Virus record (IMG/VR): IMGVR_UViG_3300047558_000238
Coordinates: 32,001 to 96,000 of that record
From: a virus
Direction: 5' to 3' (one strand)
Length of the DNA: 64,000 nt
Shown here: positions 1-64,000 of the stretch, in pieces
Numbering within the stretch: position 1 is the stretch's first letter
Layout: every line of letters starts with the position of its first letter
Notes under the pieces: generated by a model
The model's database searches: none
What the model saw: only the letters and a program-made list of their open reading frames with translations
What the model was told of the DNA's origin: nothing
Made by a program: the position numbers and the translations under genes

Positions 1-246
1 GAACCAGACAAGGTTATTAATATCGTTGTGTCCCAGAGTGCTGGTAATCAACTTGAAATAGACACCTACAAAAGAGAAGTGCTCTATAACGGTCAAGGAT
101 ACGAGACAGGTGTAGGCGCAGCCCGCAGGCGAGTAAGTACTATTGTTGACTGGTTTGAGCTGCAACCTGGAGCTAATACAATCTCATTCACTGGAACTGG
201 TCAGGCTACGTGTACCGTACTGTTCAGATCCGGTTGGATTGGCTAG
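1..246 (+). CDS. Distal tail (Dit-like) protein, C-terminal part; probably starts before the window
   Basis: C-terminal 'DWFELQPGANTISF...FRSGWI' is typical of siphovirus distal tail proteins; precedes minor tail genes. Confidence 0.65.
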   Translation, partial: EPDKVINIVVSQSAGNQLEIDTYKREVLYNGQGYETGVGAARRRVSTIVDWFELQPGANTISFTGTGQATCTVLFRSGWIG

Positions 247-282
247 TGTAAACTAATATAAAGACGTTTACGAAAGAGAACA

Positions 283-2307
283 ATGCCATATAAGTACTCT
301 AATAATGCAGTGGTATATAAGTACATCACCACTGACCTCCTAACTGACTCTATCTTGGCTGAACTACCTCTGCAGGATGTATCCTTCACTCGAGCACTAA
401 AAGATGCTGGCTCTTTTAGTGGCAGTATCCCAGTTATCCCTGATAACGACTACTTGGATCTATATGAGACAACGATCCCCGGTAGGACTGCCCTATACGT
501 TCTTCGCGATGGGGTATGTGTCTGGGGAGGGATTATTTGGTCTAGAAACTATGACATTAAGTCTAGATCTTTGACAATTAATGGTAGTGAGTTTACTAGC
601 TACCTACACCGTCGTGTTGCCTGGAAGACCTGGAACCAAGAGCTAGACGCTACTATCTCGACTACTGGCAACGGTAGAGAGGCAAAGATTACTGTAACTA
701 GTGGTAGTTTTGGCTTTGAAGGTGCCATGCCTATTCAGCTTAACTTCACTGATAAGCTGGTCTACTTCTCGGGTATCTATAGCGTAAAAGATACGCCTAT
801 TCCGACTTCAATCGAATTCTACGTAACTCTTCCTGCTGTGACTGGTATGGAAAACATCACTATGGTAGATATTCCGATTACTGTCTATCCTCAGGTAGAT
901 ACTTATGACTACCTAACTAGACTTCTTAGCTATATCAACACTGACTTTAGCACTATCCAGTTCCCTAACGCTGAGATTACTCCTGAGTATAACGTCTATG
1001 CAGATATTGCTAGCTACTCTCGCACGTCTAATGTTGCAACCATAACCACTACAGGCGAGCACGGGCTGATTTATGGACAAACTGTAGACATTAGCGGCTT
1101 GCCAGTGGGCTTCAATTCAAAGGGTATGAAGATTATTTCTACCCCTACAGCAACTAGTTTTACTTATCAGTCTATTGGCGGAGATATGTCAACCACCAAT
1201 ATTACTGGAACATCTAGAGGGGTATCTTCTGTAAAGATCGCATCTCTTAGTGAGACCTCTATTACTCAGGATGTCACGATTAAGACCGCCACTCCGCACT
1301 CTTATGCCGTTGGCGGCATCCTAAAGGTAACTAACGTTGATCCAGATATTGATGGTACACATATCATTACCGCGATTACTAGCGATACCGTTACCTATCA
1401 GCTAACCGGGTTACAGGATGCAGCAGAAAACTTCGAAGTCACTGGCACGGTGTCTTCTGGGCCTATTGCTAAGTTTGGTACATACGGCAGCTACATGAGC
1501 CATAGTAATATCGGCATTACAGTTAAGACTCCTAATGACGAGCCTTATAGTAATAAGTTCATTAAGACAACTACAATGCGTGGGTCTAGTCTCCAAAATA
1601 TTGGAGATCACCTAGATGTCTATACCAATACTTTCGAAGGTTTTGAGTACCGTATTGACTGCTCCTACGATGTAGCTACAAATACTTTCTCTAAGAAACT
1701 AGTTGTAATTCCATTGGATCCAGTTTCAGATGCGCAAAAAGAAGCCAACACCATCCCATACCCGCTGGAAGTTTTTGGTGCGGACAAGATCGTGTTCGAG
1801 CATCCAGGAAATATTTTGGAAGCCAGTATGGAAGAAAACGCTAGTGATGCTGCGACTAGATTCTGGGTACAAGGCAAAAACGAGAGCGGAATTAATAGCG
1901 AAGCAGGCGAGCCTTATTCTGGTGTAGCTATGTCAGGCCTTCTGGCGGATGGCTGGCCGATTCTCGACGATGTCGAGACCTACGACTCTAATGATGAGTA
2001 TGTACTGGCTGAATATGCCACTCGATACCTGCAGGAGTCAGTCCCGCCTATCTCGAACTTTACCGTCACCGTAAATGGAAGCGTCACGCCAGTGGTTGGA
2101 ACATACTTCCCTGGAGACTGGTGCTCAGTAATTATTGATGACGTGTTTGTACAGCTGCGTATGGCTAGTGGGCTAGAGCCTCGCGATCAAGTATTGGTAC
2201 GTAAAATCGATGCTTATACCGTCAATGTGCCAAATAGCCCGACCTACCCAGAGACTGTCTCGCTAGAGCTGTTCCGAGAATCAGGAGTCGATCCAATTGG
2301 GAATTAG
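283..2307 (+). CDS. Minor tail protein (actinophage baseplate hub type)
   Basis: N-terminal 'LAELPL..VSF...L..AGSFSG...VWGGIIW' pattern; internal 'T.T...H....G..V.I' repeats; tail context. Confidence 0.75.
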   Translation: MPYKYSNNAVVYKYITTDLLTDSILAELPLQDVSFTRALKDAGSFSGSIPVIPDNDYLDLYETTIPGRTALYVLRDGVCVWGGIIWSRNYDIKSRSLTINGSEFTSYLHRRVAWKTWNQELDATISTTGNGREAKITVTSGSFGFEGAMPIQLNFTDKLVYFSGIYSVKDTPIPTSIEFYVTLPAVTGMENITMVDIPITVYPQVDTYDYLTRLLSYINTDFSTIQFPNAEITPEYNVYADIASYSRTSNVATITTTGEHGLIYGQTVDISGLPVGFNSKGMKIISTPTATSFTYQSIGGDMSTTNITGTSRGVSSVKIASLSETSITQDVTIKTATPHSYAVGGILKVTNVDPDIDGTHIITAITSDTVTYQLTGLQDAAENFEVTGTVSSGPIAKFGTYGSYMSHSNIGITVKTPNDEPYSNKFIKTTTMRGSSLQNIGDHLDVYTNTFEGFEYRIDCSYDVATNTFSKKLVVIPLDPVSDAQKEANTIPYPLEVFGADKIVFEHPGNILEASMEENASDAATRFWVQGKNESGINSEAGEPYSGVAMSGLLADGWPILDDVETYDSNDEYVLAEYATRYLQESVPPISNFTVTVNGSVTPVVGTYFPGDWCSVIIDDVFVQLRMASGLEPRDQVLVRKIDAYTVNVPNSPTYPETVSLELFRESGVDPIGN

Positions 2308-5269
2308 ACGTCGTCGTAAAAAAGTAAATACTATCCTGACTACGATTGACCGCAGACTGCGGTCTGTCGAACTTCAGCGCGTTCCTAGGGTTGTAAAAGA
2401 CGGAACAATCACCAAGCAAATGCTTGATAAGTCAGTGCAGATAGCCCTAGATACCGGAGCTGACGCAGCTACTGACACTCCGGGTACAGCCACTGCGCCT
2501 ACAGTGCCAACATTTAAAGATAGACCATTCACTAATATTGTGAAGATTGTCTATCGGGGGTATAACGAAACTGGCACAGCTAATGATAAAGACCGCGCAC
2601 GAGTCTACTTTGAGTCCGACCCTGGACTAAACGTTGGCGATAAGATCAAGTTTGCATCCCTCACCGGATCTCTAGACGTTCCAACTAAAACTACCGAGTA
2701 CGTAGTTAAAGAAGTTTCTGTAGTTGATAGCTACAACACTATTGTCTATTATCCAGGCAGAGCAACTATTGTTGACGGCGCTAAAACATATGACAAGGGT
2801 TGGAGAGTGCGTGCAGCCAATGTCTCAGTTACTGGGGCAATTGTCGATGGTACAACTACTAAATATAAGTATGGTCAAATTATTATTGACGGTAAGGATA
2901 CAGCTCCTACTGCAAATGATGACTATAAATATGGACCTACCTGGCCAGCTGGCATCGAAACAACTTCTGGTTTACACTTCACTGGTGGCGGGTTCCAAGA
3001 AGGCGATCTAATTAATTTAGATGGTCTAGGTAGTCCATTCGATGGTGTCCACAAGATCACTTCTAGCGTTACTTCTGGTAAGAGGATCACACTTCAGTTC
3101 GAGTTTAAGGACTATCCGACTGCGCCAGTACAGTTGCCTAATAGTAATGGTGCAATTAGAGGTGCTGCTGGTCGCTATCTTCGAGATGGCGAGACCTGGG
3201 TAGACACTAGTGTTACTCCTGCAATTACTTGGATCTGGGATGATAGTCTTCAGCGTTGGTGGAATGCAGCAGATGGTGCCAACCTACCAGAAGGTGTAGT
3301 AGTAGATGACGGTGTACCGCCTTCACCACCTACTGGACTATCAGGCTCCAGTGAGGGTTATGTTGATGGTAGTAAGCCATATTCTAAGGTGAACCTAACA
3401 TGGACTGCACCAACGACCAACTCAGATGGTAGCAATTTAAGTGACCTGAAAGGGTATGCGGTCTTCTATAGGTACAGTACTTCTGATGCTTGGACATATT
3501 ACTCTGATACGGCTAGTGCATCAGAGACAGTCACTGAACTAACTCCAGAAAAAACTGTCTATTTCGCTGTGAAAGCATATGATGCTACAAGAAATATGTC
3601 TAGCTATTCTGCTACATATAGTTTGAATACCGTACCTGGAACAACCGGGATTAATGCCCCCTCGCTACCTCTGGCTACAACTAGACTTGGCCAAATCAGG
3701 GTCACTTGGGATGGCCTAGATAGCTCTGGAGCAACCCCACCATCCGCCCTAGTCAGCTATGTTGAGGTTCACTGGTCTACTACTGCCGGATTTACCCCTA
3801 GTGATAGTACAAATAAGGGCAAACTTTTTGGTAAGAATGACTTTTTTGCGGATATTACTCCAGAGTACGGGGTCAACTACTACTTTAAATTTGTGTTTGT
3901 AGACGTATTCGGTAAAAAATCAGCAGCATCAGCTCAAAAAACTGCAACAGTCCAGCCTTTAGTGGATACCGACCTAATTACCGGGTCTCTCACTAGATGG
4001 CCATTTGGTGCCAACACTGTCGACACTAACTCGCTCGCTGATGGTTCTATTTCGGCTACGTACTTGGTATCAGGAAATGATGCCGACGGAACTGCTGTAC
4101 GAGTTCAAGGAAAAATCGCTGCTGGAAGCATTGGCGCTACATCGATTGCAGCTAACTCTATTGTTGCTGGAAAGATTGCTGCCGAGGCGATTACTGCTAG
4201 AGAGATTAAAGCTCTTAGTATCGAAGCTGGAAATATTAAAGGTAACACGATTACTGGAGATAAAATCCTTGCTGGATCTGTTTCCGGAGCTATCTTTGAT
4301 GCAACAACCAGAATTAGATTAGGTGACTCTAACAGCACTAATCCCTCTAATTATATTGAATTTGGTTATGTAACGCTACCTGGTAACCAATCCGCCCCTG
4401 GAATTATTGGGCAGTATGGTGGAGCTCGCACATTCTACGTTGGTGGATGGAACAGCGGTTATGGAGGTACGTCTGGAGTTGCTCTAGGTGTAGTAGGCAA
4501 TAACGGTAGCACTGCCGTGGATGTTTTAACAGCTGGTGGTTATGATAACGGAATCGCGCTAGCTAGCACTGTAGAGCTTACTGCTGGTAGGGTAAACATA
4601 ACTAGCTATGGTGGAAACTATAGCGATAGCTCATTTGGAGATTTAACACTAAATTCTACTGGCTATGGTGCCATCAATCTAATAGCACCTAGCGGTACTG
4701 ATGCTCAGGGTAGGTATCTTGGAGTCTATGTCTCCCCTGCGCTATTGATCGGTAAGACAACTACAGCTAGCTGGCAGGGTGTAGAAGGTACTCACATAAG
4801 TAGCGGCTTTGTTGCTTCAGCAAACGTTAGCGGCAACGCTTTCAGCATGTCCCGCATGAGTACTAACGGAACTGTATGTGTTTTCTATAGAGGTAACACT
4901 ACTGCTGTAGGAAACATATCTTTAACTACAACAGCTACTGCCTTTAATACATCGTCTGACTATAGGCTCAAGGAAAACGTTACTTCTCTAACTAATAGCC
5001 TTACTAAATTAAAAGCACTAAAACCTAGAACGTTTAACTTCATCGTGGAACCAGATGAAATAGTAGATGGTTTTATTGCCCACGAGCTTGCCGAGGTTAT
5101 ACCTAATGCTGTATCTGGCGAAAAGGACGCAGTCAAAGAGGATGGTGAGCCAGAGTATCAAGGAGTAGATATGTCAAAGCTTGTACCTGTATTGACTGCA
5201 GCTCTTCAAGAGGCTGTAACTCAAATAGAATCATTATCTGCTAGACTAGATGCTCTAGAGACGAAGTAA
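2297..5269 (+). CDS. Tail fibre/tip protein with FN3-like domains and C-terminal intramolecular chaperone (peptidase S74-like)
   Basis: FN3-like 'PPSPPTGL..VNLTWTAP..YFAVKAYD'; 'SITAGKI'-type repeats; C-terminal 'SSDYRLKEN...GFIAHEL..VIP.AV' plus coiled coil. Confidence 0.85.
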   Translation: MGIRRRRKKVNTILTTIDRRLRSVELQRVPRVVKDGTITKQMLDKSVQIALDTGADAATDTPGTATAPTVPTFKDRPFTNIVKIVYRGYNETGTANDKDRARVYFESDPGLNVGDKIKFASLTGSLDVPTKTTEYVVKEVSVVDSYNTIVYYPGRATIVDGAKTYDKGWRVRAANVSVTGAIVDGTTTKYKYGQIIIDGKDTAPTANDDYKYGPTWPAGIETTSGLHFTGGGFQEGDLINLDGLGSPFDGVHKITSSVTSGKRITLQFEFKDYPTAPVQLPNSNGAIRGAAGRYLRDGETWVDTSVTPAITWIWDDSLQRWWNAADGANLPEGVVVDDGVPPSPPTGLSGSSEGYVDGSKPYSKVNLTWTAPTTNSDGSNLSDLKGYAVFYRYSTSDAWTYYSDTASASETVTELTPEKTVYFAVKAYDATRNMSSYSATYSLNTVPGTTGINAPSLPLATTRLGQIRVTWDGLDSSGATPPSALVSYVEVHWSTTAGFTPSDSTNKGKLFGKNDFFADITPEYGVNYYFKFVFVDVFGKKSAASAQKTATVQPLVDTDLITGSLTRWPFGANTVDTNSLADGSISATYLVSGNDADGTAVRVQGKIAAGSIGATSIAANSIVAGKIAAEAITAREIKALSIEAGNIKGNTITGDKILAGSVSGAIFDATTRIRLGDSNSTNPSNYIEFGYVTLPGNQSAPGIIGQYGGARTFYVGGWNSGYGGTSGVALGVVGNNGSTAVDVLTAGGYDNGIALASTVELTAGRVNITSYGGNYSDSSFGDLTLNSTGYGAINLIAPSGTDAQGRYLGVYVSPALLIGKTTTASWQGVEGTHISSGFVASANVSGNAFSMSRMSTNGTVCVFYRGNTTAVGNISLTTTATAFNTSSDYRLKENVTSLTNSLTKLKALKPRTFNFIVEPDEIVDGFIAHELAEVIPNAVSGEKDAVKEDGEPEYQGVDMSKLVPVLTAALQEAVTQIESLSARLDALETK

Positions 5270-5277
5270 GGACAATT

Positions 5278-5469
5278 ATGGAAGACCAAAAAACAGTAGA
5301 AGAGCTAGTAAAGAAGCTTCGTGAACGCGTTAGCTCGTATGCCGTAGCTATTATTGATCTCGAAACCCTCCTCGAGATTGAGACAGCTAAGGTAGCTGAA
5401 CTTCAGAAAAAAGTCGAAGACCTAGAGTCATCTACTAAAGCTGAAGACAAGAAGACATCTAAGGGCTAG
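5278..5469 (+). CDS. Small coiled-coil protein
   Basis: RBS AAGGA; heptad pattern; follows the tail fibre. Confidence 0.6.
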   Translation: MEDQKTVEELVKKLRERVSSYAVAIIDLETLLEIETAKVAELQKKVEDLESSTKAEDKKTSKG

Positions 5470-5473
5470 TACA

Positions 5474-5944
5474 GTGCTGGAAGTAAAAGACGGAGCCAGA
5501 ACTTTACAGTTCAATGGCTCTTTATTAGGTAAATCTAGCTCGAAGAGACGAGACTCTACTAGATGGATTGAATTCGAGCTGTATCGAACAGAGAGTGGCT
5601 CGTACGTTCTCTCACGTGTCGGAGTCTCTCTAATTTTTCATGGGGCAGCATGTCCGCTAGTTAGCAGATATAACCTCCAAGAGAAACCGTCAAGCATGCT
5701 ACAGGATGCATCCCTCCCATGTGAAGAATGCAACCCTGATTACAGCCTTGCTCTAGTTTTTCCTGAGAAATATCGTCATTGGGCGCAGATCAGCGACAAG
5801 CCTGAAGCTGTGCTCGATGCTCTATATAAGTACGATGATAACGGTGCTAGATATCTGACTGGTGTCGCTCAGAGACTGCTTCAAGAGGCCGCAAAACTTG
5901 ACTCTGGTATTGCGGATATCTATAATTATGAAATAATTCCATAG
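5474..5944 (+). CDS. Hypothetical protein
   Basis: Colinear 156-aa ORF with a CxxC motif. Confidence 0.6.
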   Translation: MLEVKDGARTLQFNGSLLGKSSSKRRDSTRWIEFELYRTESGSYVLSRVGVSLIFHGAACPLVSRYNLQEKPSSMLQDASLPCEECNPDYSLALVFPEKYRHWAQISDKPEAVLDALYKYDDNGARYLTGVAQRLLQEAAKLDSGIADIYNYEIIP

Positions 5945-5974
5945 CATCACCCTAAATAAATACGAAAGACACTA

Positions 5975-7798
5975 ATGACAACAGGACTAGAAGGCGTACG
6001 CCTTGAGCTGGTTGATAGCGTTGCTCAGGCTGAGAAGTTTATCTCTTGGCTCGGTGAGCGTCGCCCCCACAATGCTTTGGCTATTGACACAGAAACTGGC
6101 GAACTGCCTGGCAAGCCGCGAGCGCACGCTCTATCTCCTTGGCATGGTCGCCTACGCCTTGTTCAGGTCGGCGATGCTATGACCGGATGGTCAATTCCTT
6201 GGGATGCCTGGAAGGGCGTCTTTTATGAGGCAATGAATAAGTTTGATGGCCCCCTCGTCTGCCACAACATTGCGTTCGAGGCTCGCTGGTTTGAAATCCA
6301 GTCCGAGTGGTCATTCCCTTGGCATCGAGGCCACGACACAATGATTATGGCTCAGCTTTTGGATCCGCTGGGCTCTGGAGCGCTAAAGAAGCTTACTCAG
6401 CAATACATCGACCCTCAGGCTGCTAGCCTCCAAAGTGTCCTCGATAGTGGAATGGTCGACAATGGTTGGACCTGGGGTACCGTTCCTATGAACTTTGAAC
6501 CATACTGGGCATATGGTGCACTAGACCCTGTGCTGACTATGCGCCTCTGGGAGAAGTTCTGGGAGAAGTGTGGCCCGGGGCAGCCTTATTCTCAGGCATA
6601 TGAGCTTGAGATGAATACTCGCCGTATCGTGACTCGCATGGAACTCAACGGGGCTCGACTAGACCTTAACTACTCTCAGAAGAAGTATGACGAGCTTGTC
6701 GGCTATACCGAGCAGGTAAAGGATTGGGCAAAGACAACCTACAACGGATTAGCTGTAGGCAGTAACCAGCAACTTGTATTCCAGTTCGAGAAGCTTGGTG
6801 CTGAAATTACTGAGCGTACAGACTCTGGCCAGAAGTCAGCTTCCGCGGACCAGCTCAAGATGCTTGTACGTGATGGCTCCCCCGAGGTTAGGCAGCTAGC
6901 TGAAACCGTCCTAAAGTATCGAAAAGCAGGCAAGCTAGCCAGCACGTATTTCTTGAACTTCATTAATGACAATGTTGATGGATTTGTTCACCCGTCTGTG
7001 AAGACCATGGGCGCTCGTACCGGACGTATGTCCATCCAGAACCCTGCGCTGCAGACTTTGCCTAAGGGTGACGATACTGTTCGTCGTGCGTTCTTGCCTA
7101 AGGATGACGACCACGTAATTATTACCTCGGACCTTGACCAGGTTGAGTTCCGTATGTTCTCGTCTCTATCACAGGACCAGAACCTGATTACGCTATTCAA
7201 TAACGCTGATGCGACTGGCTCAGACCCGTTTACGGAGATTGGTCGAGAAATCTACCAGGATCCAACTATGCAAAAGTCTGATAAGCGTCGTGCGCTCATT
7301 AAGGGCGTTGTGTATGGGCGTCTATATGGTGCAGGTGTGTCTAAGCAGGCTCTAACCGCAGGTGTGCCTGAAGAGCAGATGCGTGCAGTATCGAATGAAT
7401 TTGATAAGCGATTCCCTGGAATGGCAATGTTCCAGAAAAAGGTCGAAGATATCGGCATGCGACGCCTCCAAGCAGAAGGCCAAGGATATGTCAATACCTG
7501 GACTGGACGTCGCCTACCTTGTGATGATGACCGTGTTTATACCTTGGTCAACTACCTAATCCAGGGTGGTGCAGCAGAGGTGTTCAAGTCGAACCTGGTT
7601 AAACTTGACCAGGCTGACCTAACCGAACTACTAATTGTTCCTGTGCACGATGAAATTGTGCTCAATGCTCCTCGGAAGGATGCTGAAGAGATTAAAAAAC
7701 TAGTAAGAGAGTGCATGACAACCCGAGAGGGTTGGGCCGTACCACTTACTGCAGATGTCGATGGTCCACTAGAAAACTGGGGTCAAAAATATGCCTAA
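5975..7798 (+). CDS. polA: DNA polymerase family A (3'-5' exonuclease plus polymerase)
   Basis: ExoI 'AIDTET', 'HNIAFE', 'TGRMS..NPALQ', motif A 'DLDQVEFR', motif B 'KGVVYGRLYG', motif C 'VHDEI'. Confidence 0.95.
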   Translation: MTTGLEGVRLELVDSVAQAEKFISWLGERRPHNALAIDTETGELPGKPRAHALSPWHGRLRLVQVGDAMTGWSIPWDAWKGVFYEAMNKFDGPLVCHNIAFEARWFEIQSEWSFPWHRGHDTMIMAQLLDPLGSGALKKLTQQYIDPQAASLQSVLDSGMVDNGWTWGTVPMNFEPYWAYGALDPVLTMRLWEKFWEKCGPGQPYSQAYELEMNTRRIVTRMELNGARLDLNYSQKKYDELVGYTEQVKDWAKTTYNGLAVGSNQQLVFQFEKLGAEITERTDSGQKSASADQLKMLVRDGSPEVRQLAETVLKYRKAGKLASTYFLNFINDNVDGFVHPSVKTMGARTGRMSIQNPALQTLPKGDDTVRRAFLPKDDDHVIITSDLDQVEFRMFSSLSQDQNLITLFNNADATGSDPFTEIGREIYQDPTMQKSDKRRALIKGVVYGRLYGAGVSKQALTAGVPEEQMRAVSNEFDKRFPGMAMFQKKVEDIGMRRLQAEGQGYVNTWTGRRLPCDDDRVYTLVNYLIQGGAAEVFKSNLVKLDQADLTELLIVPVHDEIVLNAPRKDAEEIKKLVRECMTTREGWAVPLTADVDGPLENWGQKYA

Positions 7799-8252
7799 AT
7801 ATGTACTATCAGTCGATCCAGGTAAGGCAACCGGCATGGCTCTATTTAGCCTTGAGCCGGGCCAGGAGCCTGTTTTAGTCTGGTCTAAAGAGTTACAGCA
7901 AGAGGAGTATGCAGAGCCTATACGGGCCACTCTAGCCTCTGTAGACGTAGCTGTAGACGTAGTCTGCGAGCGCTTTACTATCAATGCACAAACTGTGCGT
8001 AACTCACAGGCACCTTACTCGCTAGAGCAGATTGGTATCCTCAAGCAATGCCTAATGGATGTGGGGCGTCCAGCAAATGACATCTACTTCCAGGCACCAG
8101 CCGATGCAAAGGCAATGTTCACTAACGAGACCCTAAAAAAGTTGGGCTATTGGCACAAGGGTGGCGAAGGCCACGCACTTGATGCAATACGACACGGGCT
8201 ACTTAGACTTGTCAAATTGGGCTGGAAACCTGTAAGATTATTAAAAGAATAG
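7791..8252 (+). CDS. RuvC-like Holliday junction resolvase
   Basis: 'VLSVDPGKATG', 'VVCERF', 'HALDAIRH' RNase H-fold motifs. Confidence 0.75.
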   Translation: MPKYVLSVDPGKATGMALFSLEPGQEPVLVWSKELQQEEYAEPIRATLASVDVAVDVVCERFTINAQTVRNSQAPYSLEQIGILKQCLMDVGRPANDIYFQAPADAKAMFTNETLKKLGYWHKGGEGHALDAIRHGLLRLVKLGWKPVRLLKE

Positions 8253-8253
8253 G

Positions 8254-8298
8254 TATTATCAGAAAAAAGTACTTGATAACAAGATTTTTCTGATAATA
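8254..8298. promoter_or_regulatory. Intergenic inverted repeat (14-bp perfect arms), possible operator or hairpin
   Basis: TATTATCAGAAAAA-N17-TTTTTCTGATAATA upstream of the helicase gene, containing TTGATA. Confidence 0.5.
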
Positions 8299-8329
8299 TA
8301 TAAATACGAAATGACGAACGGAGGCCTTT

Positions 8330-10144
8330 GTGCCTATTAGTGTAGAGCTCGACTCAACGGGCAAACACATTGTAATCAACGCTGAGTGGCGTCTCAAAGA
8401 AGTCTGTAAGGCACTTCCTGGCGCTTCATGGAGCGCTAAGGAGCAGATTTGGCGTATTCCAGTCTCGTGGACTGGTTGCTTAGCACTACGCTCTACCTTT
8501 AAGGATGAGCTAGAAATCGGACCTAACCTAGCAGCATGGGCACGAGAAGAACGTGCTCGCCGAATCGAGCCGTCTAATGCTCTACGAGAGCTTGAAGTTG
8601 CTGAAGATGGCGATGAAGACCTCTTCCCGCACCAGCGTGCTGGAGTTAAGTTCCTTACTACTGCTCGTCGAGCTCTTTTAGCTGATGAGCCAGGTCTAGG
8701 TAAGACCGCTCAGGCAATTCGCTCACTTAAGAAGTTGCACGATGATGGCGAAGATATCTTCCCGGCACTAATCGTCTGCCCGAATACTCTGAAGAGTAAC
8801 TGGCAGCGCGAGTTTGATAAGTGGTGGCCTGGAGTCAACGTATCTGTAATTAAGGGATCTGCCGTTCAGCGCAGAAAGGCTTTTGAAGATCCTGCTGATG
8901 TCTACATCATCAACTGGGAGTCACTACGCACTCACTCAAAGCTTCTTTCTTACGGATCTATTGCTCTTGCACGCTGCGAAGAGTGTGGTGGGCATGACTC
9001 TCGAATCACGGCTACTCGCTGTGAAGTGCATCAGCGTGAGCTAAACACGATTGACTTTAAGGCTGTAGTTGCAGATGAGATTCACCGCTCTAAAGACCCT
9101 AAGTCTAAGCAAACACGTGCACTATGGGCAGCTACTGGAGATGCCGATGTTCGTTTTGCAATGACTGGAACTCCTATTGCTAAAGATGTAGTGGACCTAT
9201 GGCCTATCCTTCACTGGCTTGACCCAGCTGAATGGCCTAGCAAGACTAAGTGGATTGACCGCTATGTCAACACGATGCTCAATGCATTCGGTGGAATGAT
9301 GGTCATGGGCCTAAAGCCGGAGATGACAGATGAGTTCTATGCTGGAATCAACCCACGTATGCGACGCATGCTCAAGGCTCGAGTACTTCCATGGCTACCA
9401 GAGGTTATCAATGACCGACGCGATGTCGAGATGGGTGCTAAGCAACTTAAGGCATATAAGCAGATGCTAGAGAACATGATCGTTCTTCTAGAAAATGAAG
9501 GTACGGTCTCTTCTACTGGAGATGTAGTAGTTGCACCTAACCCGCTAACTCAGACTCTGCGTCTGCTTCAGTTTGCAAGTGCATATGCTCAGATCGAACT
9601 TCAAGAGAATGGCGAAGAAAAAGTTCTTTTGTCAGACCCTTCTTGTAAGGTTGATGCTCTGATGGATGACATTGAGAATGGTGACTTTGGCGATGACTCT
9701 GTAGCAGTATGTGCAGTATCACGTCAGCTCATCGAGCTTCTAAGTGCACGTCTGACTAAAGAGGGCATCGCTCATGGCCTAATCACTGGTGCCCAGGATG
9801 GCGACCAGCGACAGCAGGCTATTGACGACTTCCAGTCTGGCAAGACTAAGTGGATTCTGTTTACTGCTCAGGCTGGTGGTGTAGGTGTCACCTTGACAAC
9901 TGCACGAAGACTTGTTATGCTTCAAAGACCATGGTCACTCGTTGACTACAAGCAGGCTCTCGACCGCGTACACCGTATCGGCTCCGAGATCCACGACTCT
10001 GTAATCATCACTGACTATGTAACTGAAGGAACCATCGAAGAGCGTGTTATTCAAGCTCTAGACGTCAAGTCCGAAAACTTCGAAGAGATTGTTAAGGACA
10101 AGGCTAGGCTTCTGGATATGCTCAAGAACGGACTACCAAAATGA
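8330..10144 (+). CDS. SNF2-family SF2 helicase
   Basis: 'LLADEPGLGKT', 'DEIH', 'TGTP', 'GVGVTLT', 'QALDRVHRIG'. Confidence 0.92.
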   Translation: MPISVELDSTGKHIVINAEWRLKEVCKALPGASWSAKEQIWRIPVSWTGCLALRSTFKDELEIGPNLAAWAREERARRIEPSNALRELEVAEDGDEDLFPHQRAGVKFLTTARRALLADEPGLGKTAQAIRSLKKLHDDGEDIFPALIVCPNTLKSNWQREFDKWWPGVNVSVIKGSAVQRRKAFEDPADVYIINWESLRTHSKLLSYGSIALARCEECGGHDSRITATRCEVHQRELNTIDFKAVVADEIHRSKDPKSKQTRALWAATGDADVRFAMTGTPIAKDVVDLWPILHWLDPAEWPSKTKWIDRYVNTMLNAFGGMMVMGLKPEMTDEFYAGINPRMRRMLKARVLPWLPEVINDRRDVEMGAKQLKAYKQMLENMIVLLENEGTVSSTGDVVVAPNPLTQTLRLLQFASAYAQIELQENGEEKVLLSDPSCKVDALMDDIENGDFGDDSVAVCAVSRQLIELLSARLTKEGIAHGLITGAQDGDQRQQAIDDFQSGKTKWILFTAQAGGVGVTLTTARRLVMLQRPWSLVDYKQALDRVHRIGSEIHDSVIITDYVTEGTIEERVIQALDVKSENFEEIVKDKARLLDMLKNGLPK

Positions 10145-11088
10145 CAGAAATGACAAATGAACCAATCAGAATCTCTAACTCTGAGATTCAAACTTTCAAG
10201 GACTGCCGTCGCCGGTGGTGGTTTACCTACTACCGTCGTCTCAAGCCGAAGCTAAAGGACTTTACTGGCGCACTTGCACTAGGTTCTCGTATTCACGAGG
10301 CCCTAGACCGCTACTACACTTCTGGCATGGAGCGAGACCTACTTCAGATTCACGCAGAACTAGTTGCGGAAGACATGAAGAAGATGACTGACGACTACCG
10401 AGACACCTCGTCACTTGAGACAGAGGCAGAGCTTGGTCGAGTCATGCTTGAAGGCTACCTAGAGTGGATTGAGCTCGAGGGTATCGACGCAGAGCTTGAG
10501 ATGATCTCTACGGAAGAAATCATCGAGCGTCCTATGCTGGACGGTCGTGTAACTCTTCAGGGAAAGATTGACATGCGTGTTCGTCGCAAGATTGACGGTG
10601 TTCGTATGTTCCGTGACTTCAAGACTGTTGGTGGCTCTTTTGCCGACTTCGGCTCTATTGCTCACATGAATGAGCAGGTTCTAACCTACATGCTCCTTGA
10701 AGAGGCGCAGAATCAGGATGGTGAACGTTCCGAGGGAGGCATCTTTACAATGCTTCGTAAGGTTAAGCGCGGTGCTTATGCTAAGCCACCGTTCTATGAC
10801 CAGATTGAAGTTCGCCACAACCGATTTGCTCTTCGCTCGTTCTACCAGCGTCTAGAGGGAACTCTAGAAGATATCATGCGAGTCCGTGATGGTCTCGATG
10901 CTGGCGAGAGCCACTACAAACTTGCATACCCAAAGCCGTCTCGCGACTGCAAGTGGAAATGCCAATTCTTCGCTATTTGCCCGCTAGTTGACGATGGTTC
11001 GGCAGCTGAAGCAGCAATTAGCGATGCGTTCGAGGTCTCCGACCCGTACGGTTACTATCTATCAAATGAACAGAAAGGAAGTGAGTAA
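10141..11088 (+). CDS. PD-(D/E)XK exonuclease (Cas4/RecB-like)
   Basis: 'SNSEIQTFKDCRRRW', 'GSRIH', 'GKID..DFKT', C-terminal 'CKWKCQFFAIC'. Confidence 0.85.
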   Translation: MTEMTNEPIRISNSEIQTFKDCRRRWWFTYYRRLKPKLKDFTGALALGSRIHEALDRYYTSGMERDLLQIHAELVAEDMKKMTDDYRDTSSLETEAELGRVMLEGYLEWIELEGIDAELEMISTEEIIERPMLDGRVTLQGKIDMRVRRKIDGVRMFRDFKTVGGSFADFGSIAHMNEQVLTYMLLEEAQNQDGERSEGGIFTMLRKVKRGAYAKPPFYDQIEVRHNRFALRSFYQRLEGTLEDIMRVRDGLDAGESHYKLAYPKPSRDCKWKCQFFAICPLVDDGSAAEAAISDAFEVSDPYGYYLSNEQKGSE

Positions 11089-11090
11089 AG

Positions 11091-11858
11091 ATGTCTGAAG
11101 TCGACCGCAGTTTAACAATTATGGTTTATGGCGAATCGAAGGTCGGTAAATCTACGTTTGCCGTCACAGCACCTTACCCACGCCTAATGCTCGACGTTGA
11201 GGGAGGCCACCGCTTCCTGCCAATCAACGTAAAGTATTGGGACCCAATGACCCAAGAGCCACCGCTAGCGGATGGCACCTGGGACACCGTTGTTGTCCAG
11301 GTTCGTGACTACGATGTAGTTATGAAGGCTTTCCAGTGGCTTCAGAGCGGAAAGCACCAGTTCAAGTCGCTTATTATCGACTCGATCTCGGAGCTTCAGG
11401 TCAAGTGTATGGACAACATCGCTGGCACAGAGCAGATGAAGATGCAACAGTGGGGAGAGCTACTTCGCCACATGGGTGCGCTTCTTCGTGACCTGCGTGA
11501 CCTCACCATGCACCCAACTCAGCCGCTTGAGGCTGTAGTTCTTACTGCTATGGCTCGTAAAGGTCAGGATGGCGTATACCGTCCTTACCTGCAGGGTCAG
11601 CTAGCAATTCAGGCACCATACTTCTATGACATCCTTGGAGCGGTTACGGTAGAAACAATGCCGAATCCAGACCCACTCCAGCCACCATACAAGGTGCGAC
11701 GCATGTACGTTGAGCGCACACCTGAGTACGAGGCCGGAGAGCGTGTCCAGGGTCGTCTAGGTAAAGTAGTCGAGCAGCAAGATCTAGGTATCGAGCGTAT
11801 GCTAGACATGGTTTTCGGAGAGAAGACCACCGCAACAACAACAAGTAAAAAGGCATAA
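11091..11858 (+). CDS. AAA ATPase (Sak4-like recombination protein)
   Basis: Walker A 'YGESKVGKST', Walker B 'LIIDSISE'; between exonuclease and SSB. Confidence 0.8.
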   Translation: MSEVDRSLTIMVYGESKVGKSTFAVTAPYPRLMLDVEGGHRFLPINVKYWDPMTQEPPLADGTWDTVVVQVRDYDVVMKAFQWLQSGKHQFKSLIIDSISELQVKCMDNIAGTEQMKMQQWGELLRHMGALLRDLRDLTMHPTQPLEAVVLTAMARKGQDGVYRPYLQGQLAIQAPYFYDILGAVTVETMPNPDPLQPPYKVRRMYVERTPEYEAGERVQGRLGKVVEQQDLGIERMLDMVFGEKTTATTTSKKA

Positions 11859-11871
11859 GGAGCCATAACTA

Positions 11872-12474
11872 ATGAGTACTATTAACTGGGCAGACCTCGT
11901 CAAGCAGGCGGGCGATGCAGGATCAAGCACCAACTACGAGCCACTACCAGAGGGCGACTACGAGCTTAAGGTAGTCGACGCTCAGGCAACCACCACCTCG
12001 ACTGGAAAGGTGATGTTCAAGGTCACCAACGAGGTTCAGGGTGGCCCATACAACAAGCGTCGCGTTTGGGACCAGCTTGTTGTAACCACTGACAACCCAA
12101 AGGCCATGAACATGTTCTTCATGAAGGCCAACGCAATGGGTCTGGGACGCACCTTCTGGGATGCAAACCCTACCAATGCTCAGGTTGAGCAGGCGCTAAT
12201 GGGACGCGCATTCCGTGCGACTCTAGGTACCCGTACTTACAACGGTAACGTTAGCAACGAGATCAAGAAGTATTTCCCTGGCCAGGCTGCAGTTGCTGCA
12301 ACTGCCGCTTCAGCTGCTCCAGCTGCTGCTCCAGCACCAGCTCCAGCTCCAGCACCTGCTGCTGCTCCAGCTCCTATTGCTACCCCGTTTGACGGTCCAT
12401 CGATCGCTAACGCGCCAGCACCAGCGCCAGCACCAGCACCGGCTGCTCCTGTAACCGCAGAAGAGCCGTTCTAG
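11872..12474 (+). CDS. DUF669-like single-stranded DNA-binding protein
   Basis: 'YEPLPEGDY'; Ala/Pro-rich linker; acidic tail 'EEPF'. Confidence 0.75.
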   Translation: MSTINWADLVKQAGDAGSSTNYEPLPEGDYELKVVDAQATTTSTGKVMFKVTNEVQGGPYNKRRVWDQLVVTTDNPKAMNMFFMKANAMGLGRTFWDANPTNAQVEQALMGRAFRATLGTRTYNGNVSNEIKKYFPGQAAVAATAASAAPAAAPAPAPAPAPAAAPAPIATPFDGPSIANAPAPAPAPAPAAPVTAEEPF

Positions 12475-12488
12475 TAGTTAGCTAAAGT

Positions 12489-12524
12489 AGGCGACGGGGC
12501 ATCTTTTAGGTGCCCCGTTTGCCT
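12489..12524 (+). terminator. GC-rich hairpin after SSB
   Basis: AGGCGACGGGGCATC..GGTGCCCCGTTTGCCT stem-loop; no clear U tract. Confidence 0.5.
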
Positions 12525-12538
12525 CATAGGGAGATAAT

Positions 12539-13549
12539 ATGAAAGTTCTATTTACTGGTATGGCTTCGCACCATTGCAGCCCGTCAGCGAATGTTGGATT
12601 TTTCAACACGCTAGCCGAGGTAGTCTCCAGGTCCGCTCAGATTACCTGGGCTAGCCCAAAGTTGACTTGGACTAAAGCTGAGCTAGAGTCATATGATGCT
12701 ATCTTTTTAGGGTTTATTCCACCAACTGCTTTAGGTGCAAACAAAATTTATGGGGCTATGCATGTTCTTGGCCTAATGTTTGACTCACCTAAACTCCATT
12801 TAGTAGCGGATAGCGCTCAGATTTGGCAGTACAAGAACAGCCTTGAAGCCGTAAAGAGGGACATCTCCGGGCTATTTACGCCTTTTTACTCGAAGAGGCT
12901 AGACTACTCTAAGGCTAGAGAGCCTAAATACATCAAAACAATTGTTGCTGCAGCGGAAAAAATGTCTAGCAGCGCTTGGCCAAAAATCCTATACCCGATT
13001 CTTCCATGGCAGAGCCCTGAAGATTCTTTTAAAAAGCTAGGGTTTGGCTCTCAGAGCAACTCTCTCGGTCTCAACCTGGACTCGGTTTTATTGAGTAATA
13101 GCTCTTACGGGCTGGATCGGTCGAACCAGTGGGCCGCTGACAACACAAAAAGTTCTTGGCTCGCTACCCTCGAGGCTACCTTACAGTTTCCAATTGTAAG
13201 CACCAAACTAGCTAGAGTTTCTTCTGATGCTGATGCTATCTCGGTTATGTCATCTAGCATCGGACTGATTGTTCCCCCTCAGGACCGCGGCCTGGGAACA
13301 TGGTGGTCATATCGGTACGTTCAAGCATTGAACTCAGGTACTCCGGTTTTGACCTACTGGCAAGATACTGCAAACTTTGACCAGTCTTGGTCTCAGCTGG
13401 CTTACCAAGTAGAAGACATGCACCCGACTGGACGAGTGGGGCTGGCTCGAGAGCAGTATGAAAGCTATAGAGCCTCGCTCCTACCAAAACTAGAACTTAT
13501 AAGCCACGTAAACACTGAACTGCTAGAATCAATCAAGGAGAGGATCTAA
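12539..13549 (+). CDS. Putative GT-B fold glycosyltransferase-like protein
   Basis: N-terminal 'MKVLFTG' strand; C-terminal 'RYVQALNSGTPVL' resembles the GT-B nucleotide-sugar motif; weak. Confidence 0.4.
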   Translation: MKVLFTGMASHHCSPSANVGFFNTLAEVVSRSAQITWASPKLTWTKAELESYDAIFLGFIPPTALGANKIYGAMHVLGLMFDSPKLHLVADSAQIWQYKNSLEAVKRDISGLFTPFYSKRLDYSKAREPKYIKTIVAAAEKMSSSAWPKILYPILPWQSPEDSFKKLGFGSQSNSLGLNLDSVLLSNSSYGLDRSNQWAADNTKSSWLATLEATLQFPIVSTKLARVSSDADAISVMSSSIGLIVPPQDRGLGTWWSYRYVQALNSGTPVLTYWQDTANFDQSWSQLAYQVEDMHPTGRVGLAREQYESYRASLLPKLELISHVNTELLESIKERI

Positions 13550-13986
13550 TGCCTGAATTAAATCAAGAGTGGATTAAAGAGCAGCTAACTGCTGCAAAAG
13601 TTAAAGTAGCGTCTGGTAAAGCTGTTCTCAAGCTATTGGCAGCCTGGGAAGAGCTTCCCGAGCTTTCCCCTGCAATTGTAGAAGAAGTTCTATCAGTATT
13701 CCCTGTGCTAGCTAGGGGCCATGCTTTAAAGCAGGAAGAGTCAGACGATGACTATCGCTGGATAGATGCTCAGCCTGGTGGGATTATTGTCGGTGATGTT
13801 GTCCGCGTTAAGGCTGATGCATACACCGAGAAGCTAGGCACTGTCCACAATGGTAGAGTCGGAAAAGTTATTGCCGTTAGATACGGCGACATCATTGTAA
13901 ATTCAACAGATGATAAGAAGCCTCCCCTAGCCGGAGCTCACTACTCGCCGTATAAGCTAGAGAAGCGCGTAAGGAAGGCTAACTAA
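13549..13986 (+). CDS. Hypothetical protein with KOW/SH3-like C-terminus
   Basis: TAATG coupling; 'VGDVVRV..GRVGKVIAV'. Confidence 0.6.
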   Translation: MPELNQEWIKEQLTAAKVKVASGKAVLKLLAAWEELPELSPAIVEEVLSVFPVLARGHALKQEESDDDYRWIDAQPGGIIVGDVVRVKADAYTEKLGTVHNGRVGKVIAVRYGDIIVNSTDDKKPPLAGAHYSPYKLEKRVRKAN

Positions 13987-14240
13987 TGCGAACATCATTT
14001 GATCTAAAAATAGTTGCGTCTACTATTGAAGAAGCAAAAACACTTGCTATCGGCGAGATTTCAAAGTTTCTTGGAATCCCCGAGAGTGAAGTTCCGGATC
14101 GAGTCTCGATGGAGCTTAAGGTCTCTTACCCTAAGGCAGAGACTGTTAGTGAGATCGAGCAAGCTGTCTCTGCTGGAATCTTCCAAGTAATTGCCTTTGG
14201 CACCGTTAAGCAGGGAGTTGTAAAACATTTCGGTGTCTAG
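13986..14240 (+). CDS. Hypothetical protein
   Basis: TAATG translational coupling. Confidence 0.6.
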   Translation: MRTSFDLKIVASTIEEAKTLAIGEISKFLGIPESEVPDRVSMELKVSYPKAETVSEIEQAVSAGIFQVIAFGTVKQGVVKHFGV

Positions 14241-14269
14241 TTGACAAACTAAAAAGTAAGCGGTACATT
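14241..14269 (+). promoter_or_regulatory. SigA-type promoter for a leaderless transcript
   Basis: TTGACA-N17-TACATT, with the ATG 6 nt downstream. Confidence 0.7.
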
Positions 14270-14275
14270 TGTTTT

Positions 14276-14767
14276 ATGCAAACATTTGTACCGCTTATTT
14301 CTTCTTTTGACGACATGGCTAAAACGCTTGACCGCGCTCGGCTCAATAAACAAGCCCTTGAGGGGTGGCAGATTCTTATGACTCTGCTGGAGCTGGACCC
14401 TCAGGGAAATCACCGAACTCCAAAAGGTTGGGTAAACCACCCAGCAGTGAAAATGTGGCGTGGCTACGAGACTGCACTATACCTCTACATTCAGGCTATG
14501 GTAGAAGAGTGGCTCGACCGAGGCTATAAGTCGACTATTGGCATAAAGGCAAAAGCAACGTTTGATGCTGCACTTAGTGCAGGGTTGGCACACTTTAGTC
14601 CGACAGAAGCCCCCGAGTGGATGACCAACAGGGAACTATTTGACTCAATTGCATCTAGTCACCGTACTGCGCTGCTAAATAAGGACTACGAGTGGTATTC
14701 TCAGTTTGGTTGGCCAGAAGATACTGGCAAGCGACCAGAAACTTACGAGTATATTTGGCCTATCTAA
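14276..14767 (+). CDS. Pyrimidine-dimer DNA glycosylase family protein (MSMEG_6728-like)
   Basis: 'MQTFVP...LDRARLNKQALE..QIL...HPAVKMWRGYE...SHRTALLNKD'. Confidence 0.8.
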   Translation: MQTFVPLISSFDDMAKTLDRARLNKQALEGWQILMTLLELDPQGNHRTPKGWVNHPAVKMWRGYETALYLYIQAMVEEWLDRGYKSTIGIKAKATFDAALSAGLAHFSPTEAPEWMTNRELFDSIASSHRTALLNKDYEWYSQFGWPEDTGKRPETYEYIWPI

Positions 14768-14815
14768 TTTAGTAATTTACACTATTTAAGACATACCGCA
14801 CGGTAGAATCCTAGT

Positions 14816-15166
14816 ATGAAGGATTCGCGCGTAGGAGAGTCGCTCTGGGATATCTGGGAAGGCTCTGGATATACCCAGGGGTTCGCAGACTCTATTGTGT
14901 ACTATACCGAGGGCCACGTAGACATCGAACATGATGTAGTACGAAAAGCCCTTGCCTCCTCTATCCAGCGAGATGGTATTACTTACTCACTATTCTCTGC
15001 TTTTGGGCTAATAGATACTGGTATCTGTTCCCAGGGGTGGGTCGGGTTAGATACTACATACGAGGTATACCAAGAGGTATGCGACGAATCTGGACAAACA
15101 TATAGCGGAACCATGCTCAATGCTGTGGTGCCAGTAACTTTCGTCGAGGTTCAAGACATTGATTGA
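14816..15166 (+). CDS. Hypothetical protein
   Basis: TAGAAT-N6-ATG leaderless start. Confidence 0.6.
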   Translation: MKDSRVGESLWDIWEGSGYTQGFADSIVYYTEGHVDIEHDVVRKALASSIQRDGITYSLFSAFGLIDTGICSQGWVGLDTTYEVYQEVCDESGQTYSGTMLNAVVPVTFVEVQDID

Positions 15167-15650
15167 TACACCTGATTGGCATGAAGATGCTGAGTGCTCT
15201 AAGCCTGCCAACAATAAGTTTATTGATAACTTTTTTGCAAATAAACCTTCCCAGCAATGGGAGGCTAAGAAACTATGCGGCGGATGCCCTGTGCGACTAG
15301 AGTGCGCTAAGTGGGCACTAGATAATAAGCAGCTTTGGGGCATCTGGGGCGGTCTAGATTACAAAGAGATTAGACGAACTCTCTCGGTTAACTGGGAGGG
15401 GCAAGAAATGCGTCACAAGCGTTTCCCGCTATGCCCAGGGTGTAAGGCAAAAACTAAGCATCTAAAAACTGCAACTATTGATAGGCCAGATGGTGGCAGA
15501 TGGTCAACTATGAGAGTAGTACGTTGCGATCTATGCCACTTCACGTGGCAGAGCAGAACAAGTGCTAATGCTGTAGACGCATACCATGTTGGTGTGACTA
15601 AGAAGCAGAGCTCAGCAAAGCCTGACGATAGTAGTAATTATTTGTTTTAA
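15159..15650 (+). CDS. whiB: WhiB family regulator fused to a C-terminal Zn ribbon
   Basis: Four Cys (C..., 'CGGCPVRLEC') plus 'GIWGG'; extra 'CPGC...CDLC'. Confidence 0.85.
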   Translation: MIDTPDWHEDAECSKPANNKFIDNFFANKPSQQWEAKKLCGGCPVRLECAKWALDNKQLWGIWGGLDYKEIRRTLSVNWEGQEMRHKRFPLCPGCKAKTKHLKTATIDRPDGGRWSTMRVVRCDLCHFTWQSRTSANAVDAYHVGVTKKQSSAKPDDSSNYLF

Positions 15651-16674
15651 GTCTCTCATCATTGGGGGCTAGCAACTCTGCCTGTTCCCCGTAAGATACT
15701 GATTCTTTGTTGAGACCAAGATTGTGCGCTGAGATTGCTGCAAGATCGTATGGTAGTGCTCCCCACGCAAACTCCTCGCATAGGTAGTCGAGAGGTTTCT
15801 CTTTGATTTCTAGTGCCTTCAGTGCAGTTCTAAAGCACTCTGCCCAGTCTTGCTGCTCATAGAGGTGCTGAGCTAGCTCGACTAGTGCTTCTCGTCTTCC
15901 GGGAGCTTGGTCTATAGCTTTTAGTAGCCAATCGTGTCGATTATTTGGCTCTATCTTAGCCAGATACCTCATCGAGGCTGCTCGCTCTGGTGCCCAGGTG
16001 GCGCTAGGTAGGTTAAGATGGCGTCTAAACTCGGCAGAAGCTTCTGCATACTTTCCGTAGAAGTAGAGCTCTCTAGCGTAGTAGAAAGCGTTCCTATCGT
16101 CATGTAGGTCTTCTTGTACTGCAATCTTTAGCAGCGGGAGGTATTGCGAGCGTGGCTTAGAGTTGTCAGCATGGTGGTGAATCTCTAGTCCATACCACCC
16201 CTGAGTCTCCGCAGTCTCTCCATATGAGACTAGGACCTCGTGGACTGGGTGCTTCCATCTATAGCCAAATCTGGTGTGTATCTTATCTCCGCCATACTGT
16301 AGCCCTGGCACTGTCTCGGCATCGTCTTTCCAGTTCCACGTGTACTGGTATCTTGGCCTACTAACACCGTCTGCATAGGCTTTATCAAGCTCAGAGCGCC
16401 ATCCTGGTATGAGGATCTCGTCCATGTCGAGCGCGATGCAGTAGTCGATATCAGCTGGTAGAGCAGCTAATGAAGCATTTCGAGCTAAGTCAAATCGCCA
16501 AGGTTTAACCGAGACATCTATAATATTTATGCCTAGTGACTTAGCAAGCTCTATAGTTCCATCTGAGCTACCTGTATCTGCAATAAGTAGGTAGTCAGCA
16601 TCTTTTGCAGATTCATACCAACTTTTTACAAACTGCTCTTCATTCAGTGCAATAGTGTAGACAGCTACTTTCAT
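15598..16674 (-). CDS. Glycosyltransferase family 2 with TPR repeats
   Basis: 'IALNEE', 'DTGSSDGT', 'FDLARN', DxD 'LDMDE', 'VHE'; helical TPR-like C-terminus. Confidence 0.88.
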   Translation of the reverse strand: MKVAVYTIALNEEQFVKSWYESAKDADYLLIADTGSSDGTIELAKSLGINIIDVSVKPWRFDLARNASLAALPADIDYCIALDMDEILIPGWRSELDKAYADGVSRPRYQYTWNWKDDAETVPGLQYGGDKIHTRFGYRWKHPVHEVLVSYGETAETQGWYGLEIHHHADNSKPRSQYLPLLKIAVQEDLHDDRNAFYYARELYFYGKYAEASAEFRRHLNLPSATWAPERAASMRYLAKIEPNNRHDWLLKAIDQAPGRREALVELAQHLYEQQDWAECFRTALKALEIKEKPLDYLCEEFAWGALPYDLAAISAHNLGLNKESVSYGEQAELLAPNDERLKTNNYYYRQALLSSAS

Positions 16675-16889
16675 TTACTAGCCTTACTCTTTCGTATCTC
16701 TAGCATGTTCCAGAGTCTCTCATGGGCATAGTAGTAGCCAAGCTCAAGTAGCGAGCCAGTAACCGCTATACCAGCTGCTGTGGCTGGGTTACCTGACCAA
16801 CCCCATGCAATAAAAAAGAAAATAAGCTCGTGAGTAACGATATAGCTTACGCTTTTTATTGCTGACTTTACTCTAGACTCTTTAGACAT
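16671..16889 (-). CDS. Small membrane protein (DUF2061-like)
   Basis: 'KSAIKSVSY...YYAHERLW'; two hydrophobic segments. Confidence 0.65.
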   Translation of the reverse strand: MSKESRVKSAIKSVSYIVTHELIFFFIAWGWSGNPATAAGIAVTGSLLELGYYYAHERLWNMLEIRKSKASK

Positions 16890-16891
16890 AA

Positions 16892-18088
16892 TTAAATCGG
16901 TAAGACGCTAATGAACTCTCGTGGGTCAAAATCTCCACCAAACACCATTGTCAAAAGTCCTGGCTTAGATTCAAGACCGGCACGATCACGGAACCATTCG
17001 GACCCTGGGTCAGTGGTAGGGCACTGAAGCCATAGGCGATCACCAATATCCATAGTGCGGAAGTTGTGGAAGTGCCCGGAGATCCAAATATCAGCGTTGC
17101 CTAGCGCGGTCTGCCCTGCAGCTTGACCAGAGATATATCTTAGGACATTATTCTGGTTAGCCTGGTGCCCGTGGAACATACCGATGTGCGTCCCGCAAAT
17201 CTCTGTAACTAGTGTCTGATGCCCTGAAGCCGGGAACCTAAACTGTACGTGCTGTAGAGCTGGGTTCTCAGCGCAGGCATCTGCCACTGCTGCTGCGATC
17301 TCGACATTCCAGCCATCTGCTGGATCCGCGGCTACCTGACGAGTTACCTCGTCGTGGTTGCCGTTGATAACAGGAACAATCATATTCTCGGCTAGAGGAG
17401 CCAAAGCTTTGATCTGAGCCATAAGAAGACGACGCGCTACACGCACCTGCTCGGTGATGCCTAAGTCAGATGCAGCAAGACCCTGTAGTCGACCATTCTG
17501 AGATACGTTACCTTCTACGTGGTCTCCAGGAAGTCCTAGGGTGATGGTTCCTAGCCCTAGGCCCATCTTTTGGTACATCTTATATCTGGCAACTGCCTTT
17601 TCGGTCAGCGTTAGGATTCTAGCGACAGACTGCTCGCTGCCTCCGCTTCCAGTCTTTTTTCCTAGCTGCTGGTCGCTAGGGAAGGCTGCAAAAGAGCCAT
17701 TTCCAGTGGACTGCTTAGTTCCACGCTCTGGACGCCACTTCTTGACCTCGTCAATTAGCTTTTCTACGTCTAGCTGATCTGCATAAGTCGGCCCAGCGGG
17801 AGTTAGGTTTACCCGCATAGACTCTAAATACTCGCCATCGTACTTCTGCCACTTACCTCGGCGAAGTGATGTCACTACCCATTCATTTGGGTCTAGGCCA
17901 AATTCTTCAACCACAGAGGTGGCGTCTGATAGTTGGCCTTCTGGCTTAGGTTGCGAAATTACAAAGCCACCTTTGATGGTGTCTATGTCCATTCTTGAGC
18001 GCCACTCTTCTGGCACTCCTAATTTCTTAAAGTCTGATCCAGAATGTCCTGGACTACGAAATTGCTCTAGCTTGTCAGAGAGACTCAA
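16892..18088 (-). CDS. Metallophosphoesterase (Mre11-like)
   Basis: 'SDQQ', 'GDHVEG', 'GNHDE', 'HGH', 'GHFH'. Confidence 0.8.
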   Translation of the reverse strand: MSLSDKLEQFRSPGHSGSDFKKLGVPEEWRSRMDIDTIKGGFVISQPKPEGQLSDATSVVEEFGLDPNEWVVTSLRRGKWQKYDGEYLESMRVNLTPAGPTYADQLDVEKLIDEVKKWRPERGTKQSTGNGSFAAFPSDQQLGKKTGSGGSEQSVARILTLTEKAVARYKMYQKMGLGLGTITLGLPGDHVEGNVSQNGRLQGLAASDLGITEQVRVARRLLMAQIKALAPLAENMIVPVINGNHDEVTRQVAADPADGWNVEIAAAVADACAENPALQHVQFRFPASGHQTLVTEICGTHIGMFHGHQANQNNVLRYISGQAAGQTALGNADIWISGHFHNFRTMDIGDRLWLQCPTTDPGSEWFRDRAGLESKPGLLTMVFGGDFDPREFISVLPI

Positions 18089-18089
18089 G

Positions 18090-18362
18090 TCACTTCACCA
18101 ATCGTCGGCAAGAACATTTGTTCCCGCGGTGTCTATCCACAGCGCTTGCACTTATATCGTAGCCCTCTGCACGAAGCAGAGCTGCAAGGTGTGAATTTGG
18201 AATATATCCGTCGTCATTTGGTTTTAAGTCTATAACACTTTTTAGTGCAGCTTGGTCTGCTTTAGGTACTTTAGGGTCTACAGTCAGTGCTGCTAGTTTG
18301 CAAGTAGATATGACTTGCTTATATGCTTCTGAGGCAGATGCGAGTTTCTGCATTAGCGGCAT
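18090..18362 (-). CDS. Hypothetical protein
   Basis: RBS AAGGAG; C-terminal 'RHRGNKCSC'. Confidence 0.65.
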   Translation of the reverse strand: MPLMQKLASASEAYKQVISTCKLAALTVDPKVPKADQAALKSVIDLKPNDDGYIPNSHLAALLRAEGYDISASAVDRHRGNKCSCRRLVK

Positions 18363-18413
18363 AGTTTCTCCTTAAATAGGCCTATGCCGTTATGCTACTA
18401 CATATTTATGTAT

Positions 18414-18785
18414 TTAGCTAGACTTTTTTCTAGCTGGTCTTGTTGTCTTTTTTAGTACTGGCTGCTCTGAAGGATAAAAAACAGTGTTTGTTGTAGGAAT
18501 GCTGTGAAGACCTAGAGCTAAGTCTTTGATTAAGTCAATCTCTGTTGAAGTCTTGATTACGTGCTGCTCAATGTTATTAACACGGTCAGCTAGAGAACTT
18601 CCGCCATTCTCCCAGAGCTGGTGTTCGACTCTGCTTAGACGGTCTGATATGGTTCGACCCTCGTGGTCTACTCCAAGCGCATCATCGATTCTTCTAGCTA
18701 GTCGATATATAGCCATGAATGACCCTATAATTACACCAATAGCAGTTATAACGGCAGCGACAGTTAGAATAAGCTCGGCGGTCAT
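18414..18785 (-). CDS. Membrane protein (N-terminal TM helix plus coiled coil)
   Basis: Hydrophobic N-terminus; 'NGGSSLADRV' motif common in actinophage membrane proteins. Confidence 0.65.
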   Translation of the reverse strand: MTAELILTVAAVITAIGVIIGSFMAIYRLARRIDDALGVDHEGRTISDRLSRVEHQLWENGGSSLADRVNNIEQHVIKTSTEIDLIKDLALGLHSIPTTNTVFYPSEQPVLKKTTRPARKKSS

Positions 18786-19019
18786 GTCCTATAATAGTTT
18801 CTACTTGGAAGAAAGCGATTAGATTCGCATTTCTACTATTTTACCTTATTAAGGTGCCCCTGATTAGTGGGTAAAGTCGTTAGTTCGACCGTCTCATGTC
18901 AATTTTTAGTAAATTTTAGTGTAAATTTGCATTTGCAGCATTTCTGTGTATGCTGTACGGTAAGTCTTATTGGCGGAGAGTTTTATGTATTTCTTTAGTG
19001 ACGAACGGGTCGGTGCGTA

Positions 19020-21635
19020 ATGGGAGACTGGGAGTCTGCAAATGGTCGCCTTGGTAAAGGTGCTTTGTGGTATGCCAACCAAGGCTGGAAGATTCTTCCA
19101 GTGCACGGTATCTCGAGAGATGGTCGCTGTACCTGCGGTAAGTCGCACGCTGACCCTAAAGAGATCGGTAAGCACCCGGCTATCCCTTCATGGAACTCTG
19201 AAGCATCATCAGATACAGACAAGATAAGCGCGTGGTGGTCCGAGAACCCAGACTACAACGTAGGTGTTTTCTGTAAGGCATCTGGATTTTTAGTCATCGA
19301 TATTGACCCACGCTCCGGCGGAGATGAGTCGTTCCTAAAGCTCGAAGAACGTGCCGAGGGAGCACTTCCGCCAACTGTTGAAGCTATTACTGGCGTATAT
19401 ACAGTACGTGGAAAAGCTGTTCGTGGACGTCACCTAATTTATAGGTGTGACCCTGATGAAAAATTCATTGGTAACTTTAAAAAAGAAGGCCTAGACGGTA
19501 TTGACGTCAAGCACAATGGGTATATTCTTCTTTCCCCGTCACGCCACTTTTCAGGACTCACCTATGACTGGAAGCCTGGCCATGCACCGTGGGAGCGAGA
19601 GATTGCTGAAGCACCTGAAGAACTTCTTGCTGTAGTTCGTGCCAAGTCTCTGCGCCGTAATGCTACGGGGGGTAGCTCAACTTACCGCGATGGTAGCTGG
19701 GATTGGCTGACCGACCTGGAGTTTGCTGGCGAAAAAGTTGACGTCGACAAGATTATGGAAGAAGGCCTCGTTGAAGGCCAGCGTGCGGTTGAGATTTATC
19801 GACTAGCCTGCGCTCTTGCAAATAAGTACGGAACAACTGAAACAGACCGTCTCGCAATTGAATCGATGATGATTCGCTTCAACCACGAGATGGTTAAGCC
19901 CCCTATGGAGCTTGAGGGCCAGAACTCTCTACTTATGCACGTTCACCGTGCTATCGATTTTGTGGCTGCCAACCCTAAGGTCAACCTCAAGTGGGATGGT
20001 CTGGGTGAATGGGTAAGCAAGCAAGGTATGTCATGGGCCGAGCGTTCTCAGGGGGAGGGTGTTCCTAATGCCGCTTCACCATCTGTAGGTCCTGATTTTG
20101 TAGGCAATCAGATTGCCATCAATATCGAGCAGGGTATGTCAGTTTCCGAGGCAGTTAGCAACGGCAACCTAGATGTTCCTCAGGATGTCGATGCTATTGA
20201 AGCTGAAGATGGTGGACGTCCTGGCTACCGTACCCTCACTGATGTTGGTAATGGACGTCGACTTGTCGACACGTTCTCATCATCAATTCGCTATTCTGCT
20301 GGTCTTGGCTGGTTCTATTGGGACGGCAACTATTGGAAGCCAGACGTTGAAGAACTTGAAGTTCGAGAGCTCTCTAAGCGTGTAGCTGCAGTTATTGCAG
20401 GTGAAGTAGTTCAGTTCCCTATGAACGACTCTAAGGTCAATGAGCTGGTCTCCTGGGCGAAGCAGGCTAAATCAAACACTCGTCTGAATAACATGCTGAA
20501 GAGCGCCAACACAGATAAGCGAATTGTCGTAGATGTAGAACGCTGGGATAGCGATGCTCAGCTTCTCGGTGTTGCCAATGGTGTTGTAAACCTAAAGACT
20601 GGTGAGCTCTATAAGGGCAGGCCAGACCTCTACATCACTCGTAAAGCACCTGTTGCGTACACTCCTGGCCTCCGTAATGTCCGCTGGGAGCAGTATGTTG
20701 ACTTTGTTACTGGTGGCGATAAAGAGCTTCAGGATTGGCTACAGAAGGCTGTAGGCTACACGCTTACAGGTCTAAATAGCCAAGACGTGCTCTTCTTGGT
20801 TTACGGCCCTCCAGGCTCTGGTAAGACTACTTTCGTTGAGACAATCTATAACGCACTTGGTATGCATGAATACGCTTGGAAGCTGAACTCTGATGTTCTC
20901 GCTGCTGGCGACAGCCACGGCAGTCGTAGCGACGAGTATCACATGGCAGAGCTTCGTGGTCGTCGCATGATCTGGGTAGATGAGCTTCCTGAGTCAGAGC
21001 GTCTAAAAGAAAACAAGGTTAAGCAGCTAACTGGTTCTGGCCAGATTGAAGCTCGATCACCTGGTGGACGTCCATTCACATTCAGCTCTCAAGGCAAGAT
21101 GTGGATTACCACAAACCACCGCCCTATTATTACGGACGATGCTATGTGGCGTCGTCTACGTCCTATCCCGATTACCAACATCCCTGAGAACCCAGACCCT
21201 GAGCTGCGTCCGTATCTTTCTGACCCAGATGGCGGTCTTCCTGCCGTTCTAGCCTGGGCCGTTGAGGGTGCAATTAAGTATCTAAATTCTTCAGCAAAGG
21301 ATCCGCTTGGCTGGTGTAGCGTTGTTGGCGAGGCTGCCGAGATGTATCGCAAGAATGAAGACCGTATTGGTACCTTCTTGGAGGAAGAGACTAATGCTTC
21401 TCACGGTGGCAGTCTGCAGCTAAAGCAGCTGTACGCTATCTACCGTATGTGGTCAGAAGAGCGTGGTGAGCGTGCAATGACCCAGATTGGATTCCAGCGT
21501 AAACTTTCAGACCGTGGCGAAACTATCATTGGTCAAGGCTCGCGTGCTGAGATTAAGAACCGTGTTCTGATTCCACGAGTAGTCTCTAGCGGAGAAGTTG
21601 ACTGGTCAATGCAGACAAGATTTGCTGGGCTATAG
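19020..21635 (+). CDS. Primase-polymerase fused to D5-like SF3 helicase
   Basis: Prim-Pol 'CTCG..GKHP..NVG..VIDID..GRH'; D5_N 'NGVVNLKTG'; Walker A 'GPPGSGKTT'. Confidence 0.92.
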   Translation: MGDWESANGRLGKGALWYANQGWKILPVHGISRDGRCTCGKSHADPKEIGKHPAIPSWNSEASSDTDKISAWWSENPDYNVGVFCKASGFLVIDIDPRSGGDESFLKLEERAEGALPPTVEAITGVYTVRGKAVRGRHLIYRCDPDEKFIGNFKKEGLDGIDVKHNGYILLSPSRHFSGLTYDWKPGHAPWEREIAEAPEELLAVVRAKSLRRNATGGSSTYRDGSWDWLTDLEFAGEKVDVDKIMEEGLVEGQRAVEIYRLACALANKYGTTETDRLAIESMMIRFNHEMVKPPMELEGQNSLLMHVHRAIDFVAANPKVNLKWDGLGEWVSKQGMSWAERSQGEGVPNAASPSVGPDFVGNQIAINIEQGMSVSEAVSNGNLDVPQDVDAIEAEDGGRPGYRTLTDVGNGRRLVDTFSSSIRYSAGLGWFYWDGNYWKPDVEELEVRELSKRVAAVIAGEVVQFPMNDSKVNELVSWAKQAKSNTRLNNMLKSANTDKRIVVDVERWDSDAQLLGVANGVVNLKTGELYKGRPDLYITRKAPVAYTPGLRNVRWEQYVDFVTGGDKELQDWLQKAVGYTLTGLNSQDVLFLVYGPPGSGKTTFVETIYNALGMHEYAWKLNSDVLAAGDSHGSRSDEYHMAELRGRRMIWVDELPESERLKENKVKQLTGSGQIEARSPGGRPFTFSSQGKMWITTNHRPIITDDAMWRRLRPIPITNIPENPDPELRPYLSDPDGGLPAVLAWAVEGAIKYLNSSAKDPLGWCSVVGEAAEMYRKNEDRIGTFLEEETNASHGGSLQLKQLYAIYRMWSEERGERAMTQIGFQRKLSDRGETIIGQGSRAEIKNRVLIPRVVSSGEVDWSMQTRFAGL

Positions 21636-21656
21636 GTAGATCAAACCTATATAGGT

Positions 21657-21923
21657 TTATAGCTCTTTTGGCGCTGTGCCCCAGTGGCCGATTGGGCAGT
21701 AGGCATTAGGTAGCTTAGTTTTTAGATTCATAAAACAGCCGCACTTCCTGCACTGCTTGCTGATCTTAAATAAAAATGGGCACTGTAAACATATCGACAT
21801 GCGCTCTTCAGCTACTTCATCAGATACTCTACCTACCTCAGAGTCTAGTAGGTCCCATGGCTTTGCGCTTTTTCTTAGCTCTTCTGGGCTCGGTAGCGGT
21901 GGGATCTCAGGTAGTTGGCTCAT
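21657..21923 (-). CDS. Small Cys-rich protein (DUF6171-like)
   Basis: 'RMSICLQCP..QCRKCGCFM..KTKL..AYCPIGHW'. Confidence 0.7.
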   Translation of the reverse strand: MSQLPEIPPLPSPEELRKSAKPWDLLDSEVGRVSDEVAEERMSICLQCPFLFKISKQCRKCGCFMNLKTKLPNAYCPIGHWGTAPKEL

Positions 21924-22260
21924 TGTCTATAAACTTTCCGTCTATATATCTAGATCCTATTTTAGCAGTAGCTGTAGTATCATCAACTAGAACAAATGTT
22001 GGCTGTGCCAAAAATATATCTGCTAGAGAGTCCTGGGCTCTTAGGATATCATAAACTTCACCATCTAGAACCATTGCAATGGTATGTACCGATGGTCCGC
22101 TTAGGTTCTTCTTCTGTTCCAGTGAGTACTGACTCTCTGTGCCGCTGCCATGGCTGTGTTGATGTTCCTTCGAAAAAGTATTTTTTAGCTTCTGCAGGAA
22201 TGATACTTGACTGGCTAATCCAGCCTGCTTTGGGGTAGGTATCTTATGTCTTGGCTTCAT
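21907..22260 (-). CDS. Hypothetical protein, paralog of 22954-23187
   Basis: TAATG-coupled start; 'IAMVLDGEVYDILRAQDSLADIFLAQPTFVLVD'. Confidence 0.6.
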   Translation of the reverse strand: MKPRHKIPTPKQAGLASQVSFLQKLKNTFSKEHQHSHGSGTESQYSLEQKKNLSGPSVHTIAMVLDGEVYDILRAQDSLADIFLAQPTFVLVDDTTATAKIGSRYIDGKFIDNEPTT

Positions 22261-22949
22261 TAGTCGTACTTTTTTCTGTGCCACATGGTGCGCTTATAGT
22301 TAAAGTCTTTTGTTCGTGCTAGATAAGCAAAGTAGCCTAAGTTTCTAAGGGCCTTGCTGCTAGCTGAGCGTATCTGCATTTTCCAGTCGTAGCGCTTGAT
22401 AGGGATCAACTGGGCTATAGGAGTTCCTTTAGGGATAACCCCTTCAAAATCTTCTTTTATGAAAAACGGAATGTTGCCAGCGTTAAAAAATACATCTGAA
22501 TCGATGATACCAGAGGTCACGTGGAAAGGTAGATCTTCTCTATTTAGTGGATGGGTCAGTAACACACTGAATCCACGGGGAGCCTTAAAATTCCAGAAAC
22601 CTGTAAATGCGAGATGGTTTGGCGCGAATCCTGGCAGTCTAGGCATTGTCTCGCCTAGTGCTGCTGGACGTTCGTTAATTATTTGACCAAGAGGGTTTTC
22701 CGGGTATGAAAAAAATATGTTTCCATCTTTTTTAGAGACTTCAATATCAAAAGGAATAGTTAACACATATCCGGTAATCATCGCATCTAAAAAAGGCATA
22801 CACTGTTTAAGTCCAGCTGATTTTTCACCTGTAGCGGTTAAAAAATGGCTTTCTGCAGACTTATACCACCCGGGTAGCGCTCTTTTAGTAGGTACTGGTC
22901 TTCCGTATTCAACTAAGTCTTTAGCGATAAAAAACTTTAGAAGTTTCAT
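22260..22949 (-). CDS. DUF6065-like protein, paralog of 33839-34570
   Basis: 'LPGWYK..KQCMPFLDAM..GY..HPLNR.DLPF..SGIIDSD..PFF..IPKGTPIAQLIP.KR..W'. Confidence 0.65.
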   Translation of the reverse strand: MKLLKFFIAKDLVEYGRPVPTKRALPGWYKSAESHFLTATGEKSAGLKQCMPFLDAMITGYVLTIPFDIEVSKKDGNIFFSYPENPLGQIINERPAALGETMPRLPGFAPNHLAFTGFWNFKAPRGFSVLLTHPLNREDLPFHVTSGIIDSDVFFNAGNIPFFIKEDFEGVIPKGTPIAQLIPIKRYDWKMQIRSASSKALRNLGYFAYLARTKDFNYKRTMWHRKKYD

Positions 22950-22953
22950 AAAC

Positions 22954-23187
22954 CTATGGCTTGCTGAAAGTTCCAGTAACTGGGTCGTAAATGTCGCCAG
23001 CCTCCACTGGGTCGTTAACATCTACCTGAATAAATGTTGGCTGGCCACTAAAGACCGAAGCAAGTTGAGCATCTGTTCGCATTCTTTGGTAGACAACATT
23101 ATTGATAATTAGTGCAAAACCATATTCGTTTGCGCTCTGCTGAGGCTGGCCTGGCGATTCTAGAGGCGGAATGCTTGGTAAAGTCAT
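22954..23187 (-). CDS. Hypothetical protein, paralog of 21907-22260
   Basis: 'FALIINNVVYQRMRTDAQLASVFSGQPTFIQVD'. Confidence 0.6.
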   Translation of the reverse strand: MTLPSIPPLESPGQPQQSANEYGFALIINNVVYQRMRTDAQLASVFSGQPTFIQVDVNDPVEAGDIYDPVTGTFSKP

Positions 23188-23188
23188 T

Positions 23189-23998
23189 TTAGTTCCTATC
23201 TATTGATATCTTATTAATTGTACTACCCTGGCCGTATGAGCTAGGGCTGATTGCTAATCCAAATCGTTTTGTTTTTGTTGGATTGTCTGCTGCATAAGTT
23301 AGGTCAGAGCCAATTTGGCTAGAAAAATTGTAGTCAGAGTAAGCTTGAATCGTAATAACATTATTTGAAGTTTTTACTCTAAATGCCGAGATTAACGTAG
23401 ATACAGCCTGAGACCACATGACGGATATCGAACCGGATACTGACTTAAGTATTCTCAGATACTGGGGGTAGCAGGTGCTACATGAAGTTCCAGAGCAGGT
23501 GCTACATGAAGTTCCAGAGCAGGTTTGACAAGTAGTTGTTGTGCCCCCGCCGGTATAGTAGATGCAATAGAAGCCAGTCCAAAATCCGCAGGTAGGTGCA
23601 GTATAGGAGTCAACACAGTTGCAACTATATGAGTAGTTGTAGCAGTTGCAACTATATGAGTAGTTGTAGCAGTTGCAACTTTCTGCTTGACTATATTTTT
23701 GTACCCCCCACCAACTATTGGATTCAGTCACCCAGAGGGAGACCATGGCCCCTTGATCTGGAGCGGCTAGTTCTACAGATACATTTTCTACGCCCATGTC
23801 TGTAGTCATCATTGGATATGTTCCAGCACCAGTAACTGTAGTCAGCTTATTGCTTACAATGCTAAATGTTCCTGCTGCTATATCCCATTTGCTGCCATCA
23901 GTAGCAACTCCAGGACTGTTTGTTATGTCAGCTCTAGTGAAAGTATCAACAAACTTTTTTCTTACAGCTTGAGCTTTGATGCCTATTGACGGTCTCAC
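23189..23998 (-). CDS. Putative fibre-tip protein with Cys/Tyr/Thr-rich repeat insert
   Basis: GTG overlaps the upstream TAG; beta-rich body interrupted by 'SCNCYNYSYSCNCYNYSYSCNC...TCQTCSGTSCSTCSGTSCSTC'. Confidence 0.6.
   Translation of the reverse strand: MRPSIGIKAQAVRKKFVDTFTRADITNSPGVATDGSKWDIAAGTFSIVSNKLTTVTGAGTYPMMTTDMGVENVSVELAAPDQGAMVSLWVTESNSWWGVQKYSQAESCNCYNYSYSCNCYNYSYSCNCVDSYTAPTCGFWTGFYCIYYTGGGTTTTCQTCSGTSCSTCSGTSCSTCYPQYLRILKSVSGSISVMWSQAVSTLISAFRVKTSNNVITIQAYSDYNFSSQIGSDLTYAADNPTKTKRFGLAISPSSYGQGSTINKISIDRN
23471..23680. repeat. Two exact in-frame tandem duplications (24 bp and 27 bp)
   Basis: GCAGGTGCTACATGAAGTTCCAGA x2 (23471-23518); CAGTTGCAACTATATGAGTAGTTGTAG x2 plus partial (23616-23680). 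Confidence 0.9.
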
Positions 23999-24714
23999 TA
24001 TGCCACCGTATCCCCAAACAATACCCACAAGTCAGTGCCGCGCTTGTAAAGCGTAGCGGATGACCACTGAGCACGCAGTTTATTTCCAGGAGTATAGTTT
24101 AGGGTTACACCAGCACCCGGTGACACGGTAACTTGACCTGCTCCAGTTTGCATAATTGATATCGTTGATCCAACTGCTATAGCAGCTGAAGAATTAGGCG
24201 GAACTGTGACAGTTATTGCAGCCGAGTTGTTTAACTCGATAAAGTAGGCAACATCGCCTGCAACTAAAGTATATGAAGTTCCAGTTTGGTTGTTTACTGG
24301 ATAAGTAAGTGAGGCTTTAGAGTTCAACTGTGTCTGTATCGGTGAGGTTACACCGCTAGCGTAGTTTAGCTCAGTGGTGGTTACAGTTGCGCCATCTAGA
24401 ATGTTAAGTTCTGCTGCTGTTGCCGTAACTCCCTCTACACCGGGGCCTGTCGGTCCAATCGGTCCTTGAATTCCGTCTGCTCCTGCTGGTCCAGTTGGTC
24501 CCATTGGGCCAGCTGCTCCATCTGCACCTGGTAGCCCATCGGCACCAGGTAGCCCGTCAGCACCCGTGGCACCAGTGGGTCCAGTTGGTCCGGTAGGGCC
24601 AACCACCATAGCTGTATTTGATGCCTTCCAGAAGGTGCCATTCCATGTCCAAGACTGGTCACCTAAAACATACGTCTGCCCTACAGTAGGGGTGTTAGGG
24701 AAATTGATTGGCAT
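23998..24714 (-). CDS. Short collagen-like fibre with C-terminal beta domain
   Basis: '[20 protein letters not shown]'; Gly-X-Y tract; C-terminus paralogous to 39172-41793. Confidence 0.8.
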
Positions 24715-24715
24715 A

Positions 24716-25045
24716 TTACACTAGACCTCTCGATAAAGCATCAATCTCTAGGTCGGTTAGCCCAGCGATATCTTTTAATTTCTGTCTAGCAGTAATAGGG
24801 GCTGATATTTTCTCTAACTCTTCTGTAGTTAGATCACGTAAAGTCCATACTTGACGCCATACCCCATCAATTTCCTGTGGAAAGAGCTCCTGAAGAACTT
24901 TACCATCTATCAATGCAGGTGGATCAGTTGGTTTTACTAATGTCCACCCTGTAGGTAGACCAAACTCTGGTTCCCAGTCGGGGTTGGCAACTTTGATATC
25001 ACCAATGTGTCGTGGATACTCATTATTAGGGCTGATGTATAGCAT
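24716..25045 (-). CDS. Hypothetical protein, possible fibre assembly factor
   Basis: Coupled ORF; '[10 protein letters not shown]...LT.EE' pattern seen beside phage fibre genes. Confidence 0.5.
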
Positions 25046-26283
25046 TATCCTACTTCCGTACCTATATAGTTTACCGCTGCGCTAACCGACTGGTTGGTCA
25101 CAGAATATGACGATGCAACTGAAGAAAATCCTGGGTTTGCATAGCTAAATCCAGCGGTATTGTAATTAAATGATGGGGTAGTCACTTGTAGTGATGACGT
25201 GGCGTAGCTAAATCCTGAGTATGCTCCTAGCCCGGAGCCGTCGCCTTTTAATTTTGTAACGGCCGCTGTTCCCATTATTGCCACGGTACTATCTGGAGCA
25301 ACGTGCATTCTGAGCCAGCCCATGATAACGTTGAGCTTTCTAATGAACTGAATTGTTCCGCTACTGTTGAATTTAGCAAATCCGCCACCATAGTTTGGGT
25401 AGTCGGTATTGTTGTTGTCCTGATAAAAGCTTATATATACGTTTCCAGCACTATCTACTCCAGGAGTAGCATAGTCATTATAGCTATATACACCTGGAAT
25501 CTCTAGCTGCCTTGCCCACTGCATGGTGCCTGAGCTGTTGTACTTAACAATAAATGAGTGCCTTGTAGAGCCAGACATCCCGGAGACGTACACATTCCCG
25601 GAGGTATCTACAGTGCAGCCCATCCCCCACATTGTCTGTCCATCGGTTGGAGTTATGGTTCTTTGCCACTGAACTACGCCGTTACCTCCAGCATACGCTG
25701 TAACGTGAACTCCGGCTCCACCGCTATATGTTCCTGCTGCTACAGCAATCCCTGCGGATGCACTATAACCTATACCGTTATAGTAGCTACTTGGTGTAGT
25801 TAGGTACTGCGACCAAACCATATTTCCACTACTGTCTAGGCAAGATACGACAGGGTAGTCTGATCCACCAGTATTGTATTGTCCGCAGATGTATGTGGTT
25901 CCAATAGTGTTAGTTACGCTAGCTTGAGCAGAGCTTACAGTGGCATTTGTTGCTAGCTGCCTCTGCCACTGAATTACTCCATCAGAGTTATACTTAGCTG
26001 CAAAAAATGATCCAGAACCGGCAATATATACATTTTCTGAGCTATCTAGACTCAACCCTTGAGTATTGCTCGGGTTAATTCTTCTACCCCAGACAACTTC
26101 ACCATTTTTATTTAGCTTTATGGTTGTGCTGTATGTTTGGTAGTAGACATTTCCTAGTGCTCCAGTAGTTGCTACACCATACCCAGAGCCAGTTCCCTGG
26201 ACCACCCAGTAAAGTCCGAGTATGCGTTTTAGTCTGCCCCATGCGGCAGCTCCGCTATTCCCTAGAGTCTGTAGTAGTGGCAT
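25045..26283 (-). CDS. Beta-propeller repeat protein, putative fibre tip
   Basis: Repeated 'DSSGNVYI.G...VKYNSSG..QW.RQL' blades. Confidence 0.75.
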   Translation of the reverse strand: MPLLQTLGNSGAAAWGRLKRILGLYWVVQGTGSGYGVATTGALGNVYYQTYSTTIKLNKNGEVVWGRRINPSNTQGLSLDSSENVYIAGSGSFFAAKYNSDGVIQWQRQLATNATVSSAQASVTNTIGTTYICGQYNTGGSDYPVVSCLDSSGNMVWSQYLTTPSSYYNGIGYSASAGIAVAAGTYSGGAGVHVTAYAGGNGVVQWQRTITPTDGQTMWGMGCTVDTSGNVYVSGMSGSTRHSFIVKYNSSGTMQWARQLEIPGVYSYNDYATPGVDSAGNVYISFYQDNNNTDYPNYGGGFAKFNSSGTIQFIRKLNVIMGWLRMHVAPDSTVAIMGTAAVTKLKGDGSGLGAYSGFSYATSSLQVTTPSFNYNTAGFSYANPGFSSVASSYSVTNQSVSAAVNYIGTEVG

Positions 26284-26291
26284 ATGTAATC

Positions 26292-29200
26292 CTACGCGAA
26301 CTTAGCTTGGCTAGCTAGAACAGTAAATGTGTTAGTAGCTGTCTTAATAATAGTGTAGGTGTACATGTCAATAGAGCTAGCGTTTCCGCTAGAAGGAGCA
26401 GTTCCACCTACCCATTTAGGGGTCACAGCCGTTCCATCGATTTGGTACGACGTTGGGTAGTATGGGGTAGTTCCGTTTGTAATCAGTAGTGCGCATGTCA
26501 CTGACTGATTTACTGACATAAATGCATCCAGGCTTGTGGCACCATCGTAATAGAAGTTAACTATTCCGTTGCCAGCTGCCGCTACAGTGTAGAACTGAAC
26601 TGCACCATCTACTAACTTAAATGCACCTCCAGCAAATCCAGTAGCTGTTGCATATACGCCTTCCTTGGTTTGTGAAGTCAGCACTGGGCTAATGAGTGTC
26701 TTATTAGATAGCGTCTGCGTTCCAGGAATTGTTACATATGTAGATGTGTCTGGAGCAGGGCCAGTTGCACCAGTAGGTCCAATTGGACCTTGAATACCTT
26801 GAACACCCTGAGGGCCTGCAGGGCCAGTGTCTCCAGTTGCACCAGTTAAACCCTGAACACCTTGAGCACCAGTTGCTCCAGTTGCTCCAGTTGGGCCGGT
26901 CGGGCCCATATCTCCGGCAACAGCTTCTGCCCAGAAGCCGTCGATATATGTGAGTAGAGTTCCAGTCGCGGTGTCGACCCATACGTCTCCTACGGAAGGC
27001 GATGTCGGGGCTACGTCTGAAACATAGAATTTACCGTCTGCACCTGTAGGACCAGTTGGTCCATCTAGTCCGTCGATACCGGCCGCGCCAGTAGGCCCAG
27101 TAGGGCCAGTTGCTCCTTGAACTCCAGTTGCACCAGTTGGACCTGTCGGACCAGTTGGGCCAATAGCACCAGCACTAATGGTTGTCCTAACGTTTGATGC
27201 CTTACCGTCTTCAAAATAGATGGTGGTAGTGCTATTAGAGTTTCCATATCCAGTAGGTCGGATTGCATAGTACTTAAAGACAAGTCTGTCAGTCAAATCA
27301 ATTGATGCTGCAACTGATCGTACATACTGATAAGAAATCTCTTCAATGGTAGTGTTGCTGTGCAGTTCAGAGTCTACAGTTGAAAGTAGAGTCTCGCTCC
27401 CTCCGCTAGGTCCGCACTTATAGACTTCAGTGCGGAACTTAACACTGCCAGAGTCTACAAGCATGTGTAGGGAGTTGACTCCGATTCCTGTTGGAATATT
27501 AGTCACACCAGGAACTCCGACTGGAGTGGCAAATGCTCCAATTAGGTATGGAGTATCTGCCAGAGATAGCTGAATAGTGTAGCTAGTAAGCGCATTTACT
27601 GAAGGGCTTTCACCTGCAATAAAGTATCCAGTTAGGTCAGAGGTATCAGTTCTATTTAGATAGAAAGTTCTACCAGCTGCACCACCCTGAGGTCCTGTCG
27701 GTCCAGTGGCACCAGTCGGTCCGGTCGGGCCAACTACCTGAGAGTTAGTCCAGACGCCAGTAGCCGAGTTATATCTAAGAACGTCACCATCAACTAGAGT
27801 GCTTAGATTTACATCGTGAAGCTCGTCTAGCTCTAGACCATTGGCTACCTTTACATAGATAGACCCGGTTGTGGCTGATTTACGGACTAGGACACCAACC
27901 ATAACCCCATGAGCTGGAGCTTCTGGCCGCTGAGTAGTCATGGTTCCAGCAGTTTCTGATAGCCAAAGGACTGCACCTTCGCTATAGTTACTAACTATTC
28001 CACCGAATCCAACATAGTTAGATGTATCTATGTCTCTAACTAGACCATTAAGGGTCACATATCCTTCACCAGCCACTGCAATATCTTCTGTAGCGATACC
28101 AACAGTAGCTGTAGACTGCAACTCGGTAGAGGCGTCTGCCAAAATAACTTCTGGTCTAGTGCCATTTGCGCCACTAAGAGCGACAACTGACCCATTGGTG
28201 ATAGTTGACCCGGTAGCGTTGTAGACCTTCATCACGAACTCTTGGCCAACCTGGAGGGTTACGTTGTTACCGCCAAGACGAAGGTTTAGCGTACCATCAG
28301 CCTCGTTCCAGGCTAGCTCGCCTGGATTCGAGACACCGTTAACATACGTGGTGTCAAATCCCAGCTTGTCTAGTCCAGAGATTGAAGTTATTTCGGTAAC
28401 AGCTCCGGATGGCATAGGCCCTGTTGCACCAGTTGCACCAGTTGGTCCAGTTGGTCCAGCAACAGTCGAAGCTGCACCAGTCGGTCCAGTCGCACCAGTC
28501 GGACCAGTTGGTCCAGTCGCACCATCAGCGCCAATGTATCCATCTGCACCCTGAGGACCAGTCGCTCCGGTTGGGCCAGTCGGACCTTCTACACCTTGAG
28601 CACCAGTTGGGCCAGTTGGGCCTACCGGTCCAACAGAACCAGTAGGACCAGTCGGACCATCTACACCCTGAATTCCAGGGACACCTTGAATACCAGCAAT
28701 ACCCTGAGCACCGGTAGGGCCTGTTGCTCCGGTAGGACCAGCCAAAGTGCCTGAGTCGACCCAGGATAGTGTTGTCTCTGACCAGATATATAGAACACCA
28801 CCAGCGATGCTTGCATCGCCTGGAGTTCCAGTAGGGTGCGCTGCAATGAGCTCTGCATAAGTGTTATGAGCGTCAATGATCTGAATACCTTGACCCTGCG
28901 CACCAGTTGGGCCTGTCGGACCCTGAGCTCCAGTTGCACCTGTCGGTCCAATATTCCCCTGAACACCCTGAGCACCAGTAGCACCCGTTGGTCCAGTAAC
29001 CCCTTGGGTTCCAGTTAGGCCTTGAGGCCCCTGAGCTCCCGTCGCACCAGTTGGACCGGCAATACCTTGAATACCTTGAGGACCTGTTGCACCAGTTGGG
29101 CCCTGGACACCTTGAGCGCCAGTTGCACCAGTTGGTCCAGTGACCATCGATGGGGCACCAGTCGGACCGGTTGGACCCTGAGCTCCTGTTGCACCAGTTG

Positions 29201-30623
29201 GACCAGTTACACCCTGAATTCCTTGGAATCCAGCCACGCCCTGAGGCCCCTGAGGGCCAGTAGGTCCAGTTGGTCCCTGTAAGTTTCCATTAGCTTCCCA
29301 GGCTAGGTTGTCCTGAGACCAGATGTAGATTGTACCGTTTACAACGTGCACGTCTCCGACGTTACCAATTGGGTGATCAGTGACAAGCTCTTGGTACGTA
29401 GCATAGGAGTCTAGAATAGTTAGGCTTTGACCCATTGGCCCTGTTGCACCAGTTGGTCCAGTTATACCTTGTACACCTGCGGCACCAGTTGCACCTGTAG
29501 GGCCTGTAGGGCCTTGAATACCCTGTAAACCAGTAAGACCCTGAGCTCCCTGGGCACCAGTTGCACCAGTTGCACCAGTTGCACCAGTAGCTCCAGTTGC
29601 ACCGGTTGGTCCAGCTGGACCCTGCGTACCTTGAGCACCAGTTGGGCCAGTAACACCTGCTGGTCCTTGAAGACCGCTTGCTCCAGTAGGGCCAGTTGGC
29701 CCTACGGAACCAGTTGCACCAGTGGCACCAGTTGCACCCTGAGTTCCAGTAAGACCCTGAGGGCCAGTTGCACCGGTAGCTCCAGTAGCACCTGTTGGCC
29801 CCTGGATACCCTGTGTACCAGTAGGGCCTGTTGCTCCGATGGGACCCGTTGCTCCAGTAGGGCCTTGAATGCCCTGTGCACCCTGAGCTCCAGTCGGTCC
29901 GGTTGCTCCAGTAAGACCTGCTGAACCAGTAGCACCTGTTGCACCAGTTGGTCCAGTAGCTCCAGCAGACCCTGCAATACCCTGAGGACCAGTAGCTCCA
30001 GTCGGACCAGTCGACCCGGTTAGTCCTTGAATACCTTGAGGACCAGTTGCACCTGTTGCTCCTGTTGCACCAGTTGGACCAGTTACACCCTGAATTCCTT
30101 GCTCGCCCTGAGGACCAGTAGCACCAGTTGCACCCTGAGTTCCAGTAAGACCCTGAGGGCCTGTAGCACCAGTAGGACCCTGAGGGCCAGTAGAACCAGT
30201 AGCTCCGGTTGGCCCTGCTTGCCCTTGAATACCTTGAATACCCTGCGCACCAGTAGGACCAGTTGCCCCTTGAGCTCCTGTTGCGCCAGTAGCTCCAGTA
30301 GCGCCCGTTGCACCAGTTGCACCAGCTGCACCAGTTGCACCTGGTGTTCCTTGAATACCAGTTAGACCCTGTGGTCCAGTTGGGCCCTGGATACCTTGAG
30401 GACCAGTTGCGCCAGTAGGGCCTGGAATAGTACTAGCTGCACCAGTAGCACCAGTTGCACCAGTTGCACCAGTTGCACCAGTTGCACCAGTAGGACCAGT
30501 AGATCCTGGAGCGCCTGTAGGGCCAGTTGGCCCTCCCGCAGGGCCAGCAGGGCCAGTAGGTCCAGCAGGGCCTTGAGCCCCTACGCCCTTAACTTCTAGA
30601 TACGCAAAGTCATCTGAAAACAT
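26292..30623 (-). CDS. Large collagen-like fibre protein (1443 aa)
   Basis: Long Gly-X-Y tracts ([12 protein letters not shown]) interrupted by globular domains. Confidence 0.9.
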
Positions 30624-30982
30624 TAGTAAGTAATCTCCGCTCTAACGGTAAACTTTCCAGCAATAAATTTAGTAACGTCTCCGTCAGGGCTTTCAAGTTC
30701 TATATCATATGTGTAGATGCCAGCTGCTAGTGCCTCAGTTTGAGCTGGAGTAAGTAGAACTTCAACTTTTCCGGTGAGCGGCTCTATCACTAGACTTCTA
30801 GTTCCAGTAACTAGTGAGAGCGCAATCTCGGAGCTATTGGCTGAAGTTCTTATCTGCATTCGACCGGAGTACCCAGTCAAGTTGATAGGAGTCTTAGTAG
30901 ATGTCTTAAGAATTAAGACGCGATTCAGTGTAGCACCTTGATCGGCTATTATATCATAGTAATTGTTCGTTGCGCAATACAC
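30623..30982 (-). CDS. Putative fibre anchor/adaptor, paralog of 44428-44787
   Basis: '[11 protein letters not shown]...[14 protein letters not shown]...YTYDIEL...[10 protein letters not shown]'. Confidence 0.65.
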
Positions 30983-31038
30983 GGGAATCCTCTGGAGAAA
31001 AGGCTAGTCCTTTATATTTTACCGCAATAAGTGTTTTC

Positions 31039-31638
31039 CTAGTTGCTTAGCCTTTTAATCCAGAAAGCTGGCGACATGTATTTAACTCCTGAGACTACCG
31101 GAGTCGACCTGTGATAGTAGGGCTCTACAGATGGGAAGACCACAATACTTCCAGCTTCTGGCTTTATTTTTATATCGAACTCAGTGAAATGTAGCTCGCC
31201 GCCGTCCATATCGTCATTTAGGTAGATAACAGCTGACATTATTGGCTCTAAATGCGGCTCCCCGTGGTAGTCAACGTGAGGGCCCATCTCTGCTCCGCTA
31301 ATGTATTTAGAGATACTTATAGGCGCTGGGTCGATATAGTCTATGCCATTCTTTTTGGCATAATCTCTTCCCGCCTCGGTTAAAGCGGTTTTTAGATTTA
31401 GATATATTGACTTGACGCTATCAGAGCTGGTGCTTAGTTTAGATTCATCAGTAAATTTTTGCTGACCAAATACGTAAGGCTCTCCATCGCCAGAAGCCAA
31501 CCATTGATGCCATTTTTGTATAGCATCGTTGGTAGTCAGATTAGCATCTGTTGTCTCGATGAGCTCTATGATCTTTTCTGGGCTCTCTACAATACCCTTG
31601 TAGTAGTAAATTTTGTCAGCAAAAATCTCGGGGTTCAT
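31039..31638 (-). CDS. 2OG-Fe(II) oxygenase (prolyl-hydroxylase-like)
   Basis: HxD 'HVD', 'YLNDDMDGGEL', distal H 'YYH', 'KY'. Confidence 0.9.
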   Translation of the reverse strand: MNPEIFADKIYYYKGIVESPEKIIELIETTDANLTTNDAIQKWHQWLASGDGEPYVFGQQKFTDESKLSTSSDSVKSIYLNLKTALTEAGRDYAKKNGIDYIDPAPISISKYISGAEMGPHVDYHGEPHLEPIMSAVIYLNDDMDGGELHFTEFDIKIKPEAGSIVVFPSVEPYYHRSTPVVSGVKYMSPAFWIKRLSN

Positions 31639-32372
31639 TAGGCGAACTTGTTGCCCTTCTCCCACTCTATTTTCTGCTCGGCCTGTGCCTTACGTACCTC
31701 TTGGATTTCGGCTTCCCAAGCTGCCTTTTTCTCATCAGAGTACACGGCATCGGCAAAGTCCCAGAAGGAGACCATGGTATATCTAGTTCCCTTTAGAATC
31801 TCTTTAACTCCGTGAATGTTTTCTATTCCGCCAGGGAAGCAGATGTACGAGTAGGCAGCTGGCTTAAACTCTAGGTTGTGGTCAGGAAAATAAAGCTCTC
31901 CACCCTCGTAATCGTCATTTAAGTACAAGATACCTACATACTTATTAATCTCAAAAGCGTTTGGCGAGCCGTCGAAGTCCGAGTTATCTGAGTGTGGCGC
32001 TGCAAATCCGCCAACATCCCACTTCTGCGCATGCGAAGTATTGGCTACAACTTCACGATCAAATACCAGCTGAATAGCTTCTTTAAACTTTTCACGAAGA
32101 GTCTCGAAGAAGCGTGGAGGCAAGTCGTAGTCAGCTAGCTTCGGGTCATCAGGGTGAATGCCCATACCGGATGATCCGTAGAAGGCAATATCACCCCACG
32201 AAGAAGAATATGACTCTATGTAGTTGATGATGTTTCTTGCGGTATCTGGAGAGACAAAGTTAGCAATCTCTACGATACGGTTCTGAGGGATACCTAGCTC
32301 CCCGATGGCGTTGGGCTCATCTTTATAGACGATGAACTCTTCTGGCTGTAGGTTTTCAATAATCAATGACAT
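31638..32372 (-). CDS. 2OG-Fe(II) oxygenase
   Basis: 'HSD', 'YLNDDYEGGEL', 'HGV', 'RY'. Confidence 0.9.
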   Translation of the reverse strand: MSLIIENLQPEEFIVYKDEPNAIGELGIPQNRIVEIANFVSPDTARNIINYIESYSSSWGDIAFYGSSGMGIHPDDPKLADYDLPPRFFETLREKFKEAIQLVFDREVVANTSHAQKWDVGGFAAPHSDNSDFDGSPNAFEINKYVGILYLNDDYEGGELYFPDHNLEFKPAAYSYICFPGGIENIHGVKEILKGTRYTMVSFWDFADAVYSDEKKAAWEAEIQEVRKAQAEQKIEWEKGNKFA

Positions 32373-33142
32373 TAGTGGTCTATACCTTTCAAGTTATATC
32401 GTCCAGAATTACGTTCGACGCGCTCGCGCTCTTTTTCCATCTCGCCCCATACCGTGGGGCCGTACTTTTCCAAACCGTCACGCCACTCCTGAGTGCCCTC
32501 CGAGTAGTACTGCCAGAATGAGCGAACAAAATATTTTTGCCCTGAAGTAGTTTTATTTACTCCATGGTAGTAAGGTGCTCTGGACGGGAACACTAGCACA
32601 TCACCGGCCTGAGGCTTATGAATAAAAAAATCTACATCAGTACCTTCTTCATTCAATACTTTGAAGCAGATCTCTCCGCCTTCATAGTTATCGTTTAGGT
32701 ACATAGTGCATGTCATCACTGGCTTATCGCCAGGAGCATCAGCGCGTTCTTGCTGAAAATCAGTGTGATAGAACATGCCAACATTAGTGTCTGCTCCGCC
32801 ATCAGTTTTATACATGCAAATAGCGGGAGCGCTGAATTTCCAGTTAGGAATCTCTTCGTTGAAGTAGTTATCGTGGTAGTGACTGGTGGCCGTATAAAAA
32901 GCTCCCATAATTTCTTGTGCAGCAGGTACTAGACCCTGGCTCGCAACCATGGTCTCATGCCACTCATCAGCATCAGGAAATTTACTAAATGTATGGTTTC
33001 TAGCCTTTACGGTAGTTAGCTCTCCAAAGGTAAACCACTTAGCCCACTCCGCCGAGTCACGGTAATGCTTAGCTACTTCTTCTGGGTTTTGATATAAACC
33101 TCGGTAGACAACAACATTCGGGTAGAGTTCGATAACTTCCAC
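32372..33142 (-). CDS. 2OG-Fe(II) oxygenase
   Basis: 'HTD', 'YLNDNYEGGEI', 'YHGV', 'KY'; GTG overlaps upstream TAG. Confidence 0.9.
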   Translation of the reverse strand: MEVIELYPNVVVYRGLYQNPEEVAKHYRDSAEWAKWFTFGELTTVKARNHTFSKFPDADEWHETMVASQGLVPAAQEIMGAFYTATSHYHDNYFNEEIPNWKFSAPAICMYKTDGGADTNVGMFYHTDFQQERADAPGDKPVMTCTMYLNDNYEGGEICFKVLNEEGTDVDFFIHKPQAGDVLVFPSRAPYYHGVNKTTSGQKYFVRSFWQYYSEGTQEWRDGLEKYGPTVWGEMEKERERVERNSGRYNLKGIDH

Positions 33143-33822
33143 TAGATACCGCACTGGCTTTCGTGAGATAAGATCGTCCAGAAAAACGGAACAGTGTATC
33201 TAGTACCGGAGGTAATCTGAGTTACTCCGTGAATGTACTCCATGTCTCCAGGGAAGAAGTAAGCAGCACCTGCCTTGGGCTTAAACTGAATCCCCTGATT
33301 TGGGAAGTACAGCTCGCCACCTTCGTAATCGTCGTTCAAGTAGAACAGTCCAGCTAGGTCATAGTAGGGGAAGTCATTTGGCTTACCTCTATCTGCACCT
33401 TGGTGTAGCTCTTTATCTGCGTGAGGCATCTGAAGCTGTCCAGGCAGCCAGCGGACTAAAGCTGGTGAAGTAGGTACCGCGTCTACTTTAAAGAACGCGT
33501 CTACTTCCTTCTTAAGCCGATCAACCATACCGCTGATCACTTCTGGAATCTTTGGATCTACTGCTCGTATGGTGTCATAGGTGGCAACTCGATCTTTCCA
33601 GTAGTCAGAGTCGTAAATTACCGTGCCTTCTTCGTTATAGTGAGTCTCGGTTACATCCCAGGCAGTATTTGATCGAATAAATTTATTAAGAGTCTCTAGC
33701 TCGTACTCTGTCATAAAGTTCTCACGGGTCTGAATGTTTGACGGGCTATTGCCAAAAAATCCAGATGGTGTTATAGAGACTCTATTATTTAGTCTAGAGT
33801 TTGCGTAATCTTCTGGTTCCAT
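33142..33822 (-). CDS. 2OG-Fe(II) oxygenase
   Basis: 'HAD', 'YLNDDYEGGEL', 'HGV', 'RY'; TAAGAT-N6-ATG start. Confidence 0.9.
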   Translation of the reverse strand: MEPEDYANSRLNNRVSITPSGFFGNSPSNIQTRENFMTEYELETLNKFIRSNTAWDVTETHYNEEGTVIYDSDYWKDRVATYDTIRAVDPKIPEVISGMVDRLKKEVDAFFKVDAVPTSPALVRWLPGQLQMPHADKELHQGADRGKPNDFPYYDLAGLFYLNDDYEGGELYFPNQGIQFKPKAGAAYFFPGDMEYIHGVTQITSGTRYTVPFFWTILSHESQCGI

Positions 33823-33838
33823 ATTTTTATCTTACTGT

Positions 33839-34570
33839 CTACTCGTAAACTCGTCTGGTCCAAACTTCTTTTTGGTAGACGCCACCGTCAGGTACACGAT
33901 ATTTTTTACTATTTTCATTGTTACTCATCGCCATCTTCATGTACGAGACATCAGCATCTACTTCTGACTCCCAGTCTTCTCGCTTAAATGGAAGCATCTG
34001 GGCATACGGTGTTCCGGCTGGAATAATTCCGGTAAAGCCTTTTACTACAAAGAATGGCATGGTTCCCGGAAGGTTTACCTTGTCATTGTCGATAATTCCA
34101 CTAGTGGTTAGAAACGGTAGCTCAAAGCGATTGAATGGCTGGGTGTATAGGACGCTGTAGCCTTCAGGGACTGATACGGCCCAGTCTGACCACCATGCGA
34201 AGTGGAACTCGTGGTAGCCCATCGGTGCTTTAAACTGAGGCATTGGTGGTCGGTTCTGGATAAAGTCCTTGTTTTGAGGGTCTAGGACCTTAGCTCTAAT
34301 GGTTCCGTTTTCTTCATAAAACTCGATATCGCATGGTGTTCTATAGACGTATCCAGTACCCATGATGTCAAAAACTGCCGGACAAGCTTTCCAGGTAGGG
34401 ATCTTTCCTCCCACCATCGGGTCCTGCCAGTATTCACCATCTGGCTTTATTGCAAACCTATCAGCTTTTCTATACCACTCTGGGATAGTCTTAATAGTTG
34501 GACGCGGGACAGAGGGGCTATCCTCTGTCAGCCATGGCCTGTTCTTGATGAACTTAATCAGTTGTTTCAA
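33839..34570 (-). CDS. DUF6065-like protein
   Basis: 'IPEWY..KACPAVFD..GY..QPFNRFELPF..SGIIDND..PFF..IPAGTPYAQMLPFKR'. Confidence 0.65.
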   Translation of the reverse strand: MKQLIKFIKNRPWLTEDSPSVPRPTIKTIPEWYRKADRFAIKPDGEYWQDPMVGGKIPTWKACPAVFDIMGTGYVYRTPCDIEFYEENGTIRAKVLDPQNKDFIQNRPPMPQFKAPMGYHEFHFAWWSDWAVSVPEGYSVLYTQPFNRFELPFLTTSGIIDNDKVNLPGTMPFFVVKGFTGIIPAGTPYAQMLPFKREDWESEVDADVSYMKMAMSNNENSKKYRVPDGGVYQKEVWTRRVYE

Positions 34571-35288
34571 TTGTCATTCCTGTCACTGGGCATGTTACTG
34601 TCTTTAGTCTTATTGACTTAGTCTCGTGAGAGCCTAACGAAGTACCATCATAGTTTATGGCGTTTCTATACATCTTCGACCAGTCACCCTTAGAGTTTTT
34701 GGCTTGTGCCGCATCTCCATACTTTCTCAGCTCCTCCCAGTACTCGGGTGGTGGTGGGGTGCTGTCTACTTCTAAAGTGAAGTTGTCTTCTAGCTGACCC
34801 AATGAGATTGGCAGAACTGCTGCTACTGGAGTTCCTGCTGGAATAGTAATCTCTTTGTCTGCTTCGGTTATCTTCCAAGCAACTGGTAGCGGTGCATTAT
34901 AGAAAGACGTGCTAATTAGCGTAGTAAAGCATTGAGTACCAGCTATAAACTGATTCGGAACTGGCATAGTTAGCGTTGTAACATCAGCGTCTGTATGGAA
35001 GATTAGTCCAGTATCGAAACTAACTGTTGCACTGCCTCGATTTGGGTTCGCCCACTCTTCACCTTTGAGAATAGTGACATGGTCTCTGGTCGGATCATCG
35101 ATTCCATCCCAGATAAATGAAATATCTTCAGGGAAAGATATACCCCACCCTAGCCGATTAGTTAGCGACACTGGAAAGCACATGTAGCCATGCTTTTCTG
35201 GCAGTCGATCCATCCAGTCTCTGGTCCCTGGTAATGGTTCGATTTTTACACCGTTATCGTAGGCCTTAACTACACGTATAGTTTTCAC
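34554..35288 (-). CDS. DUF6065 family protein
   Basis: 'RDWMD..HGYMCFPVSLTN.LGW.I.FP.D..F.WDG' matches my recollection of the DUF6065 N-terminus. Confidence 0.65.
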   Translation of the reverse strand: MKTIRVVKAYDNGVKIEPLPGTRDWMDRLPEKHGYMCFPVSLTNRLGWGISFPEDISFIWDGIDDPTRDHVTILKGEEWANPNRGSATVSFDTGLIFHTDADVTTLTMPVPNQFIAGTQCFTTLISTSFYNAPLPVAWKITEADKEITIPAGTPVAAVLPISLGQLEDNFTLEVDSTPPPPEYWEELRKYGDAAQAKNSKGDWSKMYRNAINYDGTSLGSHETKSIRLKTVTCPVTGMTIETTD

Positions 35289-36037
35289 TAGCTTCCGGTT
35301 TCTACCATAAATGACGGCTTGTGGAACTTGTCTGAGTAGTCAAGCATAGTTACCATCGAGTACTTAGTACCAGACTTAACTGGCATAGCTCGGTGTGGGT
35401 ACATAAAGTTTGACGGGAAGATATATAAATCGCCTGCAGTAGCCTTGATGGTTGCATTTTGCAGTCTGAAGTGCAGCTCGCCGCCTTCATAGTCATCATT
35501 AGGGAACGCAACTAGGGACACTACGCAGTTGTAGGAGAAGCCGTGATCGTGGTGCTCCTGAAAGTGCTGTCCTGGACCGTACTTAATGAAGTTAGTTGCT
35601 TCCCAGTAGCGGAGCTCGCCAATGTTATACATCTTTGTGTAGTGGCGGACTGCCTGAAGCTGGCGATAGTGAGTCTCGTCCCAGAGGGCAGCAAGCTTTT
35701 CAGCTGCCTCCGACTTATCGCTTTGAATGTCTGTCTTCTTGTACTTAAAATCAAAGCAGTCGCGATACTCTGGCATCTTTACGCCATATCCGACCAATGC
35801 TTCTTCGTAGTGGTATCGATTAGTCGGGTCTAATAGGACCTCTTCTAGTCTGCTAATGACGTTTACTGAAGACGGTATTACATTTCTATACACCCAGATA
35901 CCAGATCCTGGCGCAACCTCTTCTGCGTGGTCCCAGGTTTTTTCTTCAATCTCGTACCACTTAGTTAGGCGTAGATTGTGGTCTTCAATCTCTCGCTCCA
36001 TTGCTTCAGTTGGCTTACTTACGTGAGAGTTTTGCAT
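35288..36037 (-). CDS. 2OG-Fe(II) oxygenase
   Basis: 'HHD', 'NDDYEGGEL', 'FPSNFMYPH', 'KY'. Confidence 0.9.
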   Translation of the reverse strand: MQNSHVSKPTEAMEREIEDHNLRLTKWYEIEEKTWDHAEEVAPGSGIWVYRNVIPSSVNVISRLEEVLLDPTNRYHYEEALVGYGVKMPEYRDCFDFKYKKTDIQSDKSEAAEKLAALWDETHYRQLQAVRHYTKMYNIGELRYWEATNFIKYGPGQHFQEHHDHGFSYNCVVSLVAFPNDDYEGGELHFRLQNATIKATAGDLYIFPSNFMYPHRAMPVKSGTKYSMVTMLDYSDKFHKPSFMVETGS

Positions 36038-36046
36038 TATTACCTC

Positions 36047-36790
36047 TTAGTACTTGAGCTTGTAGTCTTGAATTATTGGAGACACCTTGTGATTAACATC
36101 TCCGCGATCGTTGTAGTCGGTCATAATAACAACCGCATACTTAGTCCCGCTAATCATGTCCTGAGATGCGTGCTCATAGATATATGTTGACGGGAATACG
36201 ACAATATCTCCTGCCTTAGGCTTAATCGAGAGTCCGTCCATACGGGGGAACCAGATCTCACCACCTTCGTAGTCGTCATTTAAGTAGACGACCACGGAGA
36301 TGGTGCAAACATACGTCGGGCCATGGTCAGCGTGGACCTTAAAGTGGGTGCCAGCACCCTCGTACTTTACAAAATTGAATGCCTCATACGATGCAATGCC
36401 AACACCCCAATAGCGACCGTAGTCGTCTACGCATTGGCGCACTGCCTGAAACACTGCCTCGTGAACGTCGTACAGTTCGGCGTTGTCTTCGTTACGTGGC
36501 CCCAGTCCAGTGGAGTTGATCTTAAAGTCTTGAGCATTCCTTGCATTAAGGTCGACATCTGCAGATGATGTGACCTTAGCTCCATGCCATTTATATCTAC
36601 CGCTGCCGTCAAGCTTACGCTCTAACGTATCGATGTATTGCTGCCCCTGCTCTTTGGTGATTGCACCACTATAAACATTGATGCCTAGAGCTGGGTTAGT
36701 TACGGTAATAGCTGGATTAGTTGAAGCCTGGCGACCAGGCATACGGTGAGATGCGGTCTCTGACCTGTCTTTAGTAAACCAATCGTTCAT
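36047..36790 (-). CDS. 2OG-Fe(II) oxygenase
   Basis: 'HAD', 'YLNDDYEGGEI', 'YEH', 'KY'. Confidence 0.9.
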   Translation of the reverse strand: MNDWFTKDRSETASHRMPGRQASTNPAITVTNPALGINVYSGAITKEQGQQYIDTLERKLDGSGRYKWHGAKVTSSADVDLNARNAQDFKINSTGLGPRNEDNAELYDVHEAVFQAVRQCVDDYGRYWGVGIASYEAFNFVKYEGAGTHFKVHADHGPTYVCTISVVVYLNDDYEGGEIWFPRMDGLSIKPKAGDIVVFPSTYIYEHASQDMISGTKYAVVIMTDYNDRGDVNHKVSPIIQDYKLKY

Positions 36791-36808
36791 ATGGTCTACT
36801 ATACACAA

Positions 36809-37411
36809 CTATTCAGATTTTTGCTGAAGTCTTTCTAGGTATTTTGGGCTCATTAAATATGACTCTGACTCTGTTAATAGCCCCTGGTCTTGTAGCTTAT
36901 ATCCGTAGTCTGGACCTTCGGTGAAATACCAATGATCTTCCGGACAAAAATGAAACATAATAACCTCGACCCTGTTGTTATCTGGGTCAGGCATTTCATT
37001 GCGCCAATGAGAATCATAGCCCCCCATAAATGCTAAAGCTTGTCCCTCGGAGAATATAAACTCCTCGCCCTCGACTACTACCCCCCATGGAGTTCTGGCT
37101 GATAGGCAGTAGTCGATTGTATAGGTGCATGCGTTATTGTCCCTATGCGGGGGTAAGCTAGAGGTCGGCTTATTGTAGTCTAGATAGACAGCATAGGTTG
37201 ACTTAAGATTAGGATCAGAAAATATCTCTCTAGCTGTTGGCTCGATAGCCTTACTAAAGTAGTCATCTAGCTGAGTAAATCTTTTAACTCCTCTATCTTT
37301 TTTGGAGTCTTTCCATGACTTCTTAAAGTCGTCAGAGTCTATTAAAGCTCGAAGCTTTTCATGATCTGCTGCAGAGAAAAGATTATCTAGTAGTTTAGGT
37401 TCAAAGTGCAT
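36809..37411 (-). CDS. Divergent 2OG-Fe(II) oxygenase
   Basis: 'L.PHRDNNACTY', 'G....HWR', 'FHF'. Confidence 0.75.
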   Translation of the reverse strand: MHFEPKLLDNLFSAADHEKLRALIDSDDFKKSWKDSKKDRGVKRFTQLDDYFSKAIEPTAREIFSDPNLKSTYAVYLDYNKPTSSLPPHRDNNACTYTIDYCLSARTPWGVVVEGEEFIFSEGQALAFMGGYDSHWRNEMPDPDNNRVEVIMFHFCPEDHWYFTEGPDYGYKLQDQGLLTESESYLMSPKYLERLQQKSE

Positions 37412-37423
37412 TAGAAGCCGCCT

Positions 37424-38227
37424 CTACTTAAGTCTGACGTAGCCAGGAATATGGTCTGTAAAATCCTCTGCAACAATGTTGCACTGACCACATCCGCCAG
37501 GATTGCATTCATAGTTTGACTCGGGTATTCCGGTCAGTCTTGGGCTGTGGCCTATATGTTCGTAGTATCTAATATCGCCATCTAATTTATACTCAGCCAT
37601 TCGACGATATAGCTCTTCATGATCTTTGTCGTCGTAAGCACTTAGGTCGTACATCCAATGCTCTGGGCTAACAAATAAGACGAACATCAATACTACGTAA
37701 GCATCTTCATCAACGTCTGGGTATGGCGGCCTTGCATGGGTCTGCTGTTGCCCCATAAAAAATACACCGCTGTTTACGGCTTCCTCAAATCGCTCGCCAT
37801 CGACTAGTAGGCCCCAGCTATCTATGCCGTGAGTGTCTATGCATATGTCCATAGTGAACTGAGTTCCTGGCTGATCCATGTGCTCCCAGAGATATGGAGT
37901 TATGCCTTTATATTTTTGATATCTAGCAAACCAGATATTTTTGATTCGAAGTCCCTGCTTTTTCCAATTTTTCTTGGCTAAGTCGTCTAGGTGGTCCCAG
38001 ACCTCCTGCGGCAAATCAATCTCGGTCACCCATCTGCCAGTCATGGTGTGGTATTGCGCTGGATTCTCTAGACTCTCGCTGCCTGGCCCCCAGTTGGCTT
38101 TTTCAGCCAGTGCCAAGTTTATCTCCTCGAGCATATCCTCTGGGAATATGCCCTCTACTTTTTTAGCTGGCTCACCTTCTGGCAGGGGCCACTTTATGTT
38201 TGGGCTGGAGTCAGCTGAAATCGGCAC
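37424..38227 (-). CDS. Divergent 2OG-Fe(II) oxygenase, paralog of 36809-37411
   Basis: 'L.EHMD', 'FMGQQQTHAR'; shared 'WG..V.GE.F' and 'P..HW'. Confidence 0.7.
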   Translation of the reverse strand: MPISADSSPNIKWPLPEGEPAKKVEGIFPEDMLEEINLALAEKANWGPGSESLENPAQYHTMTGRWVTEIDLPQEVWDHLDDLAKKNWKKQGLRIKNIWFARYQKYKGITPYLWEHMDQPGTQFTMDICIDTHGIDSWGLLVDGERFEEAVNSGVFFMGQQQTHARPPYPDVDEDAYVVLMFVLFVSPEHWMYDLSAYDDKDHEELYRRMAEYKLDGDIRYYEHIGHSPRLTGIPESNYECNPGGCGQCNIVAEDFTDHIPGYVRLK

Positions 38228-38240
38228 AATCTCTCCTAAA

Positions 38241-38274
38241 AACTAAAACGGGGGTGGCATGTAACCACCCCCGT
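38241..38274 (-). terminator. Intrinsic terminator between the PPFF-repeat gene and the oxygenase cluster
   Basis: Minus strand ACGGGGGTGG-TTACATG-CCACCCCCGT followed by TTTAGTTTTT. Confidence 0.8.
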
Positions 38275-38289
38275 ATCAGTCTACGCTAG

Positions 38290-39153
38290 CTACTCTTCTT
38301 TCTGAGGCTCTTCGTTCTCTGCATCTAGCTCTCGCTCATCGATCGAGCTCATGCCGAATCTTGGCGGGAAGAACGGGAAGAACGGGAAGAACGGTGGGAA
38401 GAACGGGAAGAACGGTGGGAAGAACGGGAAGAACGGGAAGAACGGTGGGAAGAACGGGAAGAACGGTGGGAAGAACGGGAAGAACGGTGGGAAGAACGGG
38501 AAGTACGGGAAGTACGGGAAGTATGGCGGGAAGAACGGAGGCGTAGTATTCTGAGTAGAATACGCTGACCACAGCGATGTTCCATTAATATTTACTGCTC
38601 TAACTCGGTACTGCTGTGAAGTAGCAGCTTCCTGAGCTACGTTGGCTGCCGTACTTACGGTGTTGCCAGACTTAGCATCAGTACTCTCCCAGTAGTAGAG
38701 AGTTATGTTGCTGCCACCGTTATTTGGGGCGGTCCAAGAGACATAGTCTGTTTGGTCATTAGAGAAGTTTTGAACTACTGGAGCAGCAGGGGCATCCGGG
38801 ACAGTTGTAATCGTTACCGCAGCAGACTCGGTAGAGAAAGCAGAAGCACCACTTGCATTTGAGGCAGATACTGTAAAAGTATATGACCCGTTGGAGTCTA
38901 GACCGCCTACGGTTATCGGTGATGCTGTTCCAGTTGTCCCGGTTGCAGTAGTATCTTCTATGCCAGATTTGTATGCTTTTACAGTATATGAAGTTGCTGG
39001 TGGCGACCCGGCTGGTAGGGTAAACGATACAGACGCAGCGCCGTCGTTGTATGCTCTGTCGGTTGCAACGTTAGTTGCAGACACATTTGTAGGAACAGAA
39101 GGCTGTAAAAAATCATTCTGTTGCTGAGAGTGTCTACCTGCTCTTTTTGACAT
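38290..39153 (-). CDS. FN3-domain putative fibre-tip protein with C-terminal Pro/Phe repeat and acidic tail
   Basis: Two FN3-like domains ('YTFTVSASN', 'VPDAP..VSWTAP..YRVRAVN'), then 62 aa of P(P)FF, then GMSSIDERELDAENEEPQKEE. Confidence 0.8.
   Translation of the reverse strand: MSKRAGRHSQQQNDFLQPSVPTNVSATNVATDRAYNDGAASVSFTLPAGSPPATSYTVKAYKSGIEDTTATGTTGTASPITVGGLDSNGSYTFTVSASNASGASAFSTESAAVTITTVPDAPAAPVVQNFSNDQTDYVSWTAPNNGGSNITLYYWESTDAKSGNTVSTAANVAQEAATSQQYRVRAVNINGTSLWSAYSTQNTTPPFFPPYFPYFPYFPFFPPFFPFFPPFFPFFPPFFPFFPFFPPFFPFFPPFFPFFPFFPPRFGMSSIDERELDAENEEPQKEE
38356..38541 (-). repeat. Coding tandem repeat of 9-bp and 12-bp units (PFF/PPFF), 18 units
   Basis: CCGTTCTTC and CCACCGTTCTTC units; PYF, PPYF and PPRF variants at the ends. 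Confidence 0.95.
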
Positions 39154-39171
39154 AAAATCTAGTTCTCCCTA

Positions 39172-41793
39172 CTAGGCGGACAGGTCTCCATAGACTAACC
39201 AAGTATTTGCTGCACGCTTTAATAGTGTAGCAGATGACCACTGAGTTCTTAGCTTAAGCCCTGGAGTTGCATTTACTGTTACTCCTCCAGCTCCAGCAAT
39301 AGTTACCTGTCCAGCTCCAGTCTGGATGATATCTAACGTGGTACCTACGGGGTAGTTTATGGTTGCATCTGTTGGAATTGTTAGAGTTGTAGCCGATGCG
39401 CTTCCAATCTCAACGATAGTGTCTCGCTCATCTAGGCTTGCTAGCGTGTATGATGCGGTCTTCTGAGAGATCGTCGTAATAGATGGCACTCCGACCTTTG
39501 TCTGAGTCCCGTCTGAGAACGCTACTCCACTAGAAGATACTGTAACTAGTCCAGTAAACGTAGGAGCTGCTATCGGCGCGTACGTACTTGCAGCGGTAGA
39601 GGTTCCAAGCTTGGCGTCTAGCTGGCTCTGAATCCCTGATGTTACTCCATCTAGGTACTGTAGTTCTGTATTAGATACGTTTCCGATTACTGCAGACGAC
39701 GCCTCGAATGCTCCGACGGCAAGTGCATCTAGCGATCCCTGAGTGAAGTTGATAGTAGTAGTAGGCTCGTCGGTTACACCTTTAAATAGCTTCCATTTAG
39801 CGTCCGATGAGTCTCTAACAAGTCCGGCATGCTGGTAAGTTCCGTCATTAAAGCTAGCAACCATACCAAGGTCTGATGAGTTAGCATTATTGCCTTCACC
39901 AATATAGATTAGCGGGTCAGTAATGGCTAAGTCAGTTGCATTTACTGTCGTAGTAGTTCCGTTGACGGTGAAGTCTCCTGAAATTACTAGGTTACCGCCA
40001 ATGTATGCGCTATCTCCTGTGCCTAGTCCACCAGCAATTACCAAAGCTCCGGTAGTTGTGCTAGTAGATGGTGTCGTAGCTGAGATAGCAACATTTCCTG
40101 TGAAGGTGTCTCCAGAGAGATCTGCTTTTCCATCTAGCTGAGTCTGGATAGCTGAAGTAACGCCATCTAGATAGCCAACCTCGGTAGCACTTACGGTGCC
40201 GATAGATGTTGTAGAAGGTAGCGTAACTGTTCCAGTGAAAGTTGGTCCAGCTAGGTCAGCCTTTAGGTCTAAAGCGCTCTGAGTTGCAGTTGATATTGGC
40301 TTACTAGCGTCAGAAGTATTGTCTACATCTCCTAAACCAACCATGGCCTTAGTTATGCCAGAAACTATCCCGGTAAAGGTTGGGTTGGCGATTGGTGCCT
40401 TAGAGTCTATCTGAGATTGAATAGCTGAAGTAACGCCAGAGAGCTGGTTGATTTCTGAGGCTAGAACGGTCACACCATCTAGGGTGTTTAGCTCTGCAGT
40501 GCTTACAGTTGCTCCAGTAAGAATGTTAAGTTCTGCGGTGCTAGCTGTAATTCCAGTAAGAACATTAATCTGGGCGCTAGTTGCTGTCACTCCTGTAAGG
40601 ATATTTAGCTCTGCAGTACTTGATGTCATACCGTGCAGAATGTTCAACTCTGTGGTAGTTGCCGTAATTCCAGTTAGCGTATTTATCTCTGCCGTAGTGG
40701 CTGTAACTCCATCAAGAAGGTTTAGCTCTGCGGTGCTAGCAGTAATCCCGGTAAGAGTATTTAGCTGTGCAGTAGTTGCTGTGATTCCAGTCAGAACATT
40801 CAGCTCTGCAGTGCTTGAAGTGATACCATCCAGGATCGCTAACTCCACTGGAGAGATAGTGCCGATAGTAGTATCAGCCGGAAGTACTACAGTACCTGTG
40901 AAAGTTGGGCTAGTCAGGTATGCAAGATTTCCAGTGTCCGAGATTCCGTGAACATTCGAGATTTGGCTGTTGTGCACAGTGATTGCATTAGATACGTCGA
41001 CTTGATACGCCAAGTTGGCTGCATTAGAGATTCCGTGCACATCTGTTGTGCGGTTGTGAACTATGATTTCATCGTCCACGTAGCCCTTAGTGGCCGCATG
41101 CAGAGGGTTTACGGGGGCACTAGGGAGTGTTAGTGCTCCAGTCATGGTGTCACCAGACTTTGACACCTTAGTACCGATTGAGTTCGTTATCGTAGTAGCA
41201 AAATTAGCATCATCATTTATTGCAGCAGATAGCTCATTGAGTGTGTCAAGCAGAGCTGGTGAGCCATCGATAACTGCACTAACTGCAGTATCTACATACC
41301 CCTTAGTTGCTGCATCAGTCGAACTTGCTGGTGCTGCTAACCCTGTAACTGTGTAGTTATTAGCGTCTAGGTTGGAGCCTAAAGAGGTGAAAGGTCCGAT
41401 AACCTTATTTCTAATAGTCTGATAGTCAGTTGTACCGACCACATCACCAGCAACGCCGTGAACATCGTGAGTTGCCGATGCGTGAGTGCTTAGGTTAGTT
41501 GCTACGGTTGTGAAAAATGCTGGATCATCGCCAAGAGCCGCTGCTAGCTCATTTAGGGTATCCAATGTCGATGGAGCTAGATCAATGATGCCATTGACAG
41601 CAGTGTCAATCATCCCCTGAACTGTTGCTGGAGATGCTGTAGCGTAGGCCAAAGCACTCCAAGTACTAGTGCCATCACCAAACTTAATGCTCAGTGTATC
41701 GGTCTCTAGCCCAACCTCGCCGCTGGAGAGTACTGGATTAAACGATGACCAGTTAGCTGCTGTGTCGTGTCTGAGGATGATTTTAACTGCCAT
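39172..41793 (-). CDS. Long fibre protein with Mtd_N-like N-terminus and C-terminal beta domain
   Basis: 'LRHDTAANW..NPVL..GEVGLETDT'; 'APSTLDTLNELAAAL.DD' x2; 13-aa repeats; C-terminus paralogous to 23998-24714. Confidence 0.8.
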   Translation of the reverse strand: MAVKIILRHDTAANWSSFNPVLSSGEVGLETDTLSIKFGDGTSTWSALAYATASPATVQGMIDTAVNGIIDLAPSTLDTLNELAAALGDDPAFFTTVATNLSTHASATHDVHGVAGDVVGTTDYQTIRNKVIGPFTSLGSNLDANNYTVTGLAAPASSTDAATKGYVDTAVSAVIDGSPALLDTLNELSAAINDDANFATTITNSIGTKVSKSGDTMTGALTLPSAPVNPLHAATKGYVDDEIIVHNRTTDVHGISNAANLAYQVDVSNAITVHNSQISNVHGISDTGNLAYLTSPTFTGTVVLPADTTIGTISPVELAILDGITSSTAELNVLTGITATTAQLNTLTGITASTAELNLLDGVTATTAEINTLTGITATTTELNILHGMTSSTAELNILTGVTATSAQINVLTGITASTAELNILTGATVSTAELNTLDGVTVLASEINQLSGVTSAIQSQIDSKAPIANPTFTGIVSGITKAMVGLGDVDNTSDASKPISTATQSALDLKADLAGPTFTGTVTLPSTTSIGTVSATEVGYLDGVTSAIQTQLDGKADLSGDTFTGNVAISATTPSTSTTTGALVIAGGLGTGDSAYIGGNLVISGDFTVNGTTTTVNATDLAITDPLIYIGEGNNANSSDLGMVASFNDGTYQHAGLVRDSSDAKWKLFKGVTDEPTTTINFTQGSLDALAVGAFEASSAVIGNVSNTELQYLDGVTSGIQSQLDAKLGTSTAASTYAPIAAPTFTGLVTVSSSGVAFSDGTQTKVGVPSITTISQKTASYTLASLDERDTIVEIGSASATTLTIPTDATINYPVGTTLDIIQTGAGQVTIAGAGGVTVNATPGLKLRTQWSSATLLKRAANTWLVYGDLSA
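40425..40845 (-). repeat. 13-aa repeat tract (consensus LNILTGITATTAE), about 10 copies
   Basis: Read from the translation; degenerate at DNA level. Confidence 0.85.
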
Positions 41794-41795
41794 GA

Positions 41796-42140
41796 TTATC
41801 CGTTCGCGCCTCCACCATTTACGGTGACTAGGTAAGTAGAGCCAGCTGTTCCGCCGTCTAGTACGTCATAGTTTGTTCCAGTCAGCACATTTGTGTCGAC
41901 ATTTACCCACTTTGATGCGGTTGAGTTGTAGATCAGTACTTGATTATTGGCAAGATTAGTTAGCTCCACATCTGAAAGGCCAGAAATGGCGCTAACTGAG
42001 CTGCCTGTTAGCCAAGACACGCCATTATGAGCGTAGATCTTTGACTCGTCTGTCTTATAGAACAAATCTCCAGCAGAACCTGCCGAAGGGAGGGTATTGC
42101 CCTTCGGTAGGTTTACTGGCGTTAAAAACTTCTTAGACAT
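41796..42140 (-). CDS. Small fibre-associated structural protein
   Basis: 'LSDV.L..L.N.QVL.YNS...KW.N' motif also found in the large collagen. Confidence 0.6.
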   Translation of the reverse strand: MSKKFLTPVNLPKGNTLPSAGSAGDLFYKTDESKIYAHNGVSWLTGSSVSAISGLSDVELTNLANNQVLIYNSTASKWVNVDTNVLTGTNYDVLDGGTAGSTYLVTVNGGGANG

Positions 42141-42160
42141 GTTCTATACCCTTAGTCTGA

Positions 42161-44101
42161 TTAGCCGATTACAACTACTTGGTAGCTGTCCGAAGCTATA
42201 GTTGCAGAAGCTACCCATGACAATGTTACTTCATTGGTGTTAGTTCTAACAACATCTACTTCAACCTGTTCAAAGGTGTCTAGAGCGTAGACCTGAACAA
42301 CAACTGTACGGATTCCTAGGTTGTGAGCCACTGTCCAAGTAACTGAACCGCTAACTGGTGCCAGCTCAGGGTTGGCTGCGGTGTACTTAGTTGTTGCACC
42401 AAGATTTGCGCGGGCTCCTGCAGCAGTCTCTGCTCCAGTACCACCAGCTGTAACAGCAATGGTGGTTGCGTCCCAAGTACCTGTTGTAATGGTACCGAGG
42501 GTGGTGATAGAGGTTTGACCTGCGTATGTCGAAGCAATATCGATGCTGTCAGCATTTACAGTAACTCGATCTGCGGTTCCAACTACATCTAGAGTATTAC
42601 CAGTTTTAGTAAGACCAGCTCCAGCAGTAATCTGAGCAGCACCAGAGAACTGTACCCAGTCCTGGTTTGTGAAGTCAGTTAGGTAGTGGTTAGCCTGAGT
42701 CCAAGCAGACTGCCCGTATACGGTGCCTTCCTGGATAAATACAGTTGCATTTACTAGTTCTGTATAGACATCTGCATCAGTTGCGCGAGACAAGGTGTAT
42801 GTGGTGCCATTGTCAGCATAGACATAGATACCATTCTCCGAGTCAGTTGACTGGCCAGCTAGCAAAATTCGGTAGCCAACGTGTGAAGTACCTAAAGCTG
42901 CATGGCTGTCGATAACTAGAGTGCTAGTGTCACCAGTCAGTGCAACATTGCTCACTGCAAGAAGGTTTACAGATGCCTTCCAGGTTAGACCTGCAACTGC
43001 GTTGTCTACATACGCCTTGTTGGCTGCATCACCTGGGTTAACAGGAGTTGCAACGCTAGTGATCTTGTAGCCGTCAGCATCTAGGTCTGCACCCAGTGAA
43101 GTTCCAGTACTTAGAACCTTGTTAGTTAGGGTCTGGGCCTCGGTAGTGCCGACAATCTCGCCGACACCGTGGGTGGATATGTCTGAAGCGTGAGTTGATA
43201 GTTCAGTATCTACATAACCCTTAGTTGCAGCGTCGCTAGCGTTTACGGGGGTGCCTAGGTCGGTTACAGTGTTTCCGTTAGCATCAACGGTAGCGCTAAG
43301 AACTGTTCCGGAACCTAGAGTCTTATTGGTCAGGCTCTGAGCATCAGTATCGCCAACTACATTTCCAACAACTCCGTGAACTCCAGAAGTTGCATTATTG
43401 TGGGTAGTTACAGCTATAGATGCAGCATCAGTTGCATAAGTCTTTGAAGCAACTGGGCTAGTCTCTCCAGTAAGAACTCTTAGCTGGCTGCTAGAACCAG
43501 AAGTGTCAATAGATGTTCCATCTACCTTCACCTCTACGTATCCGTTTACACCATTTACTCCAACAGCACCGTAAGTAGATGAGTATTTAAGGCTTACGGC
43601 TCCGGTAGTGTCGTTGTATGCCAGACCCTCGCCTAGCGCGTTACCAACTGCATCCTGAGCACGCTCATCGGTGAAGTAGAGGTTAGTCGTGCCTTCAGCA
43701 AGGTCATCAGTCGTGGAATCTGCTACACCGTTTTCAGCCTCGAAGGTGAACTTATTGTTAGCATCATCATAAGTAATCGTGATGTTGCTGTGGGTGCCAG
43801 CAGCAATGGCAGCTGCAACGGCATCCTGAGCACGCTCGTCAGTAAAGTATAGATTGCTGCCTTCTTCGATATCTGAAGTAGTCAGTAGGTCAATAGCAGC
43901 TTGGATAGCCTGCTCTACGCTTCCACCCTGAGCTAAGGTTAGCCAGGCAGATCCGTTGTAGTAGCGAAGAGTATTGTCGCTGGTGTTGTAGTAAATCTGA
44001 CCAGCAACCGGTGCTGTTGGTGGGACACTTAGATTCTGAATTCTTGCATTTAAAAGCTCATTCTTGTTTAGATTGAGCCCTGTTAGATACTGGCGAGCCA
44101 T
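42161..44101 (-). CDS. Fibre/structural protein
   Basis: 'EG..NLYFTDERAQDAV' x2; 'DAATKGYVD' repeats; 'GAGLTKTGNTL'. Confidence 0.75.
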   Translation of the reverse strand: MARQYLTGLNLNKNELLNARIQNLSVPPTAPVAGQIYYNTSDNTLRYYNGSAWLTLAQGGSVEQAIQAAIDLLTTSDIEEGSNLYFTDERAQDAVAAAIAAGTHSNITITYDDANNKFTFEAENGVADSTTDDLAEGTTNLYFTDERAQDAVGNALGEGLAYNDTTGAVSLKYSSTYGAVGVNGVNGYVEVKVDGTSIDTSGSSSQLRVLTGETSPVASKTYATDAASIAVTTHNNATSGVHGVVGNVVGDTDAQSLTNKTLGSGTVLSATVDANGNTVTDLGTPVNASDAATKGYVDTELSTHASDISTHGVGEIVGTTEAQTLTNKVLSTGTSLGADLDADGYKITSVATPVNPGDAANKAYVDNAVAGLTWKASVNLLAVSNVALTGDTSTLVIDSHAALGTSHVGYRILLAGQSTDSENGIYVYADNGTTYTLSRATDADVYTELVNATVFIQEGTVYGQSAWTQANHYLTDFTNQDWVQFSGAAQITAGAGLTKTGNTLDVVGTADRVTVNADSIDIASTYAGQTSITTLGTITTGTWDATTIAVTAGGTGAETAAGARANLGATTKYTAANPELAPVSGSVTWTVAHNLGIRTVVVQVYALDTFEQVEVDVVRTNTNEVTLSWVASATIASDSYQVVVIG

Positions 44102-44110
44102 TATTATTCC

Positions 44111-44428
44111 TTAGGAGAGATGAGCTTTTCCAGAAATTGCTGAGGAAAAGGTTAGGGTTACGGTTGTTTCATTGGTATGCGTCACTGTGCCTTCTACCTG
44201 AGACCCGCCACTATCAAAAACGGTCACATTAGGGAAGAAATTTAGGTTATGAACGATAGTCCACGTATCTAGTGGCGTAGTTTGCAGGTGGGTGTAGGAC
44301 ACTAGGGGGACAATAGCGTCCGCTTGAACACCGTCTACACCGCCAGGACCCTGAGGGCCAGGAGCCGTGACTACAATCTGGCGAACGTACTTGCCCGTGG
44401 TAATGCTGCTTGGAACATCTCCAGCCAT
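44111..44428 (-). CDS. Small structural protein
   Basis: 'PGPQGP'; 'W.I.HNL..FP.V.V' domain related to the C-terminus of 42161-44101. Confidence 0.6.
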   Translation of the reverse strand: MAGDVPSSITTGKYVRQIVVTAPGPQGPGGVDGVQADAIVPLVSYTHLQTTPLDTWTIVHNLNFFPNVTVFDSGGSQVEGTVTHTNETTVTLTFSSAISGKAHLS

Positions 44429-44787
44429 TATCGCGTTACCTCCGCTCTTACTACAAAGTTGCCATTTAAAAGTTTGTAGACATAGATGTCTGCACTAGGG
44501 CCAACAAGCTCTAAGTCATAAACGTATCTATCCTCAGGGATGGCGGACATAACGTCATCTGGAATGTTCAAAACTATTTGACCATTAGTTGCGCCCAAAG
44601 TTATGCGACCATTTTCAGTTGTTAGCTCTAAAATTAGATCAAAAGTTTTAGGATTTCTGACCTTCATTCTTGCTGTATACCCCTCCAAAAGAATTGGTTT
44701 CTTCGCAGGGTCTCGCCACAAAATGGTGCGTGAAAAAGTGGAGCCTTGGTCGGCTACGATATTATAAAGACCAGCGGGAGCACTCAT
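44428..44787 (-). CDS. Putative fibre anchor/adaptor, paralog of 30623-30982
   Basis: 'YNIVADQGSTF...LEGYTARMKVR...YVYDLEL...GNFVVRAEVT'. Confidence 0.65.
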   Translation of the reverse strand: MSAPAGLYNIVADQGSTFSRTILWRDPAKKPILLEGYTARMKVRNPKTFDLILELTTENGRITLGATNGQIVLNIPDDVMSAIPEDRYVYDLELVGPSADIYVYKLLNGNFVVRAEVTR

Positions 44788-44911
44788 CAGACTCTTTCAG
44801 CGAGGATACAGTCAACTATTATTTTACACTAGTTTTGTATTCGGGAGAAGTGGGTGTATTCTATATATTTAGGGCTAAATACGCAGTCGCAGCCTAGATA
44901 TCGAGGTCACT

Positions 44912-45139
44912 ATGAGTGAGATGAGCACTTTAGAGCAGATTCAGCTAGATCCGGTCATCGGTGAGCCAAAATTTGCTCACTACGCTGAAGCAGTGTCTAC
45001 TACTCAAGGGTATGTGCTGGGAACCCCCGTCGAAGCTCTATGCGGTAAAGTTTTTGTTCCTTCTAGGGACCCTAAAAAGTTTCCGGTTTGCCCGATTTGC
45101 AAAGAGATAGCAGAAGCGGTATTCTTAGATTTAGAGTAA
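44912..45139 (+). CDS. DUF3039 family protein
   Basis: 'FAHY...GTPVEALCGK.FVPSRDP.KFPVCP.CKEI'. Confidence 0.85.
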   Translation: MSEMSTLEQIQLDPVIGEPKFAHYAEAVSTTQGYVLGTPVEALCGKVFVPSRDPKKFPVCPICKEIAEAVFLDLE

Positions 45140-45252
45140 AAATCAGCGATTGATTTTTGTTTTATACTAGTTATCCAACCCATCCTGACGTTGGCCAAGT
45201 GGCTAGAAAAACGTCAGGATTTTGCGTCTCTTACCTCGAAAGGTACCTTCAA

Positions 45253-45477
45253 ATGGTTACTGTGTACACCTTGCCGTCATGCGTCCAGTGCGAGAGCACT
45301 AAGAAGTATTTAGCAAGACTTGATGTACCGTTCGAGACCATTGATTTGAGCGAAGACGCTGAGGCTATGGACATGATTAAGGGCTTGGGCTATCAGGCTG
45401 CACCTGTTGTTGTAGCTGGTGATTCTCACTGGAGTGGTTTCCGTCCAGACAAGCTAAGCAGCCTAGCTGGCAACTAG
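45253..45477 (+). CDS. nrdH: Glutaredoxin-like NrdH
   Basis: 'VTVYTLPSCVQC', 'GYQAAPVV', 'WSGFRPDK'. Confidence 0.95.
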   Translation: MVTVYTLPSCVQCESTKKYLARLDVPFETIDLSEDAEAMDMIKGLGYQAAPVVVAGDSHWSGFRPDKLSSLAGN

Positions 45478-45878
45478 TAGGCGAGTCGTGTGTACGACCT
45501 TGTCTACTTTTCAAATGTATCTAACAACACAAAAAAGTTTGTAGATAAGCTCGGTCTTAATACACTACGACTTCCTATCCGTTGGGACGAGAGCTCTCCA
45601 GTAGTAGTCAGCAGTGACTTTGTTTTAGTTGTTCCGTCATATGGCGGTGGCGCTGAGAGCCGAACTGTTCCAAAATCTGTAATTAAATTTCTCAATATCG
45701 AGACTAATAGGCAGCACCTTCGTGGAGTTGTGGGTACCGGAAATACTAATTTTGGTGTACACTACTGTAAAGCCGCGGAGATCGTTGCAGCAAAACTAGG
45801 CGTGCCTTTGCTGTATCGAGTAGAAATAACCGGCACACCTGATGATGTAGAACAAGTAAAAGAGAGGTTAGAGCTACT

Positions 45879-48961
<3,083 letters not shown>

Positions 48962-48966
48962 TTCCT

Positions 48967-49003
48967 AAAAGAAAGCCCCTCCTTCGGGAGGGGTTTTCTA
49001 TTT
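48967..49003 (+). terminator. Intrinsic terminator (possibly bidirectional)
   Basis: AAAGCCCCTCC-TTCG-GGAGGGGTTTT. Confidence 0.85.
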
Positions 49004-49017
49004 GGTAAACTTTTCTT

Positions 49018-49821
49018 ATGACTATTGCTCATGTATTTTGGCACGGTGAGTTGACTCGCTATGAGCTAATATCTCTGCAGTCGATAGTTAATCAAGGTTT
49101 TGACGTGTGGTTCTGGTCTTTATCGGACTATGACCTACCTAAATTAGTACGTCATATGGATGCATCTTTGGTGGTCCCAGCAGAATTAGTTACCGCTTAC
49201 AGACACGAGCACTGGAATAAAGAGTGGGGAGCAGCAACCGAGCTTACCAGTATCACTCTATATAGTGACATTCTTAGATACAAACTTTTAGAGCTTTACG
49301 GCGGGTGGTGGTTTGATTTAGATACTATCTGCCTGAAGAGTGCATCTAAGTTTGATGAGCTGTCCTCTGGTCTTGATATTTGTATTGGGTGGCAGAGCCC
49401 TGCTCCTGGAGAACTTAGCTGTAACAACGCTGTGCTATCTATCCCGAATAAGTCAATTGCCTATGAAGTAAACGAGATTGTAGCTCAATTGCTCGAAACT
49501 AAAACTACATTCTCATGGGGCGAGATTGGTCCAGACCTTTGGTCTAAGTATTTAGAGGAAGCTAGACTACTAGACCAGGTTCTGCCTAGAACTGTTTTCT
49601 ATCCGAATTCTACTGAACCTAATGTTCAAAATATTTGGAAACGCTTGTCTAAGCTCTCAGCCGGTGAGGTGGAAGATTTAGAAGCCGAGACAGCGGACTC
49701 GTATGTACTGCATTGGTCAAATAACAATCTTTTACCTAGCGACAAAAAGAGTTTTCTACCTTCAGAAGACTCTTTTCTAGGTAGATTATTTAACTCTGTT
49801 ACTCGTCAAGTAGTCGAGTAA
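49018..49821 (+). CDS. Glycosyltransferase (GT32/DxD type)
   Basis: 'SDILRY.LL..YGGWWFDLD.ICLK', 'NNAVL', 'WGEIGP', 'LHW'. Confidence 0.85.
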   Translation: MTIAHVFWHGELTRYELISLQSIVNQGFDVWFWSLSDYDLPKLVRHMDASLVVPAELVTAYRHEHWNKEWGAATELTSITLYSDILRYKLLELYGGWWFDLDTICLKSASKFDELSSGLDICIGWQSPAPGELSCNNAVLSIPNKSIAYEVNEIVAQLLETKTTFSWGEIGPDLWSKYLEEARLLDQVLPRTVFYPNSTEPNVQNIWKRLSKLSAGEVEDLEAETADSYVLHWSNNNLLPSDKKSFLPSEDSFLGRLFNSVTRQVVE

Positions 49822-51097
49822 CCATCTCGGCGACTCTGCTTCGCTCTGACCTAGTTAGCTTGATGTGAGCAAATAATTCTTCACCCTTAAGCTTTTCTAC
49901 GACTGAAGCAATACCATCGTGACGACCAACACGTAGGTTATCGCGCTGGGCAACGTCGCTGCTAATAAATACTCTAGAGTTGTCACCAGTTCGGCTTAGT
50001 GCTGTGAGCAGCACATTGCGCTCTAGGTTTTGAGCCTCGTCCACGATAATAATCGTGTCAGTAAATGTACGTCCACGAATATGAGTTAGCGGGAGTACTT
50101 CAATGATTCCTCGGTCAATAACGTCTTCAATCACATTCTTTGACGTAAATGCACTTAGCGCATCGTATACTGCTGCTGCCCATGGGTTCATCTTCTCCGA
50201 CTCTGAGCCAGGGAGGAATCCTAGGTCTTGACCGCCTACTGCAAAGAGTGGACGGAATACAACAATCTTCTTGTGAGTGCGCTGCTCAATGACTGCTTCT
50301 AGTCCAGCTGCCAGTGCAAGCATACTCTTACCTGTACCGCCGCTACCACTCATCGAGACAATGCCGATCGAGTTGTCTAGTAGATGGGCTAGAGCAATTC
50401 TCTGCTCTGCAGATCTTCCTCGTACACCAAAAGCTTCCAGATCCTGCGGAATGAGCTCAAGAGCACCACTAGTGGTCACTCTAGCAATAGCCGATGATCT
50501 TCCGCTCTTTACAATTACTCCAGTATGTGCTGGAGTATCTAGCAAGTCTTCGCTGACTGAACTTAAACGGAGAGTCTTATTTTCATATAGCGAGTCCAGC
50601 ACCTCGCGGTCAACCTGAACTTGAACTAGCCCGGTGTATCCGGAATCAGGGAGAATATCTGCCTTATAGTCTTCGGCAACAATACCTGCAGCAGTAGATG
50701 CCAGTAGTCTCATTGGTAGGTCTTTGCTGACTAGTACTACTTTTCTACCTTGACCCGAGAGGGTTGCAGCCACGGTCAGGATGGCTGTGTCGTGAGAGTA
50801 GCTATCTCTAAGAGTCTCTGGTAGTAAGTTTCTATCGCCCTGCGATACTTCTACTCGGAGGGTTCCAGCTTCCGGGGTAACTACTACTCCAGTCTTAAGG
50901 TCTCCCTTAGAGGTTCTTAGTTCTTCTAAAGATCTAAGTGCTTGTCTTGCTAGGTACCCAATCTCTGGGTCATTCCTCTTGGTCTCTAGCTCTTTGATAA
51001 CAATCAGTGGCAGTACCACTTCATGCTCCTCGAAAGAAAAAATTGATTTTGGACTAGCTAGTAGAACGCTAGTATCGAGGATATAAGTAGTGACCAC
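49799..51097 (-). CDS. phoH: PIN-PhoH protein
   Basis: PIN 'ILDTSVL..SKD'; PhoH 'GSGGTGKS', 'LGFLPG', 'RGRTF', 'DEAQN', 'SERS'. Confidence 0.92.
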   Translation of the reverse strand: MVTTYILDTSVLLASPKSIFSFEEHEVVLPLIVIKELETKRNDPEIGYLARQALRSLEELRTSKGDLKTGVVVTPEAGTLRVEVSQGDRNLLPETLRDSYSHDTAILTVAATLSGQGRKVVLVSKDLPMRLLASTAAGIVAEDYKADILPDSGYTGLVQVQVDREVLDSLYENKTLRLSSVSEDLLDTPAHTGVIVKSGRSSAIARVTTSGALELIPQDLEAFGVRGRSAEQRIALAHLLDNSIGIVSMSGSGGTGKSMLALAAGLEAVIEQRTHKKIVVFRPLFAVGGQDLGFLPGSESEKMNPWAAAVYDALSAFTSKNVIEDVIDRGIIEVLPLTHIRGRTFTDTIIIVDEAQNLERNVLLTALSRTGDNSRVFISSDVAQRDNLRVGRHDGIASVVEKLKGEELFAHIKLTRSERSRVAEMVTRLLDE

Positions 51098-51158
51098 AAG
51101 CACTCTCTCGTATTGATACAATTGATACTGTCCATGTTACCAGCTTCTGGGAGATGCT

Positions 51159-51344
51159 TTGCCAACGTATGAATATAAGTGTTCTGAAAATTCTGCGCAC
51201 ACATATAAAGAGATTCGCGGAATGACTGAAGAAGCTACTCGTTCGATTTGCGCTGAAGAAGGTTGTTCCGGTAGACTGATTCGAGTATTCGGAACACCGC
51301 CTATTACCTTTAAAGGGTCAGGGTTTAGCGCTAAGCGAGGATAA
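51159..51344 (+). CDS. FmdB-family zinc ribbon protein
   Basis: 'MPTYEYKC...C...L.RVF..P.I.FKGSGF'. Confidence 0.8.
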   Translation: MPTYEYKCSENSAHTYKEIRGMTEEATRSICAEEGCSGRLIRVFGTPPITFKGSGFSAKRG

Positions 51345-51347
51345 TCT

Positions 51348-51650
51348 ATGCTGCCAAAGTCAACTCTTTCACTTGACTATCCTAAGTTTGAAGAGTTTGG
51401 GGCAGCCCCTTGTTCCGAAGTAGATCCAGAGATTTTCTTTGCAGAAGATCGTCTGCCTTCCGCGCCATCTGCATCTAAGCCAATCTATAGGCACGAGCAA
51501 GAAGCCAAAGCTACCTGTATCCGTTGCCCGTATCGTATGGATTGCTTAGACTACGCCCTAAAAAATGAAGATTTACAAGGCATTTGGGGCGGAACTACCG
51601 AGCAAGATAGGCGTAAACTACTACGTAATAGGCGTGCTCGACTGCTCTAG
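51348..51650 (+). CDS. whiB: WhiB family regulator
   Basis: 'CSEVDPEIFF...CIRCPYRMDC...GIWGG'. Confidence 0.92.
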   Translation: MLPKSTLSLDYPKFEEFGAAPCSEVDPEIFFAEDRLPSAPSASKPIYRHEQEAKATCIRCPYRMDCLDYALKNEDLQGIWGGTTEQDRRKLLRNRRARLL

Positions 51651-51742
51651 TGGGGCAGTAAACACAACTAATCTTGTGATACAATAGAAGTGCCTTGGGA
51701 GAGGTGGCGTAATTATTCGCACTCTAACTCCCGGGAGAACTT

Positions 51743-52123
51743 GTGGACATCACAAAAATCATATTTAAGAGATCTATTGCTCTTATCATCCTCCGCATTA
51801 GCGGAACTCTAGCTGCTGGTAGCATCGGTGGCGTCGAACTGTGGCAGTCAGCCCTAATCGCGGCATTCATTGGAATTATGGATGTTGCAGAATCGCTTTC
51901 TCGTTCATACGTTGTTGACGGTGACCTAACTGTAGCTGAGATCAATACTGCGTTTGCAAGCTCGGCAGAAGCAGAGCTTTCGGCAGCCGCAAAGGCATCG
52001 GAAGTTGCTGCTGTAGCTGCTGCACCTGTAGTTGCTACTGTTGCTGTTACTGCAGCACCACTAGATGAAGACGACGAAGACGTCGAGCTAGTGGATGATG
52101 AGGACGATGCTCCAACTGCATAA
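51743..52123 (+). CDS. Membrane protein (holin-like) with acidic tail
   Basis: Two hydrophobic helices; D/E-rich C-terminus. Confidence 0.55.
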   Translation: MDITKIIFKRSIALIILRISGTLAAGSIGGVELWQSALIAAFIGIMDVAESLSRSYVVDGDLTVAEINTAFASSAEAELSAAAKASEVAAVAAAPVVATVAVTAAPLDEDDEDVELVDDEDDAPTA

Positions 52124-52133
52124 ATAAGTCAGT

Positions 52134-52174
52134 AAAAGAATACCTAGGCATAATTTGCCTGGGTATTTCTTTTA
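52134..52174 (+). terminator. Terminator hairpin overlapping the next promoter
   Basis: AATACCTAGGCA-TAATT-TGCCTGGGTATT followed by TCTTTT; TTGCCT-N17-TACGCT overlaps. Confidence 0.7.
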
Positions 52175-52189
52175 TGCTACGCTTTTTGC

Positions 52190-52432
52190 ATGGATATTGA
52201 TTTCGAACAGTGGCTAGCACTAGGTATCAACAATGGTTGGTGTGGTCCTGCAGTATGTTACACTCATGACGGTTTACCTACTTCAGAGCCGGAAGACGCT
52301 GACTTTGAAGAGGGCGGCGATCCTTGTCTACACATCATCAGATTGTATGAAGATGACGAGAACAAGGCTGCTGTAGAAGCAAACCATTCTGCATCAATTT
52401 GGCGTGCAACTAATCGCGGAATTGATGTATAA
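52190..52432 (+). CDS. Hypothetical protein
   Basis: Leaderless start; 'WCGPAVCYTHDG..DPC.H'. Confidence 0.65.
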   Translation: MDIDFEQWLALGINNGWCGPAVCYTHDGLPTSEPEDADFEEGGDPCLHIIRLYEDDENKAAVEANHSASIWRATNRGIDV

Positions 52433-52463
52433 TTAAATCCCATACAATAAAGAAGGAATGACA

Positions 52464-52592
52464 ATGGCAAAAGGCAAGGGTGGAGCTCCAGCTCCTCAGA
52501 AGTCGACTACTGACCGCAAGAATGGGAAGGCTTCGAAGAAGCGTCCAAAAATCTTTGATGCAGTCAAGCGTCGTCTAGTGACTAAAAACTAA
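52464..52592 (+). CDS. 42-aa highly basic protein (not in the ORF track)
   Basis: RBS AAGGAA; MAKGKGGAPAPQKSTTDRKNGKASKKRPKIFDAVKRRLVTKN. Confidence 0.65.
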   Translation: MAKGKGGAPAPQKSTTDRKNGKASKKRPKIFDAVKRRLVTKN

Positions 52593-52600
52593 ACAGGTTT

Positions 52601-52673
52601 TGCCCTATAACTCAATTGGCAGAGTGACGAGCTGTTAACTCGTAAGTTCCTGGTTCGAGTCCAGGTGGGGCAG
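52601..52673 (+). tRNA. tRNA-Asn(GTT)
   Basis: Cloverleaf; anticodon arm ACGAG-CTGTTAA-CTCGT; T arm CCTGG-TTCGAGT-CCAGG. Confidence 0.92.
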
Positions 52674-52676
52674 CGA

Positions 52677-52807
52677 CTTACAACTGCGGTTCGTAATTGT
52701 TCAGCACCTCGCAAGAGATTAAGTTGTAAGCAACTATCTATAGAAGCCCGAAAGGGTCACTATTTATAGCAAAAAGGCTCGCCAGAGCCCGCGTATGCGA
52801 ATCTGGC
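52677..52807 (+). ncRNA. Unassigned structured RNA between tRNAs
   Basis: CTTACAACT/AGTTGTAAG stem; GNRA-capped hairpins CTC-GCAA-GAG and CCC-GAAA-GGG; GCCAGA/TCTGGC. Confidence 0.45.
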
Positions 52808-52811
52808 ACTT

Positions 52812-52882
52812 GCGGATATTGCATAGTGGTAGTGCCTCTGACTTCCAATCAGACGGTGCGGGTTCGATTCCCGCTATCCGCT
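52812..52882 (+). tRNA. tRNA-Gly(TCC)
   Basis: GCGGATA/TATCCGC acceptor; TCTGA-CTTCCAA-TCAGA. Confidence 0.92.
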
Positions 52883-52961
52883 CGGAGAGCCCCCTGAGGT
52901 TTTTAGCTAATTTATGGCGTTCATGGCCTGATGGGGGCTGCTCCTTATAACTAAATATCGA

Positions 52962-53306
52962 GGGGATGACTGGTTTCGACAGTCACCCGAAAAATTAGTG
53001 AAGCAAGCAGAGAAGCCTGTACCTCTTGAATCGGGCAAAGAAATAAATGCAAACTCACGTTCCGCATTCGCTCTAGCTGCGTAGCCTAGCTACAACGCTT
53101 CGGCCCCTAGCAAAGCACTAGTCCTAAGTGGGCAGCTAGGTTTTAAATAAGTAGGACAACTAGCATCACGGTAACGATTCAAGCCGCAATTGGATCTGAC
53201 TCGATGTCTGGCAGGTCAAACTTCGAGAATACAAGGAAAGCTGCCTAAGCTTGTAGAAGACTAGTTAAACGGTGATTGGACCGGGGTTCGATTCCCCGCA
53301 TCTCCA
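52962..53306 (+). ncRNA. ssrA: tmRNA, tag peptide ANSRSAFALAA
   Basis: 5' GGGGATGA..GGTTTCGAC; 3' T arm GGGGTTCGATTCCCC plus CATCTCCA; resume codon GCA at 53049 after ATAAAT. Confidence 0.95.
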
Positions 53307-53308
53307 CT

Positions 53309-53923
53309 TTAAAGAAGCTTCTCGATTTCTGAGCAAATGAGCTCATAAGCTTCTTCTTTAGTCATAGCCGGAGCGTCCCCTTCTTTAAGCGTAACTACGC
53401 CATTCTTTACGTTGTCATAGTAGTAGTCCAGTAGTGTTGAGTTGTGGAATCGCTCGACTACATTGCCATCTCTATCAACTAAAAACTTCTCGAAATTGCC
53501 GCCCATAGGGAAACCTTCTGGAGCTAATGCGGCATAAAGAGGGTGAGTCTCTCTATAGTTGTTTCGCTTCTCTCTCCAGACCTTATCTACTTGAGAAGTA
53601 ATCATCTCCGAAAAGTCGTAAGTAACTTGATAAGTATCTAGAGCGTAAGTTCTAGCATCATTGGCGCAGGTAATTCCATTCTCCCACTCGTCGTAGGTAA
53701 TGCCTGGCCCACAGAAGTCGTTAGTTGGTATAGCAACTACAGCGAACCCTCTGTCCTTGTACTTCTGATATATCTGCTCTAAAGGAGCTAACTGAGGAGC
53801 ATTACCGCAGTTGGCCGTGACATTTACAATCATGGTAACCTTGCCACGATATTTAGCTAAGAAGTTGTCTCTCTCGTCCCAAGACTTTAGGGGGATGTCA
53901 TATATAGAAGTAGAGTTAGTCAC
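53309..53923 (-). CDS. Glutathione peroxidase family protein (Cys type)
   Basis: 'YRGKV..IVNVTANCG', 'PTNDF', 'NFEKFLVDRDG..V.RF'. Confidence 0.85.
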   Translation of the reverse strand: MTNSTSIYDIPLKSWDERDNFLAKYRGKVTMIVNVTANCGNAPQLAPLEQIYQKYKDRGFAVVAIPTNDFCGPGITYDEWENGITCANDARTYALDTYQVTYDFSEMITSQVDKVWREKRNNYRETHPLYAALAPEGFPMGGNFEKFLVDRDGNVVERFHNSTLLDYYYDNVKNGVVTLKEGDAPAMTKEEAYELICSEIEKLL

Positions 53924-54030
53924 GATGTGGTAGTCCTTAGTCCGGGCACATCTCTGGTAGCGTTAAGCATTACCGAGATTGCTATTTCATAGTAAAATTT
54001 TACTCTAGATGTTTAACACCTATTGAGGAC

Positions 54031-54675
54031 GTGCTTGTGCCATACGATATGGATCCTGTGACTTTAGATAGCTATATCGACGATGCTATGGTTTCAGAAT
54101 TAGTCGAGTTTCTTGATCCGCTACTTAAGCCAACTCCACGAGATGGTATGCGTGGCGCTCTAGGCTATGAGACGTCTGAAATTGCAGCAGCAGTTGGTTC
54201 TACTATTCCAGCTATAGGTGGGTATGAAGGTACTGACCATGAAGAGACTGTAGCTAGGCTAGGGCAGCTATATCTTAAAGTTAGAGCATCTATGGAAGAG
54301 CATTTTGGGGTCGAGATGGATCTTGTCAACTGTAGCTATCAGGAGCTCACAAAAGGTGCAGGCAATCCTATGCACTCGGATAGCACTAAATTAGACGGAT
54401 CGCCGTGGCGAGATGACGGTATAGAAGAAGAGCTAGAGTTTTCTGCCCTAATTTATCTAAATACCTGGGGAGTTGACTTTACTGGTGGCGAAATAGAGTT
54501 TCCGCTACAAAATACTGTAATTAAGCCTAAAGCCGGTCAGCTTGTATTCTTCAGGGGTGACGTTGAACACCTGCATGAAGTAAAAACAGTAGAGAGTGGC
54601 GTACGTAAAAATTTAGTATTTTTCTACGGTAGGCGCGGAAATACTTCTAAAATTGGCCACTTCTTAAAGGACTAA
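54031..54675 (+). CDS. 2OG-Fe(II) oxygenase
   Basis: 'HSD', 'IYLN..DFTGGEI', 'HEV', 'R'. Confidence 0.88.
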   Translation: MLVPYDMDPVTLDSYIDDAMVSELVEFLDPLLKPTPRDGMRGALGYETSEIAAAVGSTIPAIGGYEGTDHEETVARLGQLYLKVRASMEEHFGVEMDLVNCSYQELTKGAGNPMHSDSTKLDGSPWRDDGIEEELEFSALIYLNTWGVDFTGGEIEFPLQNTVIKPKAGQLVFFRGDVEHLHEVKTVESGVRKNLVFFYGRRGNTSKIGHFLKD

Positions 54676-55034
54676 GCAGTTCCAGTAACATATCTACTTA
54701 GCATCTCGTATTCTGGATTTTTTGTAGCATATTCCTGAATTTTGTAGTACTGCTCAGCGATGATATTAGACATCTCATGCCACTGGTCCGGGTTTTCGAT
54801 TAGTGGGTGCCAAGTTGTTCCGTCAAAAACTGCTGGAGCTTCTTCTCCATACACGAGAACGTAGCCTAAGGTCTGGCCATTCTCTTCGAAGGGGCTAAAT
54901 AGAATGCGATCTGGGTCGTTCCATAGACGAGCTCCTCGCATGATGCCTGCACGTGGCTTAATCACAATGACTCCTTCGATATGTCTAGTAGCTATAGTTG
55001 CTTTTATTTTATATGTCTCTAGGTCAGTAGTCAA
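54672..55034 (-). CDS. Hypothetical protein
   Basis: 120-aa ORF filling the gap between two oxygenase genes. Confidence 0.55.
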   Translation of the reverse strand: MTTDLETYKIKATIATRHIEGVIVIKPRAGIMRGARLWNDPDRILFSPFEENGQTLGYVLVYGEEAPAVFDGTTWHPLIENPDQWHEMSNIIAEQYYKIQEYATKNPEYEMLSRYVTGTA

Positions 55035-55060
55035 CTATTTTATTGGAGTATACTCTAGAC

Positions 55061-55711
55061 ATGACTAACTTTACTCTAGAGCTAGAAGATTTTACTCAAG
55101 CTGGGCTGTCAGCTGAAGAGGTCTGCACAAATATTTTTGTTGTGCGTAATTTTTTGCTCCCTTCTGAGATTGATGCACTGATGGCGCAGTTCGAAAAAAT
55201 GTCAGAAGAAGATTGGAAGCGACAGTACACAGAGAGTCTGTACGAGTTTATAGCCACTCAGTATGGCGTAAATACGTTTGAAGAGGCTCAGGCGCTGGGG
55301 CACCGTATTGATATTGATTCTAACTGGGTAGATAAGAATGCTCTAATTGAAGACCGAGATATTTCTATTGCTCTTAGTAATCGACTAGGGGCTATCTTTG
55401 CGCCTCGTGCTGAGTTTGAGTTTCGAGGCGTAGGTTCTGTTCAGCGTCAATATGAAGGCGTAAAGTTGAATGAGCATCTAGACAGCGAGTCAAATCCTCT
55501 AGTTGCATACGCTTGCGTCATCTATGTGAATGATGATTTTACTGAAGGAGAGCTTAACTTTCCTCGACTCGGGTTTAAGTACAAGCCAGAAGCTGGTGCG
55601 CTAATAGTTTTTCCGTCTAAGCCTGAGTATCTACATGGCGTGCTTCCAGTTGGTCCAGGGCCTACTAGATACGCACTGCCAGCATTTGTGAACAAGAAGG
55701 TAGAAGAATAG
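55061..55711 (+). CDS. 2OG-Fe(II) oxygenase
   Basis: TATACT-N6-ATG; 'HLD', 'NDDFTEGEL', 'HGV', 'RY'. Confidence 0.88.
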   Translation: MTNFTLELEDFTQAGLSAEEVCTNIFVVRNFLLPSEIDALMAQFEKMSEEDWKRQYTESLYEFIATQYGVNTFEEAQALGHRIDIDSNWVDKNALIEDRDISIALSNRLGAIFAPRAEFEFRGVGSVQRQYEGVKLNEHLDSESNPLVAYACVIYVNDDFTEGELNFPRLGFKYKPEAGALIVFPSKPEYLHGVLPVGPGPTRYALPAFVNKKVEE

Positions 55712-55712
55712 T

Positions 55713-56411
55713 ATGCCAATTAATGTAGATGCCTTTACTTCTGCTGGGTATAAGGTAAAAGAGCTAGCTACTGAGGTCTGGGAAGTCGAAGACTTCATGG
55801 GTCAGGATGACATCCAAAAAATCTTTGAGTTTATCTCTACCCTCGCAGAAGAAGACTGGATTGGTCACTATATGGACCACCTCCGCGATAAGGCCGAGAA
55901 AGAGTTTGGTACTCGAGACATCGAGACTCTCCAGAAGGAGGGGAAGATGGAAATTACCTTCGACTGGGCAGACAAAAATATTAGACTTCCTGACTACGAA
56001 ATTCTAGACAGAATAAACCGTGGAATAGAGAGCATCATCTCGTATGACCCAAACCTGTACTTTACTGGAGCTGGCACTATCCAGCGTCAATATGAAGGGT
56101 CTGATCTCAAAGTTCATGTTGATAATCACGTAGACCCGTATGTTGCATATGCTGCAGTCATCTACTTAAACGATGACTATGCGTATGGAGAAGTGATCTT
56201 TCCCGAGCAAGGATTAGAGCTTAAACCAAAGCCTGGATCGATGTTAATGTTCTCGTCAGGAGAGACTCATCCGCATGGGGTAAACCCTCCTGGCCCTGGC
56301 CCGCTGCGATATGTTATTCCGTGTTTTATTAAGCAGCACGTCCTGCCTGAAGGGTTCATACATCAGCCGAGTGCCATGCACCTTAAGTATCAAACTAAGA
56401 AGAAGTACTAA
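55713..56411 (+). CDS. 2OG-Fe(II) oxygenase, tandem paralog of 55061-55711
   Basis: 'QRQYEG', 'HVD', 'YLNDDY', 'HGV..GPGP.RY'. Confidence 0.88.
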   Translation: MPINVDAFTSAGYKVKELATEVWEVEDFMGQDDIQKIFEFISTLAEEDWIGHYMDHLRDKAEKEFGTRDIETLQKEGKMEITFDWADKNIRLPDYEILDRINRGIESIISYDPNLYFTGAGTIQRQYEGSDLKVHVDNHVDPYVAYAAVIYLNDDYAYGEVIFPEQGLELKPKPGSMLMFSSGETHPHGVNPPGPGPLRYVIPCFIKQHVLPEGFIHQPSAMHLKYQTKKKY

Positions 56412-56451
56412 CTTTGTAGTATCCTAAGGTCTTGAAATCTAAGGAGACTGG

Positions 56452-56802
56452 GTGGGTAGGAAGAAAAAGGTAGTACAGTCTGGTCCACGGCCTAACGATG
56501 AATGGGTCTATTTGACTGAGATGCAGATTAATGGGCGCAATGTTACCAAGGGTACCGAACTAAAAATTTCTGGTGAGCGAGGTCGATTTCGCTTTGTTCA
56601 GTTTGTAAAAACTGATAAAGAAATTGAATGGATTGATGTCTGGGGCGGCCCTAAGGGTGCGGAAACTATGAGAAGCTTCAAACTAGATCGAGTAAAGCGC
56701 GTTCACTATAAAAACCAAACTGTTGGTAATCTGTCGCTTGAATATAAAGCAAAACGTGCTGCTATAAAAGCAGAAAAAGAATCCGAGACAACTTCTGATT
56801 AG
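56452..56802 (+). CDS. Hypothetical phage protein
   Basis: RBS AAGGAG; 'GERGRFRF..WIDVWGG'. Confidence 0.65.
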   Translation: MGRKKKVVQSGPRPNDEWVYLTEMQINGRNVTKGTELKISGERGRFRFVQFVKTDKEIEWIDVWGGPKGAETMRSFKLDRVKRVHYKNQTVGNLSLEYKAKRAAIKAEKESETTSD

Positions 56803-56880
56803 GAATAATCTAATAGTCCCTGTATACTAGAGATACCCCGAGCACGGGTTCTAACTAATACAAACACTGAGGAGCACAAA

Positions 56881-57312
56881 GTGTCTTTATCTTCACCAGT
56901 CCCTGAACGTATGGCCGCTAGAAAAGCCTACTGGGAGTACAATAAATACCGAGAACTACTTAAAAACATGGGAGACATCGAGCTAGTCCCGTTCGATGAG
57001 GTTGCAGACCATCTAGATATGGATCTAGAGTCCTGGCAGTCCGGATCTCTCTACCCTCTTCATCCTGTCTTTCTACTGGCAGAGCACTTTATGTCAGAAG
57101 ATGGTAGTGGTTATGAAAGGCCGTACGTTAATATCCACTGGCGTGGGAATACTATGCTTATTCCAGCGTACTCGGAGTACGGAGATGTATACCTTATTGC
57201 TTTAGGATTTCATAAAGGAGAGACAAAAACCGGACTTGTTAGGTTTATCAACCCTCCAACTGAAACTAAAGAAAAACTACTGGAGATTGTCCAGATGTAC
57301 GAGACGCGCTAA
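56881..57312 (+). CDS. Hypothetical protein
   Basis: RBS GAGGAG; 143-aa ORF. Confidence 0.6.
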   Translation: MSLSSPVPERMAARKAYWEYNKYRELLKNMGDIELVPFDEVADHLDMDLESWQSGSLYPLHPVFLLAEHFMSEDGSGYERPYVNIHWRGNTMLIPAYSEYGDVYLIALGFHKGETKTGLVRFINPPTETKEKLLEIVQMYETR

Positions 57313-57331
57313 GACAAGGAAAAAAAAGAAT

Positions 57332-57808
57332 ATGTGTAATGGTTCATGCAGATGTGGTAGAGCAGACGGCCCTACCGTTAATATTCAGCTAATCGATAAT
57401 GGTGTAGCTCCTGCGTACGCTAAAGCAGGGGATGCTGGTGCAGACTTAGTTGCTCGTGAAGAGGTTAGAATTCCAGCCCATCAGTGGGCACTAGTTCCTA
57501 CTGGAATCAAGATTGAGATTCCTGAAGGGTATGTGGGTCTAGTACATCCTCGCAGTGGTCTTGCTCTTAAGCAGGGCATCACTGTTTTGAATACTCCTGG
57601 AACTATTGATGCTGGCTATCGTGGTGAAGTTGGCGTTGTGTTATATAACGCTAGCCCTATTGACTTTACTGCTAAAGTTGGCGATAGAATTGCTCAGCTG
57701 GTTATCCAGAAAGTAGAGACTGCTAACTTTAAAATAGTAGACGCGCTAACTGATACTGATCGCGGATTAGGTGGATTCGGATCTACAGGTGTAGAATTGA
57801 ATAGCTAA
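57332..57808 (+). CDS. dut: Trimeric dUTPase
   Basis: 'GDAGADL', 'PRSGLA', 'GTIDAGYRGE', 'GDRIAQL', 'RGLGGFGSTG'. Confidence 0.95.
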   Translation: MCNGSCRCGRADGPTVNIQLIDNGVAPAYAKAGDAGADLVAREEVRIPAHQWALVPTGIKIEIPEGYVGLVHPRSGLALKQGITVLNTPGTIDAGYRGEVGVVLYNASPIDFTAKVGDRIAQLVIQKVETANFKIVDALTDTDRGLGGFGSTGVELNS

Positions 57809-57815
57809 ATAGCTA

Positions 57816-57889
57816 GGTCCTGTAGCTCAGTTGGTTAGAGCGCCGCCCTGTCACGGCGGAGGTCGACGGTTCAAGCCCGTTCAGGATCG
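57816..57889 (+). tRNA. tRNA-Asp(GTC)
   Basis: CCGCC-CTGTCAC-GGCGG; cloverleaf. Confidence 0.92.
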
Positions 57890-57894
57890 CGTTA

Positions 57895-57966
57895 GGCCTC
57901 ATAGTTTATCGGTTAGAACGCCGCCCTTTCACGGCGGAAGGGCGAGTTCGATTCTCGCTGAGGCTG
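57895..57966 (+). tRNA. tRNA-Glu(TTC)
   Basis: CCGCC-CTTTCAC-GGCGG; cloverleaf. Confidence 0.92.
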
Positions 57967-57984
57967 CGACACAACTAAATACTT

Positions 57985-58060
57985 GCCTCCTTAGCTCAGT
58001 TGGTAGAGCGCGATACTTGTAATATCGATGTCATCGGTTCGATTCCGGTAGGGGGCTCCA
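57985..58060 (+). tRNA. tRNA-Thr(TGT)
   Basis: CGATA-CTTGTAA-TATCG; encoded CCA. Confidence 0.92.
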
Positions 58061-58106
58061 ACAGGCAGAGATACTGTCTCGGAGGCATCTGAGATAAGTC
58101 AAACCT

Positions 58107-58189
58107 GGAGCTATAGTGTTAGGGGCAGCACGCGGAGGTCTGAATGCAGGACATAATCCGAAGCCTTGGTTCGAATCCAAGTAGCTCAA
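58107..58189 (+). ncRNA. tRNA-like RNA with expanded anticodon arm (Gln-like body)
   Basis: GAGCTA/TAGCTC acceptor, GTGT/GCAC D stem, CTTGG-TTCGAAT-CCAAG T arm; CGGA/TCCG encloses about 20 nt. Confidence 0.65.
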
Positions 58190-58205
58190 TTTAACTAAAT
58201 AATAT

Positions 58206-58293
58206 GGAAGCGTGGCCGAGCGGCCTAAGGCGGCAGTCTTGAAAACTGTTGTAGTGAAAGCTACCGTGGGTTCAAATCCTACCGCTTCCGCCA
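58206..58293 (+). tRNA. tRNA-Ser(TGA)
   Basis: GCAGT-CTTGAAA-ACTGT; long variable arm; CCA. Confidence 0.92.
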
Positions 58294-58367
58294 CGAGACT
58301 TAGCTCAGCCGGTTAGAGCAGCGGACTCATAATCCGTCGGTCGTGGGTTCAAGTCCCACAGTCTCGA
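58294..58367 (+). tRNA. tRNA with CAT anticodon (Ile2 or elongator Met)
   Basis: GCGGA-CTCATAA-TCCGT; paired 1:72 and no GGG/CCC run, so not initiator. Confidence 0.85.
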
Positions 58368-58372
58368 CTTGG

Positions 58373-58927
58373 TTATGGCAGCATGTCATAAAAGAAAACT
58401 AGTAGGTTTACTCTAGAGCCTTTAGTAATTAAGTTGACTCCGTGTGATACATAGTATCCAGGAAAGAGAACTAAACTACCTGGCTTTGGCTTAACCTGAG
58501 CACCTTGGTCGTCAAAAAGCAGCTCTCCGCCTTCGTAATCATCGTTCAATAAGATGCTACAGACATGCGAACGCTTTTTCCCATCAAACTCTCCATCTGG
58601 GTTAGGGTCTTCATCTTTATGGGACGGCAGGAATGCTCCTTGGTCCATTACGTTTCCGAAGATTCTGCTAAATACAAACTCTCCATGCATCTCGTAAGTT
58701 GATATGTAATAGTCCCTAATTTTTTCTACTAGACTCTCTAGCTTTCGCTCGGGGTCTTGGTGGATTGGGTAGTACCCTTGAGCAAGAGTGTGGTTGTCGA
58801 AGAACCCCATGCCTCTGAAATTTGGTTTTGGGTCTGGTGATGAATTGTCTAGTACTATGCTAAGCAGCTGTGCACATTCTTCAGCTGTGAAGAAGTCTTC
58901 GATAATCTCAAAGGTGCGCTCACTCAT
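58373..58927 (-). CDS. 2OG-Fe(II) oxygenase inside the tRNA array
   Basis: 'HKD', 'LNDDYEGGEL', 'HGV', 'R'. Confidence 0.88.
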   Translation of the reverse strand: MSERTFEIIEDFFTAEECAQLLSIVLDNSSPDPKPNFRGMGFFDNHTLAQGYYPIHQDPERKLESLVEKIRDYYISTYEMHGEFVFSRIFGNVMDQGAFLPSHKDEDPNPDGEFDGKKRSHVCSILLNDDYEGGELLFDDQGAQVKPKPGSLVLFPGYYVSHGVNLITKGSRVNLLVFFYDMLP

Positions 58928-58972
58928 TTGGCATTTTCCATTCTATTAAGTACACTTATATTTTACAGCCAC

Positions 58973-59058
58973 CCTCCCGTGGTGAAACTGGTAGACGCGC
59001 TAGACTTAAAATCTGGTTCCGTAAAGGAGTGTCGGTTCGATCCCGACCGGGAGGACCA
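58973..59058 (+). tRNA. tRNA-Leu(TAA)
   Basis: CTAGA-CTTAAAA-TCTGG; long variable arm; CCA. Confidence 0.92.
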
Positions 59059-59059
59059 A

Positions 59060-59132
59060 CCCCACGTAGCTCAGTGGATAGAGCAGCGGCCTTCTAATCC
59101 GCTGGTCGTAGGTTCGATTCCTACCGTGGGGG
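59060..59132 (+). tRNA. tRNA-Arg(TCT)
   Basis: Anticodon loop CTTCTAA; CCCCACG/CGTGGGG acceptor. Confidence 0.9.
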
Positions 59133-59150
59133 CTCTGGTAAAATAGGTAG

Positions 59151-59384
59151 ATGTCCCTAAAAAATCTCCCGGGGGATCTTCCTGATGACTACGCTAAGTT
59201 GAAAGACTTAGTCGATCAGGCGGTCCATAGAGCTATTGAGTTAGCTGAGTCTGCTCAGCGATTTGAGTTTTTTCAGGCGCTTCGAGATTTAATTCAAGAA
59301 AAAGACCTAGCTGGAGATCAGATTGCTGTAGATACTCTTAACTGGGCCTGTGAGCAGATAGCTTCTAGAATTCCGCTAGATTAG
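59151..59384 (+). CDS. Hypothetical protein
   Basis: TAAAAT-N6-ATG. Confidence 0.6.
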   Translation: MSLKNLPGDLPDDYAKLKDLVDQAVHRAIELAESAQRFEFFQALRDLIQEKDLAGDQIAVDTLNWACEQIASRIPLD

Positions 59385-59419
59385 TTGGAATACTTCACGT
59401 CACGCTATAGGATTGTGGT

Positions 59420-60130
59420 GTGACCGATATTACTTTTAGATCTGATGTAACCGTTGAACTTATCCAGTCCATGGGAGGAGATGAAGCAGTTGTTAGAAGT
59501 GCTCGTGTTTCTACCACTAGTGGTACTACTGGTGATCTTAGTTTGGGCGAACGAGAAAAAGGACTAATCAACTTTTTGATGCGTGACCGACACGGCACGC
59601 CGTTCGAACACAATGGTTTCACCTTCTATATCGAAGCACCAATCTTTGTGTTCCGTGAGTTTATGCGCCACCGTATGGCTTCATATAATGAAGAATCAGG
59701 ACGATACAAGGAACTAGAGCCAGTCTTCTATGTGCCTGGCGATGACCGTAACTTAATTCAGGTTGGTAAACCAGGCGCATATACTTTCGAACCTGGCAGC
59801 TATTCTCAGGTTAAAAATGCTCAGGCTCTGACTCGTCTATCTAGCGAACGTTCCTATGAGCTATACAAGAAGATGCTTAGTGAGGGTATTGCTCGTGAAG
59901 TTGCTCGTGGAGTGCTTCCAGTAAATACTTATTCGAGTATGTACGTCACTATGAACGCACGCTCACTAATGAATTTTTTGAGCCTGCGCACCATGCGAGA
60001 AGGTACGCACTTTCCTTCGTTCCCGCAGCGAGAGATCGAGATGGTAGCTGAGAAGATGGAATGCTTCTTTGCTGAGAAGATGCCAATTACTTATGAAACC
60101 TTTAACAAGAATGGTCGCGTGGCTCCGTAA
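59420..60130 (+). CDS. thyX: Flavin-dependent thymidylate synthase
   Basis: 'ARVS', 'HGTPFEH', 'RHRMASYNEESGRY', 'AREVARGVLP', 'NARSLMNFLSLR'. Confidence 0.96.
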   Translation: MTDITFRSDVTVELIQSMGGDEAVVRSARVSTTSGTTGDLSLGEREKGLINFLMRDRHGTPFEHNGFTFYIEAPIFVFREFMRHRMASYNEESGRYKELEPVFYVPGDDRNLIQVGKPGAYTFEPGSYSQVKNAQALTRLSSERSYELYKKMLSEGIAREVARGVLPVNTYSSMYVTMNARSLMNFLSLRTMREGTHFPSFPQREIEMVAEKMECFFAEKMPITYETFNKNGRVAP

Positions 60131-60411
60131 TGCTAGACATTGATCCAGTACATGAAGAAGCAAAGGGTCGTAAGACCGCAGCGAGTCTAGCTATCAATAA
60201 AGCAATGACTGCTAGAAGAGTTGCAGAAGAGTCGTTTGAAAACTCTCTTGATGCTGCTTTTGAGTCTGGTTGGGAGCTAGGCATTATCGATGAGCGTAGT
60301 CGTGTAGCCGATATTCTTACTGCCTTAGAGCGTCGCTTGACAGATTCTGAAGAAGATGCTAAGCTCACTATCGAAATCATAAGAAAGCTGATTTCTACAG
60401 ATTCTGACTAG
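60130..60411 (+). CDS. Hypothetical protein
   Basis: TAATG coupling. Confidence 0.6.
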   Translation: MLDIDPVHEEAKGRKTAASLAINKAMTARRVAEESFENSLDAAFESGWELGIIDERSRVADILTALERRLTDSEEDAKLTIEIIRKLISTDSD

Positions 60412-60418
60412 GAGTGAC

Positions 60419-60649
60419 ATGGAAGAGCGACAGAACGACAATGATGAGCTTTGCTCTAGTTTTGATGAACTAATTCGTAAAGAGCACTCTCCGGTAGATA
60501 AGCAGCGTCTTATTGAAGTCTGGTCTAAGGTCCAGATTGCAGAGATTATGCAGAAGCATGCTAAAAGCCTTCTAGACTCTGCCCAAACGGATTTAGAGTT
60601 CTACAAACTAATTAGAGCTGAGCGTGAGTTAAATGACGGACTACAGTAG
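60419..60649 (+). CDS. Hypothetical protein
   Basis: RBS AGGAG. Confidence 0.6.
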   Translation: MEERQNDNDELCSSFDELIRKEHSPVDKQRLIEVWSKVQIAEIMQKHAKSLLDSAQTDLEFYKLIRAERELNDGLQ

Positions 60650-60911
60650 TCAGCTTCGCTCGACTCGAATGCAGCTAGAGCATACTGATATCTATCTAAC
60701 CTGCCATGATGAGCTATCTTGCCGTGGCGAGTACTGCACTCTACATAAGCGTTCAGACCACTCGATGCGCTCTTTTCCGCAGCATTGGCGTGCTGATCGT
60801 GCTCTGATGGAGCGAATTTGTCCTCATGGGGTTGGCCACCCTGACCCTGATGATATCTATCTAGACCTAAATGAACGCGGTGTCCACGGTTGTGATGGTT
60901 GCTGTGGCTAA
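60633..60911 (+). CDS. Cys/His-rich hypothetical protein
   Basis: 'C..H..S.H.M..ERICPHGVGHPDPD..HGCDGCC'. Confidence 0.65.
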   Translation: MTDYSSQLRSTRMQLEHTDIYLTCHDELSCRGEYCTLHKRSDHSMRSFPQHWRADRALMERICPHGVGHPDPDDIYLDLNERGVHGCDGCCG

Positions 60912-61029
60912 ATTTGGTTGGTGCTTGACAAATCATCATGAGCTTTGTATAGTAAAACTTGTATCTAGCGATACCTACTGTGACTGTAAGTGTCATGAGA
61001 AGAATTCAGAGGACGTAGATGATAAATAA
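60904..61029 (+). CDS. 41-aa Cys/His-rich protein (not in the ORF track)
   Basis: MAKFGWCLTNHHELCIVKLVSSDTYCDCKCHEKNSEDVDDK; overlaps both neighbours. Confidence 0.55.
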   Translation: MAKFGWCLTNHHELCIVKLVSSDTYCDCKCHEKNSEDVDDK

Positions 61030-61489
61030 AGAGACCCTAGACAAGATTGCAGAGATTACTCGTCTCCATGACGAAGCATTCTGGCACTTGCACCAGTTTG
61101 ATGGCCATGCTAAGAGCAGTGATGGCTATGTAGCAATAAAGATTGGATTTGGTACAGTATGGGATCGCCAGGAAGAGCCAGTAGAGCCAAGTGTGAGCGT
61201 GGACATCTATTCCTATGTAGTTGCTTCGAATACCCCTTCCTATCCAAACTTCGGGGACAGAAGCCACTACTTCGAGACGGTGGACGAAGCACTTCAGGTG
61301 ATGAAGGAGTGGCACCAGAGAGCGATGAGCTACCAGCCGACAGAAGACGAGCTGAAAGAGATTGATGATTTTGCTCGTGAGATGTGTGAAGTTATTAAAG
61401 ATAAAACCACGGTCTACGAGCTAAATGATGGTGAAACTACAAAAGTTTGGCCACCAGAGAACTTTAGAGATAAAGCAAACGGAGAGTAG
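61019..61489 (+). CDS. Hypothetical protein
   Basis: RBS GAGGA; 156 aa. Confidence 0.6.
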   Translation: MINKETLDKIAEITRLHDEAFWHLHQFDGHAKSSDGYVAIKIGFGTVWDRQEEPVEPSVSVDIYSYVVASNTPSYPNFGDRSHYFETVDEALQVMKEWHQRAMSYQPTEDELKEIDDFAREMCEVIKDKTTVYELNDGETTKVWPPENFRDKANGE

Positions 61490-61490
61490 C

Positions 61491-61784
61491 ATGGGTAAGA
61501 AAAAGTCAGAGCGTAAGGTCTACCGGGACTTCACGCTGGATGAGTTTGATGAGTTCACTCTTGGTCGTATGATTGAAGGTGCTGCTGAAGAGCGTGGCAA
61601 CATTATTGCTGAGCTTCGACGTCATGCTCTAGAGCTACGTACTCTATCTAGCTACTCTAAGCTGCCTCTGCCTGAAGATGTTTTTGCTCATAGGGCTATG
61701 GGTCTAGAGATGGCAATCTCTATTATCCAGAACTTGCCTGACCTTGAAGAGAACGTTGGTTGTCGTGAGTGTGGCGCGTTCTAG
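61491..61784 (+). CDS. Hypothetical protein
   Basis: RBS GGAG; C-terminal CxxC. Confidence 0.6.
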   Translation: MGKKKSERKVYRDFTLDEFDEFTLGRMIEGAAEERGNIIAELRRHALELRTLSSYSKLPLPEDVFAHRAMGLEMAISIIQNLPDLEENVGCRECGAF

Positions 61785-61882
61785 TGGACTGTTCCAACTG
61801 CAAGATTGAACTAACTAAAGACCCTCATGGTTGGCATGAATGTGTAAGGTGTGGAGCTATCTGGATAGGAGTTGTTGAATGA
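61784..61882 (+). CDS. 32-aa zinc-ribbon miniprotein (not in the ORF track)
   Basis: TAGTG and ATGA overlaps; MDCSNC..ECVRCG. Confidence 0.55.
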   Translation: MDCSNCKIELTKDPHGWHECVRCGAIWIGVVE

Positions 61883-62202
61883 GCTACGCAAGAAGTAACG
61901 GTGTAGACAGCGATGTCTACGTCTATGAACACTGTGCTGGTTTTATTGAATGCTGTGGTTGTAGGTTAACAGCTCCAGAAGAGCATGAAGACGTTGGCTT
62001 CGCTAGATTGAGCACTGCTCGTGAGGCTCTTGCCCATTTGGAGTGGCATGTACGCGAAGGCGATAAAGTCCCTGATCGAGCCTTTGAAAGAATTAAGGAA
62101 GAGCACCCGGACCTAGACGCCGCTATTCAGCCGTATGTTACTCCACCAGAGGTTCGTGAGCGTCAGCTTAAGCGTATGCGGGAATTGTTTAACCGTGATT
62201 AG
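61879..62202 (+). CDS. Hypothetical protein
   Basis: 'MSYAR..SDVYVY..ECCGC..H...H'. Confidence 0.65.
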   Translation: MSYARSNGVDSDVYVYEHCAGFIECCGCRLTAPEEHEDVGFARLSTAREALAHLEWHVREGDKVPDRAFERIKEEHPDLDAAIQPYVTPPEVRERQLKRMRELFNRD

Positions 62203-62368
62203 GTTTCGTTGGTACCCGAAGAAGCCATTGAAGTACACTGCTTGGGATACGCACTGGGGTTGGCAGCTTTGGGGGCATAAAGGTAATGGTCTTCGTGGTC
62301 CATATAAATGGACACTTGACATTTATTTGGGAAAGCGTATACTTGTAGTTATCTTTGGAAGGAGATAA
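62195..62368 (+). CDS. Hypothetical protein
   Basis: Gap-filling Trp-rich ORF with GTG start. Confidence 0.45.
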   Translation: MIRFRWYPKKPLKYTAWDTHWGWQLWGHKGNGLRGPYKWTLDIYLGKRILVVIFGRR

Positions 62369-62371
62369 CAA

Positions 62372-62713
62372 ATGCCATGTCAAGTAGAGACGTATGATGA
62401 TGGATATTCACGAGCACGTGAGGCAAACGCTGAAACGCAGAAGTGGAAGAAAATTGCTGACAAGCTAACCCATGAGAACGATATTCTCCGTGAAGGTATT
62501 CTTGCTGCTGCAGAAAAGGCACCTAAGGCTTTTACCGCTAGCTTCTTGAAGAAGGTGAACCTAGATCAGGTTGCTCACCGCAAAGAAGACCTACGCCGTC
62601 TAGAGAAGACCTTCCGTGCAGCTAAGGACGCAGAGAAGTTGGGTCTTGTTATGTTGGCTGACCCAAATAAGCCATTACAGAAGCAACTTGGATTTGATCC
62701 AGATGCTTACTAG
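62372..62713 (+). CDS. Hypothetical protein
   Basis: RBS AAGGAG. Confidence 0.6.
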   Translation: MPCQVETYDDGYSRAREANAETQKWKKIADKLTHENDILREGILAAAEKAPKAFTASFLKKVNLDQVAHRKEDLRRLEKTFRAAKDAEKLGLVMLADPNKPLQKQLGFDPDAY

Positions 62714-62834
62714 ACTTAAGTACAAATTTCGCGGATATGTTAAGCGCCGTGAAGATGAAGCTGCATTTAAGGCATTTATTGCTGGTATGCAGTATGGCAA
62801 ATATCTAGCCGAGAAAGACGTGAAGTCAAAGTGA
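62703..62834 (+). CDS. Hypothetical protein
   Basis: Overlap-coupled short ORF. Confidence 0.45.
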   Translation: MLTRLKYKFRGYVKRREDEAAFKAFIAGMQYGKYLAEKDVKSK

Positions 62835-63748
62835 AGAAGAAAAAGGTAATTATCCCCCGTGGGCTGCCAGGTTCTGGTAAGAGCACTTGGGTCAAAGAGC
62901 AGTTGGCTACGCACCCTGCTGGCACTGCTGTTCGCTTGAACAACGATGATCTTTCTATGATGCTCTACAACGAGATGTGGGGCAATATGTTTAACAACGC
63001 GAGCAAGGAGTTGCTACATCACTTGCGCTTGGCTATGCTTAAAACTTTTCTTGCGCAGGAGTACATCACGCACATCTACGTTGATAACACCAACCTTGCA
63101 CGCGCAACCGTAAAAGCTTTGCAGGATGTCACTTTGTTGGCTGGTGCTGAGTTTGTTGTTGTAGACACTTTTCTAGACGTCCCTATTGAAGAGTGCATTG
63201 AGCGTGACTCGAAGCGCGAGAAGGTTGTTGGCGGAGATGTTATTCGCAAGATGGCTGGTCAGCTGAAGGGCATTAGGTCGTGGAAGGTCCCCGAGACTCC
63301 TACGATTAAAGCGCATGACAACACTAACTCTGAGTTGGAGTCGGTAGTTCTCTGCGATATCGACGGAACTATTGCATTGATGAACGGCCGTAGCCCGTAT
63401 GAGTTCGACAAGGTTCACACGGACGTCCCTAATTTTTCTGTAGCTGCTTTGGTTGCAATGCTTAAGGCTAATGATGTTCGAGTCATCTTTATGTCTGGAC
63501 GTGGCGAGGAGTCTCGCAATGAGACAACTGTCTGGTTATGGAACGAGCTAGGATTTAAGCCAGAGCTATACATGCGTGCAGCTGGAGACGTACGTCCTGA
63601 CTGGATTGTCAAGTATGAGCTATTCCAGGAGCACATTGCTGGTAAGTATCATGTTTGGTTTGTACTTGACGACCGTGATCAGGTTGTTGATCTTTGGCGT
63701 CGCAAGCTTGGCCTTCCAACTTTCCAGGTAGCGGATGGTGGCTTCTAA
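62831..63748 (+). CDS. pnk: Polynucleotide 5'-kinase/3'-phosphatase (T4 PseT-like)
   Basis: P-loop 'GLPGSGKST', 'VDNTN'; HAD 'DIDGT', 'SGR', 'DDRDQVVDLWR'. Confidence 0.92.
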   Translation: MKKKKVIIPRGLPGSGKSTWVKEQLATHPAGTAVRLNNDDLSMMLYNEMWGNMFNNASKELLHHLRLAMLKTFLAQEYITHIYVDNTNLARATVKALQDVTLLAGAEFVVVDTFLDVPIEECIERDSKREKVVGGDVIRKMAGQLKGIRSWKVPETPTIKAHDNTNSELESVVLCDIDGTIALMNGRSPYEFDKVHTDVPNFSVAALVAMLKANDVRVIFMSGRGEESRNETTVWLWNELGFKPELYMRAAGDVRPDWIVKYELFQEHIAGKYHVWFVLDDRDQVVDLWRRKLGLPTFQVADGGF

Positions 63749-63918
63749 TGAAGTGTGATTACTGCGAGAGTCAAGCTGTGTTCCGCCTATACCATCGAGA
63801 TGGTTCTGAAACTGCACGCTGCGGTGAGTGCAAGAGTCCGGAGACAGTATTTAGTATCGCTAAGCTCGGTCTTGAGTTTAAGAATGATAACTACATCTAT
63901 GTACGAACGGAAGACTGA
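63748..63918 (+). CDS. Small protein with two CxxC motifs
   Basis: TAATG coupling; 'CDYC...CGEC'. Confidence 0.55.
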   Translation: MKCDYCESQAVFRLYHRDGSETARCGECKSPETVFSIAKLGLEFKNDNYIYVRTED

Positions 63919-64000
63919 TGGCTAAAAGTCCGCTAGGCCCTAGCTATTGCACTATATGCTCCGAGTACTTCTGGGAGAGCAAGCACGAGTGCGAATGGGG
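63918..64000 (+). CDS. Partial small Cys/His protein
   Basis: TGATG coupling; runs off the window end. Confidence 0.45.
   Translation, partial: MAKSPLGPSYCTICSEYFWESKHECEW

Follow-up and report, generated by a model that had tools for sequence, protein, structure and literature searches.

One of the tail fibres of an uncultured lake phage probably ends in a protein with a hypervariable insert whose cysteines work as nested cross-arm pairs, and the insert is probably an expandable nested cysteine ladder, most likely bonded by disulfides, on a putative host-recognition protein. The statistics of the protein's family, namely the even number of cysteines, the mirror symmetry of their spacing and the fixed cysteine columns, are the main result and carry this reading. 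The DNA analysed, hereafter the window, is a stretch of 64,000 nucleotides from a 107-kb record estimated to be 63% complete; the phage carries WhiB, and its likely hosts are therefore probably actinobacteria. Since the tip-protein gene was not found in any cultured phage, receptor binding is proposed here from fold and position only. No published description of a Cys-ladder fibre-tip design was found. The tip gene, its upstream neighbour and the parts of the insert are located as follows.

23998..24714, minus strand: short collagen-like tail-fibre protein, 238 aa (Pfam Collagen E 2.8e-8; PHROG tail-fibre and minor-tail families, best E 2e-18).
23189..23998, minus strand: fibre-tip protein, a predicted ConA-like jelly roll with the Cys-ladder hairpin insert (AlphaFold2 model, VIA-align, Foldseek).
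23468..23683, minus strand: coding region of the insert, 72 residues (116-187 in the 279-aa numbering) with 14 Cys (from the translation).
23616..23680, no strand assigned: exact 27-bp tandem repeat, 2.4 copies, 100% identical, encoding the CxC units (YNYSYSCNC) of the ascending arm.
23470..23524, no strand assigned: exact 24-bp tandem repeat, 2.3 copies, 100% identical, encoding the CxxC units (SGTSCSTC) of the descending arm.

The open reading frame of the tip protein was listed as 23189-24028 (minus strand, 279 aa), but translation probably starts at the GTG at 23998 and not at 24028, giving 269 aa; a TAGTG read directly in the DNA overlaps this start with the stop of the upstream collagen-like fibre gene, and homologues start with MRPxI. 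The same order of collagen-like fibre gene and tip gene is found in 51 IMG/VR loci, and the two translationally coupled genes would together make up a distal tail-fibre module. The family of the tip protein has 794 representatives at E 0.001 or better, and the protein has no match to a curated family in Pfam (E 0.1 or better) or in PHROGs (0.01 or better). In the AlphaFold2 model (mean pLDDT 89.9) the core is a ConA-like lectin or receptor-binding jelly roll, a two-sheet beta-sandwich superposable on known structures. The best VIA-align match is the receptor-binding domain of TM4 gp23 (9n6a, Z 16.5), followed by CBM66 (4b1m, Z 16.3) and a Douge baseplate protein (8zdo, Z 16.1), each with 149-171 residues aligned at an rmsd of 2.7-3.3, and J-1 Dit CBM2 (5ly8) is matched at Z 13.2. 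Foldseek finds PDB entries at E 4e-4 to 1e-3 and BFVD tail proteins at E 2e-18 to 1e-6, among them actinophage minor tail proteins. The jelly-roll fold is common to the tip protein, the C-terminal receptor-binding domain of TM4 gp23, the Douge baseplate and central-fibre proteins (8zdo/8zdp), J-1 Dit CBM2 and the DUF7257 minor tail proteins, and the tip gene, like the ConA-like modules of actinophages, lies at the distal end of a fibre module. Unlike those modules, the tip protein has a loop expanded to a hairpin of 70 to >300 residues on a Cys framework, a feature that none of the compared actinophage structures has, and its sequence lacks detectable similarity to the curated families.

The insert is rich in Cys, Thr, Ser and Tyr, and the tip protein has no Cys elsewhere. 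Its cysteines are arranged as three CxC, a C-x7-C tip (CGFWTGFYC) and three CxxC. The 24-bp repeat extends through a degenerate third copy to 23541, and the 27-mer is absent from the rest of the window, where the chance expectation is 0 matches. In the model the insert forms a long beta-hairpin with strands at residues 116-143 and 162-186 and a tip hairpin at 146-159, at a pLDDT of 79-96 that may be over-confident for a low-complexity insert with an underlying alignment of 30 sequences. The family alignment has an invariant CNC (C118, N119, C120), mostly preceded by S, at the insert start, and a conserved C-terminal CxTCYPQY motif at its end. The first-pass annotation of this DNA had described a beta-rich protein with a 14-Cys insert of CxC and CxxC patterns, built by exact 27-bp and 24-bp duplications around an aromatic core. 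The cysteines and both duplications are borne out, and the aromatic core is indeed at the tip of the insert but is conserved among the closest homologues only. The stalk that it envisaged as cross-linked or metal-bridged appears in the model as a long two-stranded stalk with a small tip hairpin, and the family statistics show its cysteines to work as cross-arm pairs.

Evidence for pairing comes from the whole family. Among 150 representatives with pairwise identities <50%, the number of cysteines ranges from 0 to 46 and is even in 145; only 5 of the 133 with any Cys have an odd number (binomial p 6e-32, relatedness ignored). Counted by distinct inserts, 104 of 106 are even, and in 101 of 106 proteins Cys is confined to the insert. 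Inter-Cys spacings read from the two ends mirror each other, with a Spearman coefficient of 0.74 (640 pairs) or 0.72 (1071 pairs), compared with 0.20-0.23 and a maximum of 0.32 for within-protein shuffles and 0.03-0.15 when spacings are compared in tandem rather than mirrored. In many members there is one Cys per repeat unit on each arm (e.g. GCTGY; NPYNPC vs GTGGxC). Even counts, mirrored spacing and a conserved Cys framework together establish that the cysteines work as nested cross-arm pairs. Here seven pairs are predicted to brace the hairpin: 118-186, 120-183, 127-178, 129-175, 136-170, 138-167 and the tip pair 147-155.

Even counts and mirrored spacing would be expected of cross-arm metal sites no less than of disulfides, and an alternative, which we judge unlikely, is that CxC and CxxC motifs facing each other across the arms form Cys4 sites (three here) that bind Zn or Fe, or else that Cys pairs contributed by the three chains of a trimer coordinate metals along its axis in the manner of the HxH motifs of T4 gp37, with the downstream DUF6171 protein as a metallochaperone or Zn-bound partner. 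Three CxC and three CxxC do occur in matched order in the tip protein, the DUF6171 protein resembles a zinc ribbon, Cys clusters that arise in a reducing cytoplasm are usually found as Zn(Cys)4, and T4 gp37 with its iron needle sets a precedent. However, Cys counts of 2 modulo 4 occur in roughly half of the members (counts of 2 and 0 modulo 4 number 61 and 41 in one set, and 69 and 76 among the 150 representatives), which argues against sites made entirely of four cysteines; the single Cys per repeat unit per arm in many members likewise makes two-Cys rungs and not four-Cys sites. The hairpin is also kept in Cys-free members, and exposed thiolate sites on a virion would be unstable in oxic lake water.

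The cytoplasm in which the phage assembles is reducing, which counts against disulfides, and no Erv1, DsbA or thioredoxin gene was found in the 107-kb record (estimated 63% complete). The predicted ladder would most likely form once the virion reaches oxic water. A parallel is the freshwater cyanophage Pam3, likewise assembled in the cytoplasm, in which cryo-EM, mass spectrometry and DTT treatment have located DTT-sensitive disulfides in tail fibres and baseplate (PMC9942802). The few disulfides of Pam3 are inter-subunit bonds that attach the fibres to the wedge (PMC9942802). Pam3 has neither an intramolecular ladder nor a hypervariable insert, and it lacks DUF6171.

Within this fixed framework the insert is hypervariable: the inter-Cys loops diverge much faster than the scaffold, and the Cys columns stay fixed. 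Close pairs of family members are 98.6% identical in Cys columns as against 78.4% in the other columns of the insert, and pairs with a median scaffold identity of 98% have an insert identity of 85%. Tandem repeats are present in 24 of 38 distinct insert DNAs, often on both arms, and every period is a multiple of 3. As to a diversity-generating retroelement, the incomplete 107-kb record has no RVT_1 match that would indicate its reverse transcriptase, and no further copy of the repeat unit that might serve as a template repeat was found within the window.

One structural likeness is to peptides; protegrins and tachyplesins are cystine-ladder beta-hairpins, as are theta-defensins. The theta-defensins consist of two antiparallel strands joined by parallel nested cross-strand Cys pairs, and like the tip-protein hairpin combine a conserved framework with variable residues between the cysteines (PMC10096437). 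Of the marks of a cystine ladder, antiparallel Cys-bearing strands are seen in the model of the tip protein and nested cross-strand pairs in the family statistics. Cystine-ladder peptides are free molecules, 16-18 residues long, that carry 2-3 rungs and come from secretory pathways. The tip-protein hairpin, in contrast, belongs as a loop to a presumed virion protein of 27 kDa, has 7 predicted rungs (up to ~23 in relatives), grows by tandem duplication and has disulfides by prediction only. A second likeness is to the ultralong CDR H3 of bovine antibodies (PMC5994613, PMC8602281), also a hypervariable Cys-rich insert on a beta-ribbon stalk emerging from a beta-sandwich, in which the number and position of Cys and the length vary by insertion and deletion; aromatic residues alternate along both stalks (YxYxY in cows, YNYSYS in the tip protein). 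The scaffolds, however, are unrelated, the cysteines of the tip insert are spread over the full length of the stalk rather than gathered in a knob, and diversification is by AID hypermutation in B cells in cows but by germ-line slippage and recombination in the phage.

Downstream of the tip gene the genes of the cassette are all on the minus strand and tightly packed. They are given here together with a second dUTPase-fold gene and the true DUF6065 gene, which lie in another cluster.

22954..23187, minus strand: sm77, a small protein of 77 aa, with a 1-nt gap to the tip-gene stop codon.
22260..22949, minus strand: dUTPase-fold protein, 229 aa from an ATG at 22949 (phrog_7084, E 1.7e-34).
21907..22260, minus strand: sm125, a small protein of 117 aa from an ATG at 22260, with a TAATG overlap with the preceding stop.
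21657..21923, minus strand: zinc-ribbon-like DUF6171 protein, 88 aa (PF19668 E 1.9e-7; phrog_13558 E 3e-15).
33839..34570, minus strand: second dUTPase-fold paralogue, 37% identical to the 229-aa protein (E 2.9e-34).
34554..35288, minus strand: true DUF6065 protein, given for context (PF19541 E 1.9e-27).

The gap between sm77 and the dUTPase-fold gene is 4 nt. The length of sm125 is 117-125 aa according to whether it starts at 22260 or 22284, the ATG at 22260 being the probable start. These downstream genes are syntenic with the tip protein in dozens of divergent phages. As the first-pass annotation had noted, sm77 and sm125 are paralogues, with a common C-terminal domain (BLASTP E 8e-8 over 35 residues). 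The sm domain family was found in all 36 dereplicated loci that carry the tip protein and in none of the 9 that do not, and sm77 and sm125 are probably assembly helpers or partners specific to the tip-protein family. Tail-fibre genes followed by an assembly helper are familiar from lambda stf-tfa, Mu S-U and T4 gp37 with gp38 and gp57A, and the sm genes resemble these in being small, directly behind the receptor-binding gene, translationally coupled and strictly co-occurring. The cassette differs from those systems in adding dUTPase-fold and zinc-ribbon-like proteins that have no counterparts there, and sm77 and sm125 differ from the known helpers in having no sequence match to Caudo_TAP (PF02413) or Phage_tail_APC (PF16778), profiles that hit 0 of 26 sm family members at E 10 or better. 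Searches of Pfam and PHROGs gave nothing for sm77, and the PHROG matches of the sm family are exclusively to families of unknown function. Apart from position and co-occurrence, the helper role draws on one weak structural hint, a TM of about 0.40 to Phage_tail_APC and Caudo_TAP clusters in a structure search of the Atlas model of sm125 (pLDDT 0.55).

The 229-aa protein is predicted to have the fold of the dUTPase superfamily, including its beta-clip (model pLDDT 89.7). Its top 22 VIA matches, at Z 8.6-5.5, are all dUTPases or dCTP deaminases, the next match scoring 4.5, and Foldseek also finds dUTPases (E 6e-4). The fold is common to the trimeric dUTPase and dCTP deaminase superfamily, which includes non-enzymatic viral derivatives such as herpesvirus pp71 and ORF10; the 229-aa protein differs from that superfamily in an extra N-terminal region and a helical C-terminus, and its gene in lying in fibre modules and not in modules of nucleotide metabolism. 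None of the 24 members of its family matches the Pfam dUTPase profile (PF00692), and the full set of five dUTPase motifs was not found. The phage also encodes a canonical dUTPase (57236-57808), to which neither hhalign nor BLASTP relates the 229-aa protein significantly; a permissive Smith-Waterman comparison scores 63 against 34 +/- 6 for shuffles, of which 2 in 1000 reach 63, and yields counterparts of motifs II-IV (HPxxR, GxID, IAQL) in an alignment from which motif V and the motif IV arginine are absent. The relation to DUF6065 is more remote than the name DUF6065-like, under which the gene was first annotated, implies. The gene is indeed paralogous to the one of the PPFF cluster (37%, E 3e-34), but the protein itself has no Pfam DUF6065 (PF19541) match at E 0.1 or better and falls short of the gathering score; weak DUF6065 matches occur in 13 of its 24 family members (best E 1e-4), and hhalign against the true DUF6065 of the window gives a probability of 51% (E 1.5e-4) over 59 N-terminal columns. 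By sequence it would be at most a distant relative.

Nor is the dUTPase-fold gene tied to Cys-rich or low-complexity proteins, since it adjoins Cys-free, collagen-like, FN3-type and unrelated fibre proteins, and it occurs also in haloarchaeal viruses; it appears to be a general companion of fibre-tip genes, whatever their chemistry. Cys-free members of the tip-protein family still carry the small proteins and the dUTPase-fold gene, which therefore are not dedicated to cysteine chemistry. To call the genes a second parallel cassette, as had been done, is too strong: relatives hold one to three dUTPase-fold copies per cassette and unite both paralogues and the true DUF6065, here split between two clusters, in a single one. 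The second paralogue is inside the cassette in most relatives and here in an oxygenase cluster, and the true DUF6065 is just upstream or downstream of DUF6171 in several relatives, with homologues in the cassettes of loci L010, L017 and L039.

The small multi-Cys protein noticed in the first pass is DUF6171 (PF19668), scoring 31.8 bits, or 30.6 bits in the genome search, above the gathering cut-off of 27; the family consensus is CxxC-x10-CxxC(G)C-x14-CP-x-G-K/H-W. All 60 Cys-rich tip proteins are followed by it at a distance of at most 5.5 kb, as opposed to 3 of 11 Cys-free ones, an association that depends on only about two independent Cys-loss events and for which an independent-pairs test cannot reach significance. 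Five second copies of the tip protein are accompanied by DUF6171 alone as a minimal pair, and DUF6171 without the tip protein was seen once (locus L113). It is the one cassette component that tracks the cysteines, and has a probable part in folding, protecting or loading the hairpin that bears them.

Elsewhere DUF6171 adjoins or is fused to a glycosyltransferase, which suggests another explanation, to be considered quite improbable: that the Ser/Thr/Asn/Tyr-rich hairpin is a substrate of phage-encoded protein glycosylation, with DUF6171 as an adaptor bringing the glycosyltransferase to it and the dUTPase-fold proteins binding or processing a pyrimidine nucleotide (sugar) of that pathway. The cassettes of relatives hold a PF11397 GlcNAc-type glycosyltransferase, a GT1, a Polysacc_synt_2 sugar dehydratase and methyltransferases; among 72 distinct DUF6171 proteins 14 directly follow a PF11397-like gene and 6 are fused to one; and in several relatives a homologue of the GT2+TPR gene of the window (15598-16674) comes directly after the cassette or after the dUTPase-fold gene. 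A dUTPase fold binds pyrimidine nucleotides, and the 229-aa protein can be aligned over motifs II-IV with the canonical dUTPase of the phage, but the missing motif V and motif IV arginine speak against such a function. The record of this phage, moreover, has no PF11397 gene, and the glycosyltransferase was found in 5 of 11 Cys-free loci, mostly loci without DUF6171, and so does not depend on DUF6171.

The first-pass annotation had proposed that the downstream genes mature the stalk and that the DUF6065-like genes act on peptides. Taken as enzymatic cross-linking, this would have the genes install covalent links other than disulfides (thioether, Cys-Tyr or similar) as in RiPPs, which is very unlikely. 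Tight and conserved gene linkage with overlapping stops and starts, an insert rich in both Cys and Tyr, and the tracking of Cys-rich members by DUF6171 are consistent with it, and new chemistry could hide in families of unknown function. Pfam and PHROG searches of 21657-23998, however, gave no radical-SAM, YcaO, lanthipeptide, P450, cupin or oxygenase domain, and even parity is predicted by Cys-Cys pairing but not by Cys-Tyr or Cys-Ser links. The sole enzyme-like fold is that of a dUTPase, not of a known peptide-modifying enzyme, and Cys-free and unrelated fibre tips are accompanied by it just as Cys-rich ones are. Of the maturation idea, then, the synteny and the link of DUF6171 to cysteines survive, with no enzyme of a known cross-linking class in the cassette to go with them and with the other genes kept by Cys-free members. 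Of the checks suggested in the first pass, structure prediction returned a long hairpin for the insert and a dUTPase fold for the 229-aa protein, and neighbourhood statistics linked DUF6171 to Cys-rich members but found the dUTPase-fold gene not to be Cys-specific. Least probable of all is that the downstream proteins are not helpers but belong to the structure of the fibre tip as adaptors or caps, with the dUTPase fold used as a trimeric building block in the way of the dUTPase-related tegument proteins that herpesviruses have. This reading is favoured by translational coupling in a structural operon and by VIA matches to pp71 and ORF10 (Z 6.0 and 5.8); the one to three dUTPase-fold copies per cassette are compatible with it and with an enzymatic role alike. 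It is opposed by the homologue in haloarchaeal myoviruses, which is separate from the tail genes in its transcription and runs in the other direction.

On balance, then, the genes probably form a distal fibre module, with a jelly-roll tip bearing a Cys-laddered variable hairpin and a set of fibre-module helpers, and not a cross-linking pathway. In such a module sm77 and sm125 would act as helpers or partners of the tip protein, the dUTPase-fold protein would be a general companion of fibre-tip genes, and DUF6171 would assist the Cys-rich hairpin. One loop of the lectin or receptor-binding core would have grown into a long two-stranded beta-hairpin braced by nested cross-arm Cys pairs, and this hairpin would be the variable, host-facing element. 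Its length would change by in-frame tandem duplication of Cys-containing units, and as the duplication affects both arms the rungs of the ladder would stay matched.

The five genes of the cassette (the tip-protein gene and the genes downstream of it) lie at the end of a minus-strand run of tail-fibre genes that comprises, in order, a 1443-aa collagen-like fibre, a 412-aa beta-propeller-repeat protein, a 109-aa protein, a 238-aa collagen-like short fibre and the cassette itself:

25045-26283, minus strand: 412-aa beta-propeller-repeat protein (SBBP, E 1e-6), after the 1443-aa collagen-like fibre
23998-24714, minus strand: 238-aa collagen-like short fibre
23189-23998, minus strand: tip protein
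22954-23187, minus strand: small protein sm77
22260-22949, minus strand: 229-aa dUTPase-fold ("DUF6065-like") protein
21907-22260, minus strand: small protein sm125
21657-21923, minus strand: DUF6171 protein (88 aa, PF19668)

All of the elements described in the first-pass annotation, i.e. the 14 Cys, the 27-bp and 24-bp duplications and the downstream genes, are present. The tip gene most likely starts with the GTG at 23998, which overlaps the fibre-gene stop as TAGTG and is the position at which tip homologues begin MRPxI; sm77 starts 1 nt past the tip-gene stop, the 229-aa gene starts 4 nt past the sm77 stop, sm125 starts in a TAATG overlap, and its end is overlapped by the DUF6171 gene. 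With the 412-aa protein this phage seems to carry a third kind of fibre-tip protein.

The source record is linear and 107 kb long with a completeness estimate of 63%, and its bases 32001-96000 make up the window, which also encodes:

14276-14767, plus strand: pyrimidine-dimer DNA glycosylase
15159-15650, plus strand: WhiB-type regulator (Pfam E 2e-17)

The WhiB regulator, together with a primase-helicase resembling those of Microbacterium phages, makes an actinobacterial host likely. The neighbouring primase-helicase gave the sole match in a DNA similarity search. Among 185,579 species genomes the tip protein matched only once, in a Bacteroidetes MAG contig, and this single match gives no host assignment.

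The tip protein has no match in Pfam or PHROG, and tblastn against INPHARED found no cultured phage that encodes it. The family is large yet unannotated: a word-indexed search yielded 71 homologues, and an exhaustive one gave 794 representatives at 50% identity, with 212 reaching E 1e-30 or better. The aligned homologues have conserved flanks around an insert (residues 116-187 of 279) of very variable length and sequence, which is bordered on the N side by CNC (C118, N119 and C120 invariant, the residue before mostly S) and on the C side by a conserved CxTCYPQY. Structure prediction, which the first-pass annotation had recommended, gives a dUTPase fold for the 229-aa protein and a long two-stranded hairpin for the insert. 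In the AlphaFold2 model of the tip protein, built from the homologue alignment (mean pLDDT 89.9), the insert runs out along one long strand (116-143) and back along another (162-186), capped by a small hairpin, and the core is a ConA-like jelly roll. Against the PDB the core scores highest with the TM4 gp23 receptor-binding domain from a mycobacteriophage (Z 16.5) and CBM66 (Z 16.3), followed by a baseplate protein of mycobacteriophage Douge (Z 16.1) and, from phage J-1, the Dit CBM2 (Z 13.2); its counterparts among predicted viral structures are actinophage minor tail proteins. Its fold, its place in the gene order and its coupling to the fibre gene point to a fibre-tip protein of receptor-binding type, which may bind the receptor. 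Phage host range is decided by receptor-binding proteins, and to our knowledge those of uncultured freshwater phages are almost unknown.

In the tip protein as read from the ORF 23189-24028, all 14 Cys fall within residues 118-186: three CxC come first, then the C-x7-C tip (CGFWTGFYC), then three CxxC. The possibility of a ladder of paired cysteines was examined from sequences alone. Of 106 distinct family members, with 0 to 42 Cys in the insert, 104 have an even count there, and 101 have no Cys outside the insert; among representatives less than 50% identical to each other the count is even in 145 of 150, the odd counts being 5 among 133 Cys-bearing representatives (binomial p 6e-32, relatedness ignored). 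When each gap between successive Cys, counted from the N side, is compared with its counterpart counted from the C side, the two are correlated (Spearman 0.74 for 640 pairs, and 0.72 for 1071 pairs of an independent set), as against 0.20-0.23 and never above 0.32 for shuffles, and 0.03-0.15 for a head-to-tail comparison. Such mirrored spacing is the signature that nested pairing across a hairpin would leave. In close relatives with equal-length inserts, identity is 98.6% in the Cys columns vs 78.4% in the other insert columns. For this phage the nested pairs derived are 118-186, 120-183, 127-178, 129-175, 136-170, 138-167 and 147-155, and they are read as a putative disulfide ladder. The cross-linked stalk that had been proposed for this protein thus gains support from parity, mirror symmetry and the model, and is sharpened to a nested, expandable Cys ladder on a scaffold of receptor-binding type. 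The aromatic tip proposed with it holds for this phage (CGFWTGFYC) and is clade-specific rather than a general feature.

Counts of 2 modulo 4 are about as frequent as counts of 0 modulo 4, and many members have one Cys per repeat unit per arm, which argues that the general unit is a two-Cys rung, not a four-Cys metal site. Metal bridging of the Cys pairs in place of disulfides is retained as a less likely rival. The proposed disulfide ladder has a small-scale likeness in the solved theta-defensins, which share the cystine-ladder motif (PMC10096437), and a precedent in the freshwater phage Pam3, whose tail disulfides are proven (PMC9942802). The searched literature on cysteine-rich or cystine-ladder phage fibres yielded only Pam3 and unrelated work; a ladder-on-tip design is not described there and appears new against it.

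The DNA of the insert carries two exact tandem repeats:

23616-23680: exact 27-bp tandem repeat, codes the CxC units
23470-23524: exact 24-bp tandem repeat, codes the CxxC units

The 27-mer does not occur elsewhere within the window. Tandem repeats are found in 24 of 38 distinct insert DNAs, frequently on both arms and always with a period that is a multiple of three (12 to 72 bp), and the units of the two arms are matched, CxC standing opposite CxxC (in either orientation) and NPYNPC opposite GTGGxC. These family-wide repeats and matched arm units mark the duplications of this phage as a recent instance of a general process, in which the two arms grow longer in step so that the rungs stay matched. 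Phage pairs with a median scaffold identity of 98% share only 85% identity in the insert (examples, scaffold vs insert: 99.4% vs 85.2% and 98.3% vs 77.1%). A diversity-generating retroelement is rejected, since the 107-kb record shows no reverse transcriptase and the window no template repeat. In the insert, codons that lie a single step from Cys are modestly enriched (32% vs 22%), which is not used as evidence. A long Tyr/Thr/Ser-rich insert is kept in the 17 of 150 representatives that are Cys-free; the cysteines therefore appear to brace the hairpin and not to be required for it. In the examined loci of related viruses (L-numbers) 11 tip-family members are Cys-free, with inserts extremely rich in Tyr/Thr/Ser (e.g. 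L088:4873-5982, L090:4149-5213, L063:4534-5991); they form two clades, and most have lost DUF6171. The closest functional analogy to the insert known to us is the "stalk and knob" of cow ultralong CDR H3 (PMC5994613, PMC8602281).

The usual gene order in 51 IMG/VR tip-protein loci is tip, sm77-type, dUTPase-fold, sm125-type and, further on, DUF6171, with a second dUTPase-fold paralogue often, and more genes sometimes, lying between the sm125-type gene and DUF6171. In this phage the second dUTPase-fold paralogue and a true DUF6065 gene lie instead in the oxygenase cluster (33839-35288), whereas in relatives they are inside the tip cassette. The first-pass annotation had regarded the genes at 21657-23998 as a second, parallel cassette; since relatives hold all of the genes in one cassette, the two sets are better seen as a single module that is split here. 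Some phages have two tip-gene copies (L020:2581-3630 and 7962-9077; L015:2965-4104 and 9017 onward), the extra copy being followed by DUF6171 alone.

A reverse search started from the dUTPase-fold family gave at least 564 IMG/VR hits, from which 45 dereplicated loci with enough flank were sampled. The tip protein is present in 36 of the 45, accompanied by the sm domain in 36/36 and by DUF6171 in 29/36, as against 0/9 and 1/9 in the nine loci that have no tip protein (Fisher p 1e-9 for the sm domain and 2e-4 for DUF6171, uncorrected for relatedness). Because many loci are related to each other, such raw contingency p-values overstate the evidence. In the nine tip-less loci the dUTPase-fold gene lies behind collagen-like fibres, PPFF-related FN3-type proteins or unrelated Cys-poor proteins.

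DUF6171 proteins are viral, run to about 80 residues and share the motif CxxC-x10-CxxC(G)C-x14-CP-x-G-K-W; an Atlas search returned only DUF6171 clusters and no structure, and the searched literature yielded no paper on DUF6171 or DUF6065. DUF6171 was scored within 5.5 kb downstream for the 71 distinct tip proteins of a tree computed on scaffold columns only, and is present behind 60/60 Cys-rich vs 3/11 Cys-free members (Fisher p 2e-8), and five "second copies" of Cys-rich tip genes have DUF6171 alone behind them. For each trait, Cys and DUF6171, two changes on the tree suffice and the independent-pairs test is powerless; the link accordingly amounts to about two independent co-losses. That DUF6171 tracks the cysteines is thus a good lead, short of a result. 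The dUTPase-fold gene is not Cys-linked: every Cys-free member keeps both it and the sm genes, so that neither can be dedicated to cysteine chemistry. The proposal that the downstream genes mature the stalk gains partial support: DUF6171 alone follows the cysteines, and a cross-linking enzyme is absent from the cassette. A word-based search, which is weak evidence, found no fused forms of DUF6171 or the dUTPase-fold protein among longer proteins. The fusion of tip protein and DUF6171 in L119 (7192-8151) was discounted as Rosetta-stone evidence, since a 182-nt deletion relative to the near-identical L121 (7192-8334) leaves DUF6171 in frame behind a truncated tip protein; the probable explanation is a defective variant or an assembly difference.

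An alternative that is kept open is that the hairpin is glycosylated and that DUF6171 serves as an adaptor. Of 72 distinct DUF6171 copies, 14 directly follow a GlcNAc-type glycosyltransferase gene of PF11397 and 6 form fusions with it (among them those in L021, L030 and L073), and the PF11397 gene is found inside the cassettes of relatives (L010:10995-11984, L032:11942-12964, L021:10811-12250), which also carry GT1, a sugar dehydratase and methyltransferases. The record of this phage, however, has no PF11397 gene. The window also encodes:

15598-16674, minus strand: GT2 glycosyltransferase with a TPR-like tail (Pfam E 1e-6)
16671-16889: DUF2061 membrane protein
16892-18088: metallophosphoesterase-like protein

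Homologues of the GT2+TPR gene are often found behind the cassette, directly after DUF6171 or the dUTPase-fold gene in L020, L113 and L127, which suggests that this gene is part of the fibre module; virion proteins may accordingly be glycosylated. PF11397, the family of the Skp1 hydroxyproline GlcNAc-transferase, together with the prolyl-hydroxylase-like oxygenases at 31039-36808, suggests hydroxyproline glycosylation of the fibre proteins.

In both structure searches the leading matches of the model of the 229-aa protein (pLDDT 89.7) are all dUTPases or dCTP deaminases (22 hits with Z 8.6-5.5, the next at 4.5). The phage also encodes a canonical enzyme:

57236-57808, plus strand: canonical dUTPase with all five motifs

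Standard comparisons between the two sequences are not significant; in a permissive local alignment (score 63 vs 34 +/- 6 shuffled) motifs II-IV (HPxxR, GxID, IAQL) line up, with motif V and the motif IV arginine missing from the 229-aa protein. The family profile has no match among PDB sequences. Structure matches and partial motifs thus make it a diverged member of the dUTPase fold and not a known peptide-modifying enzyme, and the earlier suggestion that the DUF6065-like genes act on peptides gives way to that of a dUTPase-fold protein accompanying fibre tips of any kind. The canonical dUTPase coexists with two dUTPase-fold paralogues (22260-22949 and 33839-34570), of which the true DUF6065 protein at 34554-35288 is a distant relative. 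Homologues in the haloarchaeal myoviruses HF1, HRTV-7 and Hardycor2 adjoin the host-range region and are separately transcribed; those of the HF1 group, at the border between the tail-fibre/host-range region and the replication genes, are annotated as hypothetical (29-36% identity) and are not discussed in the HF1-like halovirus paper:

KC292021.1 gene 38 (L134:5896-6786)
MN901520.1 HrrHc2_185 (L135:5908-6792)

The small proteins sm77 and sm125 have a C-terminal domain in common and match no named family, Pfam and PHROG being uninformative; an Atlas model shows weak structural matches (TM 0.40) to clusters of tail assembly chaperones and of fibre assembly proteins. Strict co-occurrence with the tip protein and position agree with the familiar layout in which a helper gene comes right behind its fibre gene, and they fit family-specific helpers or partners of the tip protein.

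Phage-encoded Erv1, DsbA or thioredoxin oxidase is not found in the record, and the sole thiol-redox gene found there is:

45157-45477, plus strand: glutaredoxin (Pfam E 1e-14)

Just downstream of it lies a 705-aa ORF (45879-47996), guessed to be a putative ribonucleotide reductase.

A joint reading of the stalk, DUF6171 and the dUTPase-fold paralogues is one that we consider rather unlikely to hold in full. The tips of freshwater actinobacterial phages would bear a natural stalk binder: a cysteine-ladder hairpin of adjustable length, with 0 to ~23 rungs, set on a lectin scaffold. To fold oxidatively or be loaded, this hairpin would rely on the virus-encoded DUF6171 zinc-ribbon protein as its dedicated factor. 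The dUTPase-fold paralogues, common to bacterial and archaeal viruses, would form another new class of proteins that tailor or assemble fibres. If true, the DUF6171-dependent step would be a minimal viral pathway that handles cytoplasmic disulfides, its logic resembling that of the poxvirus E10R-A2.5L-G4L pathway. A further question is how a disulfide-rich virion part could be made within a reducing cytoplasm. Both families gain a first concrete biological context: DUF6171 tracks cysteine-rich fibre tips, and the DUF6065-like group has a dUTPase fold and accompanies fibre-tip genes in bacterial and archaeal viruses. The design rule that emerges is simple and testable: a conserved lectin scaffold, an expandable hairpin with matched Cys-pair rungs, and loops between the rungs that are hypervariable. 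Should the ladder prove real, no longer natural cystine ladder would be known to us; it would also be a microbial counterpart of the cow "stalk-and-knob" antibodies, and it could offer a robust scaffold for engineered binders.

Follow-up and report, generated by a model that had tools for sequence, protein, structure and literature searches.

What a long row of 2OG-Fe(II) oxygenases encoded among the fibre genes of a tailed phage acts on is the question raised by the locus described here. The window, i.e. the whole 64-kb stretch of DNA that was analysed, probably derives from an uncultured lake (freshwater) phage with an actinobacterial host. As judged from the sequences, there is about an even chance that the locus is a fibre-tailoring module, in which the oxygenases of a gene cassette hydroxylate the Pro/Phe (P/F) tract of an FN3 protein and two DUF6065 proteins help.

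The FN3-P/F protein and its relatives

The layout given in the preliminary description was confirmed in full: an FN3 protein (287 aa) ends in a tract of 62 aa and an acidic tail of 21 aa, and a terminator and ten genes follow. Its first part consists of the following features:

38290..39153, minus strand: FN3-FN3-(PPFF/PFF)n protein, 287 aa, candidate substrate (Pfam fn3 E 1.6e-8; P/F tract in all homologues)
38356..38541, minus strand: region coding for the 62-aa Pro/Phe/Tyr tract, aa 205-266 (composition, codons, repeat)
38293..38355, minus strand: acidic C-terminal cap, 21 aa, variable within the family (C-termini compared in 118 relatives)
38248..38274, minus strand: intrinsic terminator-like hairpin 3' of the FN3-P/F gene (11-bp stem with 8 GC pairs, 5-nt loop, T-run)

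The fn3 match covers aa 35-110 and is followed by a second FN3-like stretch (aa 113-203, phrog_6977). The tract, composed of 26 Pro, 32 Phe, 3 Tyr and 1 Arg, is encoded by a perfect 51-nt repeat in 2.4 copies, and the cap behind it (GMSSIDERELDAENEEPQKEE) has 9 acidic and 2 basic residues. IMG/VR yielded 122 distinct complete homologues with 45-74% identity in the FN3 part, and the P/F tract is kept in 122/122. Family-wide the tracts contain 51.6% Phe, 44.5% Pro and 2.8% Tyr, and their units are almost exclusively PPFF (1137) and PFF (1033). Since the synonymous codons vary (for Pro, CCA 59%, CCG 28% and CCT 11%) while the units are kept, selection acts on the tract as protein.

The C-termini, by comparison, differ. 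Of 118 relatives, 37 have a Cys-rich tail, 24 a Hint-like, 22 a short and 9 an acidic one, and 26 have tails of other kinds. In the Hint-like class a Hint/BIL domain with N-terminal Cys and C-terminal HN (profile E 1.8e-10) begins with its Cys exactly at the tract end, which indicates that the cap may be cleaved off in those relatives; such variability is in line with the earlier reading of the acidic tail as a follower, or with a dispensable cap. Accessory genes correlate with cap type, as in 20/26 variants with a Cys-rich tail an additional 142-aa gene is inserted ahead of the cassette, often together with a CxxC gene. The term "tip protein" used beforehand is too narrow, because in relatives the tract is also found as an internal linker in proteins of 959 to 1561 aa. 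Where a P/F tract lies within another protein (of 339, 959 or 1561 aa), the contig has duf5 and 6-13 PF13640 genes as well, and one complete 114-kb genome has a second P/F tract 48 kb away from the cassette.

A hairpin with T-run similar to that of the window is present behind 31/96 homologous FN3-P/F genes, in comparison with only 0-1% for other genes of the module. The hairpin, read as a strong terminator, stands between the candidate substrate gene and the enzyme genes, a position that was counted against reading the tract as substrate.

The ten-gene cassette

The ten cassette genes lie on the same (minus) strand as the FN3-P/F gene, with spacers of 0-16 nt or overlaps of 1-28 nt:

37424..38227, minus strand: ox10, divergent 2OG-Fe(II) oxygenase-fold protein, accessory (ox9 paralogue; invariant H116-x-D118...H164-x-R166)
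36809..37411, minus strand: ox9, divergent 2OG-Fe(II) oxygenase-fold protein, accessory (AF2 model; invariant H89-x-D91...H135-x-R137)
36047..36808, minus strand: ox8, P4H-type oxygenase, core, in nearly every relative (PF13640 7.9e-12)
35288..36037, minus strand: ox7, P4H-type oxygenase, core (PF13640 1.6e-12)
34554..35288, minus strand: duf6, DUF6065 protein, predicted dUTPase fold, core (Pfam DUF6065 1.9e-27)
33839..34570, minus strand: duf5, DUF6065-related paralogue, predicted dUTPase fold, core (phrog_7084 8.5e-33)
33142..33822, minus strand: ox4, P4H-type oxygenase, core (PF13640 2.9e-8)
32372..33154, minus strand: ox3, P4H-type oxygenase, copy number varying among relatives (PF13640 2.3e-9, synteny)
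31638..32372, minus strand: ox2, P4H-type oxygenase, core, often duplicated (PF13640 2.7e-7, synteny)
31039..31665, minus strand: ox1, P4H-type oxygenase, variable (PF13640 1.1e-12, synteny)

The assignment of six P4H-like oxygenases, two divergent oxygenases and two DUF6065-like genes made in the preliminary description stood throughout. All six PF13640 matches (E 1e-12 to 3e-7) are better than the curated cut-off, and each protein has an intact HxD...H triad and the basic 2OG-binding residue. The triads are invariant in the orthologue alignments of ox7, ox8 (67% column identity) and ox4 (69%). Among PDB entries, ox8 is best matched by the P4H from Bacillus anthracis (5e-6), ox7 by the same enzyme and collagen lysyl hydroxylases, and ox4 by prolyl 3-hydroxylase 1, B. 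anthracis P4H and PBCV-1 vCPH. By their profiles, ox7, ox8 and ox4 thus group with collagen-type protein hydroxylases, in agreement with the peptidyl-hydroxylating type ascribed to the cassette earlier. The two divergent proteins are paralogues (hhalign 99.4%, E 5e-21) sharing the invariant HxD...HxR; ox10 is confined to close relatives, and for the AlphaFold model of ox9 (pLDDT 88) the best 500 Foldseek matches are 2OG oxygenases, with no other fold among them.

For duf6 the AF2 model (pLDDT 81) aligned with dUTPases (VIA-align Z 11), which occupied the top 12 rows, so that DUF6065 is, by this model, a dUTPase fold. Its distant paralogue duf5 (hhalign 81%), with homologues in 1971 representative clusters among 1.84 billion proteins, retains the motifs GIIDxD and AGTPYAQ, which can be aligned locally to motifs II-III in the canonical dUTPase of the phage. 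In two loci (L290, L291), DUF6065-type genes are found behind fibre genes without oxygenases and without P/F tracts.

Fibre-gene surroundings

Two further features of the window bear on the context of the module:

39172..41793, minus strand: 873-aa tail-fibre protein upstream of the FN3-P/F gene (Mtd_N N-terminus 1e-11; many tail-fibre PHROGs)
21657..24028, minus strand: parallel cassette (Cys/Tyr-rich tip gene, third DUF6065-type paralogue, small proteins)

The fibre protein contains 39-nt (13-aa) tandem repeats at 40490-40828, and almost every related locus has a homologue of its gene ahead of the FN3-P/F gene. The parallel cassette comprises a tip gene (23189-24028) and genes for a 77-aa protein, the third DUF6065-type paralogue (22260-23021), a 125-aa protein and an 88-aa CxxC protein. 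The third paralogue, which matches the duf5 profile (hhalign E 1.2e-36), lies behind the Cys-rich tip gene without any oxygenase. A homologue of the 88-aa protein (E 3e-20) is encoded by the gene that follows Cys-rich-tailed FN3-P/F proteins as an insertion, and the accessory set of these variants recurs behind the separate Cys-rich tip gene of the window.

Linkage of tract and cassette

Over 100 distinct viral contigs share the layout of tract gene and cassette, which hence is not due to chance. The co-occurrence at issue in the preliminary description was found in every informative locus: DUF6065 genes are present in 75/75 FN3-selected loci with at least 4.5 kb of downstream DNA and the FN3-P/F gene in 56/56 DUF6065-selected loci with sufficient upstream DNA, while an oxygenase lies within 1.5 kb in 74/76 loci, although these counts are not independent events because the fibre module is common to all linked loci. 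Neither the order of the six core genes nor their place directly behind the P/F gene changes across 45-74% protein identity and different replication backbones. Three complete genomes (G002, G006, G008) have tract and cassette without a homologue of the primase of the window phage, as searched with a positive control. Conversely, the two deposited genomes sharing that primase, DSL-LC01 and Microbacterium phage Cece (61% and 51% identity), showed no PF13640 genes and no tract pattern. In this small number of genomes, the linkage between tract and cassette is independent of the replication backbone.

Proposed mechanism and alternatives

In the mechanism proposed, the FN3-FN3-(PPFF/PFF)n protein would be a fibre-associated structural protein of the virion, and its Pro/Phe tract an extended stalk or linker bearing a small, exchangeable C-terminal cap (acidic in the window protein) that is dispensable or removed. 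Collagen-type 2OG/Fe(II) oxygenases would hydroxylate the tract post-translationally, with ox8, ox7, ox4 and ox2 as the core set and ox1, ox3, ox9 and ox10 as lineage-specific extras. The presence of several distinct orthologues, each conserved, suggests that each serves one position or atom of the repeat units; candidate sites are the single Pro, the first or second Pro of PP, and the beta-carbon of Phe/Tyr. It counts against this that known P4H enzymes act in the contexts X-Pro-Gly, poly-Pro/Ser-Pro and LxxLAP, with Phe-Pro-Phe not being a known target of any. The same holds for the DUF6065-type genes of L290 and L291, for the haloarchaeal virus homologues of duf5 beside ribonucleotide reductase, and for cyanophage Syn9, whose related array includes a DUF6065-like protein although the phage lacks a PPFF tract. 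Hydroxylation may result in a soluble, stiff polymer instead of an extremely hydrophobic, self-aggregating one, an effect comparable to that of Hyp in collagen, extensins and synthetic Hyp-Phe-Phe. The DUF6065 pair could be non-oxygenase helpers of tip maturation, acting as chaperone, scaffold or in an unspecified second step, and the terminator would partition a highly expressed substrate gene from enzyme genes at lower level.

It is also conceivable, but unlikely, that the P/F protein is a mere neighbour and that the oxygenases modify other fibre proteins, chiefly downstream collagen-like fibres (Pro at X of GPT/GPQ), or Pro-rich linkers (a TP/EP-rich 789-aa protein). The genes concerned are:

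30623..30982, minus strand: 119-aa fibre-associated protein before the collagen-like fibre (phrog_1084 3e-28; phrog_3304 "L-shaped tail fiber protein assembly" 1.5e-11)
26292..30623, minus strand: 1443-aa collagen-like fibre with GPT/GAT/GPQ triplets, rival or additional substrate (Pfam Collagen 1.5e-98)

The collagen-like fibre gene lies 400 nt past the cassette end, and the order of cassette, phrog_1084 gene and collagen fibre is conserved in the subclade of the window. Furthermore, collagen P4H, P3H and LH enzymes, with B. anthracis P4H among them, are the best matches in the PDB, and BclA of B. anthracis is a GPT collagen. For bacterial dioxygenases, Iyer et al. suggested that linked genes for collagen-like and tail-collar proteins encode the substrates (PMC2938197). 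However, long collagen fibres behind the cassette are limited to the window's own subclade: four related records have merely a ~245-aa protein whose GXY part spans ~45 aa, and in the complete genome G008, which keeps the core cassette and the tract, nothing at all matches Collagen. As the core enzymes are conserved in all subclades, their substrate should be as well, and the case of G008 weakens the collagen explanation. In addition, the fibre Pro occupies the X position, whereas canonical collagen P4H uses the Y position.

Still less credit can be given to a "tailoring" island of the Syn9 type, which would make or modify a small molecule or peptide metabolite, or target host proteins or metabolism (auxiliary metabolic function), and would merely be located in a hyperplastic fibre region. 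The array of Syn9 was interpreted as secondary-metabolite biosynthesis (PMC2938197), gp43 of Syn9 is a duf5 homologue (hhalign 96%, E 4.6e-9), and no PPFF-coding tract was found in the whole Syn9 genome. Related loci contain a halogenase-like gene beside ox8-like and duf5-like genes (L289) or an inserted radical-SAM-like gene (L282), and four further PF13640 genes elsewhere in the window, among tRNA genes, show that not all such oxygenases are tied to the tract. The cassette itself, however, has no scaffold-building enzyme (NRPS, PKS, ATP-grasp), its sole precursor-like peptide is the P/F protein behind which the core genes are fixed in order across identities and backbones, and the Syn9 array likewise lies behind fibre genes.

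An action on nucleotides or DNA, as in phage DNA hypermodification, with dUTPase-fold proteins supplying or binding a nucleotide and oxygenases oxidising bases, might be read from the DUF6065 fold and the duf5 motifs, from haloarchaeal virus duf5 homologues adjoining ribonucleotide reductase and DNA methyltransferase, and from a weak sub-threshold Tet_JBP match of ox4, but is highly improbable, given that the PF13640 proteins are P4H-type with protein hydroxylases rather than AlkB or TET as nearest structures, that a canonical dUTPase is encoded elsewhere by the phage while duf6 has lost the motif III Asp, that the third DUF6065 paralogue occurs without oxygenase, and that the cassette sits amid fibre genes, outside the replication module.

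Comparison with known systems

The proposed tailoring of the P/F tract shares with RiPP clusters a ribosomal, repeat-bearing substrate gene, a terminator and a row of tailoring enzymes. The label "RiPP-like" given to the locus earlier is nevertheless loose, as the candidate substrate is a folded structural protein with two FN3 domains, and a conserved leader or follower, a protease, an exporter and any sign of peptide release are all lacking. BIL/Hint domains (PDB 2lwy) adjoin the tract in 24/118 relatives, whereas the window protein has an acidic tail in place of Hint. Plant extensins and mussel foot proteins have repetitive Pro- and aromatic-rich tracts that are heavily hydroxylated, giving rigid adhesive extracellular rods; they are, however, eukaryotic proteins whose repeats are Ser-Pro(n) or Tyr/Lys-rich and are known to be glycosylated or cross-linked afterwards. 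Synthetic Hyp-Phe-Phe has the same tripeptide unit as the tract, and Pro hydroxylation alters hydrogen bonding and packing in its stiff, collagen-mimicking aromatic-zipper fibres, but as free tripeptides in crystals or fibres, and not a covalent polymer in a protein, it offers an analogy only.

Eriksson et al. in 1999 reportedly found that a P4H-type enzyme of chlorovirus PBCV-1 acts on virus-encoded Pro-rich repeat peptides. PBCV-1 vCPH (PDB 5c5t) is among the matches of ox4 and ox9; it is a single enzyme of a eukaryotic virus with hydrophilic repeats such as (PAPK)n, in contrast to the 8-13 paralogues, Pro/Phe polymer and DUF6065 partners of the tailed phage. B. anthracis P4H (3itq, 5hv0) and the mimivirus L230 and LH3 lysyl hydroxylases (6ax6, 6fxk) are the best profile matches of ox7 and ox8, at modest E-values of 5e-6 to 3e-2. 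A parallel with B. anthracis P4H and BclA is seen in the GPT/GAT collagen-like fibre adjoining the cassette; throughout the clade, it is the P/F tract rather than collagen that stays with the cassette.

The closest precedent is Synechococcus phage Syn9, whose array gp41-gp54 was described by Iyer, Abhiman, de Souza and Aravind in 2010 (PMC2938197); besides a dUTPase-fold protein, it includes 10 dioxygenases and 2 halogenases. As in the window, tandem dioxygenases and a dUTPase-fold protein lie directly behind tail-fibre genes (Syn9 gp32-gp39). In contrast to the window, the Syn9 array has tryptophan halogenases and a JmjC-type member, its neighbours are Gly-rich proteins, and the oxygenases of the two phages are no more than ~30-47% identical over the catalytic core; the function proposed by the authors is secondary-metabolite synthesis, as opposed to fibre modification. 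The earlier statement that no such system had been described therefore does not hold for the array, which was already known in 2010 without a substrate, but does hold for the PPFF tract, absent from Syn9. The P/F polymer represents a testable candidate substrate for phage oxygenase arrays that have long been left unexplained.

Gene organization of the fibre module

Inspection of the 107-kb IMG/VR record containing the window (completeness estimate 63%) demonstrated that the genes of interest, encoded throughout on the minus strand, are set in a tail-fibre module. An FN3 protein ending in a tract built almost exclusively of proline and phenylalanine (FN3-P/F protein) is followed by ten genes, here called the cassette, coding for eight 2OG-fold oxygenases (ox1–ox4, ox7–ox10) and two DUF6065-type proteins (duf5 and duf6).

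Features of the fibre module in the window
Upstream of the FN3-P/F gene: fibre protein of 873 aa with an Mtd_N N-terminus; further structural genes are also found there
38290–39153, minus: FN3-P/F protein, 287 aa, with a Pfam fn3 match (E 1.6e-8) and a second FN3-like stretch
38274–38248, minus: strong terminator-like hairpin (11-bp stem with 8 GC pairs, T-run)
37424–38227 and 36809–37411, minus: ox10 and ox9, divergent oxygenases
36047–36808 and 35288–36037, minus: ox8 and ox7, P4H-type oxygenases
34554–35288 and 33839–34570, minus: duf6 (DUF6065) and duf5, its distant paralogue
33142–33822, 32372–33154, 31638–32372 and 31039–31665, minus: ox4, ox3, ox2 and ox1, P4H-type oxygenases
Downstream of the cassette: phrog_1084 gene, then a collagen-like fibre of 1443 aa (Pfam Collagen E 1.5e-98), then more fibre genes

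The tract (residues 205–266) consists of 26 Pro, 32 Phe, 3 Tyr and 1 Arg, its DNA contains a 51-nt perfect repeat, and an acidic tail of 21 residues follows it directly. The ten cassette genes lie 3' of the hairpin and overlap or are separated by gaps of at most 16 nt. The preliminary description, which had reported the FN3-P/F protein, its acidic tail, the terminator and the ten genes, was correct in every item.

Several further features of the phage were recorded. Within the gene of the 873-aa fibre protein, at 40490–40828, a 39-nt (13-aa) unit with a TAELN(I/V)LTG(I/V)TA-like sequence is repeated about 8.7 times. A GT2 glycosyltransferase with a TPR-like C-terminus (15598–16674, minus) is encoded on the same strand as the fibre genes and could act on hydroxylated or Thr-rich fibres. 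Outside the window, at G000:C1:103891-106260 of its own record (window coordinates 71891–74260, minus), a protein of 789 aa, whose linker of some 120 residues is rich in TP/EP, represents a further Pro-rich candidate substrate. A tmRNA (52962–53307, tag ANSRSAFALAA) and nine tRNA genes occupy 52601–53307 and 57816–59133. The replication genes are actinophage-like: the primase shares 61% identity with its counterpart in DSL-LC01, a lake metagenome phage whose predicted hosts are Actinomycetia (PMC10611076), and about 50% with the primases of Microbacterium phages.

Conservation of the Pro/Phe tract

IMG/VR was scanned with the FN3-P/F protein, duf6 and a PPFF-coding DNA pattern, and in the resulting 235 loci ORFs were called and searched with the proteins of the window. 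Every one of the 122 distinct complete FN3-P/F proteins keeps the tract; in 118 it conforms to a strict pattern (median 68 aa, range 15–181 aa), the tracts of the other four being degenerate, e.g. PPxFF(G/S). Over the family the tract is composed of 51.6% Phe, 44.5% Pro and 2.8% Tyr, and only two repeat units are common, i.e. PPFF (1137 times) and PFF (1033 times). Proline is encoded mainly by CCA (59%), CCG (28%) and CCT (11%), with synonymous codons varying from unit to unit within one tract. Because synonymous codons differ both between relatives and within them without loss of the amino-acid repeat, the repeat is maintained at the protein level, and a mere DNA slippage artefact was rejected.

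Pro/Phe tracts are also present in single-FN3 proteins of about 165 aa and, in an internal linker position, in larger proteins (959, 971 and 1561 aa). At three of the scanned loci (L161:891-3770, L231:1013-5698 and L228:3566-6481) they link domains inside large virion-type proteins; the L228 protein has Cys-rich modules connected by Pro/Phe tracts and Thr-rich linkers in alternation, and a Hint domain stands at its C-terminus. A hexamer variant, PPxFF(G/S), with PP and FF constant, was seen at L281:4990-6627 (about 200 aa, followed by a Hint-like domain) and L140:2347-3228.

Among 50,697 deposited phage records no match was obtained by megablast of the region or by tblastn of the FN3-P/F protein and duf6, and tblastn of duf5 against deposited phages retrieved only haloarchaeal HF1/HF2-like viruses and a weak match in cyanophage S-RIM4. 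A Protein Atlas search with the tail of the FN3-P/F protein (aa 200–287) yielded no usable match. The literature search found no paper on DUF6065 and no natural (PFF)n protein, queries for PPFF-type repeats returning only cyclic peptides and PR-39.

C-terminal caps and accessory genes

The segment after the tract, or cap, is exchangeable: among 118 relatives it is Cys-rich in 37, a domain of about 165 aa in 24, very short in 22, acidic as in the window in 9, and of other kinds in 26. In the ~165-aa domain the first residue, immediately behind ...PPRF(G), is a Cys, and the last three are VHN; a profile of the domain hits many inteins as well as the bacterial intein-like domain PDB 2lwy (E 1.8e-10), and Pfam intein/Hint families match 11, 10 and 6 of 15 of its members. 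Judged from these motifs, the position of a self-cleaving Hint domain at the tract end suggests cap removal and exposure of that end; the Hint domains of the relatives would take off the cap, not release the tract. The FN3-P/F protein of the window is without a Hint domain (N-terminal Cys/Ser nucleophile, C-terminal HN block) and ends in the acidic 21-mer. The suggestion that this acidic tail is a follower or solubility peptide fits the exchangeable caps and the Hint position in relatives, and for the window itself we infer it from them.

The genes behind the tract vary with the cap. In 20 of 26 variants with Cys-rich tails an extra gene of 142 aa, often together with an 81-aa CxxC gene, is inserted before ox8. 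The window itself contains a comparable arrangement.

Second tip cassette in the window
21657–24028, minus: beta-rich tip gene with Cys/Tyr-rich repeats (23189–24028), 77-aa protein, third DUF6065-type gene, 125-aa protein and 88-aa CxxC protein

The third DUF6065-type protein is a paralogue (hhalign E 1.2e-36), the CxxC gene is homologous (E 3e-20) to the one behind Cys-rich-tailed FN3-P/F proteins, and a small protein is weakly related. As the same set stands behind Cys-rich tails and behind the Cys/Tyr-rich tip of the window, each tip gene in these modules is followed by accessory genes that match its features. The 125-aa protein has an HQHSHG stretch. At another locus (L282:1151-4383) two genes, one radical-SAM-like (CxxxCxxC) and the other IMPDH/GMP-reductase-like, are inserted between an FN3-P/F-Hint gene and the cassette.

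Linkage of the tract to the cassette

The conserved gene order is fibre, FN3-P/F, [ox10, ox9], ox8, ox7, duf6, duf5, ox4, ox2 (with ox3 and ox1 variable) and further fibre genes. The proposal that the FN3-P/F protein and the cassette should co-occur was borne out in both directions: all 75 loci selected by FN3 that extend 4.5 kb or more downstream have a DUF6065 gene, and all 56 loci selected by duf6 whose upstream sequence is long enough have an FN3-P/F gene. In 31 of 96 relatives the FN3-P/F gene is trailed by a terminator-like hairpin, against 0–1% for other genes of the module.

The records of three loci with the tract in other proteins (L161, L231 and L235) also have duf5 and 6–13 PF13640 genes, and one complete genome of 114 kb has a second tract 48 kb away from the cassette. 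Three complete genomes (G002, G006 and G008) combine tract and cassette without a homologue of the primase of the window phage, a search for which five closer relatives, matching at 59–69% identity, served as positive control. DSL-LC01 and Microbacterium phage Cece have the primase in common with the window phage, but no PF13640 gene and no PPFF-coding pattern. Tracts in unrelated proteins, differing replication backbones and downstream genes that track the cap together indicate a linkage beyond shared ancestry. A scan of bacterial genome contigs with the duf6 alignment found only nine short contigs, from lake MAGs of unrelated phyla, bearing the same phage module; they were binned to Bacteroidota, Acidimicrobiia, Verrucomicrobiota and Alphaproteobacteria (L279–L287, GTDB), are probably mis-binned phage DNA, and are therefore uninformative on the host.

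The oxygenases

Six of the genes (ox1–ox4, ox7 and ox8) match the PF13640 profile with 31.9–49.1 bits against a curated cut-off of 27; ox9 and ox10 are not matched by it. The HxD/E...H iron triad and the basic 2OG-binding residue show no variation in the alignments of ox7, ox8, ox4, ox9 and ox10 orthologues, and are visible in ox1–ox3. Orthologues of the core enzymes are separately conserved, with a mean column identity of 65–69% and invariant catalytic residues. ox9 and ox10 are mutually paralogous (hhalign 99.4%) with an invariant HxD...HxR, and hhalign detected no relation of ox9 to ox4 or ox8. PDB sequence-profile searches with ox9 and ox10 gave nothing significant; the best 500 Foldseek matches of the ox9 AlphaFold model (pLDDT 88) are all 2OG oxygenases. 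A double-stranded beta-helix is accordingly the predicted fold of ox9, and for the remaining oxygenases it is presumed from Pfam. Four extra PF13640 oxygenases (54031–54675, 55043–55711 and 55713–56411, plus; 58373–58927, minus) sit outside the fibre module among tRNA genes, adjoining the canonical dUTPase (~57404–57790); together with the eight of the cassette, they bring the 107-kb record to at least 12 2OG-fold oxygenases.

The DUF6065 proteins and the dUTPase fold

duf6 matches DUF6065 (PF19541) with 96.7 bits (cut-off 26.6; E 1.9e-27), while duf5, without a Pfam match, is related to it (hhalign 81%, with phrog_7084 common to both). PDB sequence-profile searches with either protein gave nothing significant. 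The duf6 model (pLDDT 81) is predicted to have a dUTPase fold, with VIA-align Z scores of 10–11 over 112–128 residues, dUTPases in all of the top 12 rows and a Foldseek probability of 1.00. It agrees with the dUTPase family (PF00692) in fold only: of the five catalytic motifs, among them PRSG (II) and, at the C-terminus, RGxxGFGSTG (V), neither protein has the full set. duf5 retains only the III-like GIIDxD and the IV-like AGTPYAQ, aligning locally to motifs II–III of the phage's own canonical dUTPase, and its motifs II and V are unrecognisable; duf6 has lost motif III. In this motif test hhalign against the canonical dUTPase gave 6.7%.

The duf5 family comprises 1971 representative clusters at E ≤ 1e-3. 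Homologues with 27–32% identity occur in about 49 records of haloarchaeal HF1/HF2-like myoviruses (e.g. L157, Halorubrum phage HF2, 48119–49003) as single genes between ribonucleotide reductase and baseplate genes. Other distant members, at L290 and L291, stand behind fibre genes with Cys/Tyr-rich inserts, without oxygenases or Pro/Phe tracts. At L289:9304-11559 ox8-like, duf5-like and flavin-dependent halogenase-like genes are found together behind a large fibre gene, a group reminiscent of the array of Synechococcus phage Syn9. We read the DUF6065 proteins as general tip-maturation helpers.

Possible substrate and role of the cassette

The most likely reading, to which we give balanced credence from the sequence comparisons, is that the core oxygenases hydroxylate the Pro/Phe tract of the fibre-associated proteins, their candidate substrate. 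The interpretation offered in the preliminary description thus found partial support. A complex prediction that paired the ox8 alignment with 40 residues of the tract, run without controls, scored 0.00 and has no bearing on whether the two bind. By analogy with the self-assembling Pro-Phe-Phe unit, a hydroxylated Pro/Phe stalk is physically plausible. More tentatively, (PPFF/PFF)n may be a new fibrous element, a natural Pro-Phe-Phe polymer on which position-specific hydroxylases, one orthologue per Pro/Phe position, would produce a multiply hydroxylated, stiff aromatic-zipper stalk; the DUF6065 proteins would hold or derivatise the strands, and the cap would be removed or used for ligation in assembly.

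Collagen or other fibre proteins as the main oxygenase substrate appear unlikely. The collagen-like fibre adjoins the cassette and is the obvious alternative given the enzyme family; however, it is only in the window's subclade that the cassette is followed by long collagen fibres, four less closely related records have just a protein of about 245 aa with some 45 residues of GXY, and the complete genome G008 keeps tract and core cassette without a Collagen match. Collagen therefore cannot explain the conserved core, but may be an additional substrate in the window's subclade, perhaps for accessory enzymes. Even less probable is a small-molecule or host-directed role in the style of Syn9, whose tandem dioxygenase array (gp41–gp54) was proposed to act in secondary-metabolite synthesis by Iyer et al. 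2010 (PMC2938197) and lies directly behind Syn9's own tail-fibre genes. Nucleotide or DNA chemistry by the cassette is very improbable: the first PDB matches of the ox7, ox8 and ox4 profiles (Bacillus anthracis P4H, prolyl 3-hydroxylase 1, collagen lysyl hydroxylases including the mimivirus enzyme, and PBCV-1 vCPH; E 5e-6 to 3e-2) place these enzymes in the protein-hydroxylase branch, not in that of AlkB or TET.

Aquatic phages, i.e. cyanomyoviruses and the lake phages described here, have paralogous oxygenases of the 2OG/Fe(II) type, as many as 13 in one genome, and the role of such arrays has been a standing question since at least 2010. With a synthesizable candidate, (PPFFPFF)n, and a defined minimal set (ox8, ox7, ox4, ox2, duf5 and duf6), this question becomes directly testable. 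Hydroxylation of the tract would mean extensive post-translational hydroxylation of phage fibre proteins, a new role for the dUTPase fold, and a natural Pro-Phe polymer with probably unusual mechanical and adhesive properties, relevant to peptide materials. The fibrous element, if real, would provide the first substrate and function for the large oxygenase arrays of aquatic phages.

Comparison with known systems

The preliminary description had regarded the locus as RiPP-like. There is no short precursor with a conserved leader or follower; the protein has two FN3 domains, and its tail falls into at least five unrelated classes, so the label is a loose one. Substrates of collagen P4H are characterized by X-Pro-Gly triplets; the Pro/Phe tract is without Gly, and in the collagen-like fibre of the window Pro mostly occupies the X position (GPT, GPQ) instead of Y. 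PBCV-1 P4H hydroxylates the virus's own Pro-rich repeats and is the closest functional precedent for the candidate hydroxylation of the tract.

The nearest relative in gene organization is the Syn9 type of array, recognized by at least five tandem dioxygenases and a dUTPase-fold, conserved-Cys protein behind fibre genes; the window has eight oxygenases and two DUF6065 genes between fibre genes. No Pfam match to a tryptophan halogenase or a JmjC/MINA-type member was found among the ten cassette genes. duf5 has a homologue in Syn9 gp43 (hhalign 96%, E 4.6e-9); Syn9 lacks a PPFF-coding tract, and the neighbours of its array encode Gly-rich proteins. The position of the Syn9 array, the homology of gp43 and the absence of a tract there show that the array type is known and that, at deep divergence, it can lack PPFF. 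To that extent an oxygenase cluster independent of PPFF proteins, an occurrence named beforehand as speaking against the tract as substrate, does exist. The claim that no such phage system had been described consequently fails for the array type (PMC2938197) and holds for the rest: the novelty lies in the Pro/Phe polymer and in how strictly it is linked to an orthologous core cassette.
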